DNA from: Sulfurimonadaceae bacterium
GTDB lineage: Bacteria > Campylobacterota > Campylobacteria > Campylobacterales > Sulfurimonadaceae
Length of the DNA: 64,000 nucleotides
Assembly (NCBI GenBank): GCA_041571435.1
Contig: JBFFUI010000002.1
Span: 76,266-140,265 of the forward strand
Direction of reading: 5' to 3'
Shown: positions 1 through 64,000 of the stretch, in pieces
Layout: each line of letters opens with the position of its first letter
Position numbering within the stretch: the stretch's first letter is position 1
Translations under genes and position numbers: made by a program
Notes under the pieces: generated by a model
Told to the model about the DNA's origin: nothing
Database searches by the model: none
What the model saw: the letters and a program-made list of their open reading frames with translations, nothing else

Positions 1-1262
1 AGCCCCTGCACAATACGGCCCGGCATCGCACCGATATAGGTACGACGATGACCGCGAAGTTCATTGACATCTTCGAGACCGCCCAAAGCAATACGGATAA
101 GCGGACGCTTCAGAGCCGTAGCGATAGAGTTGGCTAATGAAGTCTTACCCACGCCTGGAGGGCCTGCGAAGCAGAGAATCGCCCCGGCCTGTTTGCCCTC
201 TTTTTTACCGCGAAGTTCCAACAGCTCTTTTACAGAAAAATACTCAGCGATCCGTTCTTTCGGCTTCTTGAGCGAGAAGTGGTCTTTGTCCAACTGCTTT
301 TCCACCTCTAGTATATCCGTCTTCTTCTTTGCAAGGTCGCCAAACGGTATTTCAAGGACCCATTCAAGATAGCTTTGAATCATACCTGCGTCTGCAGAAT
401 CGGGATGCATTCTCGAAAAGCGCTCTAACTGTTTATTGATCTCTTTGTAGACATCTTCGCCCATCTTGGACTTTTTGGCTTCGAGCTTTTTACGGTACTC
501 CTCAATCTCTTCGTCACGTTGATTGTCCGTCCCAAGCTCTTTTTGGATCTGCTTCAGCTGCTCTTTTAAAAAGTACTCTTTATTGACCTTCTCGATACGG
601 TCCTGTACTTTGGAACGGATCTCTTTTTGAAGTTTATTTGCCTCAATCTCACTGACAAGGATGTCGATCAGCATCAGAAAACGCTTCTCTATGTCCGCTT
701 CGATAAAAAGCTTATAGGCCTCATCTTTTTTCATCTTTATAGTGCTGCAGATAAGATCGGCAATACGGTTATGCTCATGGTTCTCTTCGATCGTACGCAA
801 AAGGTCCGGCGGGAAATAGCCGCTGACCTGTGACAGTGTACGCACTTTTTCACGTACCACTTCAATGATGGCATCCATCTTCAATTCGTTTGCCTCAAGC
901 GGCTCTATATTATCTACCGTCGCATGAAGAATCGGTTCTGTCGTCAACGGCGTCACTATACGGCCGCGTGCCAGACCCTGAAAAAGAACTTTGACACGCC
1001 CATCTGGAAGTGCCACCTTACGCATGATCGAGCCTATCACACCTGCATCGTAGATTGCATCAAAGTCACGTTCGCCTTCATGCTCATCTTTCGTGGGACA
1101 GACAATCACCAGTGAATCGTTCTCAATGGCTTCGGTTGCCGCTGCAATATTTTTCTCATCGCTCAAAAACAGCGGTGAGATCATAAAAGGGTATAAAAAG
1201 ATATCATCTTCGGCAATAACGGGTAAATCTGTTGGAAAATTATCATAGCTGTCTAGTTGCAT
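1..1262 (-). CDS. lon: ATP-dependent protease La (Lon), 3' part runs off the window
   Basis: Manual reverse translation from ATG at 1262 ([20 protein letters not shown]...); contains Walker [12 protein letters not shown] and [10 protein letters not shown]. Absent from ORF track because it is truncated. Confidence 0.95.
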
Positions 1263-1523
1263 TAAAACTCCTGATTTATATAGTATTCGGTATCTCTATC
1301 TCCCTTTTTGATCAATAAGGATATGAGAGATGTTTTTGTATTTTGTACGAAAGGTGTATTGATACGTTAATAATAGCAAAACACCCTGTAAAACAGTTTG
1401 CATTTTGTATTCTATAGGTTATGACTGAAGTTTACCCGGCTAATAAAAAAGCACAGATAATTTATAATCTAAAATTTAACATCCGTTGGTACCCGGGTTA
1501 AACGCACACTGTGACTCTACTTC

Positions 1524-2264
1524 TTACTCTCTGCTTTCTCTCTCTATGACTTTGACCTGTCCTTGACTGTTACGCGAAACAACACTTTGTGTATCCGGTA
1601 TCATAAACGCGTACCAGCTTTCTGTACCGTCACCTTCAAAGATCTCTTTGTACCAGGCGATATCGGCTTTTTCGACATCATCCCAGTTAACCCAGTCCTC
1701 TCTGCGCACATTACGGTAGTGCTCGGCACCCATAGGTTTGTCAAGGCGTTCATACAAAAGTGCTATGCTCTCATTTAGACTGGCACGAGCCAAGACCAGC
1801 CGCGTCACCATCGTATCTACGATAGGATAATAGATAGAGTGCGGGTACTTTGTCTTAAAATTGTTACCGGCCATAATAGCCTCGTTGATCAGCCCCTGAT
1901 CGCGACGCGGGTTTGGCAGGGCCATATATTTTGCTTTTATTTTGAGATACTCGCTGTACTCCAGTTCACCCGGTGTTGCATAACGCTTGATGTACTCGTT
2001 TAAAAAGTGTTCAGCGAGCAGATACTCTTCATACTGCAGATGTGACTGGGCCATGATCATTGTCGCCTCAGGCAACAGCGGTGAACCGATATGCTCACTC
2101 TGGAGAGAGCTGTAGTAATTGTCTGCTTTGTCAAGATTGCCCTCGGAGACCGACTCGATCATCCGTTTGTACCAATACGCCGCAGGTTTGTTGTACTCTT
2201 CAACATCTTTGCTGCAACCCGTCAGGAAAAGAAGAAATGCTGCCAATAGAAAAATCTGTCTCAT
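1524..2264 (-). CDS. bamD: Outer membrane protein assembly lipoprotein BamD (ComL)
   Basis: Lipobox LTGC, TPR-like helices, RDQ motif; adjacent to lon as in other Campylobacterota. Confidence 0.88.
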   Translation of the reverse strand: MRQIFLLAAFLLFLTGCSKDVEEYNKPAAYWYKRMIESVSEGNLDKADNYYSSLQSEHIGSPLLPEATMIMAQSHLQYEEYLLAEHFLNEYIKRYATPGELEYSEYLKIKAKYMALPNPRRDQGLINEAIMAGNNFKTKYPHSIYYPIVDTMVTRLVLARASLNESIALLYERLDKPMGAEHYRNVRREDWVNWDDVEKADIAWYKEIFEGDGTESWYAFMIPDTQSVVSRNSQGQVKVIERESRE

Positions 2265-2349
2265 ATACTCTCAATACTCAATGATAAAGTCCCTGATCCA
2301 CGTCAGTATCAGGGGCTCTTTTTATTAAAAAACTTATTTTATCGAAGAT

Positions 2350-4233
2350 GTGGTTAATCGAGCGTACTATTGTCATATTATCGCGCTTTTCAATCATTTG
2401 GCGATATACTTAAACAAAAAAAAGGTGACCAGCTTGATAGAGCCAAAAGATCTTGAGAAGTTCAAACGTCTTGGTGTTCAAAGCATAACTGCGCTTGCGA
2501 CTATCGCACCGACTGCTTATGAAGACAAACGCATCCACTCCAAGATGCTCATGGACAAGATGCAGGTTGTCGATGCCACGGTTGAACAGATATCACGCTC
2601 ACCTAAACGTACAGTTGTCACACTTTTTGCCCATAATTTCAACCACCGTATCGAAGCGGTACTTTTCAATCCCAAACCCTATCTTCTCAGGCATTTTGTC
2701 ATTGGCGAACAGAGCTTTTTTTATGGCAAGATCAACTGCAGCAGCGGGCACTGCCAGATGACCCATCCACTCAAGATCGACCAAATAGGCACCATCATCC
2801 CTAAATACAAAACAGCGCTTAGAGCCGATGTTATGCGCCGCCTCATCGAACGCTACATTAACAGTGACAACCTGAGAGCAGAAGGGCTCCCCGATGCTGT
2901 CATCAATATCCTTCTGAGCATTCATTTTCCGTCATCGGAACAGGGGTCGAGACTCTCACCACATCAGGTTCAGGCACTGAAGTTTGCCGAACTCTACGAC
3001 TATATGAAAGTGCTTGGCAACAAAAGGCGCTACTTCCCAGCCCTGCATCAGCTTACCGGGAACTGGCAGGAGTGGGCAGAGCGGCTCCCTTTCACTCTGA
3101 CTAACGAGCAGGTCGATGCTATTGAAGCGATCCAACATGACCTGAGAAAAGAGGTATCGGCCAAGCGTATGGTGGTCGGCGATGTCGGTTCCGGAAAGAC
3201 TATGGTCATCCTGGCTTCGGCACTAATGGCACAGCCTCACCGTGCTATCTTGATGGCACCGACAACCATCCTGGCAAACCAGCTGTTTGAAGAGGCGCAG
3301 AAACATCTGCCTCACCTTAATAGCGTTCTTGTGCAAAACAGTACCAACAATACTCTTGACCTCGCCCAATATGACTTTATCATCGGTACCCATGCCCTGC
3401 TCTATCGCGAACTGCCGCCCAGCGGGCTCATCATGATCGACGAACAACACCGTTTTGGCACCGCACAGCGAAAACTTTTGGAACAACTCCTTACCAAAGG
3501 TGACAAACGGCCCCATTTTATACAGTTCTCGGCGACACCAATACCGCGTACCCAAGCGATGATCGACTCTGCCCATATTGATGTCAGTCTCATAACGCAG
3601 ACCCCATTTGAAAAAGATATCGATACCTCTGTTATCCACAAGAGTGATTTTCCTGAGCTGTTGAAAAAGATAGAAGAGGAGCTCGCATTAAAGCACCAGG
3701 TCCTCATCATCTATCCCCTTGTTGAACAGAGCGATGCTTTGGCCTATCAGAGTATCGATGAGGCACGTACATATTGGGAAAAACGGTTCAGTAATGTCTA
3801 TGTGACCCATGGCAAGGATAAGAACAAAGAAGCAGTGTTGGCTGAATATAGAGAAAGAGGCAATATACTGCTGGCTACGACAGTCGTCGAAGTCGGCATC
3901 TCCCTCCCACAACTTACCACGATCGTCATTGTAGGTGCTGAGCGTCTAGGCCTCTCCACTCTTCATCAACTGCGCGGACGCGTCAGCCGTAATGGTCTCA
4001 AGGGCTACTGCTATCTCTATACCAATATGCCCAAAAGCGAACGTCTTGATGCCTTTGTCAAAACAGACAACGGCTTCGATATCGCGGCACTTGATCTGAA
4101 GTTTAGAAAAAGCGGTGACCTGCTTGTCGGTAAAATACAGAGCGGCGACAAGTTCAGATGGGTAGACATGGGTGAAGATGAAGCTATTGTTCAAAAGGTG
4201 ATGATGACTTTACATACAAGCGAAAGTGCATAA
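2350..4233 (+). CDS. recG: ATP-dependent DNA helicase RecG (true start probably TTG at 2434)
   Basis: GDVGSGKT, DEQHRFG, SATPIPRT, ERLGLSTLHQLRGRV motifs. Confidence 0.95.
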   Translation: MVNRAYYCHIIALFNHLAIYLNKKKVTSLIEPKDLEKFKRLGVQSITALATIAPTAYEDKRIHSKMLMDKMQVVDATVEQISRSPKRTVVTLFAHNFNHRIEAVLFNPKPYLLRHFVIGEQSFFYGKINCSSGHCQMTHPLKIDQIGTIIPKYKTALRADVMRRLIERYINSDNLRAEGLPDAVINILLSIHFPSSEQGSRLSPHQVQALKFAELYDYMKVLGNKRRYFPALHQLTGNWQEWAERLPFTLTNEQVDAIEAIQHDLRKEVSAKRMVVGDVGSGKTMVILASALMAQPHRAILMAPTTILANQLFEEAQKHLPHLNSVLVQNSTNNTLDLAQYDFIIGTHALLYRELPPSGLIMIDEQHRFGTAQRKLLEQLLTKGDKRPHFIQFSATPIPRTQAMIDSAHIDVSLITQTPFEKDIDTSVIHKSDFPELLKKIEEELALKHQVLIIYPLVEQSDALAYQSIDEARTYWEKRFSNVYVTHGKDKNKEAVLAEYRERGNILLATTVVEVGISLPQLTTIVIVGAERLGLSTLHQLRGRVSRNGLKGYCYLYTNMPKSERLDAFVKTDNGFDIAALDLKFRKSGDLLVGKIQSGDKFRWVDMGEDEAIVQKVMMTLHTSESA

Positions 4234-4283
4234 CCTGTTTATCCTGTGCTATAATAATTGTAATCACGCAAAAAGGAAAGTCC

Positions 4284-4817
4284 ATGAATGTCTCAATAAC
4301 CGGTCGCCAGATCGAACTTACCGAATCTATCAAAGAGTATGTCAATGCTTCATTAACTTCGATGGAAAAATACAACCTAGACATTATTTCCGCCAATGTC
4401 GTCATCGCTAAACAAGAGCGTCATCGCGGTATTTCACTTGAATACACCATTAACATTGCAGGAAAGAATACGGTCATCATCAAGCAAAAAGATGACGACC
4501 TCTACGCCGCAGCCGATCTTGCCACGGACCGTGCACAAAAAGCCCTGCGCCGTCTCAGCAGTAAGATCAACGACCACCGCAATGAAACTCTTAACGAAGC
4601 TAAAAACGGTGCCATCAACGTTGACATGCAGAGTGCCAAAGAGGGGGTCGAGGATGAGATCATACCCCACGAGCTGGACCTTTATAAGCCCCGTGAAGTT
4701 GCCGATGTACTCGACGATCTTAAAGAAAGCAACAAACAGTTTGAGATCTTTCTAGATATCGAGGGGAAGACACGCGTACTTTACAAACGTAATGACGGGA
4801 AGTTTGGGCTCTACTAA
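4284..4817 (+). CDS. hpf: Ribosome hibernation factor (long HPF/RaiA)
   Basis: MNVSITGRQIELT, DLYAAAD and C-terminal VLYKRNDGKFGL; TGCTATAAT extended -10 upstream. Confidence 0.9.
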   Translation: MNVSITGRQIELTESIKEYVNASLTSMEKYNLDIISANVVIAKQERHRGISLEYTINIAGKNTVIIKQKDDDLYAAADLATDRAQKALRRLSSKINDHRNETLNEAKNGAINVDMQSAKEGVEDEIIPHELDLYKPREVADVLDDLKESNKQFEIFLDIEGKTRVLYKRNDGKFGLY

Positions 4818-4886
4818 GCGTTAATGAGGACGGATTACACGATTAGTCGTGCATCCTGATATATCTTTACAGAGGGTTGAATCGTT

Positions 4887-5357
4887 TTACAGTTTTTGCA
4901 GTGTTCTACGGTGATAACGGATCGGTTCACTTAAGTTCAGACTTGCATTATCGGAAACGTACACATCGATCAGCATTGAACCGTTGGATTCAGGCGTTAG
5001 GATATTTGGTATATAGACAGCGCAATCTCCTCCTGCAGTGGCCAGTGGCCCAAAACCTATATACTGAACGGTAACATTGATATCAAATATCGGGTTTACG
5101 GCATCAGGGTAAACAGCCGTAAAACCGTTCATACAGTCTCCTCCAGAACGGTCAAACCCTGAAACCCGTAATAATGCATATTCTACAGCACTTTTGGCAA
5201 GCAGTTGTGCCTGCTCATTCACATAGACATTGGTTGTACGTTTTGCGGTCTCGGTTGTCGATGACAACATATATGATAGCAGTGTAGCGATCAGAATCAT
5301 GAAGAAGATCGCCATGATCATGGCAAAGCCATTACGTTTAGGTTGATAAGTTCGCAT
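4887..5357 (-). CDS. Minor pilin, PilX/MshP-like
   Basis: N-terminal KRNG|FAMIMAIFFMILI hydrophobic segment lacking E5, then QAQLLAKSAVEYA; last gene of the pilin cluster. Confidence 0.65.
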   Translation of the reverse strand: MRTYQPKRNGFAMIMAIFFMILIATLLSYMLSSTTETAKRTTNVYVNEQAQLLAKSAVEYALLRVSGFDRSGGDCMNGFTAVYPDAVNPIFDINVTVQYIGFGPLATAGGDCAVYIPNILTPESNGSMLIDVYVSDNASLNLSEPIRYHRRTLQKL

Positions 5358-6202
5358 TAGAACACCACCTTTTCTTTACAGATAGAGTATTCACCGACAC
5401 CGGTCACGTTGTTGTCACCTACACAGACCTGAATAATCATTATATCACCCATAGGCGTAAATTTAAAGCTGGTAACATCGTCTGAGATGAGCGATTGGGT
5501 TCTCTCGCTCGGGACACTGATCTGATCTCCAGACCAAGGTTGATAGTCATGATAAAGAAAGAGATTTCGCCCTTCCAGGCTCACAGCATATGCTGTTTTG
5601 GCAAGTTGATAATATTCATAAACATCGACGTTCGTAAAGTTACCATCAGTCGTAGTTAAAATATTAGCTGTCGTAATAGTAATCGGATGCATCGCGACAC
5701 CGACTTGTGTTCCAATATCAGTACCGTCCCAACCAAAGGCGCTACTGTTAAGGTCGACATTACTACCAATAAAGAAAATTGCCATGTCATCTGCTGATGT
5801 ACTTGTACCTTGACTGACCAATGCCGTTGGAGTAGATGCTGTCAAATCTATAAAACCACTCCATTCAGGTAATGTGGAGCCAGCGGTAGAACCACGCCAT
5901 CCATCAACATCCATGCTGATCCACTCTAAAACATTTCTGGTCGCACTAGTTGCATCAGCGATTGGTATAATAATGTTACTGCCGACATTCGTTCGCGAAA
6001 TAGTTGAATCTTTGATGCGATACTGCAAACGGTTGGCAATCAGTTTTACTGCTGATTCACTCTGGTTTTCCAGACGATTAAAGGTGTTGGAGTAGACATA
6101 ATTCTCATATATCTTATATAAAAGATCCGCTCCGAATTTGGACAATATTCCAAAGATAACAATAACAAAGACGAGTTCGAGTAGTGTAAATCCCTTACGC
6201 AT
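5357..6202 (-). CDS. Prepilin-type N-terminal cleavage/methylation protein (MshO/PilW-like)
   Basis: MRKG|FTLLELVFVIVI class III signal peptide. Confidence 0.8.
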   Translation of the reverse strand: MRKGFTLLELVFVIVIFGILSKFGADLLYKIYENYVYSNTFNRLENQSESAVKLIANRLQYRIKDSTISRTNVGSNIIIPIADATSATRNVLEWISMDVDGWRGSTAGSTLPEWSGFIDLTASTPTALVSQGTSTSADDMAIFFIGSNVDLNSSAFGWDGTDIGTQVGVAMHPITITTANILTTTDGNFTNVDVYEYYQLAKTAYAVSLEGRNLFLYHDYQPWSGDQISVPSERTQSLISDDVTSFKFTPMGDIMIIQVCVGDNNVTGVGEYSICKEKVVF

Positions 6203-6894
6203 TAAAATCTCCTCTTGGCAAAGTCAATCTCACCGATGTTACAGGTATAAGCCCGTAATCTTGCGATGACCTCATTGACACCATCTACCGTTGCGTTGAT
6301 TTCAACCTGTGTCATCTTCATATTGCTTTGCACTCCCGGTGCCCCTGCCGTAAAGACGAATGGGGTCGCAAAAGTGTCCGGTACATACTGTCTTTTTGCT
6401 GTAATAGTAAAACTTCTTTTATATCCAGCACTGTCAGCAATAGAATTACTGATATCATGAGCCAAGGTTGTCACCGCATTGTCAGGTAATGCCGGATAGT
6501 GCGAAGGATCTGTGGCATTATATTCAAAAAAGCTTCGGTGCAGATCCTCATTGAGGCCTCCAACGCGAATCGAACTGTTGACATCGGTTCGTCCATAGGT
6601 AGATCCTACTGCCCCGACATCAAGTATTTTACTTAATGACACTGCCGTAGCTGTCCCTTCCAAGGAGTTATCATCCCAAATGAGTGTCGTTGTCTCTGAC
6701 AAAACAGCCGACACCAGGAAGATCGCTTCTTGCGCGGCACTAACTTCTAGTGCTTTGTTGTTGACCTGTATCATCATCGGTATTGTCAGCATGACAACAG
6801 CAATAACGACAATGGCGAAAATAAGTTCAATCATTGTAAACGCACGTCGCATCAAACGTCGGGCGTTATTTGCTAGAGTTCGACCTCTTACCAT
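6202..6894 (-). CDS. Prepilin-type minor pilin (MshD/PilV-like)
   Basis: RRA|FTMIELIFAIVVI class III signal peptide. Confidence 0.8.
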   Translation of the reverse strand: MVRGRTLANNARRLMRRAFTMIELIFAIVVIAVVMLTIPMMIQVNNKALEVSAAQEAIFLVSAVLSETTTLIWDDNSLEGTATAVSLSKILDVGAVGSTYGRTDVNSSIRVGGLNEDLHRSFFEYNATDPSHYPALPDNAVTTLAHDISNSIADSAGYKRSFTITAKRQYVPDTFATPFVFTAGAPGVQSNMKMTQVEINATVDGVNEVIARLRAYTCNIGEIDFAKRRF

Positions 6895-9800
6895 CGAATT
6901 CTCCTGTTAGTGTTTCTGTTTTTCTTACCGGAGCTATCTTTCACAGACTCCGCCGCACCCGTATCGCTCGACCAGGATCCCGGTCCATAATATTCAAGTT
7001 CACCACGTATCTCAGTCGCAGGGTCCGGTTTATATTTATCATATATCAACCATGATTGTGTCCCTGCAGTTAAACTGCTTGGCACTGTTACGGTACCTTT
7101 ATACGGGAACCCTTTTGAACCATCATAGCTATAAGAAGCCGACGTCGTCTGTGTGCTATGTGTAAAGACTGGGGTAATACCACCATCCGGAATATTTTGT
7201 GTAGAAAAGGTCACATTACCGTCAGTAGCCGTATTGTGCAAGGTATTGCGATACCAGTTTACGCTGTCAACACTTCGTTTAGGCGATGTTCCCAACAGAT
7301 CAGTGATCAATGTCTGATTATAATCTGCAGCACCCTTGTCGCCATAGAACTCATAGAAGAACGTTACGTTGCCGGCACATGGTGCACCGGTACACATGGC
7401 ACGCGTACGCGGCATATGGCTACGCCCGTACACGAAAGTAAGGTTCTCATCATCACTGTCTGTACCGGCAATGTTTGCCGTACCTTCAGGTGCAGTTCCC
7501 GTATAATTGGAATTAACATCTACGATGACGTCACTGCCAAAAACTCTGAACGGGTTTACCGGCTTATTGGTTTGACGAATATAATTGAACCAGAATGCCA
7601 ATGTTTCGTTGCTCTCGTTCCAATTCAAATCTCTATAACCATCAGTAAAACCGATAAGTTTTGCAGTACTGATCTCATGTTCGATCGTAGGCAATCCTGC
7701 CGGAGTCGGCACTGTCATCAATACGGTCACATTATGTTCATATCCAAATAGAGGGACATCTGTGAAGTTGACTGTCGTTGCATTATTTTCATTTTCTGCC
7801 CATATCTGTACATGCATATGTGGCGTCATATTCGCATCATTAGAGAGGTAGGTAAATCCGTTGCTGCTATTATTAAGATCCACTATCACCTTGAAATGGT
7901 CCGGTATAAACATTACATCAACATTTCCACACACATAAGCACCATCAGGATTACATGTCATCGGTGTATCGTCAAAATCCACCTCTGACCAGTTTGCATC
8001 GACCAGATCGATCGTAATATGTCCCACTTCATTATAATTGTAGACTGCAGGTGTCACAGTCACTCCATTTACGAAGTTTCCACCACCACTTAAATTTCCA
8101 GTCGTCGAACCAGCCAAAGTGTTGTGGATTACGCCGTCTGAACCATACTTGGTAACATTGTCATCAAGGTTGGCAATAGACTGATCATAACTCGATGTAT
8201 TTTCATCAATGTAGTCATACGCAACAATCGTGATGTTATAATCCTTACCTGCTCGCAACAGATCGGGGTAGCTTATTTCTGACGAACTGATATCATAGCG
8301 GTCAGGTCGAACGGCGAAATTGTCTTTTGACAGTGCTTGTATCTCAGGACCAACTAGACACGAGAGACATGCGGGTTCACTATCAAAAGGCGCAATATAC
8401 GGGAAGCCGGAGTTACCGGCATTTGAGCTACATGGGCCATATGGTTGGCCGTTGCTGGCAGTCCATATATTCAGACAAGTGTCTGCAGTATTGATAAAGA
8501 CCTCTTCGAGCCTTGACTCACTGTTGAAACATGCTGATATTTCTGCCAGGTTACCGTTTTTACTCGCGCGCAAGATACACTGCTCTTCCTGTGCTGACAA
8601 TGTAGAGCTTAAGATGTTATACCGGGCTGCGATCTTGGCATCGCGTGACGCTTTTGGTATTGTAAACGACCCTGTCGATGATGTCGCAACGACATTTTTT
8701 GATGTCTTGTCTATCTGTGCAGTGACCAGTGTACCGTCAGGATATTTCAGAGGCGACAGCTTAGAATATAACCCTGTAGCAGGATCGATTTCCGCCAGTT
8801 CCAAGATCATTGCAAACGGCGTTCCGTCAAAATCTTCCGGTGCGCCGTCCGGGTTCTCTCCCAAATAGACGATATCAACTGCCAATGGTTTTTCCGTCAC
8901 CTTAGTTGTGATAACAGAAGCCGCCCCATTATCATAAGTTGCCTCATCAAAGTTATCAAGCACGTCTACTTTTCCAAATGTCACAGCTCCAGAATCTGAA
9001 GGGTAGCTGGCACTACAAGGCGGAATCTCACCGTTAAAAACCAGACCGTCTCGCATATAACTTCCGTATAAGCTCACGCTGCTCACTCCGCTAGCATCCG
9101 TATCTATATCTGTGGCCAGTATGCTTCTAAAAGGGTTCAAAATCGTCGCGTTATATTCATAACCGTTGGATGTTCCATCTGAGAATGGGCCACAGTCTGC
9201 GTTTGAATCACAAGTCCCTAATGTCGTAGGAGGTGTATACACTTTTTTGACATTAACATAATAGACCACTTTAAGTGGGTTTTGATTACCGACACTCACG
9301 AATGAAGTACAATTGGAACCAAGATAGAAGCTGTCTATAGCCGTACAGTTTTGGCTCCCCTGATCATCAAAACCTGAGTCATAATAACAGAGGTCGTCTG
9401 CCGTTGCGGTATCGACAAACTCGGTCGCTATACTGGAGATGTTGTTAAGGATATCACCATCGTTGCTGCTTTCAACATAAGCACTGTTGGTCACATAAGT
9501 ATGCGTGGACGGTCCGGTCACTTCTATTGTGATCGTGTCGGTGGCACCGCTTGCAAAATCACCAGTGTAGGCACAACTTAGATTTCGATCGGCAGTGACA
9601 TAACTACAATTCCACCCTGCGGGTGCGGTGTAGCCTATATATGTCACACTCGACGAAACGATATCCCAGACGACGACATCGGTAGCAGCCTCCGCACCTT
9701 GGTTTGTTACATCGATAGTATAATTGATGTCAGTACTGACCTGTTTGATCTTCGGTGCATCTTTTACCACCGTCATATCTGAAATCGTACTGAGCAGTGT

Positions 9801-10559
9801 TAACGTTGCTACAGAAGGGTCGATGTAACACTCACTGTTGTCACACTGGACTGATGAGAGGTTGACATCGAATGTGTCCCCCGGAGTTGTCAGGTTTGTA
9901 GGGACGTTGACCGTGATCGTCTCAGTCGTATTACATTCCGTATTAAACTGTACTGTACCCGTATCACTGAAATTAGCATCGTTGATGAACGTCACCGTAA
10001 TGTCGTTCTCATATGGACAACGTGTGATATTGACATTCAAATCGACTGTCGGCGTACCCAGTTTAATGTTTTTTGTTTCTGGGGAGATAGAGATTCTTGG
10101 AATAGTCTCCGGGACCAGTGTGACGTTCAAGTCAAAAGGCACTGCTGTCGCACTAGTGTCCGCGCCGACGAGCACATAAAGCGTATCGCCATTGATATAG
10201 ACTTCGAAGCCATAGGTCGTTGACGTGGGCAGTGTCGGTAGTGTGGTCCTGTCTGCTGCAAGTACCACATCTGCATCTGTCCCGGCATTAAAGCTTACGT
10301 AGACCAGACCTGTCTCTGTCAGGTTAAACGTATATGCTTCGTACTTGCTTTTTGTCACTGACCCGGTCAATGACGTCTGCTGTGTAGCCCCAACAAATAC
10401 CCCTGTGCTGTTAAGATCGAAAGGGCCGTTCAGGTTGACTAGGGCGGCAGCCATAAGGGCTGCAGGTGTTATCAGCGATACTGTAAAGAACAATACCATG
10501 CTTTTAAATCTGTTTATCATCTGTATCAATAAAATGAAAAATCTACTAAAAACTTCCAT
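6888..10559 (-). CDS. Large secreted adhesin, MshQ-like, with DUF11-type Ig domain
   Basis: 1223 aa, signal peptide, Thr/Ser/Asn-rich beta domains, DUF11-like DMTVVK..INYTIDVTNQG..ATDVVVWD, C-terminal FIPDHF...FVYGR...WLIYD region; overlaps first minor pilin. Confidence 0.65.
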   Translation of the reverse strand: MEVFSRFFILLIQMINRFKSMVLFFTVSLITPAALMAAALVNLNGPFDLNSTGVFVGATQQTSLTGSVTKSKYEAYTFNLTETGLVYVSFNAGTDADVVLAADRTTLPTLPTSTTYGFEVYINGDTLYVLVGADTSATAVPFDLNVTLVPETIPRISISPETKNIKLGTPTVDLNVNITRCPYENDITVTFINDANFSDTGTVQFNTECNTTETITVNVPTNLTTPGDTFDVNLSSVQCDNSECYIDPSVATLTLLSTISDMTVVKDAPKIKQVSTDINYTIDVTNQGAEAATDVVVWDIVSSSVTYIGYTAPAGWNCSYVTADRNLSCAYTGDFASGATDTITIEVTGPSTHTYVTNSAYVESSNDGDILNNISSIATEFVDTATADDLCYYDSGFDDQGSQNCTAIDSFYLGSNCTSFVSVGNQNPLKVVYYVNVKKVYTPPTTLGTCDSNADCGPFSDGTSNGYEYNATILNPFRSILATDIDTDASGVSSVSLYGSYMRDGLVFNGEIPPCSASYPSDSGAVTFGKVDVLDNFDEATYDNGAASVITTKVTEKPLAVDIVYLGENPDGAPEDFDGTPFAMILELAEIDPATGLYSKLSPLKYPDGTLVTAQIDKTSKNVVATSSTGSFTIPKASRDAKIAARYNILSSTLSAQEEQCILRASKNGNLAEISACFNSESRLEEVFINTADTCLNIWTASNGQPYGPCSSNAGNSGFPYIAPFDSEPACLSCLVGPEIQALSKDNFAVRPDRYDISSSEISYPDLLRAGKDYNITIVAYDYIDENTSSYDQSIANLDDNVTKYGSDGVIHNTLAGSTTGNLSGGGNFVNGVTVTPAVYNYNEVGHITIDLVDANWSEVDFDDTPMTCNPDGAYVCGNVDVMFIPDHFKVIVDLNNSSNGFTYLSNDANMTPHMHVQIWAENENNATTVNFTDVPLFGYEHNVTVLMTVPTPAGLPTIEHEISTAKLIGFTDGYRDLNWNESNETLAFWFNYIRQTNKPVNPFRVFGSDVIVDVNSNYTGTAPEGTANIAGTDSDDENLTFVYGRSHMPRTRAMCTGAPCAGNVTFFYEFYGDKGAADYNQTLITDLLGTSPKRSVDSVNWYRNTLHNTATDGNVTFSTQNIPDGGITPVFTHSTQTTSASYSYDGSKGFPYKGTVTVPSSLTAGTQSWLIYDKYKPDPATEIRGELEYYGPGSWSSDTGAAESVKDSSGKKNRNTNRRIRW

Positions 10560-10794
10560 TTTTTCTCCCCTTATTTAAGGTATATTGCATTTTTTCTATT
10601 GACAACTCTGCCAATTTTTCAGTATATGATATTTTATATTGGTTTACACTTAAATTTTATATATAAAAGCCTTATCATACGGAGATATTAAAAAAATATT
10701 TGCACATGTAGATAAAAATAAATATTGCTATATTTAGCTGGGGATTTAGTAGTATTTTACACAGTAGAGACTTCTACTGTGTAGGAAGAGACGA

Positions 10795-11409
10795 TTAATA
10801 TTCGCCTGTAAATTTGAAGACGATCGAACCGTATGCTTCGTACATATTGTCAATAGTGTAGGTGTCATTATCTGAGAAGACATGTTTTGCGCGCACACCA
10901 AGTTCAATACCCAGGTTGTCGATGAGATCGATGTTTGCACCCACTTGGGCACCACCATAACCGTTTTGGTTTGTTTCACTATACGTTGTTCCTGTTGAGT
11001 CATCCTCGAATGTTGAAACGATACCACCACCGTTAAGACCCATGAAAATATTGAAATGCTCACCGGCACGGATCAGGTAGTCGACCTGCAGACCCAGTGA
11101 CATCGCTGTTGATGCAGTTGTATTTGGCGCATCAAGCTGGTAGTATGTACCGGCCAGAAACAGTCTGTAGTGTTTTGACTCGCCCCCCAGTTTCACTGAC
11201 GCTGAAGCAGCAGCTGATGTCTCATCTACAGCGAGAATCGTCGTACCCGGAGTCGTCGTCGTGTCTCTATAGGAAAGGTCTGCAGAACCTGCAGCACCCT
11301 CAATCGCGATCAAACCTTTTGCATCCCACTCGTTAGCAAAATAATTTTCACCAGCACTTGCATTAACAGCCGCAAGCAAAATCGCTGAACTTAAGACTTT
11401 TTTCAACAT
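10795..11409 (-). CDS. Outer membrane beta-barrel protein
   Basis: Signal peptide, amphipathic beta strands, aromatic C-terminal strand YGSIVFKF. Confidence 0.7.
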   Translation of the reverse strand: MLKKVLSSAILLAAVNASAGENYFANEWDAKGLIAIEGAAGSADLSYRDTTTTPGTTILAVDETSAAASASVKLGGESKHYRLFLAGTYYQLDAPNTTASTAMSLGLQVDYLIRAGEHFNIFMGLNGGGIVSTFEDDSTGTTYSETNQNGYGGAQVGANIDLIDNLGIELGVRAKHVFSDNDTYTIDNMYEAYGSIVFKFTGEY

Positions 11410-11559
11410 TTATTACCCTTTGTATTTAGATATTTGTGACAATATCACTTCATTATGTTACTGATTATAGCGCCTTCGGATTTAACTATTCTTAAAAGTT
11501 ATACAAATTTTATCGATATACACGATATTGTTGATTTTTACGTTAAAAAGTGAACCCAA

Positions 11560-12723
11560 TTACCCCTGCTCGACAATGTTTTTCGCAACAGCTACGGCCG
11601 AACTAAAGGCCCACTGGAAGTTGTACCCACCCAGTTCACCGGTGACATCAAGTACTTCACCGGCGAAATAGAGCCCTTCTGTCAGGTTGCTCTCCAGACT
11701 CCAGCTGTTGATGTCTTCTGTTCTGACACCGCCTTTGCAGACCTCTGCTTTGCTGAAACCGTAGCTGCCTGCCGGCGCGAAGGTGTAGTGGTGCAGCGCC
11801 TTTGCCAGCATCTCCAACTCTTCATCTTTATAGGTGATGCAGGGTCTGTCCTTGACCCCAAGTTCACCTAAAAGTCCCTGCATAAACCGCTTGGGCAGCG
11901 GCAGTGCCGTAGAGAGCAGTTTGCGGTTATTGTGCATGAGCGCAGGCAACTCTTCCCCCGGCAGAAAATTGATCGTGATTTCGCCACGTTCCCAATAGAG
12001 CGATGCACTGAGTATGACCGGGCCGCTCAGACCGCGATGTGTCATCAGCATATCTTCACTCAATACCTTCTCTGCTACATGGACTTCAGCCGGGAAACTG
12101 ATGCCGCTGAGCTCTTTCATCCAGAACTCTTTTGCCTGCAGGGTCAGACCCGCCAACGCAGGTGCATAAGGTTTGACACTATGTCCAAAACTGCGGGCAA
12201 GCTCAAGACCGATCGCACTCGCACCCAGCGATGCAAAACTTTTTGCACCTGTTGCGATGACCGCCTTTTTTGCCTTGTAGTGTCCCCGGTCCGTTGTAAG
12301 TTCAAAGCAGTCTGACTTTGTCAATGCGATGATCTTTGTGTTGAGCAGATACTTTGTCTTCCGGCTTGCCGTGGCTAAAATGTCGATAATCTCATCGGAA
12401 CTTTCGGCGCAGAAATAGTACTGCTCTTTTCTTATGACCGGTTGCAGGCCTCTCTGCTGCAGCCACAAAAGCAGATCCTCTTTGGAAAACTGTGAAAAAA
12501 CAGATTCGATCAGCTGTTCGTCCCCAAGATAGTTGTTGGCACTGACATTGACGTTCGTGATATTGCACTTGCCGCCGCCGGAGATCTTCAGTTTTTTAGC
12601 TGCTTTTTCATTGCCTTCTACAACCAGTACCGAGAATTCGCTCGATTCATTAAGCTGTGCGGCACACATCATCCCGCTAGCACCAGCACCCAGAATCATC
12701 ACATCATATATTTTTTCTGACAC
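11560..12723 (-). CDS. HI0933/BaiN family flavoprotein
   Basis: GAGASG, KLKISGGGKCNITN, GELGGYNFQWAFSS motifs. Confidence 0.92.
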   Translation of the reverse strand: MSEKIYDVMILGAGASGMMCAAQLNESSEFSVLVVEGNEKAAKKLKISGGGKCNITNVNVSANNYLGDEQLIESVFSQFSKEDLLLWLQQRGLQPVIRKEQYYFCAESSDEIIDILATASRKTKYLLNTKIIALTKSDCFELTTDRGHYKAKKAVIATGAKSFASLGASAIGLELARSFGHSVKPYAPALAGLTLQAKEFWMKELSGISFPAEVHVAEKVLSEDMLMTHRGLSGPVILSASLYWERGEITINFLPGEELPALMHNNRKLLSTALPLPKRFMQGLLGELGVKDRPCITYKDEELEMLAKALHHYTFAPAGSYGFSKAEVCKGGVRTEDINSWSLESNLTEGLYFAGEVLDVTGELGGYNFQWAFSSAVAVAKNIVEQG

Positions 12724-12905
12724 ACATACCCCATCGCTTTAGTGCTGCTATTTTAACTAAAAGTGCGGAAGATTGTAAGTGAATGGATCCGGCATCCATA
12801 AGAGCACACCCCTTTTTTAAAATCCGTATGGCACGTCAGCGACCCATAATCTATGTTATAATTCGCGTATTAAAAAGGGGCAAAAAAATGCCCTCAAGGA
12901 CATAA

Positions 12906-14225
12906 ATGAGTAACAAACTACACATCGTCTCGCTTGGATGTAACAAAAACCTTGTTGACACAGAGGTGATGCTCGGACGGTTAAAAGCGTATGAGATGAC
13001 GGATAATGCTACTGAAGCTGACGTTATCATCGTCAACACCTGCGGCTTTATCGATGCGGCCAAAGAGGAGTCTATCAACACCATGTTAACCCTCGATGCG
13101 GGTCGCAAAGAGGACTCTGTTCTGGTGATGGCAGGCTGTATGAGCGAACGTTACAGTGAAGAGCTCTCCAAAGAGCTGACAGAGGTCGATATCTTTACCG
13201 GTGTCGGCGACTATGCCAACATCGACAAACTACTGGCTGAACGCGAAAGCCGATTCAGCGATGCCGTTTACCTCATCGACGGTGAAGAGCGTGTAGTCAC
13301 GGGCTCAACCTATCATGCCTACATCAAAATCTCGGAAGGGTGCAACCAGAGCTGTTCGTTTTGTGCAATTCCCTCATTTAAAGGCAAGCTGAATTCGCGC
13401 AACCTTGACAGTATTGCCAATGAGGTCGAACGTCTGGTCGCGCAGGGTTATTACGACTTCAGCTTTATCTCTCAGGACTCAAGCTCGTTTCTGCGTGATC
13501 AAAATATAAAAGACGGTCTTATCCATCTGATAAAACGTATTGAACTGATCGATGGGGTCAAGAGTGCCCGTATTTTGTACCTCTACCCCAGCACGACCAG
13601 CATGAAACTGCTCCAGGAGATCGCAAAATCAAAACTATTCCATAACTATTTCGACATGCCGATTCAGCACATCAACGACGATATGCTTCGCATGATGAAG
13701 CGCGGTTTTGGCAAAGAGAAGACGCTTGAACAGCTCAACTACATGCGTTCTTTGCCAGACTCCTTTGTCCGGACCACCTTTATCGTCGGTCATCCCGGGG
13801 AAACAGAGGCGATGTTCGACGAGCTCTGCGACTTCGTCAAAGCGTTCGGCTTTGACCGTGCAAACGTCTTTGGCTACTCTGATGAAGAGGGGACATCTGC
13901 CTACGAGGCAGATGAGAAACTGCCTCAGGAAATTATCGACGAACGGGCAGATATCCTGGGGGCGATCTGCGCTGAAGCCGAGATGGCATCCTTGCAAGCC
14001 GAGATCGGAAAAGAGATCGAGCTGATCATCGACGGCGAAAGTGACGAACACGAGTTCCTTCTCTCTGCCCGCAAGACCATCTGGGCACCGGAGATCGACG
14101 GCGAGATCTATATCAATGACAAGAGCATTGATGAAGAGCTGGAGTTTGGCCACATCTACAGAGCGAAAGTGACAGGCATCGTCGGTACGACATTGACAGC
14201 CACTGTCATCGGGCATGCTGAATAA
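12906..14225 (+). CDS. rimO: Ribosomal protein S12 methylthiotransferase RimO
   Basis: SLGCNKNLVD, NTCGFI, CNQSCSFC radical SAM motif, APEIDG. Confidence 0.95.
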   Translation: MSNKLHIVSLGCNKNLVDTEVMLGRLKAYEMTDNATEADVIIVNTCGFIDAAKEESINTMLTLDAGRKEDSVLVMAGCMSERYSEELSKELTEVDIFTGVGDYANIDKLLAERESRFSDAVYLIDGEERVVTGSTYHAYIKISEGCNQSCSFCAIPSFKGKLNSRNLDSIANEVERLVAQGYYDFSFISQDSSSFLRDQNIKDGLIHLIKRIELIDGVKSARILYLYPSTTSMKLLQEIAKSKLFHNYFDMPIQHINDDMLRMMKRGFGKEKTLEQLNYMRSLPDSFVRTTFIVGHPGETEAMFDELCDFVKAFGFDRANVFGYSDEEGTSAYEADEKLPQEIIDERADILGAICAEAEMASLQAEIGKEIELIIDGESDEHEFLLSARKTIWAPEIDGEIYINDKSIDEELEFGHIYRAKVTGIVGTTLTATVIGHAE

Positions 14226-15228
14226 CAACACCCTCCCCATTCTACAAGAAGGTAAAAACCTTCTTGCCTTCTCAGGCGGTGTAGACTCCTCTGCCCTCTT
14301 TTTTCTACTGCAGCAGGCCGGAATTGATTTTGATCTTGCGATTGTGGATTATCAGATGCGCGACCAGTCTGTTCAGGAGGTGGCCTATGCACACGCTCTC
14401 GCTACAGAGTTTCATAAAGAGTGCTACACCTTAGAGACCCTGCTCTCTGAGCAGAACTTCGAAGCGACTGCCCGCAATGTTCGCTATGATTTTTTTGAAT
14501 CGCTCATTGGTGAGCATGGTTATACCAACCTTATCACCGCCCACCAGCTCGATGATCGTCTGGAGTGGCTGCTGATGCAGTTGGGCAAAGGGGCAGGTCT
14601 TTATGAGCTGCTGGGTATGTCTGTCATCGAGAAGCGCAAAAACTACCGTTTAGTACGCCCTCTGCTTGAAACGACCAGAGAGCAGATCAATAACTACCTC
14701 AAAGACAACTGCATCCGATATTTTGAGGATGAGAGCAACAGCGATGAAAAGTACAAACGCAATTTTTTCCGTCACAACCTTGCCACACCGCTGCTTGAGA
14801 AATACGCCAAAGGGATCAAAAAAAGTTTCAGATACCTCGATGAAGACCTGACCGAACGCATAGAACAGGAGATCGATGTACAACGTGTTCAACAGCTTTA
14901 CTATTTTGAACGTCCCGTTTCACGACGCAGCTCTGTCATTGCTGTTGACCGCCTTTTAAAAGCACTGGGATTCCTGATGCGTCAAGGGGACAAAGAGATG
15001 CTGAAAACAGCTGACGAGCATGTCGTCGGACGCCAATATGTTGTCAGTTTCCATCCGAACTACTGTTTTGTAGCACCCTACCTGGCAGACGAAATGCCAA
15101 AAGCATTCAGAGAGAAGTGTCGTCTTCTAAATGTACCCAAAAAACTTAGGCCCTATCTCTATACCAATACAGAGGCCTTTGAATGCGTCGAGTCACTGCT
15201 AAACGACTCTAAACCTTGTAAATGCTGA
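14215..15228 (+). CDS. tilS: tRNA(Ile)-lysidine synthase
   Basis: PP-loop SGGVDS, ARNVRY, TAHQLDD, RPLL, DESN. Confidence 0.93.
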   Translation: MLNNNTLPILQEGKNLLAFSGGVDSSALFFLLQQAGIDFDLAIVDYQMRDQSVQEVAYAHALATEFHKECYTLETLLSEQNFEATARNVRYDFFESLIGEHGYTNLITAHQLDDRLEWLLMQLGKGAGLYELLGMSVIEKRKNYRLVRPLLETTREQINNYLKDNCIRYFEDESNSDEKYKRNFFRHNLATPLLEKYAKGIKKSFRYLDEDLTERIEQEIDVQRVQQLYYFERPVSRRSSVIAVDRLLKALGFLMRQGDKEMLKTADEHVVGRQYVVSFHPNYCFVAPYLADEMPKAFREKCRLLNVPKKLRPYLYTNTEAFECVESLLNDSKPCKC

Positions 15229-15263
15229 TGAGTCTTTTCAGTCGATTTCATCCATAGTCGTTT

Positions 15264-15770
15264 TTACTTAACGGTTCGCACCTTCAACTTAAAATGGGTA
15301 TCGATCCCATTTTCTACCCCTTTAAATAGGAGGGTACCGTCAACCTCCGCCACCCATTCAAACAGATTTAATGCATCGATAAAACGATAATAGTCTGTCG
15401 GTGTTGCAATCGTTGCACGGACTGCTATCATCTCCATCTGGTAAGGCCCGCTCTTTTCACTGATAACGCTGCGAAGGGAAAACGATGCAAAGTACTGCTT
15501 TAAGTAGCTTTCGAATTGATCCACGTCAAAATGTCTATGGAGCGCCATATCGATGTTTTTTTCTCGCTCCTGCAGGTTTTGCAGTTGTGCATAATACTTC
15601 TCAAACTCTTTTTCGGCACTCTCAAGGTCGGCACTGTCTTGCATCAGATCTATGTTGAGTGCACGGTAAGCTTTGATCTTGGGCGTAAAGACATAAAATC
15701 CGAAGACGACAATTACACTCGAAAGTACAAAAAGCAGAATTATGGAGCCGAATGAAGCGAATTTACTCAT
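15264..15770 (-). CDS. PilO-like membrane protein (start adjusted to ATG 15770)
   Basis: N-terminal TM helix, coiled coil, C-terminal alpha/beta domain; third gene of a pilM/N/O-like trio. Confidence 0.55.
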   Translation of the reverse strand: MSKFASFGSIILLFVLSSVIVVFGFYVFTPKIKAYRALNIDLMQDSADLESAEKEFEKYYAQLQNLQEREKNIDMALHRHFDVDQFESYLKQYFASFSLRSVISEKSGPYQMEMIAVRATIATPTDYYRFIDALNLFEWVAEVDGTLLFKGVENGIDTHFKLKVRTVK

Positions 15771-16275
15771 TTTCTGCCTCCATAACCGAGATGTTGTTAA
15801 AGCCGTAGCGACCATCTTCCAATACTGTAAACTGTGTTGAACTTCGGGCGAAGAGAGATGCCAGGGAGCGTTGCAAGGTGTTGTTGAAATGTTCTTCACT
15901 GACAGTCGTCCCTTTCAGGCGTAGCGTGTTCTCCCGGAATTCGGCAAGTTCCAGCACCACGCCATCAGGAACAAGGTCAAAGAAGTTCTTGACATTCTCT
16001 TTGTTGAGTCTGTTTTTAGTACTGATCTCCTCACGGAGTTTTTCAAGTTTCTGCAGTCGTTGTATTTCGGAAAGAACACGCTGCTGCTCGTTTTTGACCG
16101 TCTGCGTCTTGTTTGTCACCTCTGCCAGCGCTTGTTCATAGGATGCAATAGCACTGTTTAAAAAGAGTGCGCTTGCAGACATAATAATAACAAGAACAGC
16201 AAATGTGGACAGTAGCCATGTCAGCTCTGCTCCAAGGACTTTTTTCTGTCGTGGCGGTATGAAGCTATGTCTCAT
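15763..16275 (-). CDS. PilN-like protein
   Basis: N-terminal SFIP motif, TM helix, coiled coil, VPDGVVL...LRLKG PilN-like core. Confidence 0.7.
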   Translation of the reverse strand: MRHSFIPPRQKKVLGAELTWLLSTFAVLVIIMSASALFLNSAIASYEQALAEVTNKTQTVKNEQQRVLSEIQRLQKLEKLREEISTKNRLNKENVKNFFDLVPDGVVLELAEFRENTLRLKGTTVSEEHFNNTLQRSLASLFARSSTQFTVLEDGRYGFNNISVMEAENE

Positions 16276-17051
16276 GCAAGCTCCTTTTCGCTTAACAGAA
16301 CAAGTTGGTGCGCAAGATCGATATGCTGTCTTTCGACCTCGACAAACAGTGCCTCTTCAAGACGGTTCTCCAGCTCGGTATCGAAGTTTGCTCCATCAGC
16401 CATAAAGACCTTCTCAATAAACATCGTCTCGTCCACTTTGGCATCGTAAAAGGCTTTGACTGCCGCTTGTATCTTCTCGACGTAGACATCCACCACCTTT
16501 GTTTCATCGACCAGTGAGAGCGCCTCATGCATCTGTATCTGTTCACCATAGATCATAACACTCTCTTTAAAAACAGCACTGACGATAAGATCACCGGTAA
16601 TCAGCAGGAAAAGGCCGTCACGCTCTTTCAGTACCTGTTCGAAAAAGTCATACAACAGTGAGAAGGGAGAGAAGATAAAGTCCAGACCGATTGTCTTGAA
16701 CTGTTTTTGTCGTTCAAAGAGGTCATCTTTGTCCATATAGAGACCCCAACGCTCGTCCATGCAGATTTGGTCGACACTGCTCAGCTCTACTCCCTGCGCA
16801 TCTCTGCAGTTCGACAAAAGGCCCTGGGCCGCTTCTGTCTCCAACAGCGCAACATAGTTCAGGCCACACTCTTTTTCAAACGTTCTGATTCTCTTTTCCA
16901 ACGCCGAGAGCTCTGCAATATTCTCTTCATCAAACCGTTTTTTCAGTTTCCCTTTTTTACGCAGCTCGGCATATAGACGGACACCTTCAGACGACGGGAG
17001 CAGCGTGATAAACAGTGTTGGCAAAAAAGCTTCAAGAAATTTCATCATCAT
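16272..17051 (-). CDS. Cytoplasmic protein, probable PilM-like
   Basis: No TM segment; GLDFIFSPF; directly upstream of and overlapping the PilN-like gene. Confidence 0.5.
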
Positions 17052-17883
17052 CCTGACATAAAGGGTGTGCTTTTAGATAGTTTTGCAGCTTAACACTGCT
17101 GCCCAACTTCGTGTAGATCTGTGTTGTAGACATCGAAGCGTGCCCTAAAAGTTCACTGACGTCTGCAATCCGTGCGCTGTTGTTTAAAAGTGCCGTTGCA
17201 TACGAGTGGCGCAATTGATGCGGCGTCACTTTCAGACCGACGCGCTTGAAACACTTAGTCACCAGATATCTTAGACTATTTTCACTTAAGCGTTCCCCCT
17301 CTAATTCAAAGAGAAATGTCTGCGGTCTTGTCTCTTTCAGGTGCTTTTTGACAAGGGTGTACGTCGATGCCAGCATCGGTACATCCCGACTTTTCTGTCC
17401 CTTACCCATCACACGGACCCATTCGCCGGAGATGTCGTTCAATGATAAAGATGAGAGCTCTGAGATACGAAGGCCAAGCGTATAGAGCAGCGTGACGACG
17501 ACCTGTTCTTTCAACGGCGCATGGGCAAGCGCCTCTTTAATATGCGCATCGCTGATCGGTTTGGGAAGTGATGCAGGCACCTTGATGCTCTCGTCCGCCT
17601 TGAGTGAGACTTTTTCGCCCTGTTCGTCCAGGTAGGCACAGAAACTGCGCATGGCTGAGATCTTTTTAGCGATGGTCGTCGGTTTCAGATGGGCGATGTG
17701 CAGACGGTAGGGCATGAGGTTGAGCGTCGTATGCCCATTCTCTTCTTCAAGCTCCAAAAAAGAGAAGGCCTCTTTCAGTGCTTCGTCATAACTTTTAAGT
17801 GTTAGATCGGAGTAGCCTCTGAACTTTTCCAGATAGCGTAAAAACGCCTTTCGGTAATCGTCCAGACTCTTTTTCATGATCAA
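17032..17883 (-). CDS. Tyrosine recombinase, XerC/XerD-like
   Basis: GLRISE, GKGQKSR, HQLRH, LGHAS, TQIY catalytic residues intact; N-terminal SAM-like domain. Confidence 0.9.
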
Positions 17884-18503
17884 TAATCGTGAAGCAGCAT
17901 CTGCTCTTTGATCAACGCTCTTGCTTCGTCTCGCTCCATTCCTGTTATGTCAATGGGCTCCGAAGCGTAAAGGTCGACCTGTGTAAACGGTTTTGGAATC
18001 GTAAACCTGTCCCAGCTGTTAAGCTGCCAGTACTCTTTCGGGACACAAGAGAGCACCACGATCTTGCTGTTGGTCTTTTGTGCCATGACGATGATGCCGT
18101 CTGCGACTTCATGTCGGGGTCCTTTCGGGCCGTCAGGCGTAATCCCGACGTCACCGCCGCTTTTAAGTACCTTCATCGCAGCTATCAGTACCTTTGCACC
18201 GCTTCGGGTACTGGAACCATGGATACTTTTGAGCTTCAGGAAACTGTTGGTCTTTGCAATGATCTTGCCGTCAAAATGCTCGCTGATCACAACACTGACG
18301 TCAGGCTTTTCACGCAGTTTGAAATAGATAAAGGGAATGAAGAAAAGGTCACCGTGCCAAAATGCCGCTATGATAGGCTCTTCAGGAACACTCTTGGGAA
18401 GATGAAAGACCTTTTTACTGCTGATGTAAAAAAGACGGATCAGGAGTGCGGCAACAGGCGGTATCGCAAAGAGAGCCAGTGCACGCAGCAGACGTTTACG
18501 CAA
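17880..18503 (-). CDS. lpxJ: DUF374 lipid A late acyltransferase (LpxJ-like)
   Basis: [32 protein letters not shown]; downstream of miaB as in Helicobacter. Confidence 0.8.
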
Positions 18504-19797
18504 GAAGCTCTCCGGTGAGGCTCATCCTTGCAGAAGAAGTTATCCTGACATTTCGTGTCTGGCCCAGAAGCTCTTCGGAGCCTTTTACCTTGACCAGAAA
18601 GTTATTGCTGCTTCTACCGGCGACATACCCTTCGGAGCGGAGCTCTTCAAAATAGACCTCATGTACTTTACCTACCTGATCGAGCATCACTTTGTCGACA
18701 ACCGTGTCCTGCAATGCCTGCAGTCTGTGCAGACGCTCTGAAGCCACTTCACTGTCAACAGCGTTTGTATATTCCGCCGCTTCGGTCAAAGGACGTGGCG
18801 AATACTTAAAGCTAAACATCTGCTCAAACTGCACCGCTTCAGCCACATTCATCGTATCTTCGAAGTCCGCATCAGTCTCGCCCGGAAAACCGACGATGAT
18901 GTCTGTGCTGATACTGACATCCGGGGCCATCTCACGGAGTTTGGCCACACGATTTAGAAACCACTCCTGGCTATAACCGCGCTTCATCGCTTTCAATATC
19001 TCTGTCGAGCCGCTCTGCAGCGGTACATGCATCGACTTGCAGATCTTAGGATTGCGTGCGAACTCTTCGATAAACTCGTCATCCATATGCAACGGGTGAG
19101 GTGAGGTAAATCGGATACGCTCCAGTCCCTCTACGGCACTGACAAGACGCAGCAGTTCGGTAAAGTTGATCTTCGCGTGTTCACCCGAAAAACGGCGCCC
19201 GTAATTGTTGACGTTCTGCCCCAGCAAAAAGACCTCTTTAGCGCCTGTTTCCACGGCCTTTTGCACCTCTTTTACGATCAGGTCCGCCGGGATGGATATC
19301 TCGTCACCGCGTGTTTTCGGGACGATGCAGAAGGTACAGCTCTTGTCACAACCGATCGAGATGTTGATAAAGGCTTTAAACGGAGACGAACGAAAATCTT
19401 TAAACGCAAAATCGGACTCATCATAGTTGATGTCAATCTCAACCGATTTGTCTTTCTCGACGACCTGGCCGATCTTGGAGACATTACGTGCGCCAAGTAC
19501 AAAGTTGACATACGGTGCGCGTTTGATGATATCTTTACCGAGATGTGATGCCGTACAACCGGCAACACCGATCTTGGCACCCTCTTTTTTGTTTTTGTTG
19601 AAAACACCGAGTTCTGAGAAGAGTTTGTGGACCGGGCGTTCACGTACCGAACAAGTGTTGATGATAATGAGATCTGCTTCTTCAGCGTTCTCGGTGAGCT
19701 CATAAGGCTCTTTCGCATTGAGCTCGGCGATCATGTGTTCGCTGTCTCGAACATTCATCTGACAGCCAAGGGTCTCGATAAACAGTTTTTTAGACAT
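18496..19797 (-). CDS. miaB: tRNA-2-methylthio-N6-dimethylallyladenosine synthase
   Basis: [41 protein letters not shown]. Confidence 0.96.
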
Positions 19798-19812
19798 TAA
19801 TCCAATGACACC

Positions 19813-20055
19813 TTATAAGATGTGTACTTCGTACATATATTCATTGTCTGCAAGACCGTAACGCACTTCACGCATGTAAAAGCTTTTACCCTCATTTTCA
19901 AAATGGTCTTGAAGTGAGAGAAGATCCTTGTGAGAGTTGTCACGATCAAAGTAGAGTATTACCGTCCCTTCTTTTTTGACCATATCTTCAATCTTATTAA
20001 CATCTATCTTCTTTGGTTTTGACTTAGCGTCAGTACGGGCGATTTTCAGCTCCAT
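19813..20055 (-). CDS. HP0268 family small nuclease
   Basis: MELKIAR...YFDRDNSHKD...YMYEVHIL; upstream of miaB. Confidence 0.85.
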   Translation of the reverse strand: MELKIARTDAKSKPKKIDVNKIEDMVKKEGTVILYFDRDNSHKDLLSLQDHFENEGKSFYMREVRYGLADNEYMYEVHIL

Positions 20056-20380
20056 TACAGTCCTTTATGCAGTTTGTATTATTATCTGCATTATAACGAC
20101 CCGAGGGTTAATTTTCGCATAAAAAGAACAGCCACGTTTTGATGATCGCCAAATATTTACATATTTTCCCTGTTTTAGGGCACTTCAACCGATAAACACT
20201 CTTGGCACATTTTTGAAAACCTGCAATATTTTTTGGCCTTCACAAACGCATATTGGTACCATTTTCATCTGCCGTTAATCAGAGTAAAATCAATTTATGC
20301 TATAATTCTGACCTTCCTGGAAATGAATCACCAAACATCTTTTTTTGGAACGAACCAGACGAATACTAATGGAGACAATT

Positions 20381-21535
20381 ATGGAAAATGTATTAGATAT
20401 TATTGATGCACTGGCACATGAAAAAGGGTTGAGTCCCGAAAGTGTCAAGACGGCACTTAAAAACGCTTTTATCAAGACAGCACAGCGTCTGATCAATGAA
20501 GATTTCACCTACGATGCAGAGATCGATGAAGAGACAAAGACCATTCGTGTCTATCAGACCATTACGGTCGTTGCCGATGACGACGATGATCATCTCTATA
20601 CCGAAGAGGGTGATGTCAATCAGGGCTATATCTCGCTGTCACGTGCCCGTGAAGAGGTCGATCCTGATGTCGATGTCGGTGATGAATTCCAGATTGAACA
20701 CGACATCGAGAGTCATGGCCGTACCGCTGCAATGACACTTTACCGTGAGATCGAATACCACGTTCAACGTCTGGTCGAAGATGAACTCTATAACAAGTAT
20801 AAAGAGAAGATCGGCACCATAGTCAACGGTCGTGTGACCCGTGTTGATGATAATAACAACACCTACATCGAGATGGATGAAGTACGTGCTATTCTGCCGA
20901 TGAAGAGTCGTATTAAAGGCGAAGTGTTCGCTGTTGGTGATGTTGTCAAAGCTGTTGTACGTCGTGTTAACATCGACAAAATTAATGGCATCCAGATCGA
21001 ACTTTCACGTACCTCTCCTAAATTCCTTGAAGGTCTTTTGGCACTGGAGGTACCGGAGATCGCTGACGAAGTCGTATTGATCGAAAAAGCGGCCCGTATT
21101 CCGGGTGAACGTGCAAAGATCGCCCTCATTTCAACACATCCTCAAGTTGACCCGGTCGGTGCGACCGTCGGTGTCAAAGGGGTGCGCATCAACGCCGTCA
21201 GCGAAGAGCTGCTTGGCGAAAACATTGACTGTATCGAATACACGACCGTACCGGAACTGTTCATTGCCCGTGCGATGAGTCCGGCGATCATTAATTCGGT
21301 TATCATCGAAGGCGAAGCGGACAATGAAGAGAACCCGCTTAAAGCGGTCGTCACGCTGCCATCTGACCAGAAGTCAAAAGCTATCGGTAAAAGCGGTATC
21401 AATATCCGTCTGGCCTCGATGCTGACCGGCTACGCTATCGAACTTGTCGAACAAGACGGCGGCGAAAGTGCCGAAGGTGCGAAAGTCGAAGAGAAAAAAG
21501 ATGACGTCTCTTCACTTGAAGCACTTTTCGGTTAG
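20381..21535 (+). CDS. nusA: Transcription termination/antitermination factor NusA
   Basis: S1 and KH domains (ARIPGERAK, GVKGVRI, AIGKSGINIRLA); GGAG RBS before ATG 20381. Confidence 0.96.
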   Translation: MENVLDIIDALAHEKGLSPESVKTALKNAFIKTAQRLINEDFTYDAEIDEETKTIRVYQTITVVADDDDDHLYTEEGDVNQGYISLSRAREEVDPDVDVGDEFQIEHDIESHGRTAAMTLYREIEYHVQRLVEDELYNKYKEKIGTIVNGRVTRVDDNNNTYIEMDEVRAILPMKSRIKGEVFAVGDVVKAVVRRVNIDKINGIQIELSRTSPKFLEGLLALEVPEIADEVVLIEKAARIPGERAKIALISTHPQVDPVGATVGVKGVRINAVSEELLGENIDCIEYTTVPELFIARAMSPAIINSVIIEGEADNEENPLKAVVTLPSDQKSKAIGKSGINIRLASMLTGYAIELVEQDGGESAEGAKVEEKKDDVSSLEALFG

Positions 21536-21557
21536 ACCCAGGCTTCATAAACCTCTC

Positions 21558-21579
21558 CACTCCCCAGACAGGGGGAGTG
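21558..21579. terminator. Hairpin between convergent nusA and ABC permease
   Basis: CACTCCCC-agacag-GGGGAGTG inverted repeat. Confidence 0.55.
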
Positions 21580-21619
21580 ACTTAAACACCCTCTCTCTAC
21601 TCCCTCTCAACCCAAAAAG

Positions 21620-22582
21620 TTAAGACGCTCGCTTTGCATACGGATTCAGCTTTAACAGCAGCATATCTGCCATCATATTGCCCAGCAGTGTCAAGAATGC
21701 GGTAATGATCAAGATCCCCATAATGACCGGGTAATCCCTGCTCAACGCACTCAGATAGAAGAGCTGTCCCATTCCCTCGATGCTGAAGATCGTCTCCAGA
21801 ATAACACTGCCTCCGATAAGTCCCGGAAGAGAGAGACCCAGAAGAGTCACAACCGGCGGTATAAGGTTCCGCAGGATATAACGGCGAAGAAGAATGGCCT
21901 CACTCAACCCTCGCGAACGGGCAAAATAGTAGTAATCACTTTTTAATATCTCAAGTGTCAACGAGCGGATATAGACGATCATCGAACCGATACTGACAAA
22001 AACCATTACACCGATTGGCAGAACAAGGTGCCATGCCATATCCGCATAATAGGCAAAGCCCTCTTTAGCGTCGACTGAGTGCAGTCCCGCAATCGGCAGC
22101 ACTTCCAGCTCCACACTTAAAAACAGCATCAAAAGCAGTGCCAGATAAAACGACGGCATCGCGAAAGATACCAGAGAGAGCTGACGGATTGCGTGATCCA
22201 TCCACGAACCGTTTACGCGTGCTGCTTTTACCCCAAGATAGATAGAGATGACAAAGACAAAGAGCATAGAGAGGATATTGAGCAGCAGTGTTATCGGCAG
22301 CCGTTTTGCGATCTCGCTGCTCACATCGGCCCCGGTAACAAAAGAGATACCGAAATTGAGCTGGGCCAGGTTGACAACCCAGTCGATATACTGCCGGTAG
22401 AGCGGTTTGTCCAGTCCATAAACAGCCTTGAGCTGCGCAATTGCCTCTTCAGTCATATTGGGGTTGAGCTCCCCTGCCCCGAAGAAGCTGTTTGGTGCAG
22501 CATGAATAGCCAGAAAAGAGATTAGCGATATCAGTAGCAACATCAAGACGATGTATCGCAGTTTTTTTAAAACGGTCGGCAT
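21620..22582 (-). CDS. Peptide/nickel ABC transporter permease (DppB/OppB type)
   Basis: YGLDKP, EAA-like ARSRGLSE loop, ETIFSIEGMG, RDYPVIMG. Confidence 0.9.
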   Translation of the reverse strand: MPTVLKKLRYIVLMLLLISLISFLAIHAAPNSFFGAGELNPNMTEEAIAQLKAVYGLDKPLYRQYIDWVVNLAQLNFGISFVTGADVSSEIAKRLPITLLLNILSMLFVFVISIYLGVKAARVNGSWMDHAIRQLSLVSFAMPSFYLALLLMLFLSVELEVLPIAGLHSVDAKEGFAYYADMAWHLVLPIGVMVFVSIGSMIVYIRSLTLEILKSDYYYFARSRGLSEAILLRRYILRNLIPPVVTLLGLSLPGLIGGSVILETIFSIEGMGQLFYLSALSRDYPVIMGILIITAFLTLLGNMMADMLLLKLNPYAKRAS

Positions 22583-22630
22583 AGAACTCTTTTATTTTTT
22601 AATAGCAGATTATATCAAGTTGTCCGCTGA

Positions 22631-23479
22631 TCACAGTTCAAGGACAAAATCCCGTCTCAAAAGATATCCCAGACCGTAAACAAACAGCCACAAAGCCACT
22701 AGAGGAATGATTATCGTGTTAATGATAAAAACGGTGATCAAACGGATAATACTATCCATCGCATCATTGAATTTTTCAATTAACTCTCCGACACTTCTTT
22801 TGAGCTCATCTTTATACGCTTCATAGGTTTTTGAGACATTTAACGCATCCATAAATGAACGCTCTTCCTGCCTTTCGGTCTGTTTGATTTGCACCTCTTC
22901 TATGATGACCCCGACCTCATCGGAGGTCTTGGCAACCTCACGGAATGCATGTTCATATTTGGGTTCCAGTATCTGGGTATAGACCGCTTCGTTCATCATC
23001 ACCAGCAGCGGTACAGAAAACCGTAATACTGTCAGGACAACCAGCACTTTGAAACTCGACTCGATACGCCAAGGCAGTTTGAACTTCGGCAACCAAAGCT
23101 GCAGAATGAAAAGCAGTGCCACAGCACTGAACACTGCTTTAAAAAGTACCGTCTTTCCAAAATGGAGCATCACCTCCTGAACACCGATCGAGACGGAACT
23201 CATCAACATCACCCAGGAAAAACGTTCGACCATGTCATTGATGGGATCAAGAAGCTGACCGGGAGTGAAGGTCGCACCTAGACCGGCAGGCGTGACATTG
23301 ACTTCCGTTCCCTGCGCGAAGGAGACCAGTCCGTTAAGCCCTCTGGCAACAGCGAAGGTCGTCAAAGAACGGACCAATGCGGTGTCAAGCTGCTCAGAAC
23401 TTTTGACATCCAGTGTCTCTAAAAGAGAAAGTGCGACAATACATACCGATACAACGGTGAAGGCTATTTTTTTAATCAT
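22631..23479 (-). CDS. Hypothetical membrane protein
   Basis: 282-aa ORF with several TM helices. Confidence 0.75.
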   Translation of the reverse strand: MIKKIAFTVVSVCIVALSLLETLDVKSSEQLDTALVRSLTTFAVARGLNGLVSFAQGTEVNVTPAGLGATFTPGQLLDPINDMVERFSWVMLMSSVSIGVQEVMLHFGKTVLFKAVFSAVALLFILQLWLPKFKLPWRIESSFKVLVVLTVLRFSVPLLVMMNEAVYTQILEPKYEHAFREVAKTSDEVGVIIEEVQIKQTERQEERSFMDALNVSKTYEAYKDELKRSVGELIEKFNDAMDSIIRLITVFIINTIIIPLVALWLFVYGLGYLLRRDFVLEL

Positions 23480-23593
23480 AAACTATTGTAACAGAGTCGA
23501 TCACTCTTTTACAAGTCACAAGAGCATTGGATAGGCTATTTTTGTCTCTGTATATCAGATTTGCGTAACTTTTAGCAGACCCTATGGTGTCGC

Positions 23594-23908
23594 TTAGGCT
23601 TCCGTGTCTGAACCGGTATCCGGCGTCTTTTCTTGTCGCATGCTCGCTTTTGCAATAATCTCGACATAACATGCATCCCACTCCGCTTCACGCGCACTGT
23701 CCAATGCAGCGATTATCTCGGATGCTGAAAGCACCTGTGCCTCCTCGCTGCTGCGCCCAAAACGGCAATTAAAATCCCAATATACGGCATCTTCGGGCAG
23801 TTTTTTCTTACGCTCGCGTTTAAGGTATTTTCGGACTTCATATTTGACAGCCTCGAGCAGACGATCCGGGTTTCTGTTCTCTTGTTTCAGTTTAAATGTT
23901 TTTTTCAA
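23594..23908 (-). CDS. Small conserved protein (DUF6172-like)
   Basis: MKKTFKL...RKYLKRERKKKLP..WDFNCRFG..YVEIIAK pattern. Confidence 0.7.
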   Translation of the reverse strand: MKKTFKLKQENRNPDRLLEAVKYEVRKYLKRERKKKLPEDAVYWDFNCRFGRSSEEAQVLSASEIIAALDSAREAEWDACYVEIIAKASMRQEKTPDTGSDTEA

Positions 23909-24164
23909 TGTATGCCTTTATTTTGCTAATTGTACATAAGTTTCTCTTTACTTGTTGTACCAAAGTGCCTATTTGCAGAGTCCATGCATAATCTGTTTTA
24001 TAGTCGCCCGGATGATTCTTTATTTTGAACGACCTCTAGTGTGAAGTATGAAAATTTGTTACTAAATGCTACAACTTCATAGTTTATATTCGATCTTCCT
24101 GCCAGCAGTGTTCTACCTAACATATTTTCAACTATTATAAATTCAAATAACCAAAGGAATTCAC

Positions 24165-24449
24165 ATGAAAAAAGTGATTATTACAACTCTTATTCTGGCT
24201 GCTACAGCTTCAGTCGCATCTGCCGATGCTTATGCTAAATGTGTCACTTGCCATGGTGCAGCAGGTGAAAAATCTGCTCTTAACAAAAGCAAGATCATCA
24301 AAGACATGTCAAAAGCAGAGATCGTTGCAGCCCTGAACGGGTACAAAGACGGTTCATACGGCGGCCCAATGAAAGGCGTTATGAAAGGTCAGGTTGCGGC
24401 GTTGAGCGATGCAGACATTCAAGCGATCGCAGAGAAGATCGGCAAATAA
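24165..24449 (+). CDS. Periplasmic cytochrome c553
   Basis: Signal peptide, CVTCH heme motif, YGGPMKGVM axial Met. Confidence 0.92.
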   Translation: MKKVIITTLILAATASVASADAYAKCVTCHGAAGEKSALNKSKIIKDMSKAEIVAALNGYKDGSYGGPMKGVMKGQVAALSDADIQAIAEKIGK

Positions 24450-24459
24450 TCACATCCAT

Positions 24460-24481
24460 ATGACAGCACTCCCGCTGTCAT
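24460..24481. terminator. Hairpin after cytochrome c553
   Basis: ATGACAGC-actccc-GCTGTCAT. Confidence 0.5.
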
Positions 24482-24556
24482 CTTACTCCCTCCCACATAC
24501 AATCACAAAACATTTTTAATAGATATTTCGCTGCTGCAAACAATCAATATCATCCA

Positions 24557-24943
24557 TTACGACTCAAAACCATACTTTTCAAACAGCCCCAGCAGCTCCT
24601 CTGTCTCCAAAGGACCGATATGACGATAGACTTCGGTGCCGCTCTTATCATAGATGATCTGTGTCGGGATCATGCGCACCTGAAGCTGTTGCGCTACATG
24701 ACGCTCTTTTTTAACGTTGATAAAGGCTATCTGATACCTGCTGTGTTTCTGTTTGACTTTGTAAAGTAGTTTTCCCATTATGATGCAGCTGCGGCAACTG
24801 TCAGAACCTATCTCCAGAAGATATGGCTTCCCCTTGCCGATACTTGACTTAACATAGATGTACGGTGTCTCTTTGAGCATCGGTTCGTCTGCCGATACAT
24901 GCAATGCAAAGCCAACCCATAATAATAAAAGTACTCTCTTCAT
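24557..24943 (-). CDS. Exported thioredoxin-family protein
   Basis: Signal peptide, CRSC motif, cis-Pro IPT. Confidence 0.85.
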   Translation of the reverse strand: MKRVLLLLWVGFALHVSADEPMLKETPYIYVKSSIGKGKPYLLEIGSDSCRSCIIMGKLLYKVKQKHSRYQIAFINVKKERHVAQQLQVRMIPTQIIYDKSGTEVYRHIGPLETEELLGLFEKYGFES

Positions 24944-24971
24944 AACGTCTCCTTAAATAATAATTGCAATC

Positions 24972-25673
24972 TTACAACTGCAAATAGGCCTGATAGCCAA
25001 AATAGAACGCAAACCCTATCAACATCAGTGCAAAACCCCGGTTAAGGTAGGTCGATAGTCTTGCAAGGGTAGTGTTCGAGGTAAGATTCTGTGCAAAACC
25101 GACTGATACCCCTGCGCCCAAGAGCAGAAGCGAATGTCCGAATGCAAAGGTCAGGATAAGCCCGTACGCGTAGACATACCCGCTGTTTGCCGCGACGGTG
25201 ACGATGGCCACAAGCGGCGCAGAAGCGCAAGGGGTACTGACCAGACCAAAGATGATACCGATAAGGAACCCGCCGAAAAGACGGTATTTTATAAGATGCT
25301 GCATGATGGACGATTTGTCCACTTCGCCGAGCAGCCCCCAAGCATAGAGCCCGATCAAAAGGCTCATAAGTGCGGCGACTATGTAGGCCCACATCGGTGC
25401 GATGGAAAAGAAGCCGCCGAACTTAGCAACGATATACCCTAAAATAGAGAAACTCAGCATCACACCGAAGGCAAAAAGTGTGGCAAATGCATAGGTATAT
25501 AGCACACGCTTTCGGCCTTCAAGGTCCTTGTTTACTGCAACGGCACTTCCCACTAGAAGCGGCACCGAGATCAGTGAACACGGGGCCACTGCCGTAATGC
25601 TGCCGGCACCGAATGCGCCTATAAATGCCAAAACAGAGTGAGACTCAAGCAGTGCCAGTATAGTCTCTTGCAC
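24972..25673 (-). CDS. ccdA: CcdA/DsbD-type transmembrane disulfide reductase
   Basis: About 6 TM helices with APC and TPC cysteines. Confidence 0.85.
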   Translation of the reverse strand: MQETILALLESHSVLAFIGAFGAGSITAVAPCSLISVPLLVGSAVAVNKDLEGRKRVLYTYAFATLFAFGVMLSFSILGYIVAKFGGFFSIAPMWAYIVAALMSLLIGLYAWGLLGEVDKSSIMQHLIKYRLFGGFLIGIIFGLVSTPCASAPLVAIVTVAANSGYVYAYGLILTFAFGHSLLLLGAGVSVGFAQNLTSNTTLARLSTYLNRGFALMLIGFAFYFGYQAYLQL

Positions 25674-25675
25674 GT

Positions 25676-25912
25676 CTATCCGTTGATGTAGGCCAGGACT
25701 TCATCGACACTGAGCACCTTGCCGGTACTGACAACCTTGCCGTCGATCACAAGACCCGGCGTGCTTACGACCTGATACTCCATGATCTTCATGATGTCAT
25801 CCACTTTTTCAAGCTGAACAAACTTACCGCTTTTGGCGATCGCCTCTTTGACCACTTTTTCAAGTGTAATACACTTGGCACAGCCTGTACCCAATACCTC
25901 TATTTTCATCAC
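25676..25912 (-). CDS. Small redox-active disulfide protein (MTH895/thioredoxin-like)
   Basis: KIEVLGTGCAKC...STPGLVIDG. Confidence 0.9.
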   Translation of the reverse strand: MMKIEVLGTGCAKCITLEKVVKEAIAKSGKFVQLEKVDDIMKIMEYQVVSTPGLVIDGKVVSTGKVLSVDEVLAYING

Positions 25913-26172
25913 TTATCCTCATCTGTTTTTAAAAGACACTCTTGCATCATCGGTGCGATCGTATCGGCATCAATGTCCCCTGAAACGGTGATATTTGTCT
26001 CATTCGCACTGCCGCTGACCTCGATCTTATCGATCTTTTTCATCATCTCGGGATCACAGGCACATTCGCATGTTCCCTCTTGGCACGCTTCGATCTTGGC
26101 GCTGATATCCTCTTTCTTGAAGCCCGTCAGCGTCGCAGTGACACCTTTTTTTGTGTTGTTGATTGTAAACAT
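25909..26172 (-). CDS. Small Cys-rich hypothetical protein
   Basis: 87 aa, CQEGTCECAC cluster; overlaps the downstream ars-operon gene. Confidence 0.7.
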   Translation of the reverse strand: MFTINNTKKGVTATLTGFKKEDISAKIEACQEGTCECACDPEMMKKIDKIEVSGSANETNITVSGDIDADTIAPMMQECLLKTDEDK

Positions 26173-26182
26173 TGTTCTTCCT

Positions 26183-27127
26183 TTATAATATAAGATTAAA
26201 GAGATAGCCGATCGCTATGATCCCGCTACCGACGATCGCGAAAAAGACCCCGATCAACTTGAGCGAGATCACCTTTTTCAGGATCAGCGCCTCGGGAAGG
26301 CTCAATGCCGTCACCGCCATCATAAAACTCAGGGCCGTCCCGAGCAGCATCCCTTTGGACGTCAACACCTCCACAAGGGGCATGACACCGGCTGCGTTTG
26401 AGTACATCGGAATACCCATGATCACCGCGATGATGACGGCGAACGGGTTGCCCTCGCCTGTATACTGTGCGATAAAATTGGTCGGGATATAGCCATGTAT
26501 CCACGCACCGACACCGACACCGAGCACTACGTAGAGGTAGATCTTTTTAAAGATGTCAAACGAGTAATCCCATGCCTCTTTGACACGTGCTTTGAAACTC
26601 AGTTTGACCAACCCTGCCTGCAGCTTCTCGTCGATCGGTTTGACATCGAGTACTATCTCTTTTTCCATCTGCAATTTGCCGATAAGCATCCCGCCAAAGA
26701 TAGCGACAGTGAGTCCAAAGCCGATATAGATGGCCGTCACTTTCCACCCGAACAGCCCGAACAGCATCGCGATCGCGATCTCATTGTTCATCGGCGCTGA
26801 GATAAGGTAACTGAAGGTAACGCCAAGCGGAATCCTTGCCTGTATAAACCCTAAAAAGAGCGGTATAGCACTGCAGGAACAAAACGGGGTGATGATCCCG
26901 AAAAGCGATGCACCGACATGGCCGTAAAACGCCGACTTTCCCTGAAGGTGGGCGCGCACATACTCGGTGTTGAACCAGGTACGCAAAAAAGAGACGGCGA
27001 AGATAATGGTAATGAGCAGAAACCAGATCTTGACCGTGTCGTAGATAAAAAAGTGCAGGGCATCGCCAAGTTGACCTTCCAGCCCCAATACACCGTTGAC
27101 AAATCGTCCGCTTAGCTCATGCCACAT
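26183..27127 (-). CDS. arsP: ArsP-type (DUF318) permease
   Basis: ITPFCSCSAIP, GIPMYSN, ALSLPE motifs; in ars operon. Confidence 0.85.
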   Translation of the reverse strand: MWHELSGRFVNGVLGLEGQLGDALHFFIYDTVKIWFLLITIIFAVSFLRTWFNTEYVRAHLQGKSAFYGHVGASLFGIITPFCSCSAIPLFLGFIQARIPLGVTFSYLISAPMNNEIAIAMLFGLFGWKVTAIYIGFGLTVAIFGGMLIGKLQMEKEIVLDVKPIDEKLQAGLVKLSFKARVKEAWDYSFDIFKKIYLYVVLGVGVGAWIHGYIPTNFIAQYTGEGNPFAVIIAVIMGIPMYSNAAGVMPLVEVLTSKGMLLGTALSFMMAVTALSLPEALILKKVISLKLIGVFFAIVGSGIIAIGYLFNLIL

Positions 27128-27143
27128 CTTGACCCCGTTTCAA

Positions 27144-27557
27144 TTATTTTGAGCAGAGCTCTGCTTTGACGATCGGCAGAAGCTCCGCCTCGATAAGGTT
27201 CAAGGTCTTTTCATACTCCTCGACCGCTTTACCGCTCGGGTCATCAAACCCGACATGGATCGTCTTGACCGCTTTTGGAAAAACGGGACAGGTCTCTTTG
27301 GCATGGTCGCACACCGTGACAATAAGGTCGAACGGTGTATCCAGGACCGTCTCGATCACCTTGGAATGATAATCTTCCCGCCAATACCCTTTTGATTCCA
27401 ATAGCGCCTGGGCATTGGGGTTCACCTTTCCGCTCGCTTTCACACCCGAGCTCTGTGCTTCGACGCAGTCACCCAGCTTCGCATTGATAAGGGCTTCTCC
27501 CATGATCGAGCGGCAACTGTTCCCTGTACACAGGATTAAAACGTTTTTTTTCTTCAT
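27144..27557 (-). CDS. arsC: Thioredoxin-coupled arsenate reductase
   Basis: CTGNSCRS P-loop, TVCD...CPVFP, FDDP; ATGA overlap with arsR. Confidence 0.9.
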   Translation of the reverse strand: MKKKNVLILCTGNSCRSIMGEALINAKLGDCVEAQSSGVKASGKVNPNAQALLESKGYWREDYHSKVIETVLDTPFDLIVTVCDHAKETCPVFPKAVKTIHVGFDDPSGKAVEEYEKTLNLIEAELLPIVKAELCSK

Positions 27558-27877
27558 ACTTTGCACCCTTCTGTTTCTGACATTTTTTTCAGCGGCGGCA
27601 GATCGATACCGAGGTGTTTGATCTCTTCCAACGCTTCACGTCTGAAGCGATCAAGGGGAGTGCGTATCGAGTAATACGCCCATGTCCCTCTACGTTCGAC
27701 ACGCAGGAATCCCGCCTCTTTCAAGATCTTCAGATGACGCGACAGACGCGACTGGATCATGCCCAGGGACGCCTGCATGTCGCAAACACACAAACTGCCG
27801 TGTTTGTCTATAAAACGCAAGAGTAACACACGGGTCTCGTCATTGAGCGCCGAAATACTTTTTAAAAAGATATCCAT
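27554..27877 (-). CDS. arsR: ArsR/SmtB family repressor (start ATG 27877)
   Basis: LCVCD metal-binding box, QSRLSRHLKIL HTH; AAGGAG RBS upstream. Confidence 0.92.
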   Translation of the reverse strand: MDIFLKSISALNDETRVLLLRFIDKHGSLCVCDMQASLGMIQSRLSRHLKILKEAGFLRVERRGTWAYYSIRTPLDRFRREALEEIKHLGIDLPPLKKMSETEGCKV

Positions 27878-27914
27878 CTGCCTCTCCTTGTAAATAAAAG
27901 TATACCGGATTATA

Positions 27915-27946
27915 ATCATTATATCAAGATAGGTTGATATAATGAT
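27915..27946. promoter_or_regulatory. Probable ArsR operator
   Basis: Perfect 13-bp inverted repeat ATCATTATATCAA-gatagg-TTGATATAATGAT directly upstream of arsR. Confidence 0.75.
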
Positions 27947-28025
27947 CTTATTTCTCAAAACCGTTAGGTAAAAGCCTCTTATTAAAATAAGATTATAATA
28001 GGCATCTATGCAAAAAGAGGCTGCT

Positions 28026-28475
28026 ATGTATAAACACTTATTACTACTTATATTTATCGCTACGGTTGGAAGCGCCGACACAAAACAGATCTCCTATGAC
28101 AACTACCTCACTTCATTTACCTATGAAGAGCGCAAAGCGATGAAGATCAACAGTGTTGAACTGACGGTAATGCTGGAAGAAGGAGAAGCGCAACTGGTTG
28201 ACATCCGTTTTAAAGAGGAGTTTGAGGCCTGGCATATGAAAGGGGCTCTCAACATCCCTCTGAACGAGCTTCCAAAGCGTCTCAACGAACTCGACAGAAC
28301 GAAAGTGATCGTCACGGCGTGTCCACACAAAGACCGGGCCATCATGGCACGCACTTTCCTAAAGCTCAAAGGCTTTGAGACACGCTACCTCGTGGATGGG
28401 CTAATAGGGCTTGCCGACTATTGGCGCGGCGATAGTGCCAGAGAGTTTATCGATGAGCTGCACAAGGTAAAATAG
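28026..28475 (+). CDS. Exported rhodanese-like protein
   Basis: Signal peptide, LVDIR..EF...H, active-site ACPHKDRA; AAGAGG RBS before ATG 28026. Confidence 0.88.
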   Translation: MYKHLLLLIFIATVGSADTKQISYDNYLTSFTYEERKAMKINSVELTVMLEEGEAQLVDIRFKEEFEAWHMKGALNIPLNELPKRLNELDRTKVIVTACPHKDRAIMARTFLKLKGFETRYLVDGLIGLADYWRGDSAREFIDELHKVK

Positions 28476-28481
28476 CGTCGT

Positions 28482-28874
28482 TCAAATCGTAAAGTTCGAA
28501 AATGCGGCTTCGACACTCAAGGCACTTTTGTAACGTGTCGGCATCAATTTCACATGCTTCGTCTTCAAGTCACAAACAGCGATACGAAAATTTGACCCCA
28601 TAAATGGCTCCACGATACAGATGATCTTATCACCGATCTGCCGCGTTGTATGGATGTTGCCTTGGAGGTTGTGGAAAAAATATTTCGGATATGTCAGCGG
28701 TGTAATCTCGACGATCTCAACGCTCTTTCGTTGGTCAAGGCTCTCGGCAATAAGCGCAGCATCTTCGTAGTTGTCAAAGTGGACACACCAATCGTCAAAG
28801 GTTTTGTTAAAGTGGTCCAGGTCTTCATCCAAAAAGCCGCCCGCCGGCGATTGCAACGCGAAGATACTCATCAT
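28482..28874 (-). CDS. Hypothetical protein
   Basis: 130-aa ORF with AAGG RBS, non-overlapping. Confidence 0.7.
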   Translation of the reverse strand: MMSIFALQSPAGGFLDEDLDHFNKTFDDWCVHFDNYEDAALIAESLDQRKSVEIVEITPLTYPKYFFHNLQGNIHTTRQIGDKIICIVEPFMGSNFRIAVCDLKTKHVKLMPTRYKSALSVEAAFSNFTI

Positions 28875-29204
28875 ATATGCCTTAAAAGGAGTTCCATAGC
28901 GACAGCAGCCTACTGTTCTCTATACTCATAATCTTTATCGAATTATAGTACATGAGTCTTTCAACTTTACACATTGAGCTGAAAACAAATTGGATATCAA
29001 AGGATTATATAAATAAGAGAAGATGGCCAAACAGCACCCTGTACACTGGTGCCGTCTATAGTAGTTGATTTTCTGAAACATTATGAAATAACTTACAGTA
29101 GGTAGATCAAGGTTGGTATGACAAATTACATATTTGTTAAATACAAGAAAATCGTTTTAACATTGGTAAAATTAAATTGTGTGGGAAAATAATCTTGGAA
29201 GTAA

Positions 29205-29281
29205 TGGTGCGCCCGGAGCGATTCGAACGCCCGACCGCTGGTACCGCAAACCAGTGCTCTATCCAGCTGAGCTACGAGCGC
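29205..29281 (-). tRNA. tRNA-Arg (anticodon GCG)
   Basis: Reverse complement GCGCTCG TAGCTCAGCTGGATAGAGC A CTGGT-TT GCG GT-ACCAG ... GTTCGAATC ... CGGGCGC ACCA; 77 nt with encoded CCA. Confidence 0.96.
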
Positions 29282-29364
29282 ACACCATCTCTGTTAAGAG
29301 GCCGAAATTATATGCAATTGTTCCTTAGACGAAGCTAAGGCTGAAGACATTTTACAAAATATGT

Positions 29365-30225
29365 CTAAAATGCCATATGGTCGACTATGATGAGCGCTAA
29401 AAAGATGATGCCTAGATAGCCGTTGATGGTGAAAAAAGCACGGTCTATCTTGGTAAAATCCTTACGTACCAGGTAATGTTCATACGAGAGCATCACGGCA
29501 CTGAATACGACTGCCAGCCACGCAAAATTGCCCAGTTCAGCACTCCAGACAAACAGTGCCCAGAAAAGAAGGGCAAGCAGATGGAAGAGTGTTGAGATCA
29601 GCATCGTTACCTCTGCTCCATACTTGGAAGGAATAGAGTGCAGACCATGTCTTACATCAAAGTCGATATCCTGTAGTGAATACAAGAGATCAAATCCAGC
29701 AACCCAGAACATCACACCGATACTCAGCAGGACTGTCCAGAGGGGAATGGCCGCTTCTACTGCGATCGAACCCGCTATGGGTGCAAGACCAAGCGAGAGA
29801 CCGAGTACGATATGGGCCCAGGAACTAAAACGTTTAAAGTAGGAGTATGAGCCCAGGACGAGAAGCATCGGAAAGCTCAGATAAAAAGCAAGGTCATTGA
29901 TCATGTACGCCACTGCAACAAACACTATGGCGTTGACAACAGTAAAGACGAAGATCGAACTGGCATCCAAGCGTCCGTCAACACTCGGACGATTTTGCGT
30001 CCGCGGGTTCTCCGCATCAAACGCTCTGTCAGCATAGCGGTTCAGTCCCATCGCAAAATTACGGGCAGTGATCGCCGCTAGGACACCTAAAAAAAGAAGC
30101 CCGAAACCAAACCAACCTTTAGCTGAGACGATCATGGCGATAAAAATAAAAGGGAGAGAGAAGATGGAGTGTTGGAACATCACCAGTTCATTAAAATACT
30201 TAAGTCGTTGAAACATTCTTTGCAA
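29365..30225 (-). CDS. mqnP: UbiA-family menaquinone prenyltransferase (futalosine pathway)
   Basis: NRYADRAFDAENPRT, YSYFKRF, GFDLLYSLQD. Confidence 0.88.
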   Translation of the reverse strand: MQRMFQRLKYFNELVMFQHSIFSLPFIFIAMIVSAKGWFGFGLLFLGVLAAITARNFAMGLNRYADRAFDAENPRTQNRPSVDGRLDASSIFVFTVVNAIVFVAVAYMINDLAFYLSFPMLLVLGSYSYFKRFSSWAHIVLGLSLGLAPIAGSIAVEAAIPLWTVLLSIGVMFWVAGFDLLYSLQDIDFDVRHGLHSIPSKYGAEVTMLISTLFHLLALLFWALFVWSAELGNFAWLAVVFSAVMLSYEHYLVRKDFTKIDRAFFTINGYLGIIFLALIIVDHMAF

Positions 30226-30305
30226 CTATGATCTCCTTGGCAACACATCGTTTTTGTAGGCATATTTTAGCGTAATTCAATAGCGCATGCTCTGTTTTTG
30301 GCTTC

Positions 30306-31185
30306 TTATCTATCCATGCTGTTTTGTTCGTAAAAATGCATTTCACTGTTAAACGGAATGCGTCCGTCCAACGCAGTGTCCATCGTGCTAAGAAGATCCG
30401 CTTTTACCTGTGGGAGATGGATGCACTCTACATGACCAGCTCCCTCGACGATCCACAATGCTTTGGGCTCTTTTGCCTTTATATAGAGATCGACCGAGTT
30501 GCTCGGTTCTATGATCTCATCGTTAAGCCCCACCATAAAGAGCATCGGTGTTGCCGGTTTATCGACAAAGTCTATGGAGTCAACGCCTTACGGCGTGAAC
30601 ACTTCCGGAACCCAGATCCACGGCCACTATAGAATATACTTTTTCATCAAATCCTTCCCTGTCGATGCAAAGCCTCTCATCGTCGAATCGATGACGAGCA
30701 TTCTGACGTAGGGGTACCGCTTTTTTGCCGCAGCATCGATGACGAACGATCCGCCCATCGACTGGCCGACAAGAACCATCGGGGAGATCCTTGTTCAATA
30801 GATGTGCGTATTCGATAGCCGAACTGACATCATCGACAAAACCGAACATATCGACCTCACCCGAGGACTCACCGTAGCCGCGGTAGTCAAAAATGAACAG
30901 GTCATACCCTTGTTCAGGAAGCCATGTCCACGCTTTGAAACGTTCCGACATGTTAAAAATCATATCATTCGCTACAACGACAACACCCTTTGACGGCCCG
31001 TTTGAGTTGAACAGCCAGCCCCTCAGCAGCGCCCCATGCGAGCTCTCAAAATAGAACTCTTGGTAACCATACGCATAGTTCACAGGTGAATCATACGCCT
31101 TGGTGTCTGCGGGGAAAATGGCATTTTTGCTGCAACCGCTCATAAGCGTCACGATAATAAACGATGATAACAGATATTTTAACAT
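30306..31185 (-). pseudogene. Disrupted alpha/beta-hydrolase lipoprotein
   Basis: Lipobox MSGC, DYRGYGES; nucleophile GQSMGG restored only after a frameshift at the G-run 30781-30784; in-frame stops at 30627-30629 and 30588-30590; C-terminal DEII...GAGH in ORF 30306-30545. Confidence 0.85.
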
Positions 31186-31248
31186 GCAATATTCTATCGC
31201 AAAACCGTGCGGCTGTATCTTACCCCGTATATCTGTTATAATTTCGCC

Positions 31249-32139
31249 ATGAAACAGATCGCAATCATCGGTCCTACTGCCTCGGGTAAAAGTGACCTTG
31301 CCATAGAGATGGCACTCAGACACAATGCCTATATCCTCTCAATCGATTCACTCAGTATCTATAAAGAGATCGATATCGCCTCGGCCAAGCCGACAGTCGC
31401 TGAATTGGCAAAGGTAAAGCATTTCGGTATCGATGTGCTCTACCCTGACGAGCACTTCAGTGTCGCTATCTTCATTGAGCTGTATCAAAAAGTGGTCAAT
31501 GAAGCCCGAAAAGATGGTAAAAACCTTATTATTGTGGGTGGTACAAGTTTCTATCTGAAGAGTCTGATCAGCGGCCTTTCCGAACTGCCGGATTACACGC
31601 AATCAACCATAACACAGGTAGAAAAGATGCTACTGGATCTGCCATCGGCCTATGCATATCTTGTCGATATCGACAGCGATTACATGCAGGCCATAGAGCC
31701 TACCGATGCCTACCGCATTGAGAAGATGCTGTTGCTGGTTATAGAGAGTAAGATGAGCCCGACCGCTTGGTTTGCAGCACACCCGCCGAAGCCGGTCGTC
31801 ACGTCACTAGATATCTTCAATATTGATGTGGAACGCGACGTGCTTCGCCAACGCATTGTCAAACGTACCCACAATATGGCCGAATCCGGACTGATCGATG
31901 AAGTAACAATGCTGGAACATAAATACGGCAGGAACCATAATGCGATGAAAGCGATCGGGATTATCGAGGTACTGGAGTATCTGGACGGAGAGTGTTCCAA
32001 AGAGGCGATGGTCGAAAATATCATCACCCATACGGCCCAGCTGGCAAAACGCCAGCAGACCTTTAACAGAACACAGTTTCCAGCGACCGTCTCGGCCGAA
32101 CTTGATGCTCTGCCAAGACTGATTGACAACGCCTTTTAG
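31249..32139 (+). CDS. miaA: tRNA dimethylallyltransferase
   Basis: GPTASGKS, DSLSIY, VGGTSFY, AKRQQTF. Confidence 0.95.
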   Translation: MKQIAIIGPTASGKSDLAIEMALRHNAYILSIDSLSIYKEIDIASAKPTVAELAKVKHFGIDVLYPDEHFSVAIFIELYQKVVNEARKDGKNLIIVGGTSFYLKSLISGLSELPDYTQSTITQVEKMLLDLPSAYAYLVDIDSDYMQAIEPTDAYRIEKMLLLVIESKMSPTAWFAAHPPKPVVTSLDIFNIDVERDVLRQRIVKRTHNMAESGLIDEVTMLEHKYGRNHNAMKAIGIIEVLEYLDGECSKEAMVENIITHTAQLAKRQQTFNRTQFPATVSAELDALPRLIDNAF

Positions 32140-32152
32140 CGTTTTGTCTGTT

Positions 32153-32749
32153 TTATTTCTCTAACGGGTTCCCGTTGAGCATATACGTTTTTTTGTCTTT
32201 AAAGCTGATCGTCTTGTAGACCCACTTGTTACGCCAGTATTTCCACGTGTCATACTCAAGTGACGCCGTTGCATGCTTAGGCGGGTAACCGCGCGCTACA
32301 ATAAGTGCTTCCTTACTGATGCCTGCTTTGTAAAAACCTGCAAAATCATTGATGAAAGTTTGCTCGTTTTTTGTAAACTTTGAAAGGTTGACTTTTTTCG
32401 CACCGAAATAGAGTGGCAACAGCTCTTCGGTTTTTCTCATCGTGTATTTGTTGACATTAATGTACGTCAACTGGATACCCGGATGGGCCACCTCTTCAAA
32501 CGTGATCTCTTTTGACGACATCGAAATAATTTTGACTGCCGTATTGACCGGAATCTTGCGTCCAACAGAGTAGTTGATCCCGTTGATCTTTCCTTTATCT
32601 TCCCACATCGCCGTCTGCGTATAGACGGTACCGCTCATCTGCTTCGGTACTTCGACCTTGACTCCAGCAGCACGGCCACACCCTGAAAAAGCTGTCGCAG
32701 CGGCTATCGCTATGATCAGTACGGTTAACGGTTTGAACCATTGTCTCAT
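32153..32749 (-). CDS. Hypothetical lipoprotein
   Basis: Lipobox FSGC; AAGGAG RBS. Confidence 0.75.
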   Translation of the reverse strand: MRQWFKPLTVLIIAIAAATAFSGCGRAAGVKVEVPKQMSGTVYTQTAMWEDKGKINGINYSVGRKIPVNTAVKIISMSSKEITFEEVAHPGIQLTYINVNKYTMRKTEELLPLYFGAKKVNLSKFTKNEQTFINDFAGFYKAGISKEALIVARGYPPKHATASLEYDTWKYWRNKWVYKTISFKDKKTYMLNGNPLEK

Positions 32750-32934
32750 TTCGTCTCCTTGATAGAATATGACAATTTATAACAGGAACAATCTTCAGAT
32801 CATGTAAAAAAGTTGATTGCGGTAAAAGATTCTGGCAAATGGAACTTTTTCCTCTACGTATACACCGCTTGAATTGATGCATGTTTTACGATCTTTGCTG
32901 TATGATTACAGCAATATAAAAAGAAGGAAATTCT

Positions 32935-33387
32935 TTGGGTGAGACCATTGCGAAAAACAAAAAAGCCTATCACGATTACAGCATCGAAGAGAAGTTTGAA
33001 GCCGGTATTGTCTTAAAAGGGAGCGAGATCAAAGCGATCCGCGCCGGACGGGTCAACCTCAAAGACAGCTTTATTCGCATCGACGATGGCGAGGTCGTTC
33101 TCTTTAATGCCCACATCGGCCTTCTGGACACGACCCATCACTATTACCGCCATGAAGAACGCGGCGCGCGTAAACTGCTTCTGCATAAAAAAGAGATCGT
33201 CAAACTTGAGCGAGCGGTCCAACGTGACGGTATGACCATCGTGCCGCTCATCATGTACTACAACCACAAGAACATCGTCAAACTACAGATCGCTATCGCC
33301 AAAGGTAAAAAACTGCACGACAAACGTCAGGACCTCAAAGAGAAAGATCAAAAGAGAGATATCGCCAGAGCGATGAAGGATTACTAG
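32935..33387 (+). CDS. smpB: SsrA-binding protein
   Basis: [32 protein letters not shown]. Confidence 0.97.
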
Positions 33388-33392
33388 CGTTT

Positions 33393-33722
33393 TTACGTCA
33401 GCCGTAATGCTTGAAACAGTGTAATCCCGACAGCTGCCGTCGCCAAGGCGATCGCCGCATAGTCCGCCATCTTGATCTTTTTATAGATGGCGGAGAGTTC
33501 CGGGTCGTTCAGCTCTTCGAATTTTTTGGAACGGATATACTTAACGGCATTACGAAACGAGTCGTCTGCGAGCTGAATCCGCCATTTTGGTCTGCCCATC
33601 TGCTTATAAAGTTCGTTGTGGGCCTTCTCAAGCCGGTTAAAAAAAGCCTGCGTCACCAAGATCTGTACCAGCATGGCAACAATGAAAAACAGTGCTGAGA
33701 GCGTAAAAAGTGTATTAAACAT
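33393..33722 (-). CDS. Hypothetical membrane protein
   Basis: 109 aa, two TM helices, GAGGA RBS. Confidence 0.7.
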   Translation of the reverse strand: MFNTLFTLSALFFIVAMLVQILVTQAFFNRLEKAHNELYKQMGRPKWRIQLADDSFRNAVKYIRSKKFEELNDPELSAIYKKIKMADYAAIALATAAVGITLFQALRLT

Positions 33723-33905
33723 TAATCCTCTATGTTATTGGGTAGTAAAGCCGGTTCCGAGAAATACGGCATCTTGTTATATGCAAAGGCTGCATAATAT
33801 TTTGGTACATCATGATCACCAAAGTAGTCAACGGTTAAATGCCAATTATACTGGGATAGCATTAAAAAAAGATAGATGAATGTTTAAAAATTAGATGAAA
33901 GAGGC

Positions 33906-33923
33906 GACTGCCAAAAGGCAGTC
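33906..33923 (-). terminator. Terminator hairpin after rplS
   Basis: GACTGCC-aaaa-GGCAGTC just past the rplS stop, followed by a T-rich tract on the minus strand. Confidence 0.6.
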
Positions 33924-33932
33924 AGAAAGAAA

Positions 33933-34289
33933 CTACTTACGTAGCTCTTTGATACGCGCTTTTTTACCTGCAAGTTCACGTAGGTAGAAAAGTTTAGCAC
34001 GACGTACACGACCGCGACGAAGTACTTTGATCTCATTGATAGAATCAGTGTAGATCGGGAAGATACGCTCAATACCAACGCCGTTAGCGCCAATTTTACG
34101 TACAGTAACAGTTTGACCTGTACCCTGACCACGTTTAGCGATACATACACCCTCGTAATTTTGAACACGAGTTTTCTCGCCTTCTTTAATTGTTACAGCA
34201 AGGCGTAGTGTATCACCGGCACGGAATTCAGGAATAGTTTTCGATGCGATTTGTGCTGCTTCGAAATTTTCAATATACTTATTTCTCAT
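33933..34289 (-). CDS. rplS: 50S ribosomal protein L19
   Basis: [23 protein letters not shown]. Confidence 0.98.
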
Positions 34290-34980
34290 AAGATGTCCTT
34301 TTTTTGTGCTTTATCAGCTGCTCAGGTCTGAAAAACGAGGTCTTCGCTTCAGACATGGCATATTTTAGTGCGGAAATTTTACTGTGATTTCCCTTTATAT
34401 ATTCTGATGGAACCGCACTTCCCTCATATAAAGATGGTTTTGAGAACGATGGTGCTTCTAAAAGTGGCGTTTCAAAGCTCTCTATGTCGAGAGATTCGCT
34501 GTTGCCAAGGACACCGTCGATGTTTCGAGCGATCGCATCGCTCATCACCAACGACGGAAGCTCCCCACCTGTCAAAACATAATCACCAATGCTAAAGAGC
34601 TCATCCGCAAATGTCTCGATAACACGTTCGTCAATACCCTCATAACGACCACTTACAAAGGCAATATGACTTTTTGATGCCAAACGCTTGGCATCATTTT
34701 GCCGAAACGGCTTACCAACCGGAGTGGTAAAGATGATATGGACATCGCCCTGCTCTCTGAGTGCACTCAGTGCATCAAAAAGCGGTTGCGGCGTCATCAC
34801 CATACCTGCTCCCCCACCTGCAGCCGTGTCATCGACTTTCTGGTGTTTGTTGGTCGTATAGTCACGCGGATTGACAAAGTCGACCGTAAAAAGCCCTTTT
34901 TCTTGAGCTCTCTTGAGGATCGAATCCTGAAAATACCCCTCTATCAGATTTTGAAAGAGCGTGACGTAGGTAAAACGCAA
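34279..34980 (-). CDS. trmD: tRNA (guanine-N1)-methyltransferase
   Basis: [28 protein letters not shown]. Confidence 0.97.
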
Positions 34981-34989
34981 ACTACTGAC

Positions 34990-35532
34990 CTATGAGGATT
35001 GCAAGAGATCGAGCGCGCCGGTAACGTCTATACGTCTGGCATCGACATCTGTGCTGAGAACAAAATGCGGCTGGTACGGGACCAGAAAGCTTTTACTCTC
35101 TCCTGCATTTACTAGCGCATCGTCGGTCGCGATACTCAAGTAGTCGGTTATAGCAATGCGCTCAACCTCTTTCACAACACCAAGCCGCTGGTTGTTTTCA
35201 TAGACCTCACAGCCTATGATATCAAACCAGAAGTGCTGGCCCTCTTCCAATTCACACTGTTCGCGTGTCGCTTCCATCGTTGTGAAAAGCTTGGTATTGG
35301 TCAGCTTCTTGGCACTCTCCATGCTCTCGTAGCCCTGGATCCTGATGGTCCCTCTGGCCTCGTTAACACTGTGGATAGTGAGTGTGTCTCCCTTTTGTGT
35401 ATAGAAGGTTGCCCCCGCTACAAACTGTTCAGGAAAATCACTTTTGTCATGAAACTTCATGTCACCGTGCAAGCCGACAGTGCGGCCCAGCGTAGCGACA
35501 TGAAGCATCTCTTTAATTGACGGCTTCGACAT
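34990..35532 (-). CDS. rimM: Ribosome maturation factor RimM
   Basis: GRTVGLHG, FWFDIIGC, PRC barrel; position in rpsP operon; start adjusted to ATG 35532. Confidence 0.93.
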   Translation of the reverse strand: MSKPSIKEMLHVATLGRTVGLHGDMKFHDKSDFPEQFVAGATFYTQKGDTLTIHSVNEARGTIRIQGYESMESAKKLTNTKLFTTMEATREQCELEEGQHFWFDIIGCEVYENNQRLGVVKEVERIAITDYLSIATDDALVNAGESKSFLVPYQPHFVLSTDVDARRIDVTGALDLLQSS

Positions 35533-35752
35533 TGATCCGGTAACTCTTACCGTCTTTGGCTTTACAGCCGGAGATAAGTGTCTTAATCGCACCAATCATC
35601 TTGCCCTCTTTGCCGATGAGCTTGCCTACATCGGCCTGGTTAGCATGTAAAACGATCTCGATCATTTCATCACCTTCATGTGCTTCTACCTGGATATCTT
35701 CCGGATAGTTCGCGATCATTTTGGCAAATTGAGCGACGAAATCAGTGACCAT
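35513..35752 (-). CDS. khpA: KH-domain RNA-binding protein KhpA
   Basis: DVGKLIGKEG; between rpsP and rimM. Confidence 0.9.
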   Translation of the reverse strand: MVTDFVAQFAKMIANYPEDIQVEAHEGDEMIEIVLHANQADVGKLIGKEGKMIGAIKTLISGCKAKDGKSYRINVEAVN

Positions 35753-35754
35753 GA

Positions 35755-35982
35755 CTATCTACCAGTGATTTTTTTAACGCGGTCACTCATTTGAGCACCA
35801 ACGCTTAGCCAGTAGTCAAGACGTTCATTGTCTACGACTAGTGTTTTCTCATCGTTCATCGGGTTGTAGTGACCGATAAGTTCGATCCAACCACCATCAC
35901 GACGTTTACGAGAATCTGTTACCGCGATACGGTAGAAAGGCTGTTTTTTACGACCCATACGAGTTAGTCTGATAACTGTCAT
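35755..35982 (-). CDS. rpsP: 30S ribosomal protein S16
   Basis: [24 protein letters not shown]. Confidence 0.98.
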
Positions 35983-36326
35983 ATTTGTTCCTGTGTATTG
36001 TATTACCCATTGCTGGTTACATCTGTCGTCAGAACATCATAAAGAAGATAGGGGGAAAGCGGTTAAAGAGAGTGCAAAAACACTATAGATAATACTTTCC
36101 TCTTACCGTCTGTATGCGGACGTACACATGTAACCGGCAGAAAGGTTAAAGAAAACCCCTTGCAGGGACTCTCTTTAAACTTTATCCGGTCACTTTCATC
36201 TTCTTATCACAGAGGTATTGTTTAAGAAAATGTAAATTGAAATGAAAGTATAGCGAAAAAAGCCAAAACTTCCAAGTTCAGTGATTACGCACCATTAAGA
36301 CGTCTGTCTTAGATGCGACTACAGCG

Positions 36327-37670
36327 TTAACGAGGGAACCCGCCGCCCTTCATCTGACCCATCATCGCCTGAAGATCCTGCATCCCTTTTTTACCAGAGA
36401 ACTTTTTCGCCATCTTCGCAGCATTTTTAAACTGCTTCAAAACGCGGTTGACCTCCACCTGGCTCATACCGCATCCGTTGGCAATACGCAGCTTGCGGCT
36501 GTTGTTGAGAAGGTCCGGATCCTCACGCTCTTTTTTGGTCATCGAACTGACCATCGCTTTGATCTGTTTGATCTCTTTCGAGTTCTCCATGTCAAAATCT
36601 TTGAGCGCTTTGGACATGTCGCCCATACCAGGTATCATCCCCATAATGGACTTCATAGAGCCCATCTTTTTCATCGCCTCCATCTGCTCTAAAAAGTCAT
36701 TAAAGTTGAACTTCCCTTTTTTGATCTTTTTGGTGAGCTCTTTGGCTTTTTTCTCATCGATGACGTTGGCTGTTCTTTCGGCAAGCCCTTCGATATCACC
36801 AAAGCCCATTAGACGGTTGACGATACGCTCCGGCAAAAAGACCTCAAGGTCTTCCATCTTCTCTCCGCTACCGATAAAACGAAGCGGCACTTCGACCTGA
36901 GAAGCGATACCAAGAGCAACCCCGCCTTTGGCATCACCATCATACTTGCTCAGGATGACCCCGTCAATACCGATCTGCTCTTTAAAGCTTGTCGCGGTTC
37001 GAACGGCATCTTGACCCGTCATCGAATCAGCGACATAGAAGATCTCTGAAGGGTTCGCAACATCTTTGACGGCTTTAAGCTCAGCCATCAGCTCTTCATC
37101 GATCGCAAGACGACCGGCTGTATCGATCAAAACGACATCATAAAGGTTTGCACGCGCCTGCTCGAGCCCGGCCTTGACCACCTCGACCGGTTTGCCCGCT
37201 TCATCAGCAAAGAGATCGACTTCGATCTTCTCGGTGATCTGGCGCAGCTGCTCCACCGCAGCTAGACGCTGAAGGTCAGCGGCGATGATCAGTACTTTTT
37301 TCTTCTTCTGCTCTTTCAGAAACGTAGCAAGTTTACCGGTTGTCGTTGTCTTACCGGAACCCTGCAGACCTGTCATCAAAATAACAGTAGGTGGGTTTGG
37401 TGCGAAGACGAACCCCTGGTTGCCCTTGACATCCAATATGGCACTGAGACTCTCACGCATTGCCTCGAGGAACTGATCCTTACCGATCCCTGCCATTTTG
37501 GTCTTGTGCTCGACCTCAGCGATCAGAGAACGCACAACACCGTGGTGTACGTCAGCTTTTAACAGTGACTTTTTAAGCTCGCCAAGGGCTTTTTTCAGGG
37601 CCTTTTCATCATCATGAAAACGGATCTTTTTTATGGCCGATGTAAACGAATCTGTCAATGTATCAAACAC
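36327..37670 (-). CDS. ffh: Signal recognition particle protein
   Basis: GLQGSGKTT, DTAGR, DGDAKGG, Met-rich M domain. Confidence 0.98.
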   Translation of the reverse strand: MFDTLTDSFTSAIKKIRFHDDEKALKKALGELKKSLLKADVHHGVVRSLIAEVEHKTKMAGIGKDQFLEAMRESLSAILDVKGNQGFVFAPNPPTVILMTGLQGSGKTTTTGKLATFLKEQKKKKVLIIAADLQRLAAVEQLRQITEKIEVDLFADEAGKPVEVVKAGLEQARANLYDVVLIDTAGRLAIDEELMAELKAVKDVANPSEIFYVADSMTGQDAVRTATSFKEQIGIDGVILSKYDGDAKGGVALGIASQVEVPLRFIGSGEKMEDLEVFLPERIVNRLMGFGDIEGLAERTANVIDEKKAKELTKKIKKGKFNFNDFLEQMEAMKKMGSMKSIMGMIPGMGDMSKALKDFDMENSKEIKQIKAMVSSMTKKEREDPDLLNNSRKLRIANGCGMSQVEVNRVLKQFKNAAKMAKKFSGKKGMQDLQAMMGQMKGGGFPR

Positions 37671-37870
37671 ATTGTCTCCTCAATGAATTATATGGTTCCG
37701 CAGTCCTACTGCCGGAATGAAGTAGCGAATTATAACTAAACATTACTTTGGAGAAACTCTGTCTGTTTTCCCCCAAATCAGTACTTTTTGACACTTATTT
37801 TGCAGAATCGTCTTTTCTTAAAAAAGATTTGTAAATCGCGGCTGTGCTATCTTTCGATAGGGTTGATCTG

Positions 37871-39946
37871 CTATCTCAAATACGACTGAATCTCTTTTTT
37901 GACACGTTCAAGCTCCGGCTGGTATTGGTTCATCAACGCCATAAGATCTTTTGCCTTGCCTTTCGATATGGTGGCATGGATTTTAGCTGTGATACTGGAG
38001 AGCTTGAGCGCGCCGATATTGGCAGCAACCCCTTTAACATCCAGACAGAGCTGTCGAAGCGCTTGCAGATCATCTTTGACCAACATACCGTTCATCTTTA
38101 TAGACGATTCGCTGTAAAGAGTTGCAAACTCCCGTAAAATGTCAAGATAGAGCTCTTCATCAAAACTTGCCATCTCAAAACCATCGCGGGCAGCAAGGGA
38201 GACCGTATTGAAAAACGCTCTGCTCGGAAAGTACTGCTTCTTGTCGCCGAGCAGATCATCTTTGCTCAAGTAGTAATTAAAAAGTGTCAGCAGCGTGGAA
38301 GGCTGTATCGGATTGGAGGTGACCTGATCAGCAGCAGAGCTCTCATCAGCCACGCCCTCTTTTGACATAACGATTATCGGAACACCTTTATAACGGTTTA
38401 GATTACGGATTTTCTGCGAAAAACGCTGCGTATCCTTTCTGTCAATCTCATCGCTTAAGAGAATAATGTCAAACACCGGCATCTTCGAAAACATCCACAT
38501 GCTCTCTTGCGCATTTTGGGCCAGCGTAAGATTGACACCCGATCGCCGTAATTGAGAAAAGAGCACCTGCTGATTGGCACGATCGTTTTCGATAACCAGG
38601 ATACGCCTGCCGCAGAACTCTTCAAACAGGTTCTTTTCCTCGCTCTTGACCGTTGGTTCACCACGCTGTTCAGATGCCTCGGCACTCTCTCCTGTCTCTT
38701 TCTTCTCTTCGAGTGTAATGATCGAGTTAAAGATATTGTCTATGGTTACCGGTTTGATCAGAAGATGATCAACCGCGCCTACTGGAAGCTGGTAGCCGAC
38801 GGCATCTTTGGCATGCAGGAGTGCCACGACATTGACCTTTTCTGCTCTTTTAATGGCCCGTATCTTCTCGACAGCAGAAAGTCCTAATGCATTTTTATCG
38901 ATGACAACCGTATGAAATTGCGTGATGACCTTAGGATTTGTAGCAAATTCGGATGAGCGAAGCAGTGTTACATCGTTTTTGAAATATTCATACATGCTCT
39001 GAATAGACTGTGCCAACATCCTGTTCTCGCTGACAATCAATATCTTATGGCCTGTCATATCGCGTGACGGGAGCCGGTACAGCCGTTTATTGTCAGGATC
39101 TGATTCTTTCAAAACGATCTCTATGCGGAATTCGTTTCTGCCAGCTTCATCTATATCCAAAGTGATATCACCATGCATCATTCGCGACAGCTCTCTGGCT
39201 ATGTAAAACTCAATCTGTGTGCTTTCATCGTAGTCACCGTCAGCAAAAGGGACAAAAAGAGTGTCTGGACCGCCTGAACTGCTGTTCATATTGCAACCCT
39301 GTACCCTGAACTGTACTTTTAAGCCCCGATCCACTTTTGTACTTTCAGCATGCAGCACGACCTGTGTCTCTGACTGATGATGAATGACATTGGACAGAAC
39401 ATTAAAAAGCAGCAAACGGATATGGCGTTTATCGCCGATCAGTTTTGGCGGAAGCCTCGGATCAATATCGAAGATTAGTTCAACTTTCGTACGGGCGGTC
39501 TGGGAACGAAGGCTTTTTGCCAGATCGCCCAGCATGTCATTAAGGGTAAAAGGTATCTCGTTAAGTTTTATCTTCCCCGATTTCATCTTCAGAAAATCGA
39601 CAAAATCCGCACTTAACTCAACAAAATTTTGCTCAGCCGCCTGTGCTTTATCGTCCTCTTTGAGAAGGTAATTTTCCAGTTCCTTTTGCAGTAGCGTACT
39701 ATTGGAACCCGCTTTAACATCGGGTGCGTTATCTTCACTTTTAGAATCTTCCGGCACAATTGTACTGTTTGCCTGAAGACTGGCTCTATCAAGTTCTGTC
39801 TCTGCCAAAACAATATTCAGCCGTTTGATCTCACGACTGTGTTCTTGGTTGATAATATAAAAGTACCCTGTCAAAAATATGAACAGTGTTAATATAAAAG
39901 CATAGATGAGTTCAAGTGTATCTAGCTGCAGATACTCTTCTAACAT
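37871..39946 (-). CDS. Degenerate hybrid sensor kinase homolog (TM-HATPase-REC-REC-Hpt)
   Basis: DFLKMKSGKIKL, LIGDKRHIR, IARELSRMMHG, two receiver folds, Hpt-like KGVAANIGA; catalytic residues substituted. Confidence 0.8.
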   Translation of the reverse strand: MLEEYLQLDTLELIYAFILTLFIFLTGYFYIINQEHSREIKRLNIVLAETELDRASLQANSTIVPEDSKSEDNAPDVKAGSNSTLLQKELENYLLKEDDKAQAAEQNFVELSADFVDFLKMKSGKIKLNEIPFTLNDMLGDLAKSLRSQTARTKVELIFDIDPRLPPKLIGDKRHIRLLLFNVLSNVIHHQSETQVVLHAESTKVDRGLKVQFRVQGCNMNSSSGGPDTLFVPFADGDYDESTQIEFYIARELSRMMHGDITLDIDEAGRNEFRIEIVLKESDPDNKRLYRLPSRDMTGHKILIVSENRMLAQSIQSMYEYFKNDVTLLRSSEFATNPKVITQFHTVVIDKNALGLSAVEKIRAIKRAEKVNVVALLHAKDAVGYQLPVGAVDHLLIKPVTIDNIFNSIITLEEKKETGESAEASEQRGEPTVKSEEKNLFEEFCGRRILVIENDRANQQVLFSQLRRSGVNLTLAQNAQESMWMFSKMPVFDIILLSDEIDRKDTQRFSQKIRNLNRYKGVPIIVMSKEGVADESSAADQVTSNPIQPSTLLTLFNYYLSKDDLLGDKKQYFPSRAFFNTVSLAARDGFEMASFDEELYLDILREFATLYSESSIKMNGMLVKDDLQALRQLCLDVKGVAANIGALKLSSITAKIHATISKGKAKDLMALMNQYQPELERVKKEIQSYLR

Positions 39947-39978
39947 CTTAAATACCGATGTGATTTCATTAAAACAGC

Positions 39979-41247
39979 CTATTTCTCTTGGTATAGTGAC
40001 ACTAGAAGGTCAAAGACTTTTTGGACCGTTACAGGTTTTGATATCTCGCCGTCGAGCAGCGCTATAGTCTTCTCGTCACTGTGTTCGAACATTTCGTTTT
40101 TGTTCAGAGAGACCGCTTTGATCACCCGTGTGGATTTGATTGCTTCTATCTTGGCGATAAGGTGTTTTGAGAAGTAGCGTTCTTGAAGGACAACAATATC
40201 ATAGTCGTCCAGCATCTCCAGTGCCGAAAAGAGCTCTTTTGATGACAGTATCTCCACCTCATTCTTGAAATATTCAAACATCTTTTGTATCGCCAAGGCT
40301 GAAGCATTGTGATCGTCTACGATCAGAACCGAGTGGCCTGTCATCGTTTTTGACGGGAGTCGATAGTGGCGCATTTCGCTTGGGTTGGGCATAAAGAGTT
40401 TGACCGTAAGCATTAAGGCACTGTCGTTTTCACCCACAGGCTCAAATGTCAGATCACCGTTCATCAGAGTGGCATACTCTTTTGCCAGGTAGAGTTCAAG
40501 ACCTGTCGGTGTCGTTCCTTCTACAAAAGGGGTAAAGATATCGAACTTGTCTTCTTGGTAGTTGTCTCTGGCATAGGGAATATCGAACTCAAGATGGAGT
40601 GCACCGTCACCCAGGTTCAACCGTTTTATCTTGACCTCTACAAGGTAGGAGCTGCTCTTTAAAACGACATTTCGTACGATGTAAAAAAGCGCATCGCCCA
40701 TACGTTCTGCATCACCGATAAGCTGTGAAGGGACATTCGCGTTAATATCGAAGATGATCTCAAAATTACGGTCGTCGATCGCATGCACTTTTGTCATCAC
40801 GGCATCCAAGACCGTGTTAAAATCAAAGGAACCTGTTTTGATCTCTACTTTTCCCATATTGAGTTCGACATAACGTCTGTAAAGAGAGGCGAAACCCTCC
40901 CTTTTTTCATGAGGGACTTTACGCTCGTTAAAAAGGCTTTCCAATGCAACATCCACCGGATCTCTCACCACCTCTTCCTTGTCTTCATCTTGAGGCAATG
41001 GTTTCTTTTTCTTTTTTTCCGGTTTCGTCTCTTCTTCAACAGGAATTGTTCGGCGTCTCTCGACTTTTGGGGCAAGGGTTCTCAATTGGCGCCGTATCAA
41101 AGGCATTATGATCAAAATCAAAATGACAACACCAATGATCTTCAAAATAAAAAGGTTCTCTTCGACACGTTGGTCTTGCAATGTTTGCTGGGCTGCGAAC
41201 AGTGCAGATGACAAAAATAAAGCGTAAAACAAAAGAAAAAACTTCAT
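39979..41247 (-). CDS. Degenerate hybrid sensor kinase homolog (TM-HATPase-REC)
   Basis: LIGDAERMG, GLELYLAKEYATLMNG, VLIVDD receiver; paralog of neighbour (shared YRLPS..MTGH, EYFKN). Confidence 0.78.
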   Translation of the reverse strand: MKFFLLFYALFLSSALFAAQQTLQDQRVEENLFILKIIGVVILILIIMPLIRRQLRTLAPKVERRRTIPVEEETKPEKKKKKPLPQDEDKEEVVRDPVDVALESLFNERKVPHEKREGFASLYRRYVELNMGKVEIKTGSFDFNTVLDAVMTKVHAIDDRNFEIIFDINANVPSQLIGDAERMGDALFYIVRNVVLKSSSYLVEVKIKRLNLGDGALHLEFDIPYARDNYQEDKFDIFTPFVEGTTPTGLELYLAKEYATLMNGDLTFEPVGENDSALMLTVKLFMPNPSEMRHYRLPSKTMTGHSVLIVDDHNASALAIQKMFEYFKNEVEILSSKELFSALEMLDDYDIVVLQERYFSKHLIAKIEAIKSTRVIKAVSLNKNEMFEHSDEKTIALLDGEISKPVTVQKVFDLLVSLYQEK

Positions 41248-41419
41248 GACTCACTTTCGTAACAGGAAGATCTCAAAAGAGCGTCTACAGCGCTCAAAGA
41301 GTGTCTTGAAATATTGGGATTTGCAAAAACCCATTTTTAATCATCAATCTTAACATACTCTTTTTTCATGTAACTTAAGAAGCGTCCGAAAATCCCGATA
41401 CTGCTTTTATCTGTGTCGT

Positions 41420-42343
41420 TTATGAAGAGTAGTGTGCAAAGATCTTCGGTTCATCTGCTATAAAAGTCTTGCCGAGAAGTTCGACTTTACGGGCATGCAG
41501 CATGACCCGTTTTGCACGTCTGCCGCCGTACTGTTCATCACCGGAGATAGGGAACCCGATAGAACGCAGATGACAGCGGATCTGGTGTGTTCGTCCCTCA
41601 CGAATGATGATTTTAACCTTTGAATATTTCCCCACTACTTCCAGTGGAATAACCGTTGTATGCGCTGGTTTACCCTTGGGAGAGATCTTTGAAAAGGCTT
41701 TGTTGTGACGTTTTTCGGTCAAGATCGGCTTGTCGATCTCGGTCTCGTCAATAAACATACCCTCGACCCATGCGGTGTACTCTTTGTAGACTCTATTACG
41801 TTTAAACTCGCCGATCGCTTTGAGACGGTACTCTTCGTTTTTGACCAGGATAAGCACGCCGCTCGTCTCACGATCCAAACGGTGAAGCAGCTGTGTGCCG
41901 GGATATTGACGTTCGACTTCGTCCGCATTTAAAAAAGCCGGTTTGTCAACGGCAAGAAGATCCTCATCTTCATAGATCACCTTGGCCGTTGCGACCTCCT
42001 GGATATTGAAGGTTGTCTTCACTGGAAGCTCACCGCGAGCAACCGTGACCTTACGGTTCGCAACGTAGACCAATCCCCGGTCGATCAGGGCTTTTGCCTG
42101 CGAGTTGGAGATCGACTCCTGAAGGGCTAAAAGTTTATAGGCCTTCTCCATATGCTCACTGCTTTTTGCAGCGCCTTCTGCCATATACTCGTCACCCGCT
42201 GAAGCACTGCTCTTCTTGTCTGTTCTTTTGGGGCGTTTTGCGTCAGCCTTGGCAAACGCCTTAGCTCTAACCTTCGCTTTTGACTCGTCTTTTCTGTTTT
42301 TTGCACGCTGGTCAGAAGCTCTCTTTTTCTTGCTGTAATCCAT
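41420..42343 (-). CDS. RluA/RluD family pseudouridine synthase with S4 domain
   Basis: HRLDRETSG, GRTHQIR, GDEQYG. Confidence 0.93.
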   Translation of the reverse strand: MDYSKKKRASDQRAKNRKDESKAKVRAKAFAKADAKRPKRTDKKSSASAGDEYMAEGAAKSSEHMEKAYKLLALQESISNSQAKALIDRGLVYVANRKVTVARGELPVKTTFNIQEVATAKVIYEDEDLLAVDKPAFLNADEVERQYPGTQLLHRLDRETSGVLILVKNEEYRLKAIGEFKRNRVYKEYTAWVEGMFIDETEIDKPILTEKRHNKAFSKISPKGKPAHTTVIPLEVVGKYSKVKIIIREGRTHQIRCHLRSIGFPISGDEQYGGRRAKRVMLHARKVELLGKTFIADEPKIFAHYSS

Positions 42344-42366
42344 AATCTACCTTTTTACACTCGTTA

Positions 42367-43536
42367 TTAATAATTGTTTAAATATCTAATTATACTCTCT
42401 AAATCGATCTTTTCATCGACATAGGATCGTTCCATACTCTCCGCCTTTTTCAGCGCATCCAGTATACCGCTCTTTTCAACCTCTTGTACATTATGGACAT
42501 ACTTGAACAGCTCCTGCTGCATATAAGCATGTCTGCCTGTAATGATCTTACAGCCAAAATGCGCCGGTTCCAGCGGGTTGTGCCCGCCTACATCCTCTTT
42601 AAAGGCACCGCCTATTATGGCGACATCACTGATGGCATAGATGTTATTAAGCTCGCCCATCGCATCGACCAGCGTAATATCTGCATCAAAGCTGCTCGCT
42701 TCACTCCATCTTGACAGTGTGAGATCCTTGCCTTTCATTTTCTCCAGAAGCGTGTAGACGCTCTCAAACCGCTCCGGGTGCCTTGGCACAACGACAAGCT
42801 TGGCATCATGCAGTTTCACATACTCCAGATAAGCCTTGAGAATAGGCTCTTCCTCCCCATCATGCGTACTTGCCGCCACGATCATCTCGCCCTGCGGCTT
42901 GAGGTACATTTTAGGCGCTACGATTTTTTGTGCCAGCTTGATATTGCCGACCACCTCGATATTCTCTGCACCCAGGGCTTCAAAACGCGCTTTGTCCGCT
43001 TCACTCTGGCAGAAGATCTTATCGACCCGTCTGAACATCCGCGCATAGAGCCAACGCAGACGCATGTATTTTGGAAAACTGCGCTCGGTCATACGGGCAT
43101 TGAGCAAGACGACTTTCGCTCCTTTGGCACGGGCTACCGCAAAAAGCAGATACCAAAACTCCGCCTCGAGCACCACCAGAATGTTATGTTTTCCGATCCA
43201 AAAGGGCAACAGTGACTCAAAAGGAAGATAACGTACCTCGGCCGAATACTTGGAGGCTTCAGCATGCCCGGTATGCGTGATCGTCGAGATCGATACCGCT
43301 CTCTTTTGTAACTTTTCCAACAGCGGTTTCAACGCTCTCGCCTCTCCCAAAGAACAGACATGGAACCAGATATCATCTTCTCTGAAACGCGGATTCTTTC
43401 TCAGGAAAAAACGTGCCGGAATAGACTCTCTGTATTTTTTTTTGAACGATAAAAGAAGTAAAAATGGAGTGGCAACAAGATGAAGTGTTGCCGCCAAAAG
43501 AAAGTAAAGAAGGGTAAATGGTCTTATCATACGCAC
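42367..43536 (-). CDS. waaA: 3-deoxy-D-manno-octulosonic acid transferase
   Basis: HVCSLGE, ASTHDGEE, VPRHPER, GGHNPLEP. Confidence 0.95.
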   Translation of the reverse strand: MRMIRPFTLLYFLLAATLHLVATPFLLLLSFKKKYRESIPARFFLRKNPRFREDDIWFHVCSLGEARALKPLLEKLQKRAVSISTITHTGHAEASKYSAEVRYLPFESLLPFWIGKHNILVVLEAEFWYLLFAVARAKGAKVVLLNARMTERSFPKYMRLRWLYARMFRRVDKIFCQSEADKARFEALGAENIEVVGNIKLAQKIVAPKMYLKPQGEMIVAASTHDGEEEPILKAYLEYVKLHDAKLVVVPRHPERFESVYTLLEKMKGKDLTLSRWSEASSFDADITLVDAMGELNNIYAISDVAIIGGAFKEDVGGHNPLEPAHFGCKIITGRHAYMQQELFKYVHNVQEVEKSGILDALKKAESMERSYVDEKIDLESIIRYLNNY

Positions 43537-43557
43537 ACCTCCTTGACTGAAGTGTGC

Positions 43558-44283
43558 TTACGCTTCAGCTGCCTCTGTTGAAGGTTCGATGTAAAGGATA
43601 CGGCCGCAGTGCGGGCAGTTAGTGATCTCTTCGCCTTTGATCACTTCTGCATAGACTTTATCATTGATGACCATGTAACATCCCATACATGCCTGGTTTT
43701 TAACCTCGACAGCGGTTGTGTTTTTAGCCCAACGACGGATCTTCTGATAGAAAGAGAGACCTTTTTGGTTCATCTGAGATACCAGTTTCTCTTTTGCTTC
43801 GAACACTTTCTGGCGTTCAATGTTGATCTCTGCAAGTTTGGCATCAACCTCTTCTTTAACCGTGGTGAGGTTTGCATCGATCTCTTCCATCTGCCCTTGA
43901 AGTTCAGCGATCTTCTCTTGCTTGTTCTCGATCACTTTTTCCAAACGCTCGATCTCTTCATTGGCAAAAGCGACCTGCTCTTTAGCGATCTCTTCTTCAA
44001 GTTGAAGTGACTTCATCTCACGTTCTGTCTTGACATCACCGCTTTTTTTGCTGTTCTCTTCAAGTTTAGCAGAGAGTTCGGCGATATGAAGCTCATTTTT
44101 CTGTTTTTTGACCTGCTCAGCTTTTGACTCTTCCTCAAGCGTTGCGATCTCAGACGCTAAATTCTCTTTTTTAGCCAGTGCAGCTTCGTACTTGATATTG
44201 GCTTCTTCGATCTGTGGTTCAAAGGCATCGATCTCTTTGTCGACTTTTGATAGTTCGATGAGTTGTTCTAGGTGCTTGTTCAA
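43558..44283 (-). CDS. Coiled-coil C4 zinc-ribbon protein (HP0958/CdsZ-like)
   Basis: Long coiled coil then CMGC...CPHCGRIL. Confidence 0.9.
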   Translation of the reverse strand: MNKHLEQLIELSKVDKEIDAFEPQIEEANIKYEAALAKKENLASEIATLEEESKAEQVKKQKNELHIAELSAKLEENSKKSGDVKTEREMKSLQLEEEIAKEQVAFANEEIERLEKVIENKQEKIAELQGQMEEIDANLTTVKEEVDAKLAEINIERQKVFEAKEKLVSQMNQKGLSFYQKIRRWAKNTTAVEVKNQACMGCYMVINDKVYAEVIKGEEITNCPHCGRILYIEPSTEAAEA

Positions 44284-44368
44284 TCTTTTTCCTTAAAATA
44301 GCGCAGTTGGTGCGTACATCCCACTGCAAAAAAGTGGTAAGAAGCCCCGTTTGTCGGGAATTTCTTAT

Positions 44369-45094
44369 CTACAAATAAGTAAATGGGTTTTTTGATGATG
44401 AAATTATAACCGTTAATCCTAAATTTTTCAAATCTTCAGCCAATATCTCGCCAAAAAAGCGTTCACTCTCAAAGTGGCCGATATCGATCATGTTGAGTCC
44501 GAGTACCTTGGCTTCCATCGCATCATGGTACTTGATATCCCCCGTCAGGAAAAGATCGGCCTCTACCTCACCGATCATCGAAGCACCCGAGCCGGTGCAC
44601 AAGGCCACGCGCCTGATCATTCTGTCATGCGCGACGACACTTTTGACATGTGTCAGACCAAAGGCTTCTGCCACCTCTGCACTAAAGGCTTCAAAGCTTT
44701 TTTCGACCTCAAAATAGAGCAGATACTCCTCCCTACTCTGCACTGTTTTACCCAGAACCTTCTCAGCTACATAGGCATTAAGATGGGTCAAGTCGAAATT
44801 GGTATGCATGGCAATGTTGGCGATCTTCTTCTCGACCATTCTGGCCAGCAGCTTACTGGGATAGGTTGCGAAGTCCATCGACTTGATCCCGCTGAAGATA
44901 AGGGGATGGTGTGTGATGATCAGCGTCCCCTCTTCAACACTCTCTATAAGCTCTTCATCAACATCGATGCTCAATACAACAGTGGAGATCTCCTGTTCAT
45001 AAGAGCCGAGGATCAGACCGGAGTTGTCCCATGACGCCTGCATCTCAAAAGGCGAAAGCGTGTTTAAGAGCCTGTAAATTTCTTCCAATCTCAT
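44369..45094 (-). CDS. Nif3-like dinuclear metal protein
   Basis: WDNSGL, THHP, HTNFD, GHFESE. Confidence 0.93.
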   Translation of the reverse strand: MRLEEIYRLLNTLSPFEMQASWDNSGLILGSYEQEISTVVLSIDVDEELIESVEEGTLIITHHPLIFSGIKSMDFATYPSKLLARMVEKKIANIAMHTNFDLTHLNAYVAEKVLGKTVQSREEYLLYFEVEKSFEAFSAEVAEAFGLTHVKSVVAHDRMIRRVALCTGSGASMIGEVEADLFLTGDIKYHDAMEAKVLGLNMIDIGHFESERFFGEILAEDLKNLGLTVIISSSKNPFTYL

Positions 45095-45837
45095 TCATAA
45101 CTCCTTTTTCGTTTCACCCGCACCTGTACCCCGCTGTTGGGCATCAGGGGATCGACATCCCTGAACTCGAACAGTTTGCTCTCTTCCAGAAGTTCGCGCA
45201 GTTTTTTGAAGCCGTAGTTTCTTGGATCGAACTCCGGGGACTTGTTAAGCACGTTCTGTCCGACCGAGCCGAGGTGCGACCAGCCTGCTTCATCCGCCGT
45301 GTCATCAACGGCGTGACGCAGCGTGTTCAAAATGCGGAGATCCGGTTTTTGTGTTTTTTGTACCGGTTTTTTCAATTTCGGCTCATTAGTGCCGACACTT
45401 TTACGCAGTATCTCTGTATAGATAAACTTGTCACAGGCACTCATGAAAGCTTTCGGTGTCTTTTTCTCTCCAAAACCGTAAACCTTCAAACCAGCCTCAC
45501 GGATCCGGCTTGCAAGCCGTGTAAAGTCGCTGTCGCTCGAGACGATGCAAAAGCCGTCAAGTTTTTCGCTGTAGAGCAGGTCCATCGCATCGATGATCAG
45601 TGCCGAATCCGTCGCATTTTTACCGGTCGTATAGGCGAACTGCTGAACCGGGTTGATACCGTGTTCAAGCAGCGCACTTTTCCACCCCTTTAAGCGGCCG
45701 TCGGTCCAATCTCCGTAGATCCGTTTCACACTCGAAACACCATACTGGGCGATCTCGTCCAGCAGCCCTTCGATAATGGATGATTGGGCATTGTCCGCAT
45801 CGATCAAAACGGCTAAACGTGCCTGATTATCTGGCAT
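45091..45837 (-). CDS. NYN-domain (LabA/DUF88) protein with C-terminal OST-HTH/LOTUS domain
   Basis: LIDADN, GKNATD, SSDSDF, FDPRNYGFKKL. Confidence 0.9.
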   Translation of the reverse strand: MPDNQARLAVLIDADNAQSSIIEGLLDEIAQYGVSSVKRIYGDWTDGRLKGWKSALLEHGINPVQQFAYTTGKNATDSALIIDAMDLLYSEKLDGFCIVSSDSDFTRLASRIREAGLKVYGFGEKKTPKAFMSACDKFIYTEILRKSVGTNEPKLKKPVQKTQKPDLRILNTLRHAVDDTADEAGWSHLGSVGQNVLNKSPEFDPRNYGFKKLRELLEESKLFEFRDVDPLMPNSGVQVRVKRKRSYE

Positions 45838-46405
45838 TAAGCTTCTCCAGCTCTTCTTTGGCTGCCTCAAGATCCGGCTCGATCTGCAACGCTTTTTCGT
45901 ACATCATCTTCGCCTCTGCAATACGCTTCATCTCGACCAGAAGGTTGGCGTAGTTGAAGTAGGTCACCTCATAATCGGGATCGAGCTCAATGGCACGCTT
46001 GTAATGTTCTTGCGCTTCATCAAAGCGTCCCATCGCTTTTAACTGGGAGGCGATCGCGAGGTGCGTCACATCTTCTTCTTTAAGTGAGAGCGAATGGTTG
46101 TAGAGTTTCAGTGCCTCTTCATTGTTGCCCATGGCACTCAACACAAAGCCCAACCGGTTGGCAAGCTCCGGGATGTCGCTATTGTAATTGTGGGCTTTTT
46201 GAAGCAGCTCTCTGGCTTCCAACAGACGTCCTTCATCATAAGCTCTGTCGGCCTCTTCGACCAACGTGTCGATATTGACACGCTCTTCTAACGCTTCGTG
46301 CGCATCCTCGCTGCCTTCAGGGTCCTGCAAGCCCTGCATGTGTTCATAGATCTTAAAGGCAAAAAATGCCGATGCTGCCAGTAAGATAATCTGCATTATA
46401 GTCAT
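45827..46405 (-). CDS. Membrane-anchored TPR protein
   Basis: N-terminal TM helix, several TPR repeats (YKRAIELDPDY). Confidence 0.85.
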   Translation of the reverse strand: MTIMQIILLAASAFFAFKIYEHMQGLQDPEGSEDAHEALEERVNIDTLVEEADRAYDEGRLLEARELLQKAHNYNSDIPELANRLGFVLSAMGNNEEALKLYNHSLSLKEEDVTHLAIASQLKAMGRFDEAQEHYKRAIELDPDYEVTYFNYANLLVEMKRIAEAKMMYEKALQIEPDLEAAKEELEKLNAR

Positions 46406-46522
46406 TGATATTCCTTTTGATATAAAAGTATACAAAGCCGAGGCTAAATCGAAGGTCACCCCAAAACAACAAAACAAATATAACATTTTAAAAGATTAAA
46501 ACATTAACAATTTATTCTAAAT

Positions 46523-46538
46523 TCACCTATATGGGTGA
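46523..46538. promoter_or_regulatory. Palindromic operator TCACC-N6-GGTGA
   Basis: TCACC TATATG GGTGA just upstream of TATAAT (46561); related copies at 49996 and 54003. Confidence 0.55.
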
Positions 46539-46602
46539 TGACTTTTCATGAAAATTGCTCTATAATGTTTTTCAAAAATGTAGAATACTTTTTTAAAAGG
46601 AA

Positions 46603-48423
46603 ATGTTGATGGCAATACGGAACAAACGTAAAGCAATTGGTTTAAGTCTCATTGTAACACTGGGGCTTGCTTCTGCATTGAACGCAGGTATTATTACAAC
46701 GCAGCAACAAGCTGCACCGAGTGTAGCACCTGGATTTAATGGTTTGAATCTGGATAACGTCGATGTGTTGATGACGGATGACTTGTTTGATCCGGCAGGG
46801 TTTTCCGGAACAGGTGATTTCAATAAAACGGATGGCTCTTACCCGACAATGACCTATGGCGACTCTTTTGAGAGCCAGGTAAAAGATGACAGCGGTACAG
46901 TCATGGTAAAACTTCACGGCAAGACCTGGCCTGTAGGCGAACCGCTGGGTATAAAAGTCATTACCGATTCGCCGGGCGACCCTCAAAACGGAAAACCGGA
47001 CAACTGTATTATGACGACCTCTTATCTGGATACAGGCTACCTGGATACAGACAGTCCTAATCCAACCAACTGTAACAGTCCATTCCAGACCCACAAACGT
47101 TTCAAAGCCAACCTGCAGCAAACGCTTGTTGACGGTGCGGGCGTTGAGAGCTTTGATCTTGTCTTCAATGTCGCACCCGAAGCGGATCCGGCAGTGCGCC
47201 GTTACCAGCTCTTTCAAAAGATCAACAACTACACGCAAGAGCGACTCTCGGGCTATAACGTTGAAGTCGGTTTCGGTGTCGGTGCAAACTTTACGCGTGC
47301 CGATTCAGCTGACATTACCCTTTCGATCGGTGAAGGCGAAAATGCAGGAGATGACATCTGGGCAGAAGCGGAACGCGCGACCTTTGCACACGGTCTTTGG
47401 GGACCGGTAGATAAGCACTTCCCGGTGCCTGGTTTCTTCAGCCAATACTCTGCAGGTTTTGAAGTCGCACTTGACGGTGACCAGAAAGGGGCGACTTCCG
47501 GACCTTCACTGGACGTAAACTATAATAGCAACTATCTAACACTGTTCGGCGAATGGCTGCCGAGAAAATGGGCACCGACTGGTATTTTCCACGATTTTGA
47601 CGATGATCCGACAACAGATGCGGATATCGTAGCATTTTGGGCAGACGTTGATGGTGACGGCACCTACGCCTGGACCTATGGCGGACCAAATTTCAACCTG
47701 GTCGACAACGCCACCCTTGAGTCATGGGCGGCAGACCGTCTGTACAGTGTCGGACTCATCGAAGATGTCCTTAACCTGGGTCTGAACTACATCATCAATA
47801 TCGGTGATGTTACGACATTCGATGACTTCAACGCCACCAGTGAGACAGCGACATTTACGATTCGTATCACACCGGTCAAAGGAACGACCGGAACGGAACC
47901 GGGCTGGATCACAAATCCGCCGATTCTCGGTACGGCGGGAAGCCTGGGTGCCGTTTCAATCGGGGCCGATCCGTTTGCACCGGGTGATGTATTGACCATT
48001 ATTGTCACGGATGGCGATCTCAACGAAGACAACACGACCATTGAAACTGTAGAGATCAATGTGACAAATACGCTCGGTGAGACAGAGCTCGTGACGTTGA
48101 CAGAGATCGCGCAGACATCGGGGTACTTCAGAGGTACACTCGCTACCAACGATTCAGACGTGGCAGGTACAGATAACGACGGTATTCTGAACGTAACGAA
48201 TGGTTCACTGGTGACAGCGACCTATAACGATGCCGATGACGGTACTGGAAGCCCTGCTGTTGTAACGGACACGGCACTGGCACAAACACCGGTTACGCCA
48301 CCGCCAAGTAACAACGATACAGCTGATGGCTTTTCAACGATGGATAACGTCAGTCTTTTCGCAATGATCTTCGGATTCCTTGCCATAGGCGGTTTCATCG
48401 CACGTAAACGACTCGCCAAGTAA
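46603..48423 (+). CDS. Surface protein, choice-of-anchor F-like, with C-terminal TM/basic sorting tail
   Basis: Signal peptide; WPVGEPLGIK, NCIMTTSYL, CNSPFQTHKRFK; Pro/Thr linker then GFSTMDNVSL + TM helix + RKRLAK. Confidence 0.75.
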   Translation: MLMAIRNKRKAIGLSLIVTLGLASALNAGIITTQQQAAPSVAPGFNGLNLDNVDVLMTDDLFDPAGFSGTGDFNKTDGSYPTMTYGDSFESQVKDDSGTVMVKLHGKTWPVGEPLGIKVITDSPGDPQNGKPDNCIMTTSYLDTGYLDTDSPNPTNCNSPFQTHKRFKANLQQTLVDGAGVESFDLVFNVAPEADPAVRRYQLFQKINNYTQERLSGYNVEVGFGVGANFTRADSADITLSIGEGENAGDDIWAEAERATFAHGLWGPVDKHFPVPGFFSQYSAGFEVALDGDQKGATSGPSLDVNYNSNYLTLFGEWLPRKWAPTGIFHDFDDDPTTDADIVAFWADVDGDGTYAWTYGGPNFNLVDNATLESWAADRLYSVGLIEDVLNLGLNYIINIGDVTTFDDFNATSETATFTIRITPVKGTTGTEPGWITNPPILGTAGSLGAVSIGADPFAPGDVLTIIVTDGDLNEDNTTIETVEINVTNTLGETELVTLTEIAQTSGYFRGTLATNDSDVAGTDNDGILNVTNGSLVTATYNDADDGTGSPAVVTDTALAQTPVTPPPSNNDTADGFSTMDNVSLFAMIFGFLAIGGFIARKRLAK

Positions 48424-48437
48424 ACCCGGTATTGGCA

Positions 48438-48466
48438 TCATGCCCAGGTAGTTCATCTGGGCATGA
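48438..48466 (+). terminator. Hairpin after surface protein gene
   Basis: TCATGCCCAG-gtagttcat-CTGGGCATGA. Confidence 0.55.
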
Positions 48467-48573
48467 CTATACACCTCATCTCTTTCCAACCCCTCTTTTT
48501 CCCGCTTATACTTATACATCGCTAACGCTCTTCGCCTATAATTTTATTATCTGAATAATACAAAGGTTATAAG

Positions 48574-49146
48574 ATGAAAACAAATACAAATCAACGTAGA
48601 GATTTTTTGAGACTATTGGGTCTCGGTGCCATTGCAACGGCTTCGACAGCATTTGCAAGTGGTGGTGGCCGTAACAAACAAACGGTTGAATTGACTGAAG
48701 AACAGAAAGATACACTTTTCTTCATCTTCCAGGAAGAGAAAGTGGCAAGGGATGTTTATATCACCTTGGGCGAGCTCTATCCGGAGGAGTCAACATTTGC
48801 CAATATCCAGCTTTCAGAGCAGGAGCATATTTTGTCGGCACAGGTCCTGTGTGAACGTTACGGCATCGATACCTCAAGCGTCAACCTCTCGCTGGAGGAG
48901 GAGTATGTGGGGCAGTTTGAACTGCTGGCGATGCAAGAGCTTTATAACAACTGTATCGGCCTCGGTTCCGTCTCACTGCTCGAAGCACTTAAAGTCGGCG
49001 AGTTGATCGAGCTGACCGATATTGACGATCTTGAAGAGGCTGCCGAGGGGATGCCGTCGGATGTTGTCAAAGTCTACGACAACTTGAAAGCAGGAAGCCT
49101 GAACCATTTGGATGCATTTCAAACAGCGATCGCCAGAGAGTCATAA
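48574..49146 (+). CDS. Tat-exported ferritin-like protein (DUF2202)
   Basis: QRRDFLR twin-arginine signal; EEKVARDVY, SEQEH, GSLNHLDAF. Confidence 0.85.
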   Translation: MKTNTNQRRDFLRLLGLGAIATASTAFASGGGRNKQTVELTEEQKDTLFFIFQEEKVARDVYITLGELYPEESTFANIQLSEQEHILSAQVLCERYGIDTSSVNLSLEEEYVGQFELLAMQELYNNCIGLGSVSLLEALKVGELIELTDIDDLEEAAEGMPSDVVKVYDNLKAGSLNHLDAFQTAIARES

Positions 49147-49175
49147 ACGGTACATAATAAAACGAGGAGAAGACC

Positions 49176-49598
49176 ATGAACATGCTAATGATCAACACCC
49201 CTGTGAAAAAGAAGCTGACACTCGCTCTCCTCGCCTACTACGAGACACTTAAACGAGGGGATCTGCAGGCACAGTCTACTCTGATGACAAAAGAGTCCTA
49301 TCTCCTTACCTTGGAAGCTGTGGGGTTTAAACGCGCATTCAAAGATCCCGAATTCAAAGCCCTTCTAAAAAAAATCAGCGATGATGAAAAGGCACTGCAC
49401 ACAGTTGAGACAATACTCTCAAATGATTTGGCTGCCGAAGCAAGAGAACATGACATAGCACTTCTCTCATTTGATCCGAAAGGGTCAGACCGCATGACCG
49501 TCCGTTACACGGAAGACGGGCACCCTAAAAAACTCTACTTCTCATCGCTCTCCGGAGAGTGGAAGATCGACTATAAAGCCGGCCGGCGAAAAATATAA
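49176..49598 (+). CDS. Hypothetical protein (possible NTF2-like fold)
   Basis: 140-aa ORF with GAGGAG RBS. Confidence 0.7.
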   Translation: MNMLMINTPVKKKLTLALLAYYETLKRGDLQAQSTLMTKESYLLTLEAVGFKRAFKDPEFKALLKKISDDEKALHTVETILSNDLAAEAREHDIALLSFDPKGSDRMTVRYTEDGHPKKLYFSSLSGEWKIDYKAGRRKI

Positions 49599-49603
49599 CG
49601 ACC

Positions 49604-49903
49604 CTATTTAAGGGTTAAGATATGCTGCGCCAACGCCGCGGCATCATCCGCATCCACACCTTTTAATTTCGCCTGGTGCATACCTAGGTAGCGTGACGAG
49701 ACTTTGCTCGTTCCATCCAGAAACGCCCGGATGCTTGTCGTCATCTGCTCTTCACTTAGCGTGTTAAGCTTGGGTGAGGTCTTCAAAGCGATCTTTTCCC
49801 CCTTCTTGCCGTGACACATCGCACACTTTTTATAGATAGATGCGCCATCGAAAGCGGAGAGTGCCAATGCACCCAGGGTCAGCAACAAAACAATCTTTTT
49901 CAT
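49604..49903 (-). CDS. Periplasmic monoheme cytochrome c
   Basis: Signal peptide, CAMCHG, distal Met (GMH). Confidence 0.9.
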   Translation of the reverse strand: MKKIVLLLTLGALALSAFDGASIYKKCAMCHGKKGEKIALKTSPKLNTLSEEQMTTSIRAFLDGTSKVSSRYLGMHQAKLKGVDADDAAALAQHILTLK

Positions 49904-50066
49904 CTTTTCCTCTCTATTCTCTCTCTTTTACGCTATTTTAAAACAGACTTGCTTAAAATGGATGTTAATCAAATCTCTTCAAAATCATTAAAAAATCACC
50001 CCTTGGTAGGATGCATTTTTTGTTTTTTTTGACTACTCAAATGTATCTTAATAAAAAGGAGTCTTT

Positions 50067-51428
50067 GTGAAGCAGCTACATCGTTTTGCCTTGTTTTCAT
50101 GCTGTCTGCTCTTATTTGGCTTTTTGGAAAACGCACAGGCTGTTCCCGGTTTTGCACGACAGACCGGGTTAGAGTGTATGATGTGTCATACCCAAAACCA
50201 GACCAAACTGAACCGTTTTGGACGCGAGTTCGCCCGTTCAGCCTATACCATGAGCTCGGAGTCCGGTGCACAGTCGCTTATCGACGGCGAAGCACTTGGC
50301 CTCAGTATTCCCTCGGTGCTTAACATGTCCTTGATGTTAAAAGGACGGATCGAAAAAAGTGACGGGGCCATCAACGGAAAAGGCAATGTCCTTGAATCAA
50401 AAGTTGACGGCGAGAAGATCGACAGCAACCGCGGAATCTATGAGTTCTTCAAAACCTCGACCATCAATGTTGCCGGGCGCGTCGCCAACAATGTCGGTAC
50501 GATCATCGAATTTAGAGAGAAAGAGGGCAAAGCGATCTTCGGCGGAAAGATCGCAACCGCTTTTGAAACAGGCAGCGGCTATAGCGGTCTAGCCGTCTAT
50601 TCCACAAACAACTATGGTCCGTTCAGCGGAATCGAAAGTTACAATACCGGTCTCTACAAGCCCTTGCGCCAGTTCGAAAATCACAAATTGACCAACGCTG
50701 CCCAGGCATCCGATCTTGGAAGCGGACCGGCCACCGGTCTGCAGCTTTACTATGGAGGCGAAAATCTCTTTGTGACACTCGGTGCCTATGTGCCGATACA
50801 TAACAATGACGGCATCGACATTGGCGACAGCATGATCCCTTTTGCCCGAATAGCGTATGAGCAGCCTCTCGGTGATTTGACGCTTACTGTAGGGGCTTTC
50901 GGTATCAGCGGTACTGCTACAGCCAGCAATACCACATTTTATCCTGCACTCTCGGGTCTGATCCCCGATGCGCTTGTCGGGGTAAAAAAAGAGGCCTACG
51001 GTTTTGACCTGCAGCTCGAAGGTGTCATCTTGGATATCGAGACATTGATGACCTTTGTTGCTGTACCGAAAAACAAAACAACGCTGAGTGATGCCTCCTT
51101 GATGGTCTATGAGACAAAACCACTCTCTGACTCAGTCTATGGTGAACCGGAAGACGCTGAGACGGCAGCCTACTCTGTCGATCTCTCCATCCACCCATGG
51201 CCGTCGCTTGGCTTTAAAGTGGCCTACTTGACCGCCGACGACAGCGGCCCACACACCTATGAACTCGACAAGATCGACGTCAAGGACAAGGACGCCGTCA
51301 CACTCGGGTTTGACTATTCATTCCGTCAAAACGTATTGCTGACCATGGAGTACTCGATGGTCAATGCAAAAAAAGAGGAGATCGAAAACTATAACGATCT
51401 CTTAACTGTTCTAACGATCTCATTTTAA
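50067..51428 (+). CDS. Cyc2-like cytochrome c-porin fusion (copy 1)
   Basis: AVPGFARQTGLECMMCH...LNRFGREF..SAY N-terminus, beta-barrel C-terminus ending in Phe. Confidence 0.85.
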   Translation: MKQLHRFALFSCCLLLFGFLENAQAVPGFARQTGLECMMCHTQNQTKLNRFGREFARSAYTMSSESGAQSLIDGEALGLSIPSVLNMSLMLKGRIEKSDGAINGKGNVLESKVDGEKIDSNRGIYEFFKTSTINVAGRVANNVGTIIEFREKEGKAIFGGKIATAFETGSGYSGLAVYSTNNYGPFSGIESYNTGLYKPLRQFENHKLTNAAQASDLGSGPATGLQLYYGGENLFVTLGAYVPIHNNDGIDIGDSMIPFARIAYEQPLGDLTLTVGAFGISGTATASNTTFYPALSGLIPDALVGVKKEAYGFDLQLEGVILDIETLMTFVAVPKNKTTLSDASLMVYETKPLSDSVYGEPEDAETAAYSVDLSIHPWPSLGFKVAYLTADDSGPHTYELDKIDVKDKDAVTLGFDYSFRQNVLLTMEYSMVNAKKEEIENYNDLLTVLTISF

Positions 51429-51437
51429 ATGGAGTGT

Positions 51438-52712
51438 ATGATGAAAAAAATGACTAAAAACGTACTATTGTTCTCAACAGTCTTACTGCTGACCGTGGCA
51501 GAGTCCGCTTATGCTCAACCCGGATTTTCACGCCAGACGGGTAAAGAGTGCAGCGCATGTCACGTCCAGAACATGCCGAAACTCAACAGCTACGGTCGCC
51601 ACTTTGCCCGTTCAGGCTATACGCTTTATGACACCGAAAATGAGCTGCAGTCTGCAATAGAGGGCTCAGACATGCCGTTGAGCCTGCCAGGCGTCTTGAA
51701 TGCTTCGGCTGTCTTGAAAGCGCGCTACAGCAAAGTCGAATCGGTGCGTGGCGAGGTCAATGTCCTCAATGGTACAGGCCTCTACTTCGGTGGACGGTTT
51801 GCCGAAAATGTGGGTGGTCTTGTTGCATTGACTGGTGATCCGTCTGAAGATCGCGATGTTGTTTTTGGGGCAAAGATGATACTCTCTTTTGCGTCGCTCA
51901 ACGGCTATAGCGGTCTTTCGCTCTACTCAACACAGACGAACGGGATCTTCACGGGTATGGAGAACTATAACACCGGTCTCTACGCACCGCTGAAACAATT
52001 TGAGTTCGCAAACGTCACCAATGCCGCACAGGCGACTGCCCTTGGCCGCGGTCCGGCAACCGGTATTCAAGCCTATTACGGTGATGATCATTTTCTGATG
52101 ACCCTTGGAGCGGCTATTCCGTCACAGAACAGTGAGGGGATCGATGCCGGCGGCAGTCTTCTTCCTTTCGGACGTATCGCCTATAATCAGCCGATAGGCG
52201 GGTGGGACCTTATGCTCGGTGCATACGGTTTTTCCGGTGATGTCAAAGCAAGCAATCTAAGTCTTGACGGTGGTGCAATTGACCGCAGTGGCGAACTTGT
52301 GACTGTGCATAAAGAAGGGTATGGTCTGGACTTTGAAGCCTCAGGGTCGATCGCCGATATGATGACCATGACGACGATCAACGTCGTACTCAAAAACAGT
52401 GTTTCAACAGACCTCAATGTCAGCAGCGACAGCCTACAGCAGACCGACAATCAGGGCGCATCGATTGAGTTCCAAATCAACCCTGTTACACCGTTTGGCA
52501 TCAAGCTCGCTTATCTGACCTACAAAAGCAATGATACAAAAGAGGGATTGGAATTTGTCCGTTCCTATGACTTTGATGCCCCTTCAGTCGGGATAAACTA
52601 CCTTTTCCGTCAAAACATCAATATCGATCTTCAATACACATACAACGATATAAGAGCCGAAGAGATGGCCGATTTTTACGAGCTGTACCTCTCTGCTGTC
52701 ATAGCCTTTTAG
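51438..52712 (+). CDS. Cyc2-like cytochrome c-porin fusion (copy 2)
   Basis: AQPGFSRQTGKECSACH...PKLNSYGRHF..SGY; barrel ending AVIAF. Confidence 0.85.
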   Translation: MMKKMTKNVLLFSTVLLLTVAESAYAQPGFSRQTGKECSACHVQNMPKLNSYGRHFARSGYTLYDTENELQSAIEGSDMPLSLPGVLNASAVLKARYSKVESVRGEVNVLNGTGLYFGGRFAENVGGLVALTGDPSEDRDVVFGAKMILSFASLNGYSGLSLYSTQTNGIFTGMENYNTGLYAPLKQFEFANVTNAAQATALGRGPATGIQAYYGDDHFLMTLGAAIPSQNSEGIDAGGSLLPFGRIAYNQPIGGWDLMLGAYGFSGDVKASNLSLDGGAIDRSGELVTVHKEGYGLDFEASGSIADMMTMTTINVVLKNSVSTDLNVSSDSLQQTDNQGASIEFQINPVTPFGIKLAYLTYKSNDTKEGLEFVRSYDFDAPSVGINYLFRQNINIDLQYTYNDIRAEEMADFYELYLSAVIAF

Positions 52713-52800
52713 TGCCGTTGGGAGCGGGTTTCCCTTCTGCTAACACACCGCTTACACTCCCTGTGTTATAATATTTACAACTTCACAAAAAGGGTTAAAA

Positions 52801-53133
52801 ATGAACAAGCTTCTATTTACAGTCTCAGCAGGACTGCTTCTTACTATTGGTGCACAAGGTGCAGAGCAGACCCCTACTAAACTGCAGCAAAAAACCATGA
52901 CACAGCAAAAAACAGGTAATGGCGGCGGTGGTCAAGGTAAAAAGCAGATCAAACACCTATACAAATATCAAAACCAATACAAATACCAGGGTACAAATGG
53001 TCAAGGTAGTGGACAAGGTGCAGGCAGTGGGACAGCCCAAGGCGGCGGTAAGGGCCAGGGTTACGGCAAAGGCCAGGGAGGCGGAAAGTCGGCTAACGCA
53101 GGTGGCGGTGGCGGTAGCGGCAAAGGCCGTTAA
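52801..53133 (+). CDS. Small secreted Gly/Gln-rich protein
   Basis: Signal peptide, YKYQNQYKYQ, GQG/GGG repeats; TGTTATAAT promoter upstream. Confidence 0.75.
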   Translation: MNKLLFTVSAGLLLTIGAQGAEQTPTKLQQKTMTQQKTGNGGGGQGKKQIKHLYKYQNQYKYQGTNGQGSGQGAGSGTAQGGGKGQGYGKGQGGGKSANAGGGGGSGKGR

Positions 53134-53137
53134 CCAA

Positions 53138-53173
53138 ACATCTTCAGTCAGAGATATTCCTGACTGAAGATGT
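53138..53173. terminator. Bidirectional hairpin between convergent genes
   Basis: Perfect 14-bp stem ACATCTTCAGTCAG / CTGACTGAAGATGT. Confidence 0.7.
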
Positions 53174-53181
53174 CCCACTGT

Positions 53182-53952
53182 TTAATGGATGACCGTTAGT
53201 TTATTATGCAGTTCTATTTTGGAACAGACGCCATACTTTCTGAATATATTTTTCATATGTGTTTTAACCGTATTGAGAGAGATATTCAGCTCTTGCGCAA
53301 TCTCTTTATGTGACTTCCCCTGCAGAACACGCTGTGTAACCTCTTTCTCTTTTCCCGTCAACCGTTTCATCATATTATCGATCTGGACACATCTTACACG
53401 GAGGATATGTCTGTCGTCATCGTAGAGAAGGCGGGTAAGAAGCTCAAATATCTCGGTCAGATGCGAAATGTCCCCGGTCTTATTCTTGCTCCCTGTAAAG
53501 AGGTAGATGATCAAACCGATCCGTCTGCCGGCCTTGTTTCGTATCGGCGTTAATAGTGCATGATCAAACCCCAGCTCCTTTTCAAACTCGGCCGTTTTTT
53601 TCTTTGAGAGGTGGCCATCAAAAAGATTATGAAGACTTTCGACCTTGACCTGGGTTTGTGACGCTGTAAAATGCGAGTTGCATTGCTGAAGAAACCTATC
53701 GAGCTCCAGATGTTTGGCCGAAAGTTTATACTTGCTTAACAGAGAGAGGAACTTGAACTTCTCTTCCAGGATCAGTTCAATATCGGCCCCACCTTCATTC
53801 TCAAGACAGACGGCAATAACATTGGCTCCGCTCTCTTCCAAAAAGAACTGGGTCTCTTGACGCAAAATTGTTTTGAGACTATACCCTTCGATAATAGCGG
53901 ATTGCAGAGAGATGATTTTTTGCAGAAGTGCGGTATCAGTGATCGTCATCAT
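53182..53952 (-). CDS. LuxR/GerE-type HTH regulator with N-terminal GAF-like sensor
   Basis: LTGKEKEV..GKSHKEIAQELNISLNTVKTHMKNIFRK; no receiver Asp motif in the N-terminus. Confidence 0.88.
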   Translation of the reverse strand: MMTITDTALLQKIISLQSAIIEGYSLKTILRQETQFFLEESGANVIAVCLENEGGADIELILEEKFKFLSLLSKYKLSAKHLELDRFLQQCNSHFTASQTQVKVESLHNLFDGHLSKKKTAEFEKELGFDHALLTPIRNKAGRRIGLIIYLFTGSKNKTGDISHLTEIFELLTRLLYDDDRHILRVRCVQIDNMMKRLTGKEKEVTQRVLQGKSHKEIAQELNISLNTVKTHMKNIFRKYGVCSKIELHNKLTVIH

Positions 53953-54079
53953 AAATACTTTCTTGAGATTAGTTCCTATATCATAACTGTTTCAGCCCAA
54001 TATAACCCTAAAAGGTGATAATATAGGTACTCATTCTGCCAGGTTCTTTTACCCTGTAAGAAGGAAGGAGCGTCTCTGT

Positions 54080-54622
54080 ATGCTGTGGTTTGTACTGCGT
54101 TATGCTATCTGGTCTCTGCTGCTTTTCGCACTTATCTTTTTTGAGACGTACTCGCCGTTTTACTTCATCAACGGGCTTCAGACCGATGCCACCATCTATA
54201 TCACCGGGCTCTGGATAACGTTCATGGATATTCCTGTCACGCTTTCCGGCAACAGCCTCATCTTCGAACACGGCATGCATCTTTTGATCCTGAATGAGTG
54301 CAATGGTCTCACACCCTTGCTGCTCTATCTCGCGGCCATTCTTGCCTATCCGACTCGCTACCGTATCAAGATCAAATGGTTTTTTGGCGGCATGATCGTG
54401 TTATTGACACTCAACATGGTGCGCATCGTCCTGATCACACTGCTCGTCATCGACTACCCTGACAGTTTTGAGTTTGCACACAATTTTGTCGGCCGCTACA
54501 CCATCGGCGTTGTAACGCTCTACCTGTTTTACTTCTTTACCACACACGTCACCACATGTACCCCTTACGGTATTATCCTCAATGGAAAAAACTGCCACAG
54601 CAAGCCTTCTATGAAAAAATAG
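54080..54622 (+). CDS. Exosortase/archaeosortase family protein (short, XrtH-like)
   Basis: Multi-TM; ECNG (Cys), NMVR (Arg), FAHN (His) triad. Confidence 0.88.
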   Translation: MLWFVLRYAIWSLLLFALIFFETYSPFYFINGLQTDATIYITGLWITFMDIPVTLSGNSLIFEHGMHLLILNECNGLTPLLLYLAAILAYPTRYRIKIKWFFGGMIVLLTLNMVRIVLITLLVIDYPDSFEFAHNFVGRYTIGVVTLYLFYFFTTHVTTCTPYGIILNGKNCHSKPSMKK

Positions 54623-54703
54623 CACGTCTCCTTAATCCCTGAAACAGGCGTTTTGCACCATTATGCTATAATCATCAAAACTAATATCTATAATGAGCGA
54701 AAC

Positions 54704-56800
54704 GTGATCAATTTAAAAGACCCAAAATACTATAACAATCGTGAGATTTCATGGCTTCAATTTAATACCCGTGTACTTAAACAGGCGCAGGATGAATCAC
54801 AACCACTGCTTGAACGCCTTAAATTTCTGGCTATCTACGGTACCAATCTTGACGAGTTCTATATGATCCGTGTTGCCGGTCTTAAAAAACTCTTCTCTGC
54901 CGGGGTGATGGTCTCAGGTGCCGATCGTCTGACCCCTATGCAGCAGCTGCGTGAGATCCGTAAGTATCTGCATCAGGAACTTCAGGTCGTCGAATACACC
55001 CTCTCCGAGATCTTTAAAAAACTGGAAAAAGAGGGTATCTTCGTCCGTTCGTTCAAAGAGGTCAACCAGCAGCAGAAGTATCAGCTCAACCGTTACTTCA
55101 CAGAGCAGATCTACCCGGTTATCGTTCCTATCGCTGTCGATGCGACCCACCCCTTCCCGCATCTGAACAACCTCAGCTTCGGTCTGATCGTCAAACTTAT
55201 AGACCTGGACAATCAAGAGGTAGAACGAAACGGGATCGTCCGTATTCCACGTGTACTGCCCCGTTTTATCGAGCTTGAAAGCGGTACCTACGTCCCGATA
55301 GAGAGTGTCGTCGCCGAACATATCAGCGATCTTTTCCCGGGGTATACTCTCCGGGATCATGTTCCTTTCCGTGTCACCCGCAATGCCGATATTACCATCG
55401 AAGAGGAAGAGGCTGATGACTTTATGGAGATACTGGAAGAGGGTCTGCGTCTTCGTAAAAAAGGGGAATTGGTCCGTCTTGAGTTGGGTCAGGAGAGCAA
55501 TCCTGACCTGCTTAACTTTTTTAACCGCCACACCAATATCTATAAAGATGACATCTACCGTTTCTCAAGTATTCTCAACCTGGGCAGCCTTTGGCAGATC
55601 GTCGGCAGCAAAGACTTTGCCCATTTGACAACACCGCCTTTTAAACCGCGCCTCTTACCGCCGTTTGATAGCAACGAGAACATCTTCAGCATCCTCGATA
55701 AACAGGATGCACTGTTGTATCACCCTTATGAAAGTTTTGAACCGGTCGTCAAACTTATCCAGACCGCCGCCAAGGACCCGGACGTTGTCTCCATCAAGAT
55801 GACACTGTACCGTTCAGGTACCAACTCGCCTATTGTCAACGCTCTGATGCAGGCCGCCGAGATGGGGAAACAGGTTACGACGATGGTCGAGCTCAAAGCC
55901 CGTTTTGATGAGGAGAACAATCTTATCTGGGCAAAAGCCCTCGAAAATGCCGGCGCCCATGTTATCTACGGGATCCCCGGCTTTAAAGTCCATGCAAAGG
56001 CGACCCTGATCACCCGACGCGTTGATAATGGTCTCAAACAGTATGCCCACCTTGCAACCGGAAACTACAACCCACAGACCGCCAAGATCTATACCGATAC
56101 TTCATACATGACCAGTAACGAAGAGATCACCAATGACCTGACCCGTTTTTTTCATTTTCTGACCGGCTTCAGTAAAAAAGGGAAGCTTAACAAGCTCTAC
56201 ATGTCACCGACGCAGATCAAACCCAAGATCCTCTCGATGATCCAGAACGAAGCAAAAAAAGGGAGTGAAGGCCAGATCATCGCCAAGGTCAACTCACTGG
56301 TTGACGAAGATGTTATCCGCGGGCTCTACAAGGCATCGCAGGCAGGGGTGAAGATAGAGCTTATCGTTCGTGGTATCTGCTGTCTGAAGCCAGGTATAGC
56401 CGGTGTCAGTGACAATATCCGCGTCATCTCCGTCATCGGTAAATACCTTGAACATGCCCGGGTCTTCTATTTCAAACACGCTACCCCGAAGTTATTCATC
56501 TCAAGTGCTGACTGGATGCCACGTAACCTCGTCCGACGTATTGAGCTCTTAAGCGGGATAGACGACATTGCCAGTGCCGATAAACTGCTCAACATGTTAC
56601 AGCTTCAGATCTCTGACAATGTACTCGCCCATGAGTTGCAGAGTGATGGCTGCTACCATAAGATCAAAAGCGAGAAGAGCAAAATCATCAATAATCAGAA
56701 GCTATTTGAAAGCCACGCCAACAAAGTCTATAAGTCAATCAAAAAAGAGACGCCGAACTATGTTCAGAACCTGGCGACACGACTGTTTAAAGAGAGCTAG
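54704..56800 (+). CDS. ppk1: Polyphosphate kinase 1
   Basis: NREISWLQFN, NLDEFYMIRV, HPYESF, ELKARFDE, SSADWMPRN; start uncertain (GTG 54704 assumed). Confidence 0.97.
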   Translation: MINLKDPKYYNNREISWLQFNTRVLKQAQDESQPLLERLKFLAIYGTNLDEFYMIRVAGLKKLFSAGVMVSGADRLTPMQQLREIRKYLHQELQVVEYTLSEIFKKLEKEGIFVRSFKEVNQQQKYQLNRYFTEQIYPVIVPIAVDATHPFPHLNNLSFGLIVKLIDLDNQEVERNGIVRIPRVLPRFIELESGTYVPIESVVAEHISDLFPGYTLRDHVPFRVTRNADITIEEEEADDFMEILEEGLRLRKKGELVRLELGQESNPDLLNFFNRHTNIYKDDIYRFSSILNLGSLWQIVGSKDFAHLTTPPFKPRLLPPFDSNENIFSILDKQDALLYHPYESFEPVVKLIQTAAKDPDVVSIKMTLYRSGTNSPIVNALMQAAEMGKQVTTMVELKARFDEENNLIWAKALENAGAHVIYGIPGFKVHAKATLITRRVDNGLKQYAHLATGNYNPQTAKIYTDTSYMTSNEEITNDLTRFFHFLTGFSKKGKLNKLYMSPTQIKPKILSMIQNEAKKGSEGQIIAKVNSLVDEDVIRGLYKASQAGVKIELIVRGICCLKPGIAGVSDNIRVISVIGKYLEHARVFYFKHATPKLFISSADWMPRNLVRRIELLSGIDDIASADKLLNMLQLQISDNVLAHELQSDGCYHKIKSEKSKIINNQKLFESHANKVYKSIKKETPNYVQNLATRLFKES

Positions 56801-56821
56801 AGCTCAACGTAAAGGATCGAC

Positions 56822-57352
56822 ATGATTTACCCCTATAAAGAGTGGACACCGCAGCTAGGTACCAACAGCTGGATCGCACCCTCGGCCGATGTTGTCGGTA
56901 ACGTCAAGATGGGTGAAGAGTGCTCCATCTGGTTCGGCTGCGTCGTTCGCGGCGATGTACACTACATCACCATCGGCGATCGTACCAATATCCAAGACCT
57001 GAGTATGATCCACGTCACCCACTACAAAAAAGCGGACATGAGTGACGGTAACCCTACGATCATCGGTTCCGATGTCACCATCGGCCACCGGGTAATGATG
57101 CATGGTTGCACGATCGAGGATGCCTGCCTTATCGGTATGAGTGCTACCATTCTGGACGGCGCAGTCATCGGCAAAGAGTCGATTGTCGGTGCCGGTTCTC
57201 TGGTCACCAAGAACAAAGTCTTTCCCCCACGTTCACTCATCATGGGGAGTCCTGCCAAAGTCGTACGGACACTTGATGATGACGAGGTCAAAGAGCTCTA
57301 TGCGTCGGCAGCACGTTATGCAGAGTTTAAAAAAGAGTATATAAACATCTAA
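56822..57352 (+). CDS. Gamma carbonic anhydrase family protein
   Basis: Hexapeptide repeats, RGDV, NIQD..IH, GH..MHGC. Confidence 0.92.
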   Translation: MIYPYKEWTPQLGTNSWIAPSADVVGNVKMGEECSIWFGCVVRGDVHYITIGDRTNIQDLSMIHVTHYKKADMSDGNPTIIGSDVTIGHRVMMHGCTIEDACLIGMSATILDGAVIGKESIVGAGSLVTKNKVFPPRSLIMGSPAKVVRTLDDDEVKELYASAARYAEFKKEYINI

Positions 57353-57354
57353 AG

Positions 57355-57963
57355 ATGGATATCTTTCTACTCACGGATATTATTGGGATTATGGCCTTTA
57401 GTCTCAGTGGTTTTTTGGTGGGTGTACGTAACAGGCTTGACCTTTTAGGTGTGGTTATCGCTGCATCGCTTACTGCCTTGGGTGGAGGTATCTTACGCGA
57501 TGCCCTTCTTCAGCGCACGCCCTTCGCTTTTAGCGAATACTATCCGGCTATTACACTGCTTGTAACGATCATCATCGCTTTCTCGTTCCGGTCCCTGCGT
57601 TCAGAGACGATAGAACACAGATGGCTTTTTGTCGTCAGCGACACCGTCGGACTCGTCGCATTTAGTATCACAGGAGCTCTTCTCGCCATTCATGCAGACT
57701 TTAATGTCTTCGGCGTACTGATACTGAGTTTTTTGACTGCAGTCGGCGGCGGGGTAACGAGGGATATTATGATCAACCAGGTTCCTACGGTACTTGTCAG
57801 TGACTTCTACGGTTCTATTGCCGTCATGGTGGCGTTACTGCTGTCGGGGGTCAACGCTCTTGGTCTCATGTCAGGTATCGCCGTTTTGAGTGTCGGTATC
57901 ATCGGCGTCATAATCCGCCTCGTAGCCTATAAACAGCAATGGCACCTGCCAAAAATAAGTTAA
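57355..57963 (+). CDS. TRIC channel family (YadS-like) membrane protein
   Basis: Duplicated GGG..RD motifs. Confidence 0.9.
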   Translation: MDIFLLTDIIGIMAFSLSGFLVGVRNRLDLLGVVIAASLTALGGGILRDALLQRTPFAFSEYYPAITLLVTIIIAFSFRSLRSETIEHRWLFVVSDTVGLVAFSITGALLAIHADFNVFGVLILSFLTAVGGGVTRDIMINQVPTVLVSDFYGSIAVMVALLLSGVNALGLMSGIAVLSVGIIGVIIRLVAYKQQWHLPKIS

Positions 57964-58011
57964 AAATTAAGAAAGATGGCAAAGCTCATCTAAACCAATT
58001 CTTGAACAGGA

Positions 58012-58137
58012 AAAAGTTTCAGAGTCGGTGTAGATTGTGCTGGATGTGAATCCGAAGACGCACTAGTGTGCGTCGAGAGGTGAACTCCAGCGCAAGACAG
58101 CCAAGGGGCTGGTCCCTGCGCCGAAGCTGGAACTTTT
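58012..58137. repeat. Long imperfect palindromic intergenic element
   Basis: Nested inverted repeats AAAAGTTTCAG/CTGGAACTTTT, TTGTGCTGGA/TCCAGCGCAA, GACGCAC/GTGCGTC. Confidence 0.6.
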
Positions 58138-59317
58138 AGGTACGGTAGTCGGCGTTTATTTTTACGTACTCGTTGCCGAGATCGCAGCCATATGCTCTGA
58201 AACTGCCGCCGCCGATACCCAGGTCAACATTGATGGTAAAGGCGTCACGCTTCATGATCTCAGCCGCTCTGAGCTCCACTTCATCATTAAAGAGGTTGAC
58301 GCCCTCTTTAAACAGAAGAACATCTTCGTAAGCGATCGTCAGCTTCCCTTCATCACATACCGCGCCGCTGGCGCCGACCGACATTGCGATACGGCCCCAG
58401 TTTGGATCTTCGCCGAAAAGCGCTGTTTTGATCAAAAGTGAGTTGGACAAAGTCTTGGCCACTTTCTCGGCTTCCGCATTGCTATAGGCACCTGTGACAT
58501 GGTAGGTAACAAGTTTCGTCGCCCCCTCGCCGTCACGGACTAACTCTTTGGCCAGAAAATCCATGACCATAAACAGCGCCTCTTCGAAAGCATCGTCGTC
58601 ATGACAGACGGCACGTCCGTTAGACATCAGGAAAACAGTATCATTCGTCGACGTATCGCCATCAACACTTGCCGCATTGAATGTCTTAGCGTTGACACGT
58701 TCCAGGATCTCCTGCATAGTAATATAGTTGATCTGAGCGTCGGTTGTGATATAACATAGCATCGTTGCCATCGCCGGGTTGATCATACCTGCACCCTTGG
58801 CCATTGCACCGATCGTAAAAATCTTGCCGTCTTCAAGTTCAACATCCACGGCGATCTCTTTGGAAAAACGGTCGGTTGTCATGATCGCCTCCGCAGCGGC
58901 ATGCGGGTTTTTGACACTGAGATCAAACTTCTTTGCCCCCGCAACGATCTTATCTTTTGGAAGGCGCACACCGATAACACCCGTTGAACTCATCAAGGGA
59001 TTGATAAGACCGCTCTTTTGCTGCTTCACACTCTCCAGGATCTCTTCAAGGTCAGCCATCCCCGGCTTACCGGTCATCGCATTGGCATTCTTGGAGTTGA
59101 TCATCACAAAGTTGGTCTGTTTGACCCCTTTTGCATGATGGATAGGTGCCGCAGCCATCTTATTGGTCGTCAATACTGAAGCCAATGCACAGACCGTGTC
59201 ACTGTAGACAAAGGCCATATCTTTTGCGCCGTTGGGTTTTAATCCTGCCGCAATTCCGTCTGCATAAAAACCGAGGGGTGCACAGACCCCTTCACTGTTA
59301 CTGGTGATCTTATACAT
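58136..59317 (-). CDS. argJ: Bifunctional ornithine acetyltransferase
   Basis: KGAGMINPAMATML, DGDTSTND, DGEGATK, DPNWGRI, INADYRT. Confidence 0.97.
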   Translation of the reverse strand: MYKITSNSEGVCAPLGFYADGIAAGLKPNGAKDMAFVYSDTVCALASVLTTNKMAAAPIHHAKGVKQTNFVMINSKNANAMTGKPGMADLEEILESVKQQKSGLINPLMSSTGVIGVRLPKDKIVAGAKKFDLSVKNPHAAAEAIMTTDRFSKEIAVDVELEDGKIFTIGAMAKGAGMINPAMATMLCYITTDAQINYITMQEILERVNAKTFNAASVDGDTSTNDTVFLMSNGRAVCHDDDAFEEALFMVMDFLAKELVRDGEGATKLVTYHVTGAYSNAEAEKVAKTLSNSLLIKTALFGEDPNWGRIAMSVGASGAVCDEGKLTIAYEDVLLFKEGVNLFNDEVELRAAEIMKRDAFTINVDLGIGGGSFRAYGCDLGNEYVKINADYRT

Positions 59318-60440
59318 ATTTCAATTCCTCTGGTTTTTGACGTTTCAGGACAATACCCTTGGTAATATTGATCCCTCTTTGTGTCCCTATCACAAGCAGT
59401 TTTGATTCGCTGGTAACCAGCTTGTTTCCATCCGGCATCGGCACAAATTTCCCATCTTTTTTTGTCATACCGACAACAGCTACGTTCGCGATCTGTCTCA
59501 AATGGGTCTCTTTGAGTTTACGCAGTACGATCCAGCTGTATTTCGGTACATATACCTCTTCCATATCAAGCGGCGTGTCTGTCTTGTAGAGAAACTCTTC
59601 CAGAAGGTTTTCCATGTCCGGACGTGCTGCCATGGCGGTAATGCGCTGTGCCGTCAACTTGGTTGCCGAAACGACCGTATCGGCACCCAACTTTTTAAGT
59701 TTGCTGACATCACTCTCTGTCTCGGCGGCCGAGATCACATTGTATGGTTTTGGTATAAAGTGCTCTTTTTCAAAAAGGCGTACCGATGCGATGATCGCAA
59801 TGTTATCAGCAATAGAGTTTGACAGCGTAATCATACCATCAGCTGAGCTCAAATGTGATTTCAGCATCGCCTGTTCCGTATGCGGTTCGTCCTGAATATA
59901 ATAGGGGTACTTGAACTTCTCGGCGATCTCTTCCATATCTTCACGTGGATCGACCACCACAAAAGGAATGTGATTGGCACGAAGCTGCTGCGTTACCTCA
60001 ATGGTGTAGTCATTATGATAACAGACGACAAAATGTTTTTTAAGCCGCGCGATTTTATACAACATACTGCGCTCCTTTATCGTGTTGAGTAGATGGCCCC
60101 GATTCAACTCAGTGACCATAATACCGACTGCCATAGAAAATACGGCAAAACCGGTAATAATAAGGGTGATCGTAAAGATCCGTCCTGCATTCGAAATAGG
60201 TGCGATCTCTCCGAAGCCGACAGTGGTGAATGTCACACCGGTCTGATAGATCGCGTCCATAAGGGAAAAGTCATCGATGATAATATAGCCGATGGTACCG
60301 ATCAGCATCGTCATGACGGTAAATACTATGGGTAGACGGAAAGCGTGAAGATTAGAATAAAAATCGGGTAATATAGATGGGTCTGGTTTGGGAGATTCCT
60401 CCCAGTGTAGAAAGTTTCGAAGCCTGGTTCGCAGGTTCAA
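59310..60440 (-). CDS. Potassium channel with RCK (TrkA-N/C) domains
   Basis: TTVGFGE selectivity filter, two TM helices, RCK domains. Confidence 0.9.
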   Translation of the reverse strand: MNLRTRLRNFLHWEESPKPDPSILPDFYSNLHAFRLPIVFTVMTMLIGTIGYIIIDDFSLMDAIYQTGVTFTTVGFGEIAPISNAGRIFTITLIITGFAVFSMAVGIMVTELNRGHLLNTIKERSMLYKIARLKKHFVVCYHNDYTIEVTQQLRANHIPFVVVDPREDMEEIAEKFKYPYYIQDEPHTEQAMLKSHLSSADGMITLSNSIADNIAIIASVRLFEKEHFIPKPYNVISAAETESDVSKLKKLGADTVVSATKLTAQRITAMAARPDMENLLEEFLYKTDTPLDMEEVYVPKYSWIVLRKLKETHLRQIANVAVVGMTKKDGKFVPMPDGNKLVTSESKLLVIGTQRGINITKGIVLKRQKPEELKYV

Positions 60441-60456
60441 GCTATAACCTTATCGG

Positions 60457-60645
60457 TTACGAGTTCTTCTTAAGTGTGCGAAGCTCTTTTGCAGAAATTC
60501 TGATCTTTTTAGTTGTACCGTCTTCTAGTGTGACACGTACTGTTCTAAGGTTTGGCAAAAAACGACGTTTAGTTCTGTTTTTTGCATGAGATACATTATT
60601 TCCAGCCATTGGGCCTTTACCACTGATTGCACATTTTCTTGCCAT
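60457..60645 (-). CDS. rpmB: 50S ribosomal protein L28
   Basis: [19 protein letters not shown]. Confidence 0.98.
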
Positions 60646-60869
60646 AGGGTATCCTTGCGTAATTTTTTAAGTTGCGCATTGTATCTTTATGAAGCAAAAA
60701 ATGAGCTTAATAAATAAATGGACAAACTTTCATTGTTGTTTATGTTCTGATTATAACATAATTTTTTCTTCATTTTACGTCATCTGAACCTATCGCAAAT
60801 GAAAAGTGCACCGTGCAGATAATGCAAAACTATGTTAAAATTACAAAAAACAGTAAAGAAGCCCTTAAT

Positions 60870-61511
60870 ATGCTAGTAGCCCCAAGTGTACTCTCTGCCG
60901 ATTTCGGAAACCTTGAACGTGACGTCAAAGCGATTTGTGAAGCCGGTTGCGATCTTGTCCATGTCGATGTCATGGACGGTCATTTTGTTCCCAACCTGAC
61001 AATAGGACCGGTTGTTGTCTCAGCCATCGCCAAAGCTGCGACCAAACCTCTGGACATTCACCTTATGGTTGAGAACAACACCTTCTTTGTCGATCTGTTT
61101 GCACCGTTTAAACCGGGTTACATCTCCTTTCATATCGAAGAGGAGAAAAACCCGCACCGTCTTGTCCAGTATATCCGTTCGCTTGGCATCAAACCCGCCA
61201 TCGTTTTGAACCCTCACACCCCTGCCGAAGCGATAGAGTACCTGTTGCCTGACCTTGACATGGTCTTGGTGATGAGTGTCAATCCGGGTTTTGGCGGCCA
61301 GTCATTTATCCCGACCGTAATCGAAAAGATCAAGCGTCTTAAAACACTGCGCGACAGGATCAATCCCGACTGTCTTATCGAAATTGACGGCGGTGTGACC
61401 GATCAGAATATCGAGCTGCTCAAAGAAGCCGGTGTCGATGTCTGTGTTGCCGGTTCTTATGTTTTTAAGCATACCTCATACGAAAAAGCCATAGCAAACC
61501 TGCATGTCTAA
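60870..61511 (+). CDS. rpe: Ribulose-phosphate 3-epimerase
   Basis: APSVLSADF, HVDVMDGHFVPN, MSVNPGFGGQ, DGG. Confidence 0.97.
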   Translation: MLVAPSVLSADFGNLERDVKAICEAGCDLVHVDVMDGHFVPNLTIGPVVVSAIAKAATKPLDIHLMVENNTFFVDLFAPFKPGYISFHIEEEKNPHRLVQYIRSLGIKPAIVLNPHTPAEAIEYLLPDLDMVLVMSVNPGFGGQSFIPTVIEKIKRLKTLRDRINPDCLIEIDGGVTDQNIELLKEAGVDVCVAGSYVFKHTSYEKAIANLHV

Positions 61512-61555
61512 CACAAAAAGATCTTGTCCGTGACCATGTTGCCGGCAATGGAGAG

Positions 61556-62158
61556 ATGATGTATAAAGTTAAAATCTGCGGTATCACAAACATAAAAGAT
61601 GCAATGACCGCTATAAAAGCCGGTGCCGATGCCCTCGGTTTTGTCTTTTACCCTTCGTCGCCCCGTTTCATTACACCACACGATGCGAAGCAGATCATTG
61701 TGCAGCTTCCGCCCTTTGTCGAGAAAGTCGGCCTCTTTGTCAATGAAGATGCTACTGCCATCAACCGCATGAGCGATGAGAGCGGCATCACTCTTGCACA
61801 GATCCATTTTGAAGCGCCTCAGGCGACCTTGGATGCACTCAATGTTGCCTACATTCAAGTTACAAGAGCTTCAAATGAAGATGATATCTCTGCGCTCGAC
61901 GGCCAATACCGTTTCGTCGATGCCTACTGTGAGGCCTACGGCGGTATGGGTAAGCGGCTCAACCTTGAGTGGTTCAAAGGCAAAGATAACAGTCACATTA
62001 TCCTCGCGGGCGGATTAAGCCCCGAAAATGTCCACGAGACTCTTCCCTACGGTTTTTACGGCGTTGATGTCAGTTCAAGTGTCGAGGCGGCCAAAGGGGT
62101 TAAAGACCCTGAGAAAGTCAAAGCCTTTATTGCAAACGCTAAAAAAGAGCTGCATTAA
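61556..62158 (+). CDS. trpF: Phosphoribosylanthranilate isomerase
   Basis: KVKICGIT, LAGGLSPENV, VDVSSSVE. Confidence 0.95.
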   Translation: MMYKVKICGITNIKDAMTAIKAGADALGFVFYPSSPRFITPHDAKQIIVQLPPFVEKVGLFVNEDATAINRMSDESGITLAQIHFEAPQATLDALNVAYIQVTRASNEDDISALDGQYRFVDAYCEAYGGMGKRLNLEWFKGKDNSHIILAGGLSPENVHETLPYGFYGVDVSSSVEAAKGVKDPEKVKAFIANAKKELH

Positions 62159-62976
62159 TGCGGCCTTTTGACCATAAAACCTCTCTTAAACTCGCCTCAA
62201 AAAAGGGAGCGGATATTACGGAGATCCGTCCCTTCATTGATGAAGCACTGGAGATCGAACTCCAGATGGCACCCGCGCAAGGTCTTGAGCTCGTTGTCAA
62301 GAACAATCGTTACTTCTACAAGACCAACACACAACCCATTGACACGACCAGTTTCTGTATTGTTGATATCGAGACTAACGGTTCTAAACCCGAAAAACAT
62401 CAGATCATCGAGATTGGTGCCGTTAAAGTGCAAGGCGGCGAGATCGTCGACCGATATGAAAGTCTGGTCCAGTGCAATGAGATCTCGAGACACATTACCG
62501 AACTTACCGGTATCCGCGTTGAAGATACCAAAAATGCACCACCGCTTCAACGCGTCCTCAATGAGTTTAAAAGCTTTATCGGGACGGATATCTTTGTCGC
62601 ACACGACGTAAAGTTCGATTACAGCTTTATCTCGGCAATGTATCAAAAATATAACATGTTGCCGATGCTCAACCGCTATCTCTGCAGCATCGATCTGGCT
62701 GAGCGGACTTTTTCGTCATACCGATACGGGCTGACCTATCTTAATGACACCCTTCAGCTTCACCATAGTGCAACACACCATCGCGCGCTCTCCGATGCGA
62801 TCACGACAGCAAAGCTCTTTATCATGTCCTTGGAGCTTGTTCCTGATACCGTGCAGACCGTTGAGGAGTTGATACAGTTCTCAAAACAGGGTAAACGCTT
62901 TAAACGCCCCAAGTTCGACCCCTTGCTGGATACTAAAAATGGCGATATGCCTGCATCATATACGGATGAGTCATAA
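62158..62976 (+). CDS. DEDDh 3'-5' exonuclease (DNA polymerase III epsilon-like)
   Basis: DIETNG, AHDVKFD, HRALSDA. Confidence 0.9.
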   Translation: MRPFDHKTSLKLASKKGADITEIRPFIDEALEIELQMAPAQGLELVVKNNRYFYKTNTQPIDTTSFCIVDIETNGSKPEKHQIIEIGAVKVQGGEIVDRYESLVQCNEISRHITELTGIRVEDTKNAPPLQRVLNEFKSFIGTDIFVAHDVKFDYSFISAMYQKYNMLPMLNRYLCSIDLAERTFSSYRYGLTYLNDTLQLHHSATHHRALSDAITTAKLFIMSLELVPDTVQTVEELIQFSKQGKRFKRPKFDPLLDTKNGDMPASYTDES

Positions 62977-63093
62977 AGAGAGAGCATGCAAAGACTTGCT
63001 CTAACAATATCATTTTGTTAAATAAAGGGATGGTTGTCTAAAAGGTTTCGGGAGTACGGATGCCGTCACAGGAATGCAACGACAGAGATTATT

Positions 63094-64000
63094 CTATTCG
63101 GCAAACGCGCCTATGCCGGTCAGGCGGTTGTATCGTTTATCCATACGCTCTTGCGTACTGAGTGCGCCAAGCTCATTGACACACTTCAAGAAGTAGTCGC
63201 CGATCGCATCAGCCGCTCCCTCTTTATTACGGTGAGCCCCAATAAGCGGTTCATCGATAATATCATCGATCAGGTCAAGACCCTTAAGGTCAGCACTCGT
63301 GATCTTCAGCGCTTTTGTTGCTGCCTCGACTTTTGAAGGGTCGTTCCAGAGAATTGCCGAACAACCTTCAGGCGAGATAACAGAGAAGACCGAGTAGCGC
63401 ATCATCGCCAGTTTGTCCGCGACACCGATAGCGAGCGCACCGCCTGAACCACCTTCACCGATGACAACAGAGACGGTAATCGTGTCAAGTTTAGCAAGCT
63501 CAAGCAAGTTACGTGCAATCGCCTCCGACTGGTTGCGCTCTTCGGCACCAAGACCAGGGTAGGCACCCGGGGTGTCGATCAGCATCAGCAGTGGAAGGTT
63601 GAATTTTTCAGCAAGTTTGGCCACACGAAGTGCTTTGCGGTAACCCTCGGGATTCGGCATACCGAAGTTTCGTTTGAGCTTGTTTTTGGTACCTCGCCCT
63701 TTCTGTTCGCCGATCACGACAGTACGTTGACCGCCGATGTAGCCCATGTAACAAACGATCGCTGCGTCATCTGCAAAATGGCGGTCACCGTGAAGTTCAA
63801 CTTTGTCTGTCATCAAAAGATTGATGTAGTCAAGAGCGTAAGGGCGGTCAGCATGACGGGCAAGCTGCAGTTCTTGATAAGGAGAGAGGTTTTTGTAGGT
63901 CTTAGCTACCTCTTTGTCAAGATCAGCCTGAAGGATCTCTGCAGCATGTTTGTCATGACGGACTTCTGCTGAAATGATATCTTCTTGGATCTGTTTGATC
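63094..64000 (-). CDS. accA: Acetyl-CoA carboxylase carboxyltransferase alpha, 5' end beyond the window
   Basis: [37 protein letters not shown]. Confidence 0.96.

Follow-up and report, generated by a model that had tools for sequence, protein, structure and literature searches.

A short exosortase and its probable cognate C-terminal signal bracket Cyc2-type genes in a Sulfurimonadaceae bacterium

In a 64,000-nucleotide stretch from a Sulfurimonadaceae bacterium (the window), a choice-of-anchor protein and a short exosortase bracket two Cyc2-type genes. This arrangement raises two questions: do the protein and the enzyme form a dedicated sorting pair, and does the protein, as putative client of the enzyme, have anything to do with Cyc2? 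Exosortase systems are mostly known through bioinformatics, and how exosortases work is still unsettled. Cyc2, in turn, serves as the marker gene of neutrophilic iron oxidation and is believed to act alone in the outer membrane.

The two neighbors between client and exosortase carry the sequence motifs of Cyc2-type fused cytochrome-porins. Copy a (453 aa; 50067..51428, + strand) and copy b (427 aa; 51429..52712, + strand) are 39% identical, and both have a signal peptide, a single CXXCH, and a length of at least 365 aa, the features that define Cyc2 in the relevant portion of PMC8406198, which also gives the specific motif AXPXFAR[Q/K][T/Y]. In copy a, CMMCH at residue 37 is preceded by AVPGFARQT; in copy b, CSACH at residue 41 is preceded by QPGFSRQT, a near-motif that fits PXFAR[Q/K][T/Y] with Ala replaced by Ser. 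At the position of PXL, expected four residues after CXXCH, copy a has TKL and copy b PKL. The Atlas places the Cyc2-type proteins in unnamed clusters only, one with Porin_O_P in 20% of its members.

The other genes of the block are partly variable. A DUF2202 protein with a twin-arginine-like N terminus (48574..49146, + strand; PF09968, E 8e-30) is present in the related loci L006 and L024 and missing from L007 and L014. It travels with a 140-aa protein (49176..49598, + strand), homologs of which follow DUF2202 in L006 and L024 and which had no match in family-model scans. A small monohaem cytochrome c with a signal peptide (49604..49903, − strand; PF00034, E 5e-8) is kept at the same place in L006, L007, and L024. 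Downstream of the Cyc2 pair, the sequence predicts a secreted basic protein rich in Gly, Gln, and Lys (110 aa, pI 10.3; 52801..53133, + strand), and a similar open reading frame (ORF) follows the pair in L006, L007, L008, L014, L015, and L024. Divergent from the exosortase gene lies a LuxR-type regulator (53182..53952, − strand; PF00196, E 1.3e-15), whose best NCBIfam match, to EpsA in its HTH part, falls short of the cut-off (45.6 bits versus 170). This regulator adjoins the exosortase in L006, L007, L014, L015, L017 to L020, L023, and L024; in L008, it precedes the client gene.

The putative client is a choice-of-anchor F precursor of 606 aa (46603..48423, + strand) that matches NF033657 above its cut-off (E 1.4e-63; 215.3 bits versus 50). 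A signal-peptide-like stretch is visible at its N terminus, and the AlphaFold model has a mean pLDDT of 90.2 and a pTM of 0.82. The mature protein is acidic, as a preliminary description of the locus had stated: its pI is computed at 4.05, and it has 78 Asp and Glu residues against 23 Lys and Arg. Its beta-rich core (residues 28 to 445; 46684..47937, + strand) gave a confident domain model (418 residues; pLDDT 91.0, pTM 0.91) with a novel-looking predicted fold: of the 48,161 solved chains searched, the top-scoring one had a Z score of only 4.2, and none reached 5. Invariant residues of the core, across 69 sequences, include C135, C157, Q162, H164, K165, R166, D331, and D333. The core is followed by an Ig-like stalk (residues 446 to 562; 47938..48288, + strand) that matches a domain near the C terminus of the Nitrosopumilus maritimus S-layer protein (8c8k_A, chain residues 1498 to 1616; Z 16.4, rmsd 1.9 Å over 114 residues, 25% identity); the model of the S-layer glycoprotein Kustd1514 matches the stalk region weakly. 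A Pro/Thr-rich linker comes next (residues 563 to 574; 48289..48324, + strand), and residues 568 to 581 are disordered in the AlphaFold model (pLDDT below 50).

The translation of this ORF (46603-48423) ends in ...TPVTPPPSNNDTADGFSTMDNVSLFAMIFGFLAIGGFIARKRLAK, and its C-terminal tail (residues 575 to 606; 48325..48420, + strand) comprises FSTMDNVSL, a transmembrane helix with GFLAIG, and the basic end ARKRLAK. This layout, in which the Pro/Thr linker leads to GFSTMDNVSL, a hydrophobic helix (residues 582 to 605 in the AlphaFold model), and a basic end, follows the tripartite design of sorting domains (a signature, a helix-length hydrophobic stretch, and a C-terminal basic cluster) as defined in part of 10.1101/2023.06.07.544157. 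LPXTG, PEP, and GlyGly motifs are absent from the tail. Sequence, modeled helix, and model scans thus bear out the tripartite tail of the preliminary description. Its "FSxxD" motif is better given, from the 65 tails examined, as F-x-x-x-D-N-x-S-L, followed by a helix with GFLxIG and then R-[RK]-[KR]-L. Near-invariant among these tails are D (64), S (62), L (61), G-F-L (61, 63, and 62), G (65), and R (65).

A 40-position profile of the tail gave 23 matches at E of ≤0.001 among 1.84 billion representatives. In all 23, the tail ends at most 3 residues from the end of the protein, far beyond chance. These proteins include 11 of the choice-of-anchor F family, 1 of choice-of-anchor O, and 1 subtilisin-like peptidase. 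We compared the tail with curated sorting-signal models: no NCBIfam CTERM model reached its cut-off, and no Pfam CTERM model matched. The LPXTG anchor model TIGR01167 stayed below its cut-off of 15.9 (13.8 to 14.3 bits, helix part only), PEP-CTERM TIGR02595 gave no match at E of ≤10, and neither JDVT-CTERM (NF033191) nor MYXO-CTERM (TIGR03901) matched. Among the 120 closest choice-of-anchor F homologs, 48 have this tail, and others end in JDVT-CTERM or MYXO-CTERM, which hmmscan recovered above cut-off as a positive control. Since orthologs carry these signals at the same place, the tail occupies a known sorting-signal position.

At the other end of the block, the preliminary description had reported a short exosortase with an intact Cys/Arg/His triad, and it holds up. 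The 180-aa protein (54080..54622, + strand) matches the exosortase/archaeosortase signature TIGR04178 (54 bits versus a cut-off of 23), and PF09721 is precomputed for most of its homologs. Cys74 (54299-54301), Arg115 (54422-54424), and His134 (54479-54481) are invariant in two alignments, of 16 and 15 homologs, and correspond to the catalytic triad proposed for exosortases in a section of 10.1101/2023.06.07.544157. In a crude hydropathy scan, only some segments exceeded the threshold. A gap of 5,657 bases, spanning the two proteins with Cyc2 motifs, separates the client gene from the exosortase gene.

This enzyme belongs to an unnamed clade, as family-model scans brought it to the cut-off of no named Xrt or Art family. 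XrtX (NF046081), of similar length, is the best-scoring one, with 48.4 bits over model positions 27 to 158 of 168; this is far below the cut-off of 170, and relatives score 40.7 to 44.4 bits. A literature search turned up no account of XrtX or of the proteins that it targets. XrtH (TIGR04177), which pairs with IPTL-CTERM targets, is also among the best-scoring families and is likewise short (about 160 to 180 aa), with a Cys/Arg/His triad and few targets bearing their own signature. Yet the score of 46.2 bits is below the cut-off of 86, three relatives score 43.1, 29.5, and 35.4 bits, and the tails match no IPTL-type model.

If tail and exosortase form a pair, as had been proposed, they should co-occur. 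Among 353 Sulfurimonadaceae genomes, the exosortase profile (E of ≤1e-50) found 10 genes in 8 genomes, and the tail profile (E of ≤6e-13) found 12 places in the same 8; in the remaining 345, the best tail-profile E values were 0.002 to 0.009 and covered the helix part only. Of 281 Campylobacterota genomes sampled evenly, only G000 and G075 had the tail, and the same two alone had the close exosortase clade; nine genomes with distant short exosortases were without the tail. The profiles were built partly from G000, G076, and G077, so matches there are by construction; independent matches are those in G075, G117, G139, G141, G299, and the second place in G076. The 8 genomes belong to three genera and therefore represent about three independent lineages in Sulfurimonadaceae, plus Thiomicrorhabdus, rather than eight. 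Species names tie tail and exosortase to Thiomicrorhabdus, a member of another phylum, through two different assemblies linked by name only, and also place the system in the named genus Sulfuricurvum. At 6 of the 10 exosortase loci, the exosortase start directly follows the end of a tail gene or overlaps with it. No single operon joins client and exosortase in the four genomes of the window's genus, where 4.6 to 5.7 kb, including genes on the opposite strand, separate the two.

Genomes carrying the system have one to three clients. Beyond what the preliminary description had noticed, the genome of the window encodes two further tail-bearing proteins, a choice-of-anchor O protein and an S8 peptidase, and a second exosortase paralog. 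The 30-residue tail is common to these three otherwise unrelated proteins, all with signal-peptide-like N termini. There are exactly two exosortase genes, and the paralog (44.9 bits against TIGR04178) lies 22 bp downstream of the S8 peptidase gene. Rhombosortase gave no match in this genome, and no MrtJ was found above cut-off; PEP-CTERM gave none either, a weak absence given that the control genomes of the same search also gave none. Hence, the two exosortases have no other visible clients. Taken together, these results make it quite likely that the block encodes a dedicated pair, a 180-aa exosortase of an unnamed clade and a cognate C-terminal signal for which there is no published or curated model. 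We judge the pair to be real and dedicated, and apparently unnamed, in line with the co-occurrence and with what the preliminary description had suggested.

What, then, does the pair serve? The proposed connection to Cyc2 stands as linkage, seen in the gene order of three genera. All 8 genomes with the system have Cyc2-type genes, and in the 7 that could be assessed, from three genera, the client lies 0 to 4.3 kb from cyc2, even though the gene order is rearranged. Two genomes of one genus, G139 and G141, have cyc2, choice-of-anchor F, and exosortase genes end to end, in this order, on a single strand; in G299, the exosortase gene and the cyc2 pair also flank a choice-of-anchor O gene. Within Sulfurimonadaceae, choice-of-anchor F proteins were found in 7 of 353 genomes at E of ≤1e-10 and, as a short form, in G299, and all of these genomes bear Cyc2. 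These patterns speak against the reading that the cargo of a real pair is a generic surface-layer or adhesin-type protein, functionally untied to Cyc2 and placed beside it by joint transfer on one genomic island. Such an explanation nonetheless draws on the S-layer-like stalk, on the choice-of-anchor O and S8 peptidase genes, which lie far from cyc2 in the window's genome, and on the variable presence of the DUF2202 and 140-aa genes among relatives. It also draws on the 58 Sulfurimonadaceae genomes with Cyc2-type genes, 50 of which lack the sorting system, so that the cargo is at most an accessory of Cyc2. We consider generic cargo a serious contender, if a somewhat doubtful one. Because the client gene is welded to cyc2 in three genera, action at the surface with the Cyc2 fused cytochrome-porins, for example by binding cations or a mineral substrate or product, is the most likely role of the cargo, although this is the weakest step of the argument and we put it just short of an even chance.

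By analogy with established exosortase/archaeosortase systems, on which every step below is modeled, we infer that the client is processed and reaches the cell surface. The precursor would be exported via its N-terminal signal peptide, and its C-terminal helix, with a basic end that would face the cytoplasm, would hold it in the inner membrane. On the outer side of this membrane, the exosortase may then recognize both helix and D-N-x-S-L signature and, through the Cys74/Arg115/His134 triad, remove the helix by cleavage. The mature acidic protein, with its beta-rich core and S-layer-like Ig stalk, would be handed to some anchor and so to the cell surface. The same system would serve the choice-of-anchor O protein and, probably via the second paralog, the S8 peptidase. 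A hydrophobic helix with a basic end would also suffice as a permanent, uncleaved anchor that keeps the protein at the inner membrane on its periplasmic side, leaving the exosortase another job. Yet the tail is more conserved than a plain anchor needs, with eight to nine near-invariant positions across three unrelated families. Moreover, a plain anchor predicts neither strict co-occurrence with one exosortase clade nor replacement by JDVT-CTERM or MYXO-CTERM in orthologs, and choice-of-anchor families, as their NCBIfam names state, are defined by alternative sorting signals; we regard a permanent anchor as improbable. Cleavage by another enzyme (a CPBP/myxosortase-like or rhomboid protease), with only an indirect exosortase link, is more improbable still: it can point to a generic CPBP-like ORF of this genome (28.4 bits versus the MrtJ cut-off of 75) and to client orthologs with MrtJ-processed JDVT-CTERM (described in part of 10.1101/2023.06.07.544157), but all 65 tails lack the invariant Cys of myxosortase-type signals, rhombosortase is without a match in the genome, and tail genes adjoin exosortase genes at six loci.

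Known systems resemble the dedicated pair in part. XrtA and XrtB (about 270 to 500 aa) serve many PEP-CTERM clients in EPS loci. They share the superfamily and the logic of signature, helix, and basic cluster with the window system, and a LuxR-type regulator beside the window exosortase recalls EpsA with XrtB, its HTH part matching EpsA weakly. In contrast, the window enzyme has 180 aa and few clients, and the tail has no PEP motif. The S-layer glycoproteins with PGF-CTERM that archaeosortase A processes share the layout of the window cargo, in which large domains outside the cell are followed by an Ig-like stalk, a linker rich in Thr and Pro, and a sorting tail, and the stalk of the window client resembles an archaeal S-layer domain; the window system, however, is bacterial and has another signature, and the exosortase paralog scores below the ArtA cut-off. 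In the portion of 10.1101/2023.06.07.544157 devoted to it, archaeosortase A is the one system of the superfamily for which helix removal and lipid attachment have been shown. The same source, in part, gives JDVT-CTERM and MYXO-CTERM an invariant Cys and, as partners, glutamic-type CPBP proteases rather than exosortases. On choice-of-anchor F orthologs, both signals occupy the position that the window tail has, but this tail is Cys-free and its genome has no MrtJ above cut-off.

Overall, the pair probably mounts an acidic surface protein encoded beside Cyc2 iron-oxidation genes in a few sulfur-oxidizing bacteria. The broadest reading, a laterally mobile exosortase system of Campylobacterota and gammaproteobacterial Thiomicrorhabdus whose chief task would be the display of an acidic protein of previously unseen fold on the cell surface as an extracellular partner of Cyc2, is unlikely as a whole. 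In that reading, the client might enrich Fe(II) or other cations at the mouth of the porin, or it might prevent oxidized mineral from settling on the cell; more generally, it may have a part in mineral attachment or metal binding. Each new pair of enzyme and signal provides an annotation marker for surface proteins and their predicted cut sites. Since this one is compact, with a single enzyme and one to three clients, has a sharp signature, and occurs in the named genera Thiomicrorhabdus and Sulfuricurvum, it could become a simple exosortase test system. The linkage between client and cyc2 gives a concrete gene for probing a surface partner of Cyc2. A sorted partner would alter the picture of Cyc2 acting alone, and the extracellular client would, if this is true, be the first accessory component of an otherwise single-protein pathway.

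The window belongs to a Sulfurimonadaceae genome. The client gene (46603-48423, + strand) encodes a product of 606 aa, which begins with a stretch resembling a signal peptide and has a C-terminal end reading ...TPVTPPPSNNDTADGFSTMDNVSLFAMIFGFLAIGGFIARKRLAK. The protein belongs to the choice-of-anchor F family (NF033657; E = 1.4e-63) and has no match in Pfam. The exosortase gene (54080-54622, + strand; 180-aa product) starts 5,657 bases past the end of the client ORF. The preliminary description had reported this separation along with the tail of the 606-aa protein, the exosortase, and its Cys/Arg/His triad, and all of these features are present. Two alignments of homologues show no variation at the triad residues Cys74, Arg115, and His134. 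The exosortase scores 54 bits against the exosortase/archaeosortase signature model, for which the cut-off is 23. By curated cut-offs, however, it falls outside XrtX (48.4 versus 170 bits), XrtH (46.2 versus 86 bits), and every other named family; ArtB (42.2 versus 150 bits) and XrtF (35.5 versus 90 bits) are likewise ruled out.

A profile search of 5.8 billion proteins gathered 58 exosortase clusters. Wherever a source names the protein, it does so generically, as "exosortase/archaeosortase family protein"; among the named sources are Sulfuricurvum sp., a Thiomicrorhabdus chilensis MAG, and Thiomicrorhabdus sp. In a quick-search tree with a midpoint root, used for subclades only, the clade stands apart from four distant short Sulfurimonadaceae exosortases and contains five subclades: the window, contig C24, G299, Sulfuricurvum/G139, and Thiomicrorhabdus types. 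The window-type exosortases (about 180 aa) have a C-terminal extension with two conserved cysteines (T-C-x-P-Y-G...N-C-H; 54557-54622 in the window), which is missing from the other subclades.

The tail is strongly conserved. Among the 65 GFL-anchorable tails of the 68 found by HMM, Gly at position +5 and Arg at +10 are present in all; Asp at -10 is found in 64, Ser at -7 in 62, Leu at -6 in 61, Ile at -2 in 59, and the Gly, Phe, and Leu of positions 0 to +2 in 61, 63, and 62, respectively. Downstream, Ile at +8 occurs in 56 tails and Leu at +13 in 61, with [RK][KR] at +11 and +12 (no class count), and toward the N terminus Phe at -14 and Asn at -9 occur in 41 and 42. None of the 65 tails contains a cysteine. 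The AlphaFold model of the client predicts that the D-N pair caps the helix. Two flavors can be distinguished: x-x-D-N-x-S-L (more fully, x-M-D-N-V-S-L-F-A-M-I-F-G-F-L), in 43 of 68 tails, including the window client, and V-N-D-x-x-S-L-L-F-T-I-F-G-F-L, in 19 of 68, including an S8 peptidase encoded beside a second exosortase of the same genome.

A profile of 11 tails searched against 1.84 billion representative proteins returned 23 matches at E ≤ 0.001, all ending within 3 residues of the protein C terminus. These comprise 11 choice-of-anchor F proteins, one choice-of-anchor O protein, one subtilisin-like peptidase, one protein with only an S-layer-like Ig region, and nine short fragments without a match. 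The tail might be a known sorting signal, namely, PEP-CTERM, LPXTG, JDVT-CTERM, or MYXO-CTERM; model searches and motif counts rule this out. The comparison with NCBIfam CTERM models agrees with the novelty suspected for the tail, since neither NCBIfam release 20.0 nor Pfam has a model for it and none of the 23 tail-bearing proteins matches a CTERM model. Among the best 120 of 542 core homologues, 48 carry this tail (HMM test, E ≤ 1e-3), and other choice-of-anchor F homologues in that set end in Cys-containing tails. By hmmscan, JDVT-CTERM is above the cut-off in four of these homologues (P0159, P0076, P0106, and P0103) and MYXO-CTERM in one (P0065), and tail-bearing homologues such as P0083 have no match. 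The recognition of JDVT-CTERM and MYXO-CTERM in orthologues thus serves as a positive control for the search method, and the comparison shows that the new tail occupies the same place as accepted sorting signals.

To evaluate whether tail and exosortase belong together, we compared their distributions. The exosortase profile matched 32 of 353 Sulfurimonadaceae genomes at E ≤ 0.001, in two tiers: an upper one of 10 genes in 8 genomes (E ≤ 1e-50) and a lower one of 24 genomes (E = 4e-22 or weaker). A five-tail profile identified 12 places at E ≤ 6e-13, in exactly those 8 genomes; 11 other genomes among the tail matches listed reach E values of 0.002 to 0.009 through the helix part only and have no exosortase match. 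At phylum level, an even sample of 281 Campylobacterota genomes spanning 14 families shows both features in the window genome and G075 alone; nine genomes in it encode short exosortases of a distant kind (E = 1e-11 to 2e-30) and have no tail match. The dedicated pairing proposed in the preliminary description, with co-occurrence as the suggested check, is matched by co-occurrence in the same 8 of 353 family genomes and the same 2 of 281 phylum genomes. The matches in the window genome, G076, and G077 arise partly by construction, their own sequences or near copies being in the profiles; the matches in G075, G117, G139, G141, and G299 and at a second place in G076 are independent of profile building. 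The lineages with the system are few and related, the 8 genomes representing three genera (with four, three, and one genomes). Outside the phylum, a choice-of-anchor F protein named as Thiomicrorhabdus chilensis bears the tail, and this name together with the Thiomicrorhabdus exosortases suggests that the pair seems to cross phyla, as judged from the species names of separate entries.

Gene order agrees with this distribution. At 6 of 10 exosortase loci (contig C24 of the window genome, G299, G141, G139, and two in G117), the exosortase gene immediately follows a tail gene or has its start overlapped by it; in the four genomes of the window genus, the cyc2 block separates client and exosortase, which lie at a distance of 4.6 to 5.7 kb. 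Complex prediction of the exosortase with a 40-residue tail (score 0.11, mark 0.32) counts neither for nor against the pairing.

Marker genes put the window genome at 100% completeness. It carries two exosortase genes and no more, and a scan of all its open frames for helix-plus-basic ends revealed two further tail bearers. One, an S8 subtilisin-like peptidase of 693 aa, is encoded on contig C24 by the first gene of a three-gene unit (14768-17747; 8769-11748 of locus L003). The second exosortase (171 aa; 41% identical to that of the window) starts 22 bp downstream of the peptidase gene and is followed by a 119-aa lipoprotein with 36% identity to the peptidase prodomain (E = 2e-14), a likeness that suggests a possible stand-alone inhibitor or chaperone. 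The other tail bearer, encoded on contig C4 (7890-10121 of locus L005, - strand), is a choice-of-anchor O protein of 743 aa, and no exosortase or cyc2 gene lies near it. G299 also has a choice-of-anchor O gene, whose 1016-aa product lacks the tail; this gene lies between the exosortase and the cyc2 pair (8446-11496 of locus L008). The window genome lacks a rhombosortase and has no MrtJ above the cut-off; it has no PEP-CTERM match, and the same search was blank in control genomes, too.

Each Cyc2-type protein in the window (copy a, 453 aa; copy b, 427 aa) carries a signal peptide and a single CXXCH. Before the haem site, copy a reads AVPGFARQT and copy b QPGFSRQT, which fits AXPXFAR[Q/K][T/Y], given as Cyc2 specific by Keffer et al. 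(PMC8406198). After the haem site, copy b has the PXL motif, where copy a has TKL instead; Protein Atlas places copy a in unnamed clusters only. Of the 353 family genomes, 58 encode Cyc2-type homologues, and all 8 that have the sorting system are among them; thus, the system is found only with Cyc2, whereas Cyc2 mostly occurs without the system (50 of 58). Choice-of-anchor F proteins occur in 7 of 353 genomes (E ≤ 1e-10), with a short form in G299, all within the 8. The distance from client to cyc2 is 0.5 to 1.6 kb within the window genus (four genomes) and 4.3 kb in G299, and in G139 and G141 cyc2, client, and exosortase follow in this order on the same strand, neighbors overlapping or being spaced by about 14 bases; the client-to-cyc2 distance is assessable in all system genomes but G117, whose contigs are too short. 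From gene order only, we infer a putative Cyc2-related role for the cargo.

Several other genes recur in the neighborhood, namely, a LuxR-type regulator beside the exosortase or client and a small cytochrome c. A metagenome scan with alignment A1 yielded 10 short contigs with LuxR/exosortase/PPK and cyc2 synteny, which are too short to include the client gene. A secreted, very basic Gly/Gln/Lys-rich low-complexity protein without a family match (pI 10.3; 52801-53133) follows the cyc2 pair in the window, as do similar proteins at six loci (L006, L007, L008, L014, L015, and L024). Between client and cytochrome c, 48574-49598 encodes two proteins, one a DUF2202 member whose signal is twin-arginine-like and the other 140 aa long and without a family; this insertion is shared with L006 and L024 and absent from L007 and L014. 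Promoter-like sites (7 versus 11.6 expected) and terminator-like sites (9 versus 7.8 expected) in 46300-54800 are uninformative. The sequencing runs listed for the 8-kb block comprise six DNA runs, three of which are possible sources, and no RNA run.

The client model (69 sequences; mean pLDDT 90.2, pTM 0.82) predicts a beta-rich core, an Ig-like domain (446-562), a disordered linker (568-581), and a helix (582-605). The Ig-like domain resembles a domain close to the C terminus of the S-layer protein from Nitrosopumilus maritimus (Z = 16.4; rmsd, 1.9 Å over 114 residues), and a fold search with the whole client gave matches via this domain only. The 418-residue core (46684-47937, + strand), modeled alone with a pLDDT of 91.0 and a pTM of 0.91, reached at best Z = 4.2 among 48,161 solved chains, a search in which its size may hide matches. 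Since 418 residues exceed the size at which the tool warns of missed matches, the model makes a new fold a lead rather than a result: the core fold may be undescribed. Core invariants are a Cys pair and a Q-x-H-K-R-x-K stretch, and there is also an Asp-rich D-x-D-x-D-P-x-T-D stretch. The mature client is strongly acidic (computed pI 4.05).

Alongside the gene families, the triad and tail signature, and the co-occurrence and adjacency observed here, a mechanism can be proposed by analogy. For the exosortase/archaeosortase superfamily, one preprint (10.1101/2023.06.07.544157) describes removal of the C-terminal helix and lipid attachment by archaeosortase A, and a Cys/Arg/His triad as in sortases. 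Likewise, the client would be exported via its N-terminal signal and tethered by its C-terminal helix; helix and signature would be recognized within the membrane, Cys74 of the exosortase would perform the cleavage, and the client would be transferred to an acceptor and displayed at the cell surface. We know of no exosortase system for which the step from the inner membrane to the cell surface in diderms has been explained.

Exosortase systems are well known as a kind, and many variants have been catalogued; the present pair works like the small dedicated ones. Among the matches listed, literature searches on exosortases with Cyc2, on XrtX, XrtH, or IPTL-CTERM, and on Sulfurimonas, Sulfuricurvum, or Thiomicrorhabdus gave no description of it, and a search on "choice-of-anchor" gave no title on family F. 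In other Sulfurimonadaceae genera, short exosortases of different kinds, which again miss every named cut-off, lie directly downstream of proteins with their own, different tails, ...KSLPLSNTAIALMFF..., ...TVPLPLGASALMGLLF..., and ...AAPLSPKGYIALALSF... (L027, 5189-7124; L029, 3281-6238; L030, 4694-5845); choice-of-anchor Q/U domains are present in two of the targets. A further short type is always paired with a protein of about 215 aa ending ...SYAARFEPFLIA... (L025, 4841-5975; L026, 4068-5250; L028, 5105-6221); this partner has no family match, and no tail-bearing target adjoins these three loci. Overall, the Sulfurimonadaceae seem rich in unnamed dedicated sorting pairs, among which the one described here gains added interest from its tie to Cyc2 and from the unexplained core fold of its client.

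Follow-up and report, generated by a model that had tools for sequence, protein, structure and literature searches.

Tandem Cyc2-like fused cytochrome-porins and a divergent c553-like cytochrome in a conserved gene cluster of Sulfurimonadaceae

Keffer et al. 2021 (PMC8406198) describe Cyc2 proteins, in which a monoheme cytochrome is fused to a porin, by a signal peptide, a single CxxCH, an A-x-P-x-F-A-R-Q-T motif upstream of it, their length, and a 16-strand OprO/OprP-like barrel. The same account gives this motif as A-x-P-x-F-A-R-[Q/K]-[T/Y], places it "5 amino acids upstream" of CxxCH and lists a P-x-L four residues after CxxCH, which is common in Cyc2 but not unique to it. Validated Cyc2 proteins oxidize Fe(II) in vitro (PMC8406198; PMC13692758). 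Acidithiobacillus ferrooxidans Cyc2 (cluster 2) and Leptospirillum Cyt572 (cluster 3) share the fused cytochrome-porin design of the proteins studied here and are described as Fe(II) oxidases (PMC7029218, PMC8406198) but, unlike them, are proteins of acidophiles. MtoAB, PioAB and MtrCAB combine a separate 26-strand porin with a decaheme cytochrome (PMC8406198). Cyc2 sequences have already been published for Epsilonproteobacteria/Campylobacterota, where they fall among the zetaproteobacterial sequences of cluster 1 (PMC12442345), and one Campylobacterota metagenome-assembled genome (MAG) received the FeGenie call cyc2 cluster 2 (PMC12261689). According to PMC12442345, iron oxidation was not demonstrated for the Cyc2 of groups of the sulfur- or hydrogen-oxidizer type.

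We analyzed a 64-kb stretch of DNA from a Sulfurimonadaceae bacterium (the window), in which two adjacent forward-strand genes encode Cyc2-like proteins, paralog A (50067-51428) and paralog B (51429-52712). The hosts of such genes are known as sulfur or hydrogen oxidizers, and Sulfurimonas, Sulfuricurvum and Sulfurovum, which dominate many redox interfaces, are treated as such. An earlier reading of the sequence alone had proposed two adjacent paralogs and a divergent small cytochrome, and all three open reading frames were recovered; the signal peptide, single heme site, barrel ending in Phe and shared internal motifs that it had ascribed to both paralogs are also present. In an alignment of 460 columns, A and B are 39% identical (E 3e-101), far beyond chance. 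They are best explained as one operon, whose control region also serves the c553-like cytochrome gene on the opposite strand.

Paralog A (453 aa) starts with GTG preceded by AGGAG, has its CxxCH (CMMCH) at residue 37, contains the strings AVPGFARQTGLECMMCH...KLNRFGREFARSAY, ESYNTGLYKPLRQFE and GSGPATG, and ends in TISF. Paralog B (427 aa from 51429) has CSACH at residue 41, the strings AQPGFSRQTGKECSACH...KLNSYGRHFARSGY, ENYNTGLYAPLKQFE and GRGPATG, and the C-terminus VIAF. Its start is more likely the ATG at 51441, since a GGAG (51431-51434) lies 6 nt 5′ of this codon and the resulting 12-nt distance from the A stop matches the A-B gap of 12-17 nt in more distant orthologous loci. The signal peptides, judged by eye from a basic n-region, a hydrophobic core and the sites AQA|V and AYA|Q, are predicted to end at MKQLHRFALFSCCLLLFGFLENAQA|VP in A and ...KKMTKNVLLFSTVLLLTVAESAYA|QP in B, and AlphaFold2 modeled N-terminal helices there. 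A, B and the small cytochrome contain exactly one CxxCH each, and both paralogs exceed the length of at least 365 aa used by Keffer et al.

Each paralog departs once from the published consensus. A carries an exact A-x-P-x-F-A-R-[Q/K]-[T/Y] (AVPGFARQT, then three residues, then C), but Thr replaces the Pro of the downstream P-x-L (CMMCH TQNQ TKL). This Pro is absent from 11 of the 12 A-clade rows of our tree, being kept only in L006 (and in P0033). B retains P-x-L (CSACH VQNM PKL; PKL in 9 of 11 B-clade rows) but has Ser for Ala in the upstream motif (AQPGFSRQT), so that the strict screen PXFAR[Q/K][T/Y] of Keffer et al. would exclude it. FSRQT is nevertheless a common variant, as FSRQT or FSRQM occurs in 13 of 148 listed relatives and in 5 of the 12 A-clade rows. 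Among the 148 profile matches listed, FARQT was the commonest upstream word (70), followed by FARQM (20) and FARQV (15); an N-terminal CxxCH was present in 141 (the first two matches set aside), and the gap between the FARQT-type motif and CxxCH was three residues in every relative seen. Single-copy relatives stray further from the consensus (FGKQT, FATQT). If Cyc2 is taken broadly and defined by its motifs, as in Keffer et al. (PMC8406198), both proteins belong to the family; architecture, motifs, fold and full-length profile homology support this, with one consensus deviation in each.

Structure prediction of each protein alone, proposed as a check by the sequence-only reading, returned confident barrels (mean pLDDT 80.8 and pTM 0.81 for A; 83.7 and 0.82 for B), the first 60 residues being of low confidence in both. 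Each model contains 17 strand elements; two of these are short and together make up a single broken strand, so that the models are compatible with 16 strands. A Foldseek search of the PDB with the A model gave 287 matches at E≤0.001, the top ones all porins. Pseudomonas aeruginosa OprO (4rjw, TMq 0.51) and OprP (2o4v, TMq 0.49), 16-strand phosphate/pyrophosphate porins that Keffer et al. also name as templates for Cyc2, gave the best TM-scores at E about 1e-8 to 1e-9, and PorB, OmpT and OmpF were also matched. OprP and OprO differ from A and B in having no cytochrome domain, about 10% identity and no sequence-level match. By sequence, neither paralog matched a Pfam or NCBIfam family at E≤0.1 or a PDB entry at E≤10. 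In the ESM Atlas, the clusters closest to A had no names; one of them (0.98) had Porin_O_P on 20% of its members, which we take as a lead only, and a plasmid tblastn with A gave one weak, uninformative N-terminal match to a Ralstonia solanacearum megaplasmid (30% of the query, E 6e-4).

The Cys and His residues of CxxCH, together with Q32, G52, R53 and F55, showed no variation across all 50 sequences of an alignment, which argues that the heme site is under selection. CxxCH and its flanking residues were likewise invariant in a second alignment (46/46) and kept in all 72 full-length locus proteins listed with the motif. Besides the CxxCH His, no Met or His that could act as a sixth heme ligand was conserved across the four groups compared.

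A profile built from 50 family members found 3865 representatives at E≤0.001 and 228 at E≤1e-30. With hhalign, the family aligned end to end with its nearest exact-consensus tier (probability 100%, E 2.4e-93, 408 columns), a non-Campylobacterota tier in which the cluster 1 Cyc2 consensus is exact, and also with a more distant PSFARQTGLSC tier (99.9%, E 5.8e-31, 383 columns). The PSFARQTGLSC-type family, for which searches returned more than 5037 members, comprises proteins of about 445-470 aa with the C-terminus W..F. It has the same architecture as A and B but is much more distant from A (mostly N-terminal phmmer matches at E 1e-8 to 1e-4), with a different barrel sequence and C-terminal motif. 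It is named "cytochrome C" in MAGs of Gemmatimonadales, Calditrichia and Burkholderiales and also occurs in other Campylobacterales/Sulfurimonadaceae (L043, L052, L054, L056, L058 and L059). Homolog searches with A (90 matches), with the PSFARQTGLSC group and with the nearest consensus tier returned no named iron-oxidizer protein, only about a quarter of proteins carrying names; the names came from MAGs of Sulfurimonas, Nitrospirae, Deltaproteobacteria, Gemmatimonadales, Calditrichia and Burkholderiales. A genome scan with the narrow pattern QTG[LKV][ESD]Cx[AMG]CH (10 alignment rows) brought in no Zetaproteobacteria, Gallionellaceae or Acidithiobacillus.

In a tree of 91 rows (support as SH-aLRT), A (12 rows) and B (11 rows) formed separate clades with support of 100 each, joined at 82, and their sister clade comprised single-copy proteins of Sulfurovum/Sulfuricurvum (13 rows, support 100). 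Across loci, identity between orthologs falls to 54% for A and 48% for B. On these sequences, each paralog forms an old clade that is conserved in its own right, and the two go back to an apparently ancient duplication.

By published descriptions, Mariprofundus ferrooxydans Cyc2PV-1 and Ghiorsea bivora Cyc2TAG1_1, both of cluster 1, share with A and B the signal peptide, the single CxxCH after A-x-P-x-F-A-R-Q-T, the 16-strand OprO/OprP-like barrel and a length of about 390-450 aa (PMC8406198; PMC13692758). Unlike them, A lacks the Pro of PXL and B has Ser in FAR. Both paralogs also have a long, strongly conserved internal loop (YNTGLYxPLxQFE...GPATG) specific to the Campylobacterota clade, and they stand in tandem beside genes for a c553-like cytochrome, a LuxR-type regulator, a DUF2202 protein and a choice-of-anchor protein. 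The sequence-only reading had overstated the novelty of a Cyc2 in this phylum, such sequences having been published (PMC12442345, PMC12261689), whether or not of the same clade; A and B are therefore a further member or sub-clade rather than a separate kind. New here are the recurrent cytochrome|A|B order, the old separate A and B clades, the co-travelling LuxR, DUF2202 and choice-of-anchor genes and the promoter dyad; we found no description of the tandem pair or its neighbors in the literature.

The divergent gene (49604-49903, reverse strand), noted before as a CAMCH monoheme cytochrome sharing the intergenic region with A, indeed encodes a class I cytochrome c, c553-like, of 99 aa with a signal peptide, CAMCH at residue 27 as its single N-terminal CxxCH and about 80 mature residues. 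It matched PF00034 (E 5e-8, 34.6 bits against a cutoff of 21.3) and PDB c553 chains (E 1.5e-5 for 2dvh to 4e-4), and YLGMHQ may contain the distal Met. We collected 76 loci, of which 22 are related (L001-L022) and 54 lie outside this group. The order cytochrome|A|B recurs in 10 Sulfurimonadaceae-type genomes (L001-L009 and L011), the cytochrome is divergent from A in 11 of 11 tandem-type loci (L001-L011), and it is also found in L017, L020, L021 and L022. Its retention in 10 of 10 complete tandem loci fits a candidate periplasmic electron partner.

Several neighboring genes travel with the pair. Upstream on the forward strand, a choice-of-anchor F family surface protein (46603-48423, 606 aa; NF033657 E 1.4e-63, 215 bits against a cutoff of 50) ends in a hydrophobic helix and basic tail, a sorting signal, and contains no CxxCH; in the window, as in 13 of the 22 related loci, a choice-of-anchor F or O gene adjoins the Cyc2-like gene or genes. 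It is followed by a Tat-exported DUF2202 ferritin-like protein (48574-49146, forward, 190 aa; PF09968 E 8e-30) with the twin-arginine motif RRDFLR (TAT-region match E 7e-4, below cutoff) and similarity to MJ0754 (3q4o, E 1.1e-19). DUF2202 is present in 9 of the 22 related loci (L001, L003, L004, L005, L007, L011, L017, L020 and L022) and has been listed among genes of ferrosome iron-storage clusters (bioRxiv 10.1101/2020.01.10.902569). A conserved 140-aa protein (49176-49598, forward) always adjoins the DUF2202 gene, with orthologs beside it in L001, L003, L004, L005, L007, L011 and L017, and matched no Pfam, NCBIfam or PDB entry (best PDB E 0.025, a designed helix bundle).

On the 3′ side of B lies a small secreted Gly/Gln/Lys-rich low-complexity protein of 110 aa (52801-53133, forward) with no Pfam or NCBIfam family; a similar gene follows B in L001, L002, L003, L005 and L008, the matches being weak and compositional. 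Then come a LuxR/GerE-type transcription factor (53182-53952, reverse, 256 aa; PF00196 E 1.3e-15 at residues 197-248), present in 13 of the 22 related loci, and a small exosortase-family protein (54080-54622, forward, 180 aa; TIGR04178 E 1.5e-14, 54 bits against a cutoff of 23), presumably the sorting enzyme of the choice-of-anchor F protein. For the unassigned 185-aa N-terminal domain of the LuxR-type protein, the Atlas gave a lead only (156 shared features at a score of 0.94), with Autoind_bind on 25% and GAF on 41% of members. Exosortase orthologs occur in L001, L002, L008, L012 and L014, and the JDVT-CTERM protease MrtJ takes their place in L017, L018 and L020. In L012 and L016, genes for Cu/Zn efflux (SO_0444 family) and a DsbD-like protein adjoin the cluster. 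Nothing else specific to iron or respiration was found in the 64-kb window.

The function that we consider most likely for A and B is electron exchange between the periplasmic cytochrome pool and a small dissolved metal species inside the pore, which by homology would be Fe2+. Heme, if incorporated, would lie by homology where a narrow barrel, predicted to sit in the outer membrane, opens to the periplasm, either at this mouth or within it. A redox-active species that is small and dissolved, Fe2+ being the likeliest, would enter the pore and give its electron to the heme, from where the electron could pass through the soluble cytochrome into the respiratory chain. The pair belongs to a conserved, probably LuxR-activated module that also contains a ferritin-like protein exported by Tat and a surface protein anchored by a sortase, a combination that points to metal handling at the cell surface. 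Our best overall explanation, with a probability of roughly 0.5, is that duplicated Cyc2-family porin-cytochromes pass electrons from an Fe2+-like donor to c553 within a metal-handling module. As outer-membrane routes between metals and the periplasm, A and B would resemble MtoAB, PioAB and MtrCAB, from which they differ in having one heme per protein, 16 strands and no multiheme gene nearby (44-58 kb of the window). They might conceivably form a hetero-oligomer, and nothing specific points to a metal- or redox-gated pore, the other role suggested for them.

The same genes could serve protection, with A and B oxidizing or sensing incoming Fe2+ or sulfur species (for detoxification, uptake control or signaling) and the ferritin-like protein sequestering the metal. 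The co-occurrence of DUF2202, a dedicated ligand-type LuxR rather than a global respiratory regulator, the efflux and DsbD-like genes beside two of the clusters and the wide occurrence of Cyc2 homologs among organisms for which growth on iron is not known (PMC8406198, PMC12442345) all fit this reading. Two paralogs kept separately with a dedicated cytochrome over such divergence suggest instead a flux-carrying pathway, and the conserved core contains neither a sensor kinase nor an uptake transporter, so that we regard this as possible but doubtful. It is unlikely that the pair exports electrons derived from periplasmic sulfide or thiosulfate to soluble or colloidal Mn(III)/Mn(IV) or Fe(III), with the anchored protein holding the mineral or complex. 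A 64%-identical A ortholog (P0028) does carry the name Candidatus Sulfurimonas marisnigri, the only named isolate among the 90 matches, and that isolate is reported to oxidize sulfide with manganese oxide (PMC9122950); a Cyc2 potential as low as -130 mV has been measured (PMC13692758), which shows that potentials in the family need not be high, and the pairing with a surface-anchored protein is constant. However, a solid is out of reach for one heme enclosed in a narrow 16-strand pore, as argued in PMC8406198, the validated family members are all Fe(II) oxidases, the cluster contains no multiheme cytochrome, and S. marisnigri is represented here by its A ortholog alone.

That A and B are ordinary diffusion porins with a relic heme motif and no redox function would fit the matches of the A model to general porins as well as to OprO/OprP, but is scarcely credible given the invariance of CxxCH and its flanks in all three sets and the co-conserved cytochrome c. 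The most far-reaching reading makes the pair the core of an undescribed ligand-regulated surface redox module (c553, ferritin-like and choice-of-anchor F/O proteins, a LuxR solo and its operator) that exchanges electrons with extracellular metals, for example in S. marisnigri-type Mn oxide reduction or uptake from Fe(II), minerals or steel, with A and B at different potentials and possibly in mixed oligomers; we hold this to be improbable. If a conserved Cyc2-type module with its own regulation is real, metal redox, whether Fe(II) oxidation or electron export to Mn or Fe oxidants, would join the repertoire of Sulfurimonas, Sulfuricurvum and Sulfurovum. This would bear on cyc2 as a metagenomic marker of iron oxidation, on sulfide oxidation that depends on manganese, and on corrosion. 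With the heme-stabilizing proline systematically lost in one copy, the tandem pair is a natural experiment on Cyc2 heme tuning, and the uncharacterized choice-of-anchor F/O proteins gain a first functional context from their constant pairing with Cyc2-like genes.

A perfect 16-bp dyad, TCACCTATATGGGTGA (46523-46538), precedes the choice-of-anchor F gene by about 80 bp and a TATAAT by about 23 nt. It is a candidate operator of the LuxR-type protein, itself the candidate regulator of the cluster; if this link holds, the dyad defines a testable regulon. It is the sole exact match to TCACMY-N4-6-RKGTGA in the window (0.17 expected; 17 of 100 shuffles reach one). Across the 76 loci, the pattern gave 19 matches in 14 loci, all within L001-L022 and none in the other 54. 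Predicted sigma-70 promoters (5, against 6.6 in shuffles) and terminators (5, against 5.6) showed no excess between 48400 and 54200. A degenerate copy, TCACCCCTTGGTAGGATGC (49996-50014), lies in the 163-bp cytochrome-A intergenic region, 71 bp before the A start, and 11 of the 12 tandem-type sequences (the window, L001-L004 and L006-L011; L005 is without) carry a dyad with at most two mismatches between -48 and -96 of their first Cyc2-like gene, against a loose-pattern background of 0.3 per 200 nt. A further dyad-like site, TAACCCTAAAAGGTGA (54003-54018), with one half-site mismatch, lies between the LuxR and exosortase genes, a loose-pattern match that is weak alone.

The three open reading frames that the sequence-only reading had placed at 49.6-52.7 kb were confirmed by ORF reading: a small cytochrome of 99 aa (49604-49903, minus strand), A (50067-51428, plus strand, 453 aa), and B (51429-52712, plus strand, 427 aa). 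A and B are paralogs as proposed (39% identity, E 3e-101), each with one CxxCH, the sequence strings quoted in that reading, a signal-peptide-like N-terminus, and a C-terminal Phe, and the cytochrome gene is divergently transcribed from A across 163 bp. Its product is a class I cytochrome c (PF00034, E 5e-8), for which cytochrome c553 is the nearest solved structure (E 1.5e-5). Judging by the GGAG that precedes it, 51441 is probably the start of B rather than 51429; the gap between A and B is thus 0-12 nt, and the two genes are almost certainly co-transcribed.

Searches of Pfam and NCBIfam returned no model matching A or B; membership in the Cyc2 family was judged by motifs and profiles. Keffer et al. 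(PMC8406198) define Cyc2 as a 16-strand porin of at least 365 aa that has a signal peptide and a single CxxCH, with AXPXFAR[Q/K][T/Y] upstream of CxxCH and PXL four residues downstream. A carries AVPGFARQT and has TKL in place of PXL, while B carries PKL and reads AQPGFSRQT upstream of CxxCH, so that each departs from this description in one feature only. The family profile retrieved 3865 proteins at E ≤ 0.001, 228 of them at ≤1e-30, among 1.84 billion representatives. Behind the closest Campylobacterota-type proteins ranks a tier of 400-450 aa proteins that align from end to end and carry the published consensus, A-x-A-V-P-A-F-A-R-Q-T-G-x-x-C-x-x-C-H-F-Q-x-F-P-x-L-N-x-F-G-R. Of the 148 inspected, CxxCH is present at the N-terminus in 141; the remaining seven are fragments or lack the motif. 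Profile-profile comparison with 32 proteins of this consensus tier gave a probability of 100% (E 2.4e-93, 408 columns), and comparison with a very large, more distant family, the PSFARQTGLSC type (>5037 members), gave 99.9% (E 5.8e-31, 383 columns). Alignments of this length mean that the homology spans both cytochrome and barrel, and A and B are very probably Cyc2 family members in the broad sense.

The AlphaFold2 models, built from alignments of 50 relatives for A and 46 for B, reached a pLDDT of 80.8 and a pTM of 0.81 for A and of 83.7 and 0.82 for B. Beginning near residue 84 in A and residue 90 in B, both are all-beta through the C-terminus, with 17 strand elements, two short ones of which form one broken strand, giving 16 strands. 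The heme-site region, the first 60 mature residues, has low confidence in both, as expected for models built without heme. PDB porins matched the A model 287 times at E ≤ 0.001, the top listed TM-scores being those of OprO (4rjw, 0.51) and OprP (2o4v, 0.49), which are the templates Keffer et al. give for Cyc2 (PMC8406198). Between strands, residues 181-221 of A, which include YNTGLYKPLRQFE and GSGPATG, are long, very confidently modeled, and very conserved; they probably form an inward-folding loop.

The suggestion that the two copies could be hetero-oligomeric gained weak support. The complex prediction for mature A with B scored 0.57 (median of three runs; best of three controls, 0.00), with contacts agreeing to at least 87% and partner pLDDT of at least 78, but the prediction does not separate mixed from homo-oligomers. 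Of 157 solved complexes, 116 reach this mark, as do 2 of 215 mismatched pairs (rough counts, own alignments used); scores up to 0.60 include only 18 of the solved complexes together with both passing mismatches. As solved porin oligomers are well represented, the pass may reflect likeness to them.

To follow the history of the pair, one genome per species was scanned with the pattern QTG[LKV][ESD]Cx[AMG]CH, which yielded 76 loci. A tree of 91 rows (IQ-TREE quick search, LG+G4, SH-aLRT as the sole support measure) took in 42 of these loci plus 20 of 32 and 8 of 12 rows from two outgroup alignments; one long branch, that of locus L060, was flagged. The A clade (12 rows) and the B clade (11 rows) each have a support of 100 and unite at 82 in a group that also takes in two unnamed representatives, so the duplication is old. 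Their sister (99) is a single-copy clade of Sulfurovum, Sulfuricurvum, and a Sulfurospirillaceae MAG (13 rows, 100), and the consensus tier is the sister of the whole Campylobacterota-type group (100). The order cytochrome (minus strand), A, B recurs in ten related loci (L001-L009 and L011), meaning that both copies were retained; in loci with the pair, orthologs are 54-90% identical for A and 48-90% for B, both reaching 90% in the nearest genome, a Sulfurimonadaceae MAG (L001). The Pro of PXL is absent in 11 of the 12 A rows, CMMCH is present in 8 of the 12, and PKL is kept in 9 of the 11 B rows. Such systematic differences at the heme fit different heme environments in the two copies, without showing them. 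The A ortholog of a Sulfurimonas MAG (L010:4965-5585) has an open frame of just 206 aa, possibly by a frameshift, a stop, or an assembly error, and no B ortholog was detected downstream of it.

The neighborhood is conserved as well. Across the 22 related loci (L001-L022), a c553-like cytochrome occurs at 15, a LuxR/GerE-type regulator at 13, a DUF2202 protein at 9 (with a conserved, uncharacterized 140-aa protein beside it in 7), and, through weak matches, a Gly-rich secreted protein at 5. The DUF2202 protein of the window has a twin-arginine signal and resembles the four-helix MJ0754 (E 1.1e-19); a preprint terms DUF2202 ferritin-like and places it among ferrosome cluster genes (10.1101/2020.01.10.902569). 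A choice-of-anchor surface protein lies beside the Cyc2-like gene or genes in the window and in 13 of the 22 loci, L015 and L022 being too short to judge: the F type in the window, L001, L002, L008, L012, L014, L017, L018, and L020, and the O type in L006, L009, L013, L016, and L021. The anchor enzyme varies by lineage, a small exosortase in the window (54080-54622), L001, L002, L008, L012, and L014 versus the JDVT-CTERM protease MrtJ of Sulfurovum (L017:7892-8326, L018:3253-3681, L020:8191-8622); the anchoring system was swapped and the neighborhood kept. In two Sulfurimonas loci, the cytochrome gene has a gene for a GGDEF diguanylate cyclase immediately upstream (L006:3188-4009, L007:3680-4510), and in two Sulfuricurvum loci a trio of DsbD-like, pentapeptide-repeat, and SO_0444-type genes adjoins the cluster (L012:3993-6122, L016:9043-11172).

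An inverted repeat, TCAC(A/C)(C/T)-N4-6-(G/A)(G/T)GTGA, aligns the cytochrome-A intergenic regions about 21-23 nt upstream of TATAAT. The window has a single exact copy of it (0.17 expected), at 46523, which precedes the choice-of-anchor F gene by 80 bp. Among the 76 loci, 14 contain exact copies, 19 in total; these loci all belong to L001-L022, and the other 54 have none. Thirteen of the 19 copies precede the first Cyc2-like gene and four a choice-of-anchor F gene; the last two stand upstream of a choice-of-anchor O gene in L006 and of a LuxR gene in L011. The dyads of the window at 49996, before A, and at 54003, between the LuxR and exosortase genes, are degenerate copies that would not convince by themselves, as the loose pattern occurs 0.3 times per 200 nt. 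Centered near -41, the dyad would suit a dimeric GerE-type activator, for which we infer the LuxR gene to be the obvious candidate. Pfam gave no family for the N-terminal 185 residues of this LuxR-type protein; the ESM Atlas lead is to autoinducer-binding/GAF-like clusters (score 0.94, 156 shared features). In L011, tandem LuxR-type paralogs (9324-10124 and 10200-10997) have an exact dyad between them (10177-10192), which suggests autoregulation. Before the Gly-rich gene of the window, at 52741-52775, TAACAC...GTGTTA half-sites are followed by TATAAT, with a longer spacer than in the cluster dyad.

Read as Cyc2, the interpretation with the best support, the outer-membrane barrel would let in a small dissolved ion, the single heme at its periplasmic end would take part, and the electron would be handed on to the soluble cytochrome. 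We give this reading, with Fe2+ as the likeliest substrate, a probability of about 0.5. The substrate is favored because every tested family member oxidizes Fe(II) (PMC8406198; PMC13692758) and because the genes are accompanied by one for a periplasmic ferritin-like protein. A tentative second choice is a protective or sensing role, which would fit the regulator as well as the genes for efflux and DsbD-like proteins found next to some clusters. Export of electrons to Mn or Fe oxidants seems unlikely; in its favor are the anchored surface protein and an A ortholog (P0028, 64%) in Candidatus Sulfurimonas marisnigri, described as a manganese-oxide-dependent sulfide oxidizer (PMC9122950). Elsewhere in the window, minus-strand genes at 24557-28081 encode thioredoxin-like, DsbD-like, SaoE/SO_0444-type Cu/Zn efflux, ArsC, and ArsR proteins, and the stretch 4887-10559 (minus strand) comprises a run of genes for pseudopilin-like proteins (GspK-like, E 1.3e-6; prepilin N-terminal domain), after which come the gene of a 1223-aa protein and further ones without an NCBIfam match.

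Campylobacterota homologs of Cyc2 are already in print. One article places Epsilonproteobacteria Cyc2 among zetaproteobacterial cluster-1 sequences (PMC12442345), a second reports a Campylobacterota MAG with a cyc2 call by FeGenie to cluster 2 (PMC12261689), and a third gives Cyc2 as absent in another Sulfurimonas (PMC10066037). The published sequences could be either the present clade or the PSFARQTGLSC type. Genes of the latter type (435-452 aa, C-terminus W..F) occur in other Campylobacterales/Sulfurimonadaceae (L043, L052, L054, L056, L058, L059) and fall with the large distant family; the phylum thus holds at least two separate lineages of Cyc2-like genes. Our literature searches turned up no earlier account of the tandem pair, of the dyad, or of an association with choice-of-anchor proteins and DUF2202; A and B would thus be a sub-clade of a known Cyc2 kind in a newly described genomic context. 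Among the single-copy relatives, P0062 (Sulfurospirillaceae MAG, 473 aa) contains a second CxxCH (NCTNCH) within an insert of about 40 residues that follows the first heme site, and is a predicted diheme version of the fused cytochrome-porin. The cable bacterium Candidatus Electronema sp. (L062) also encodes a distant Cyc2-like protein (460 aa; AVPSFARQTGVSCAACH).
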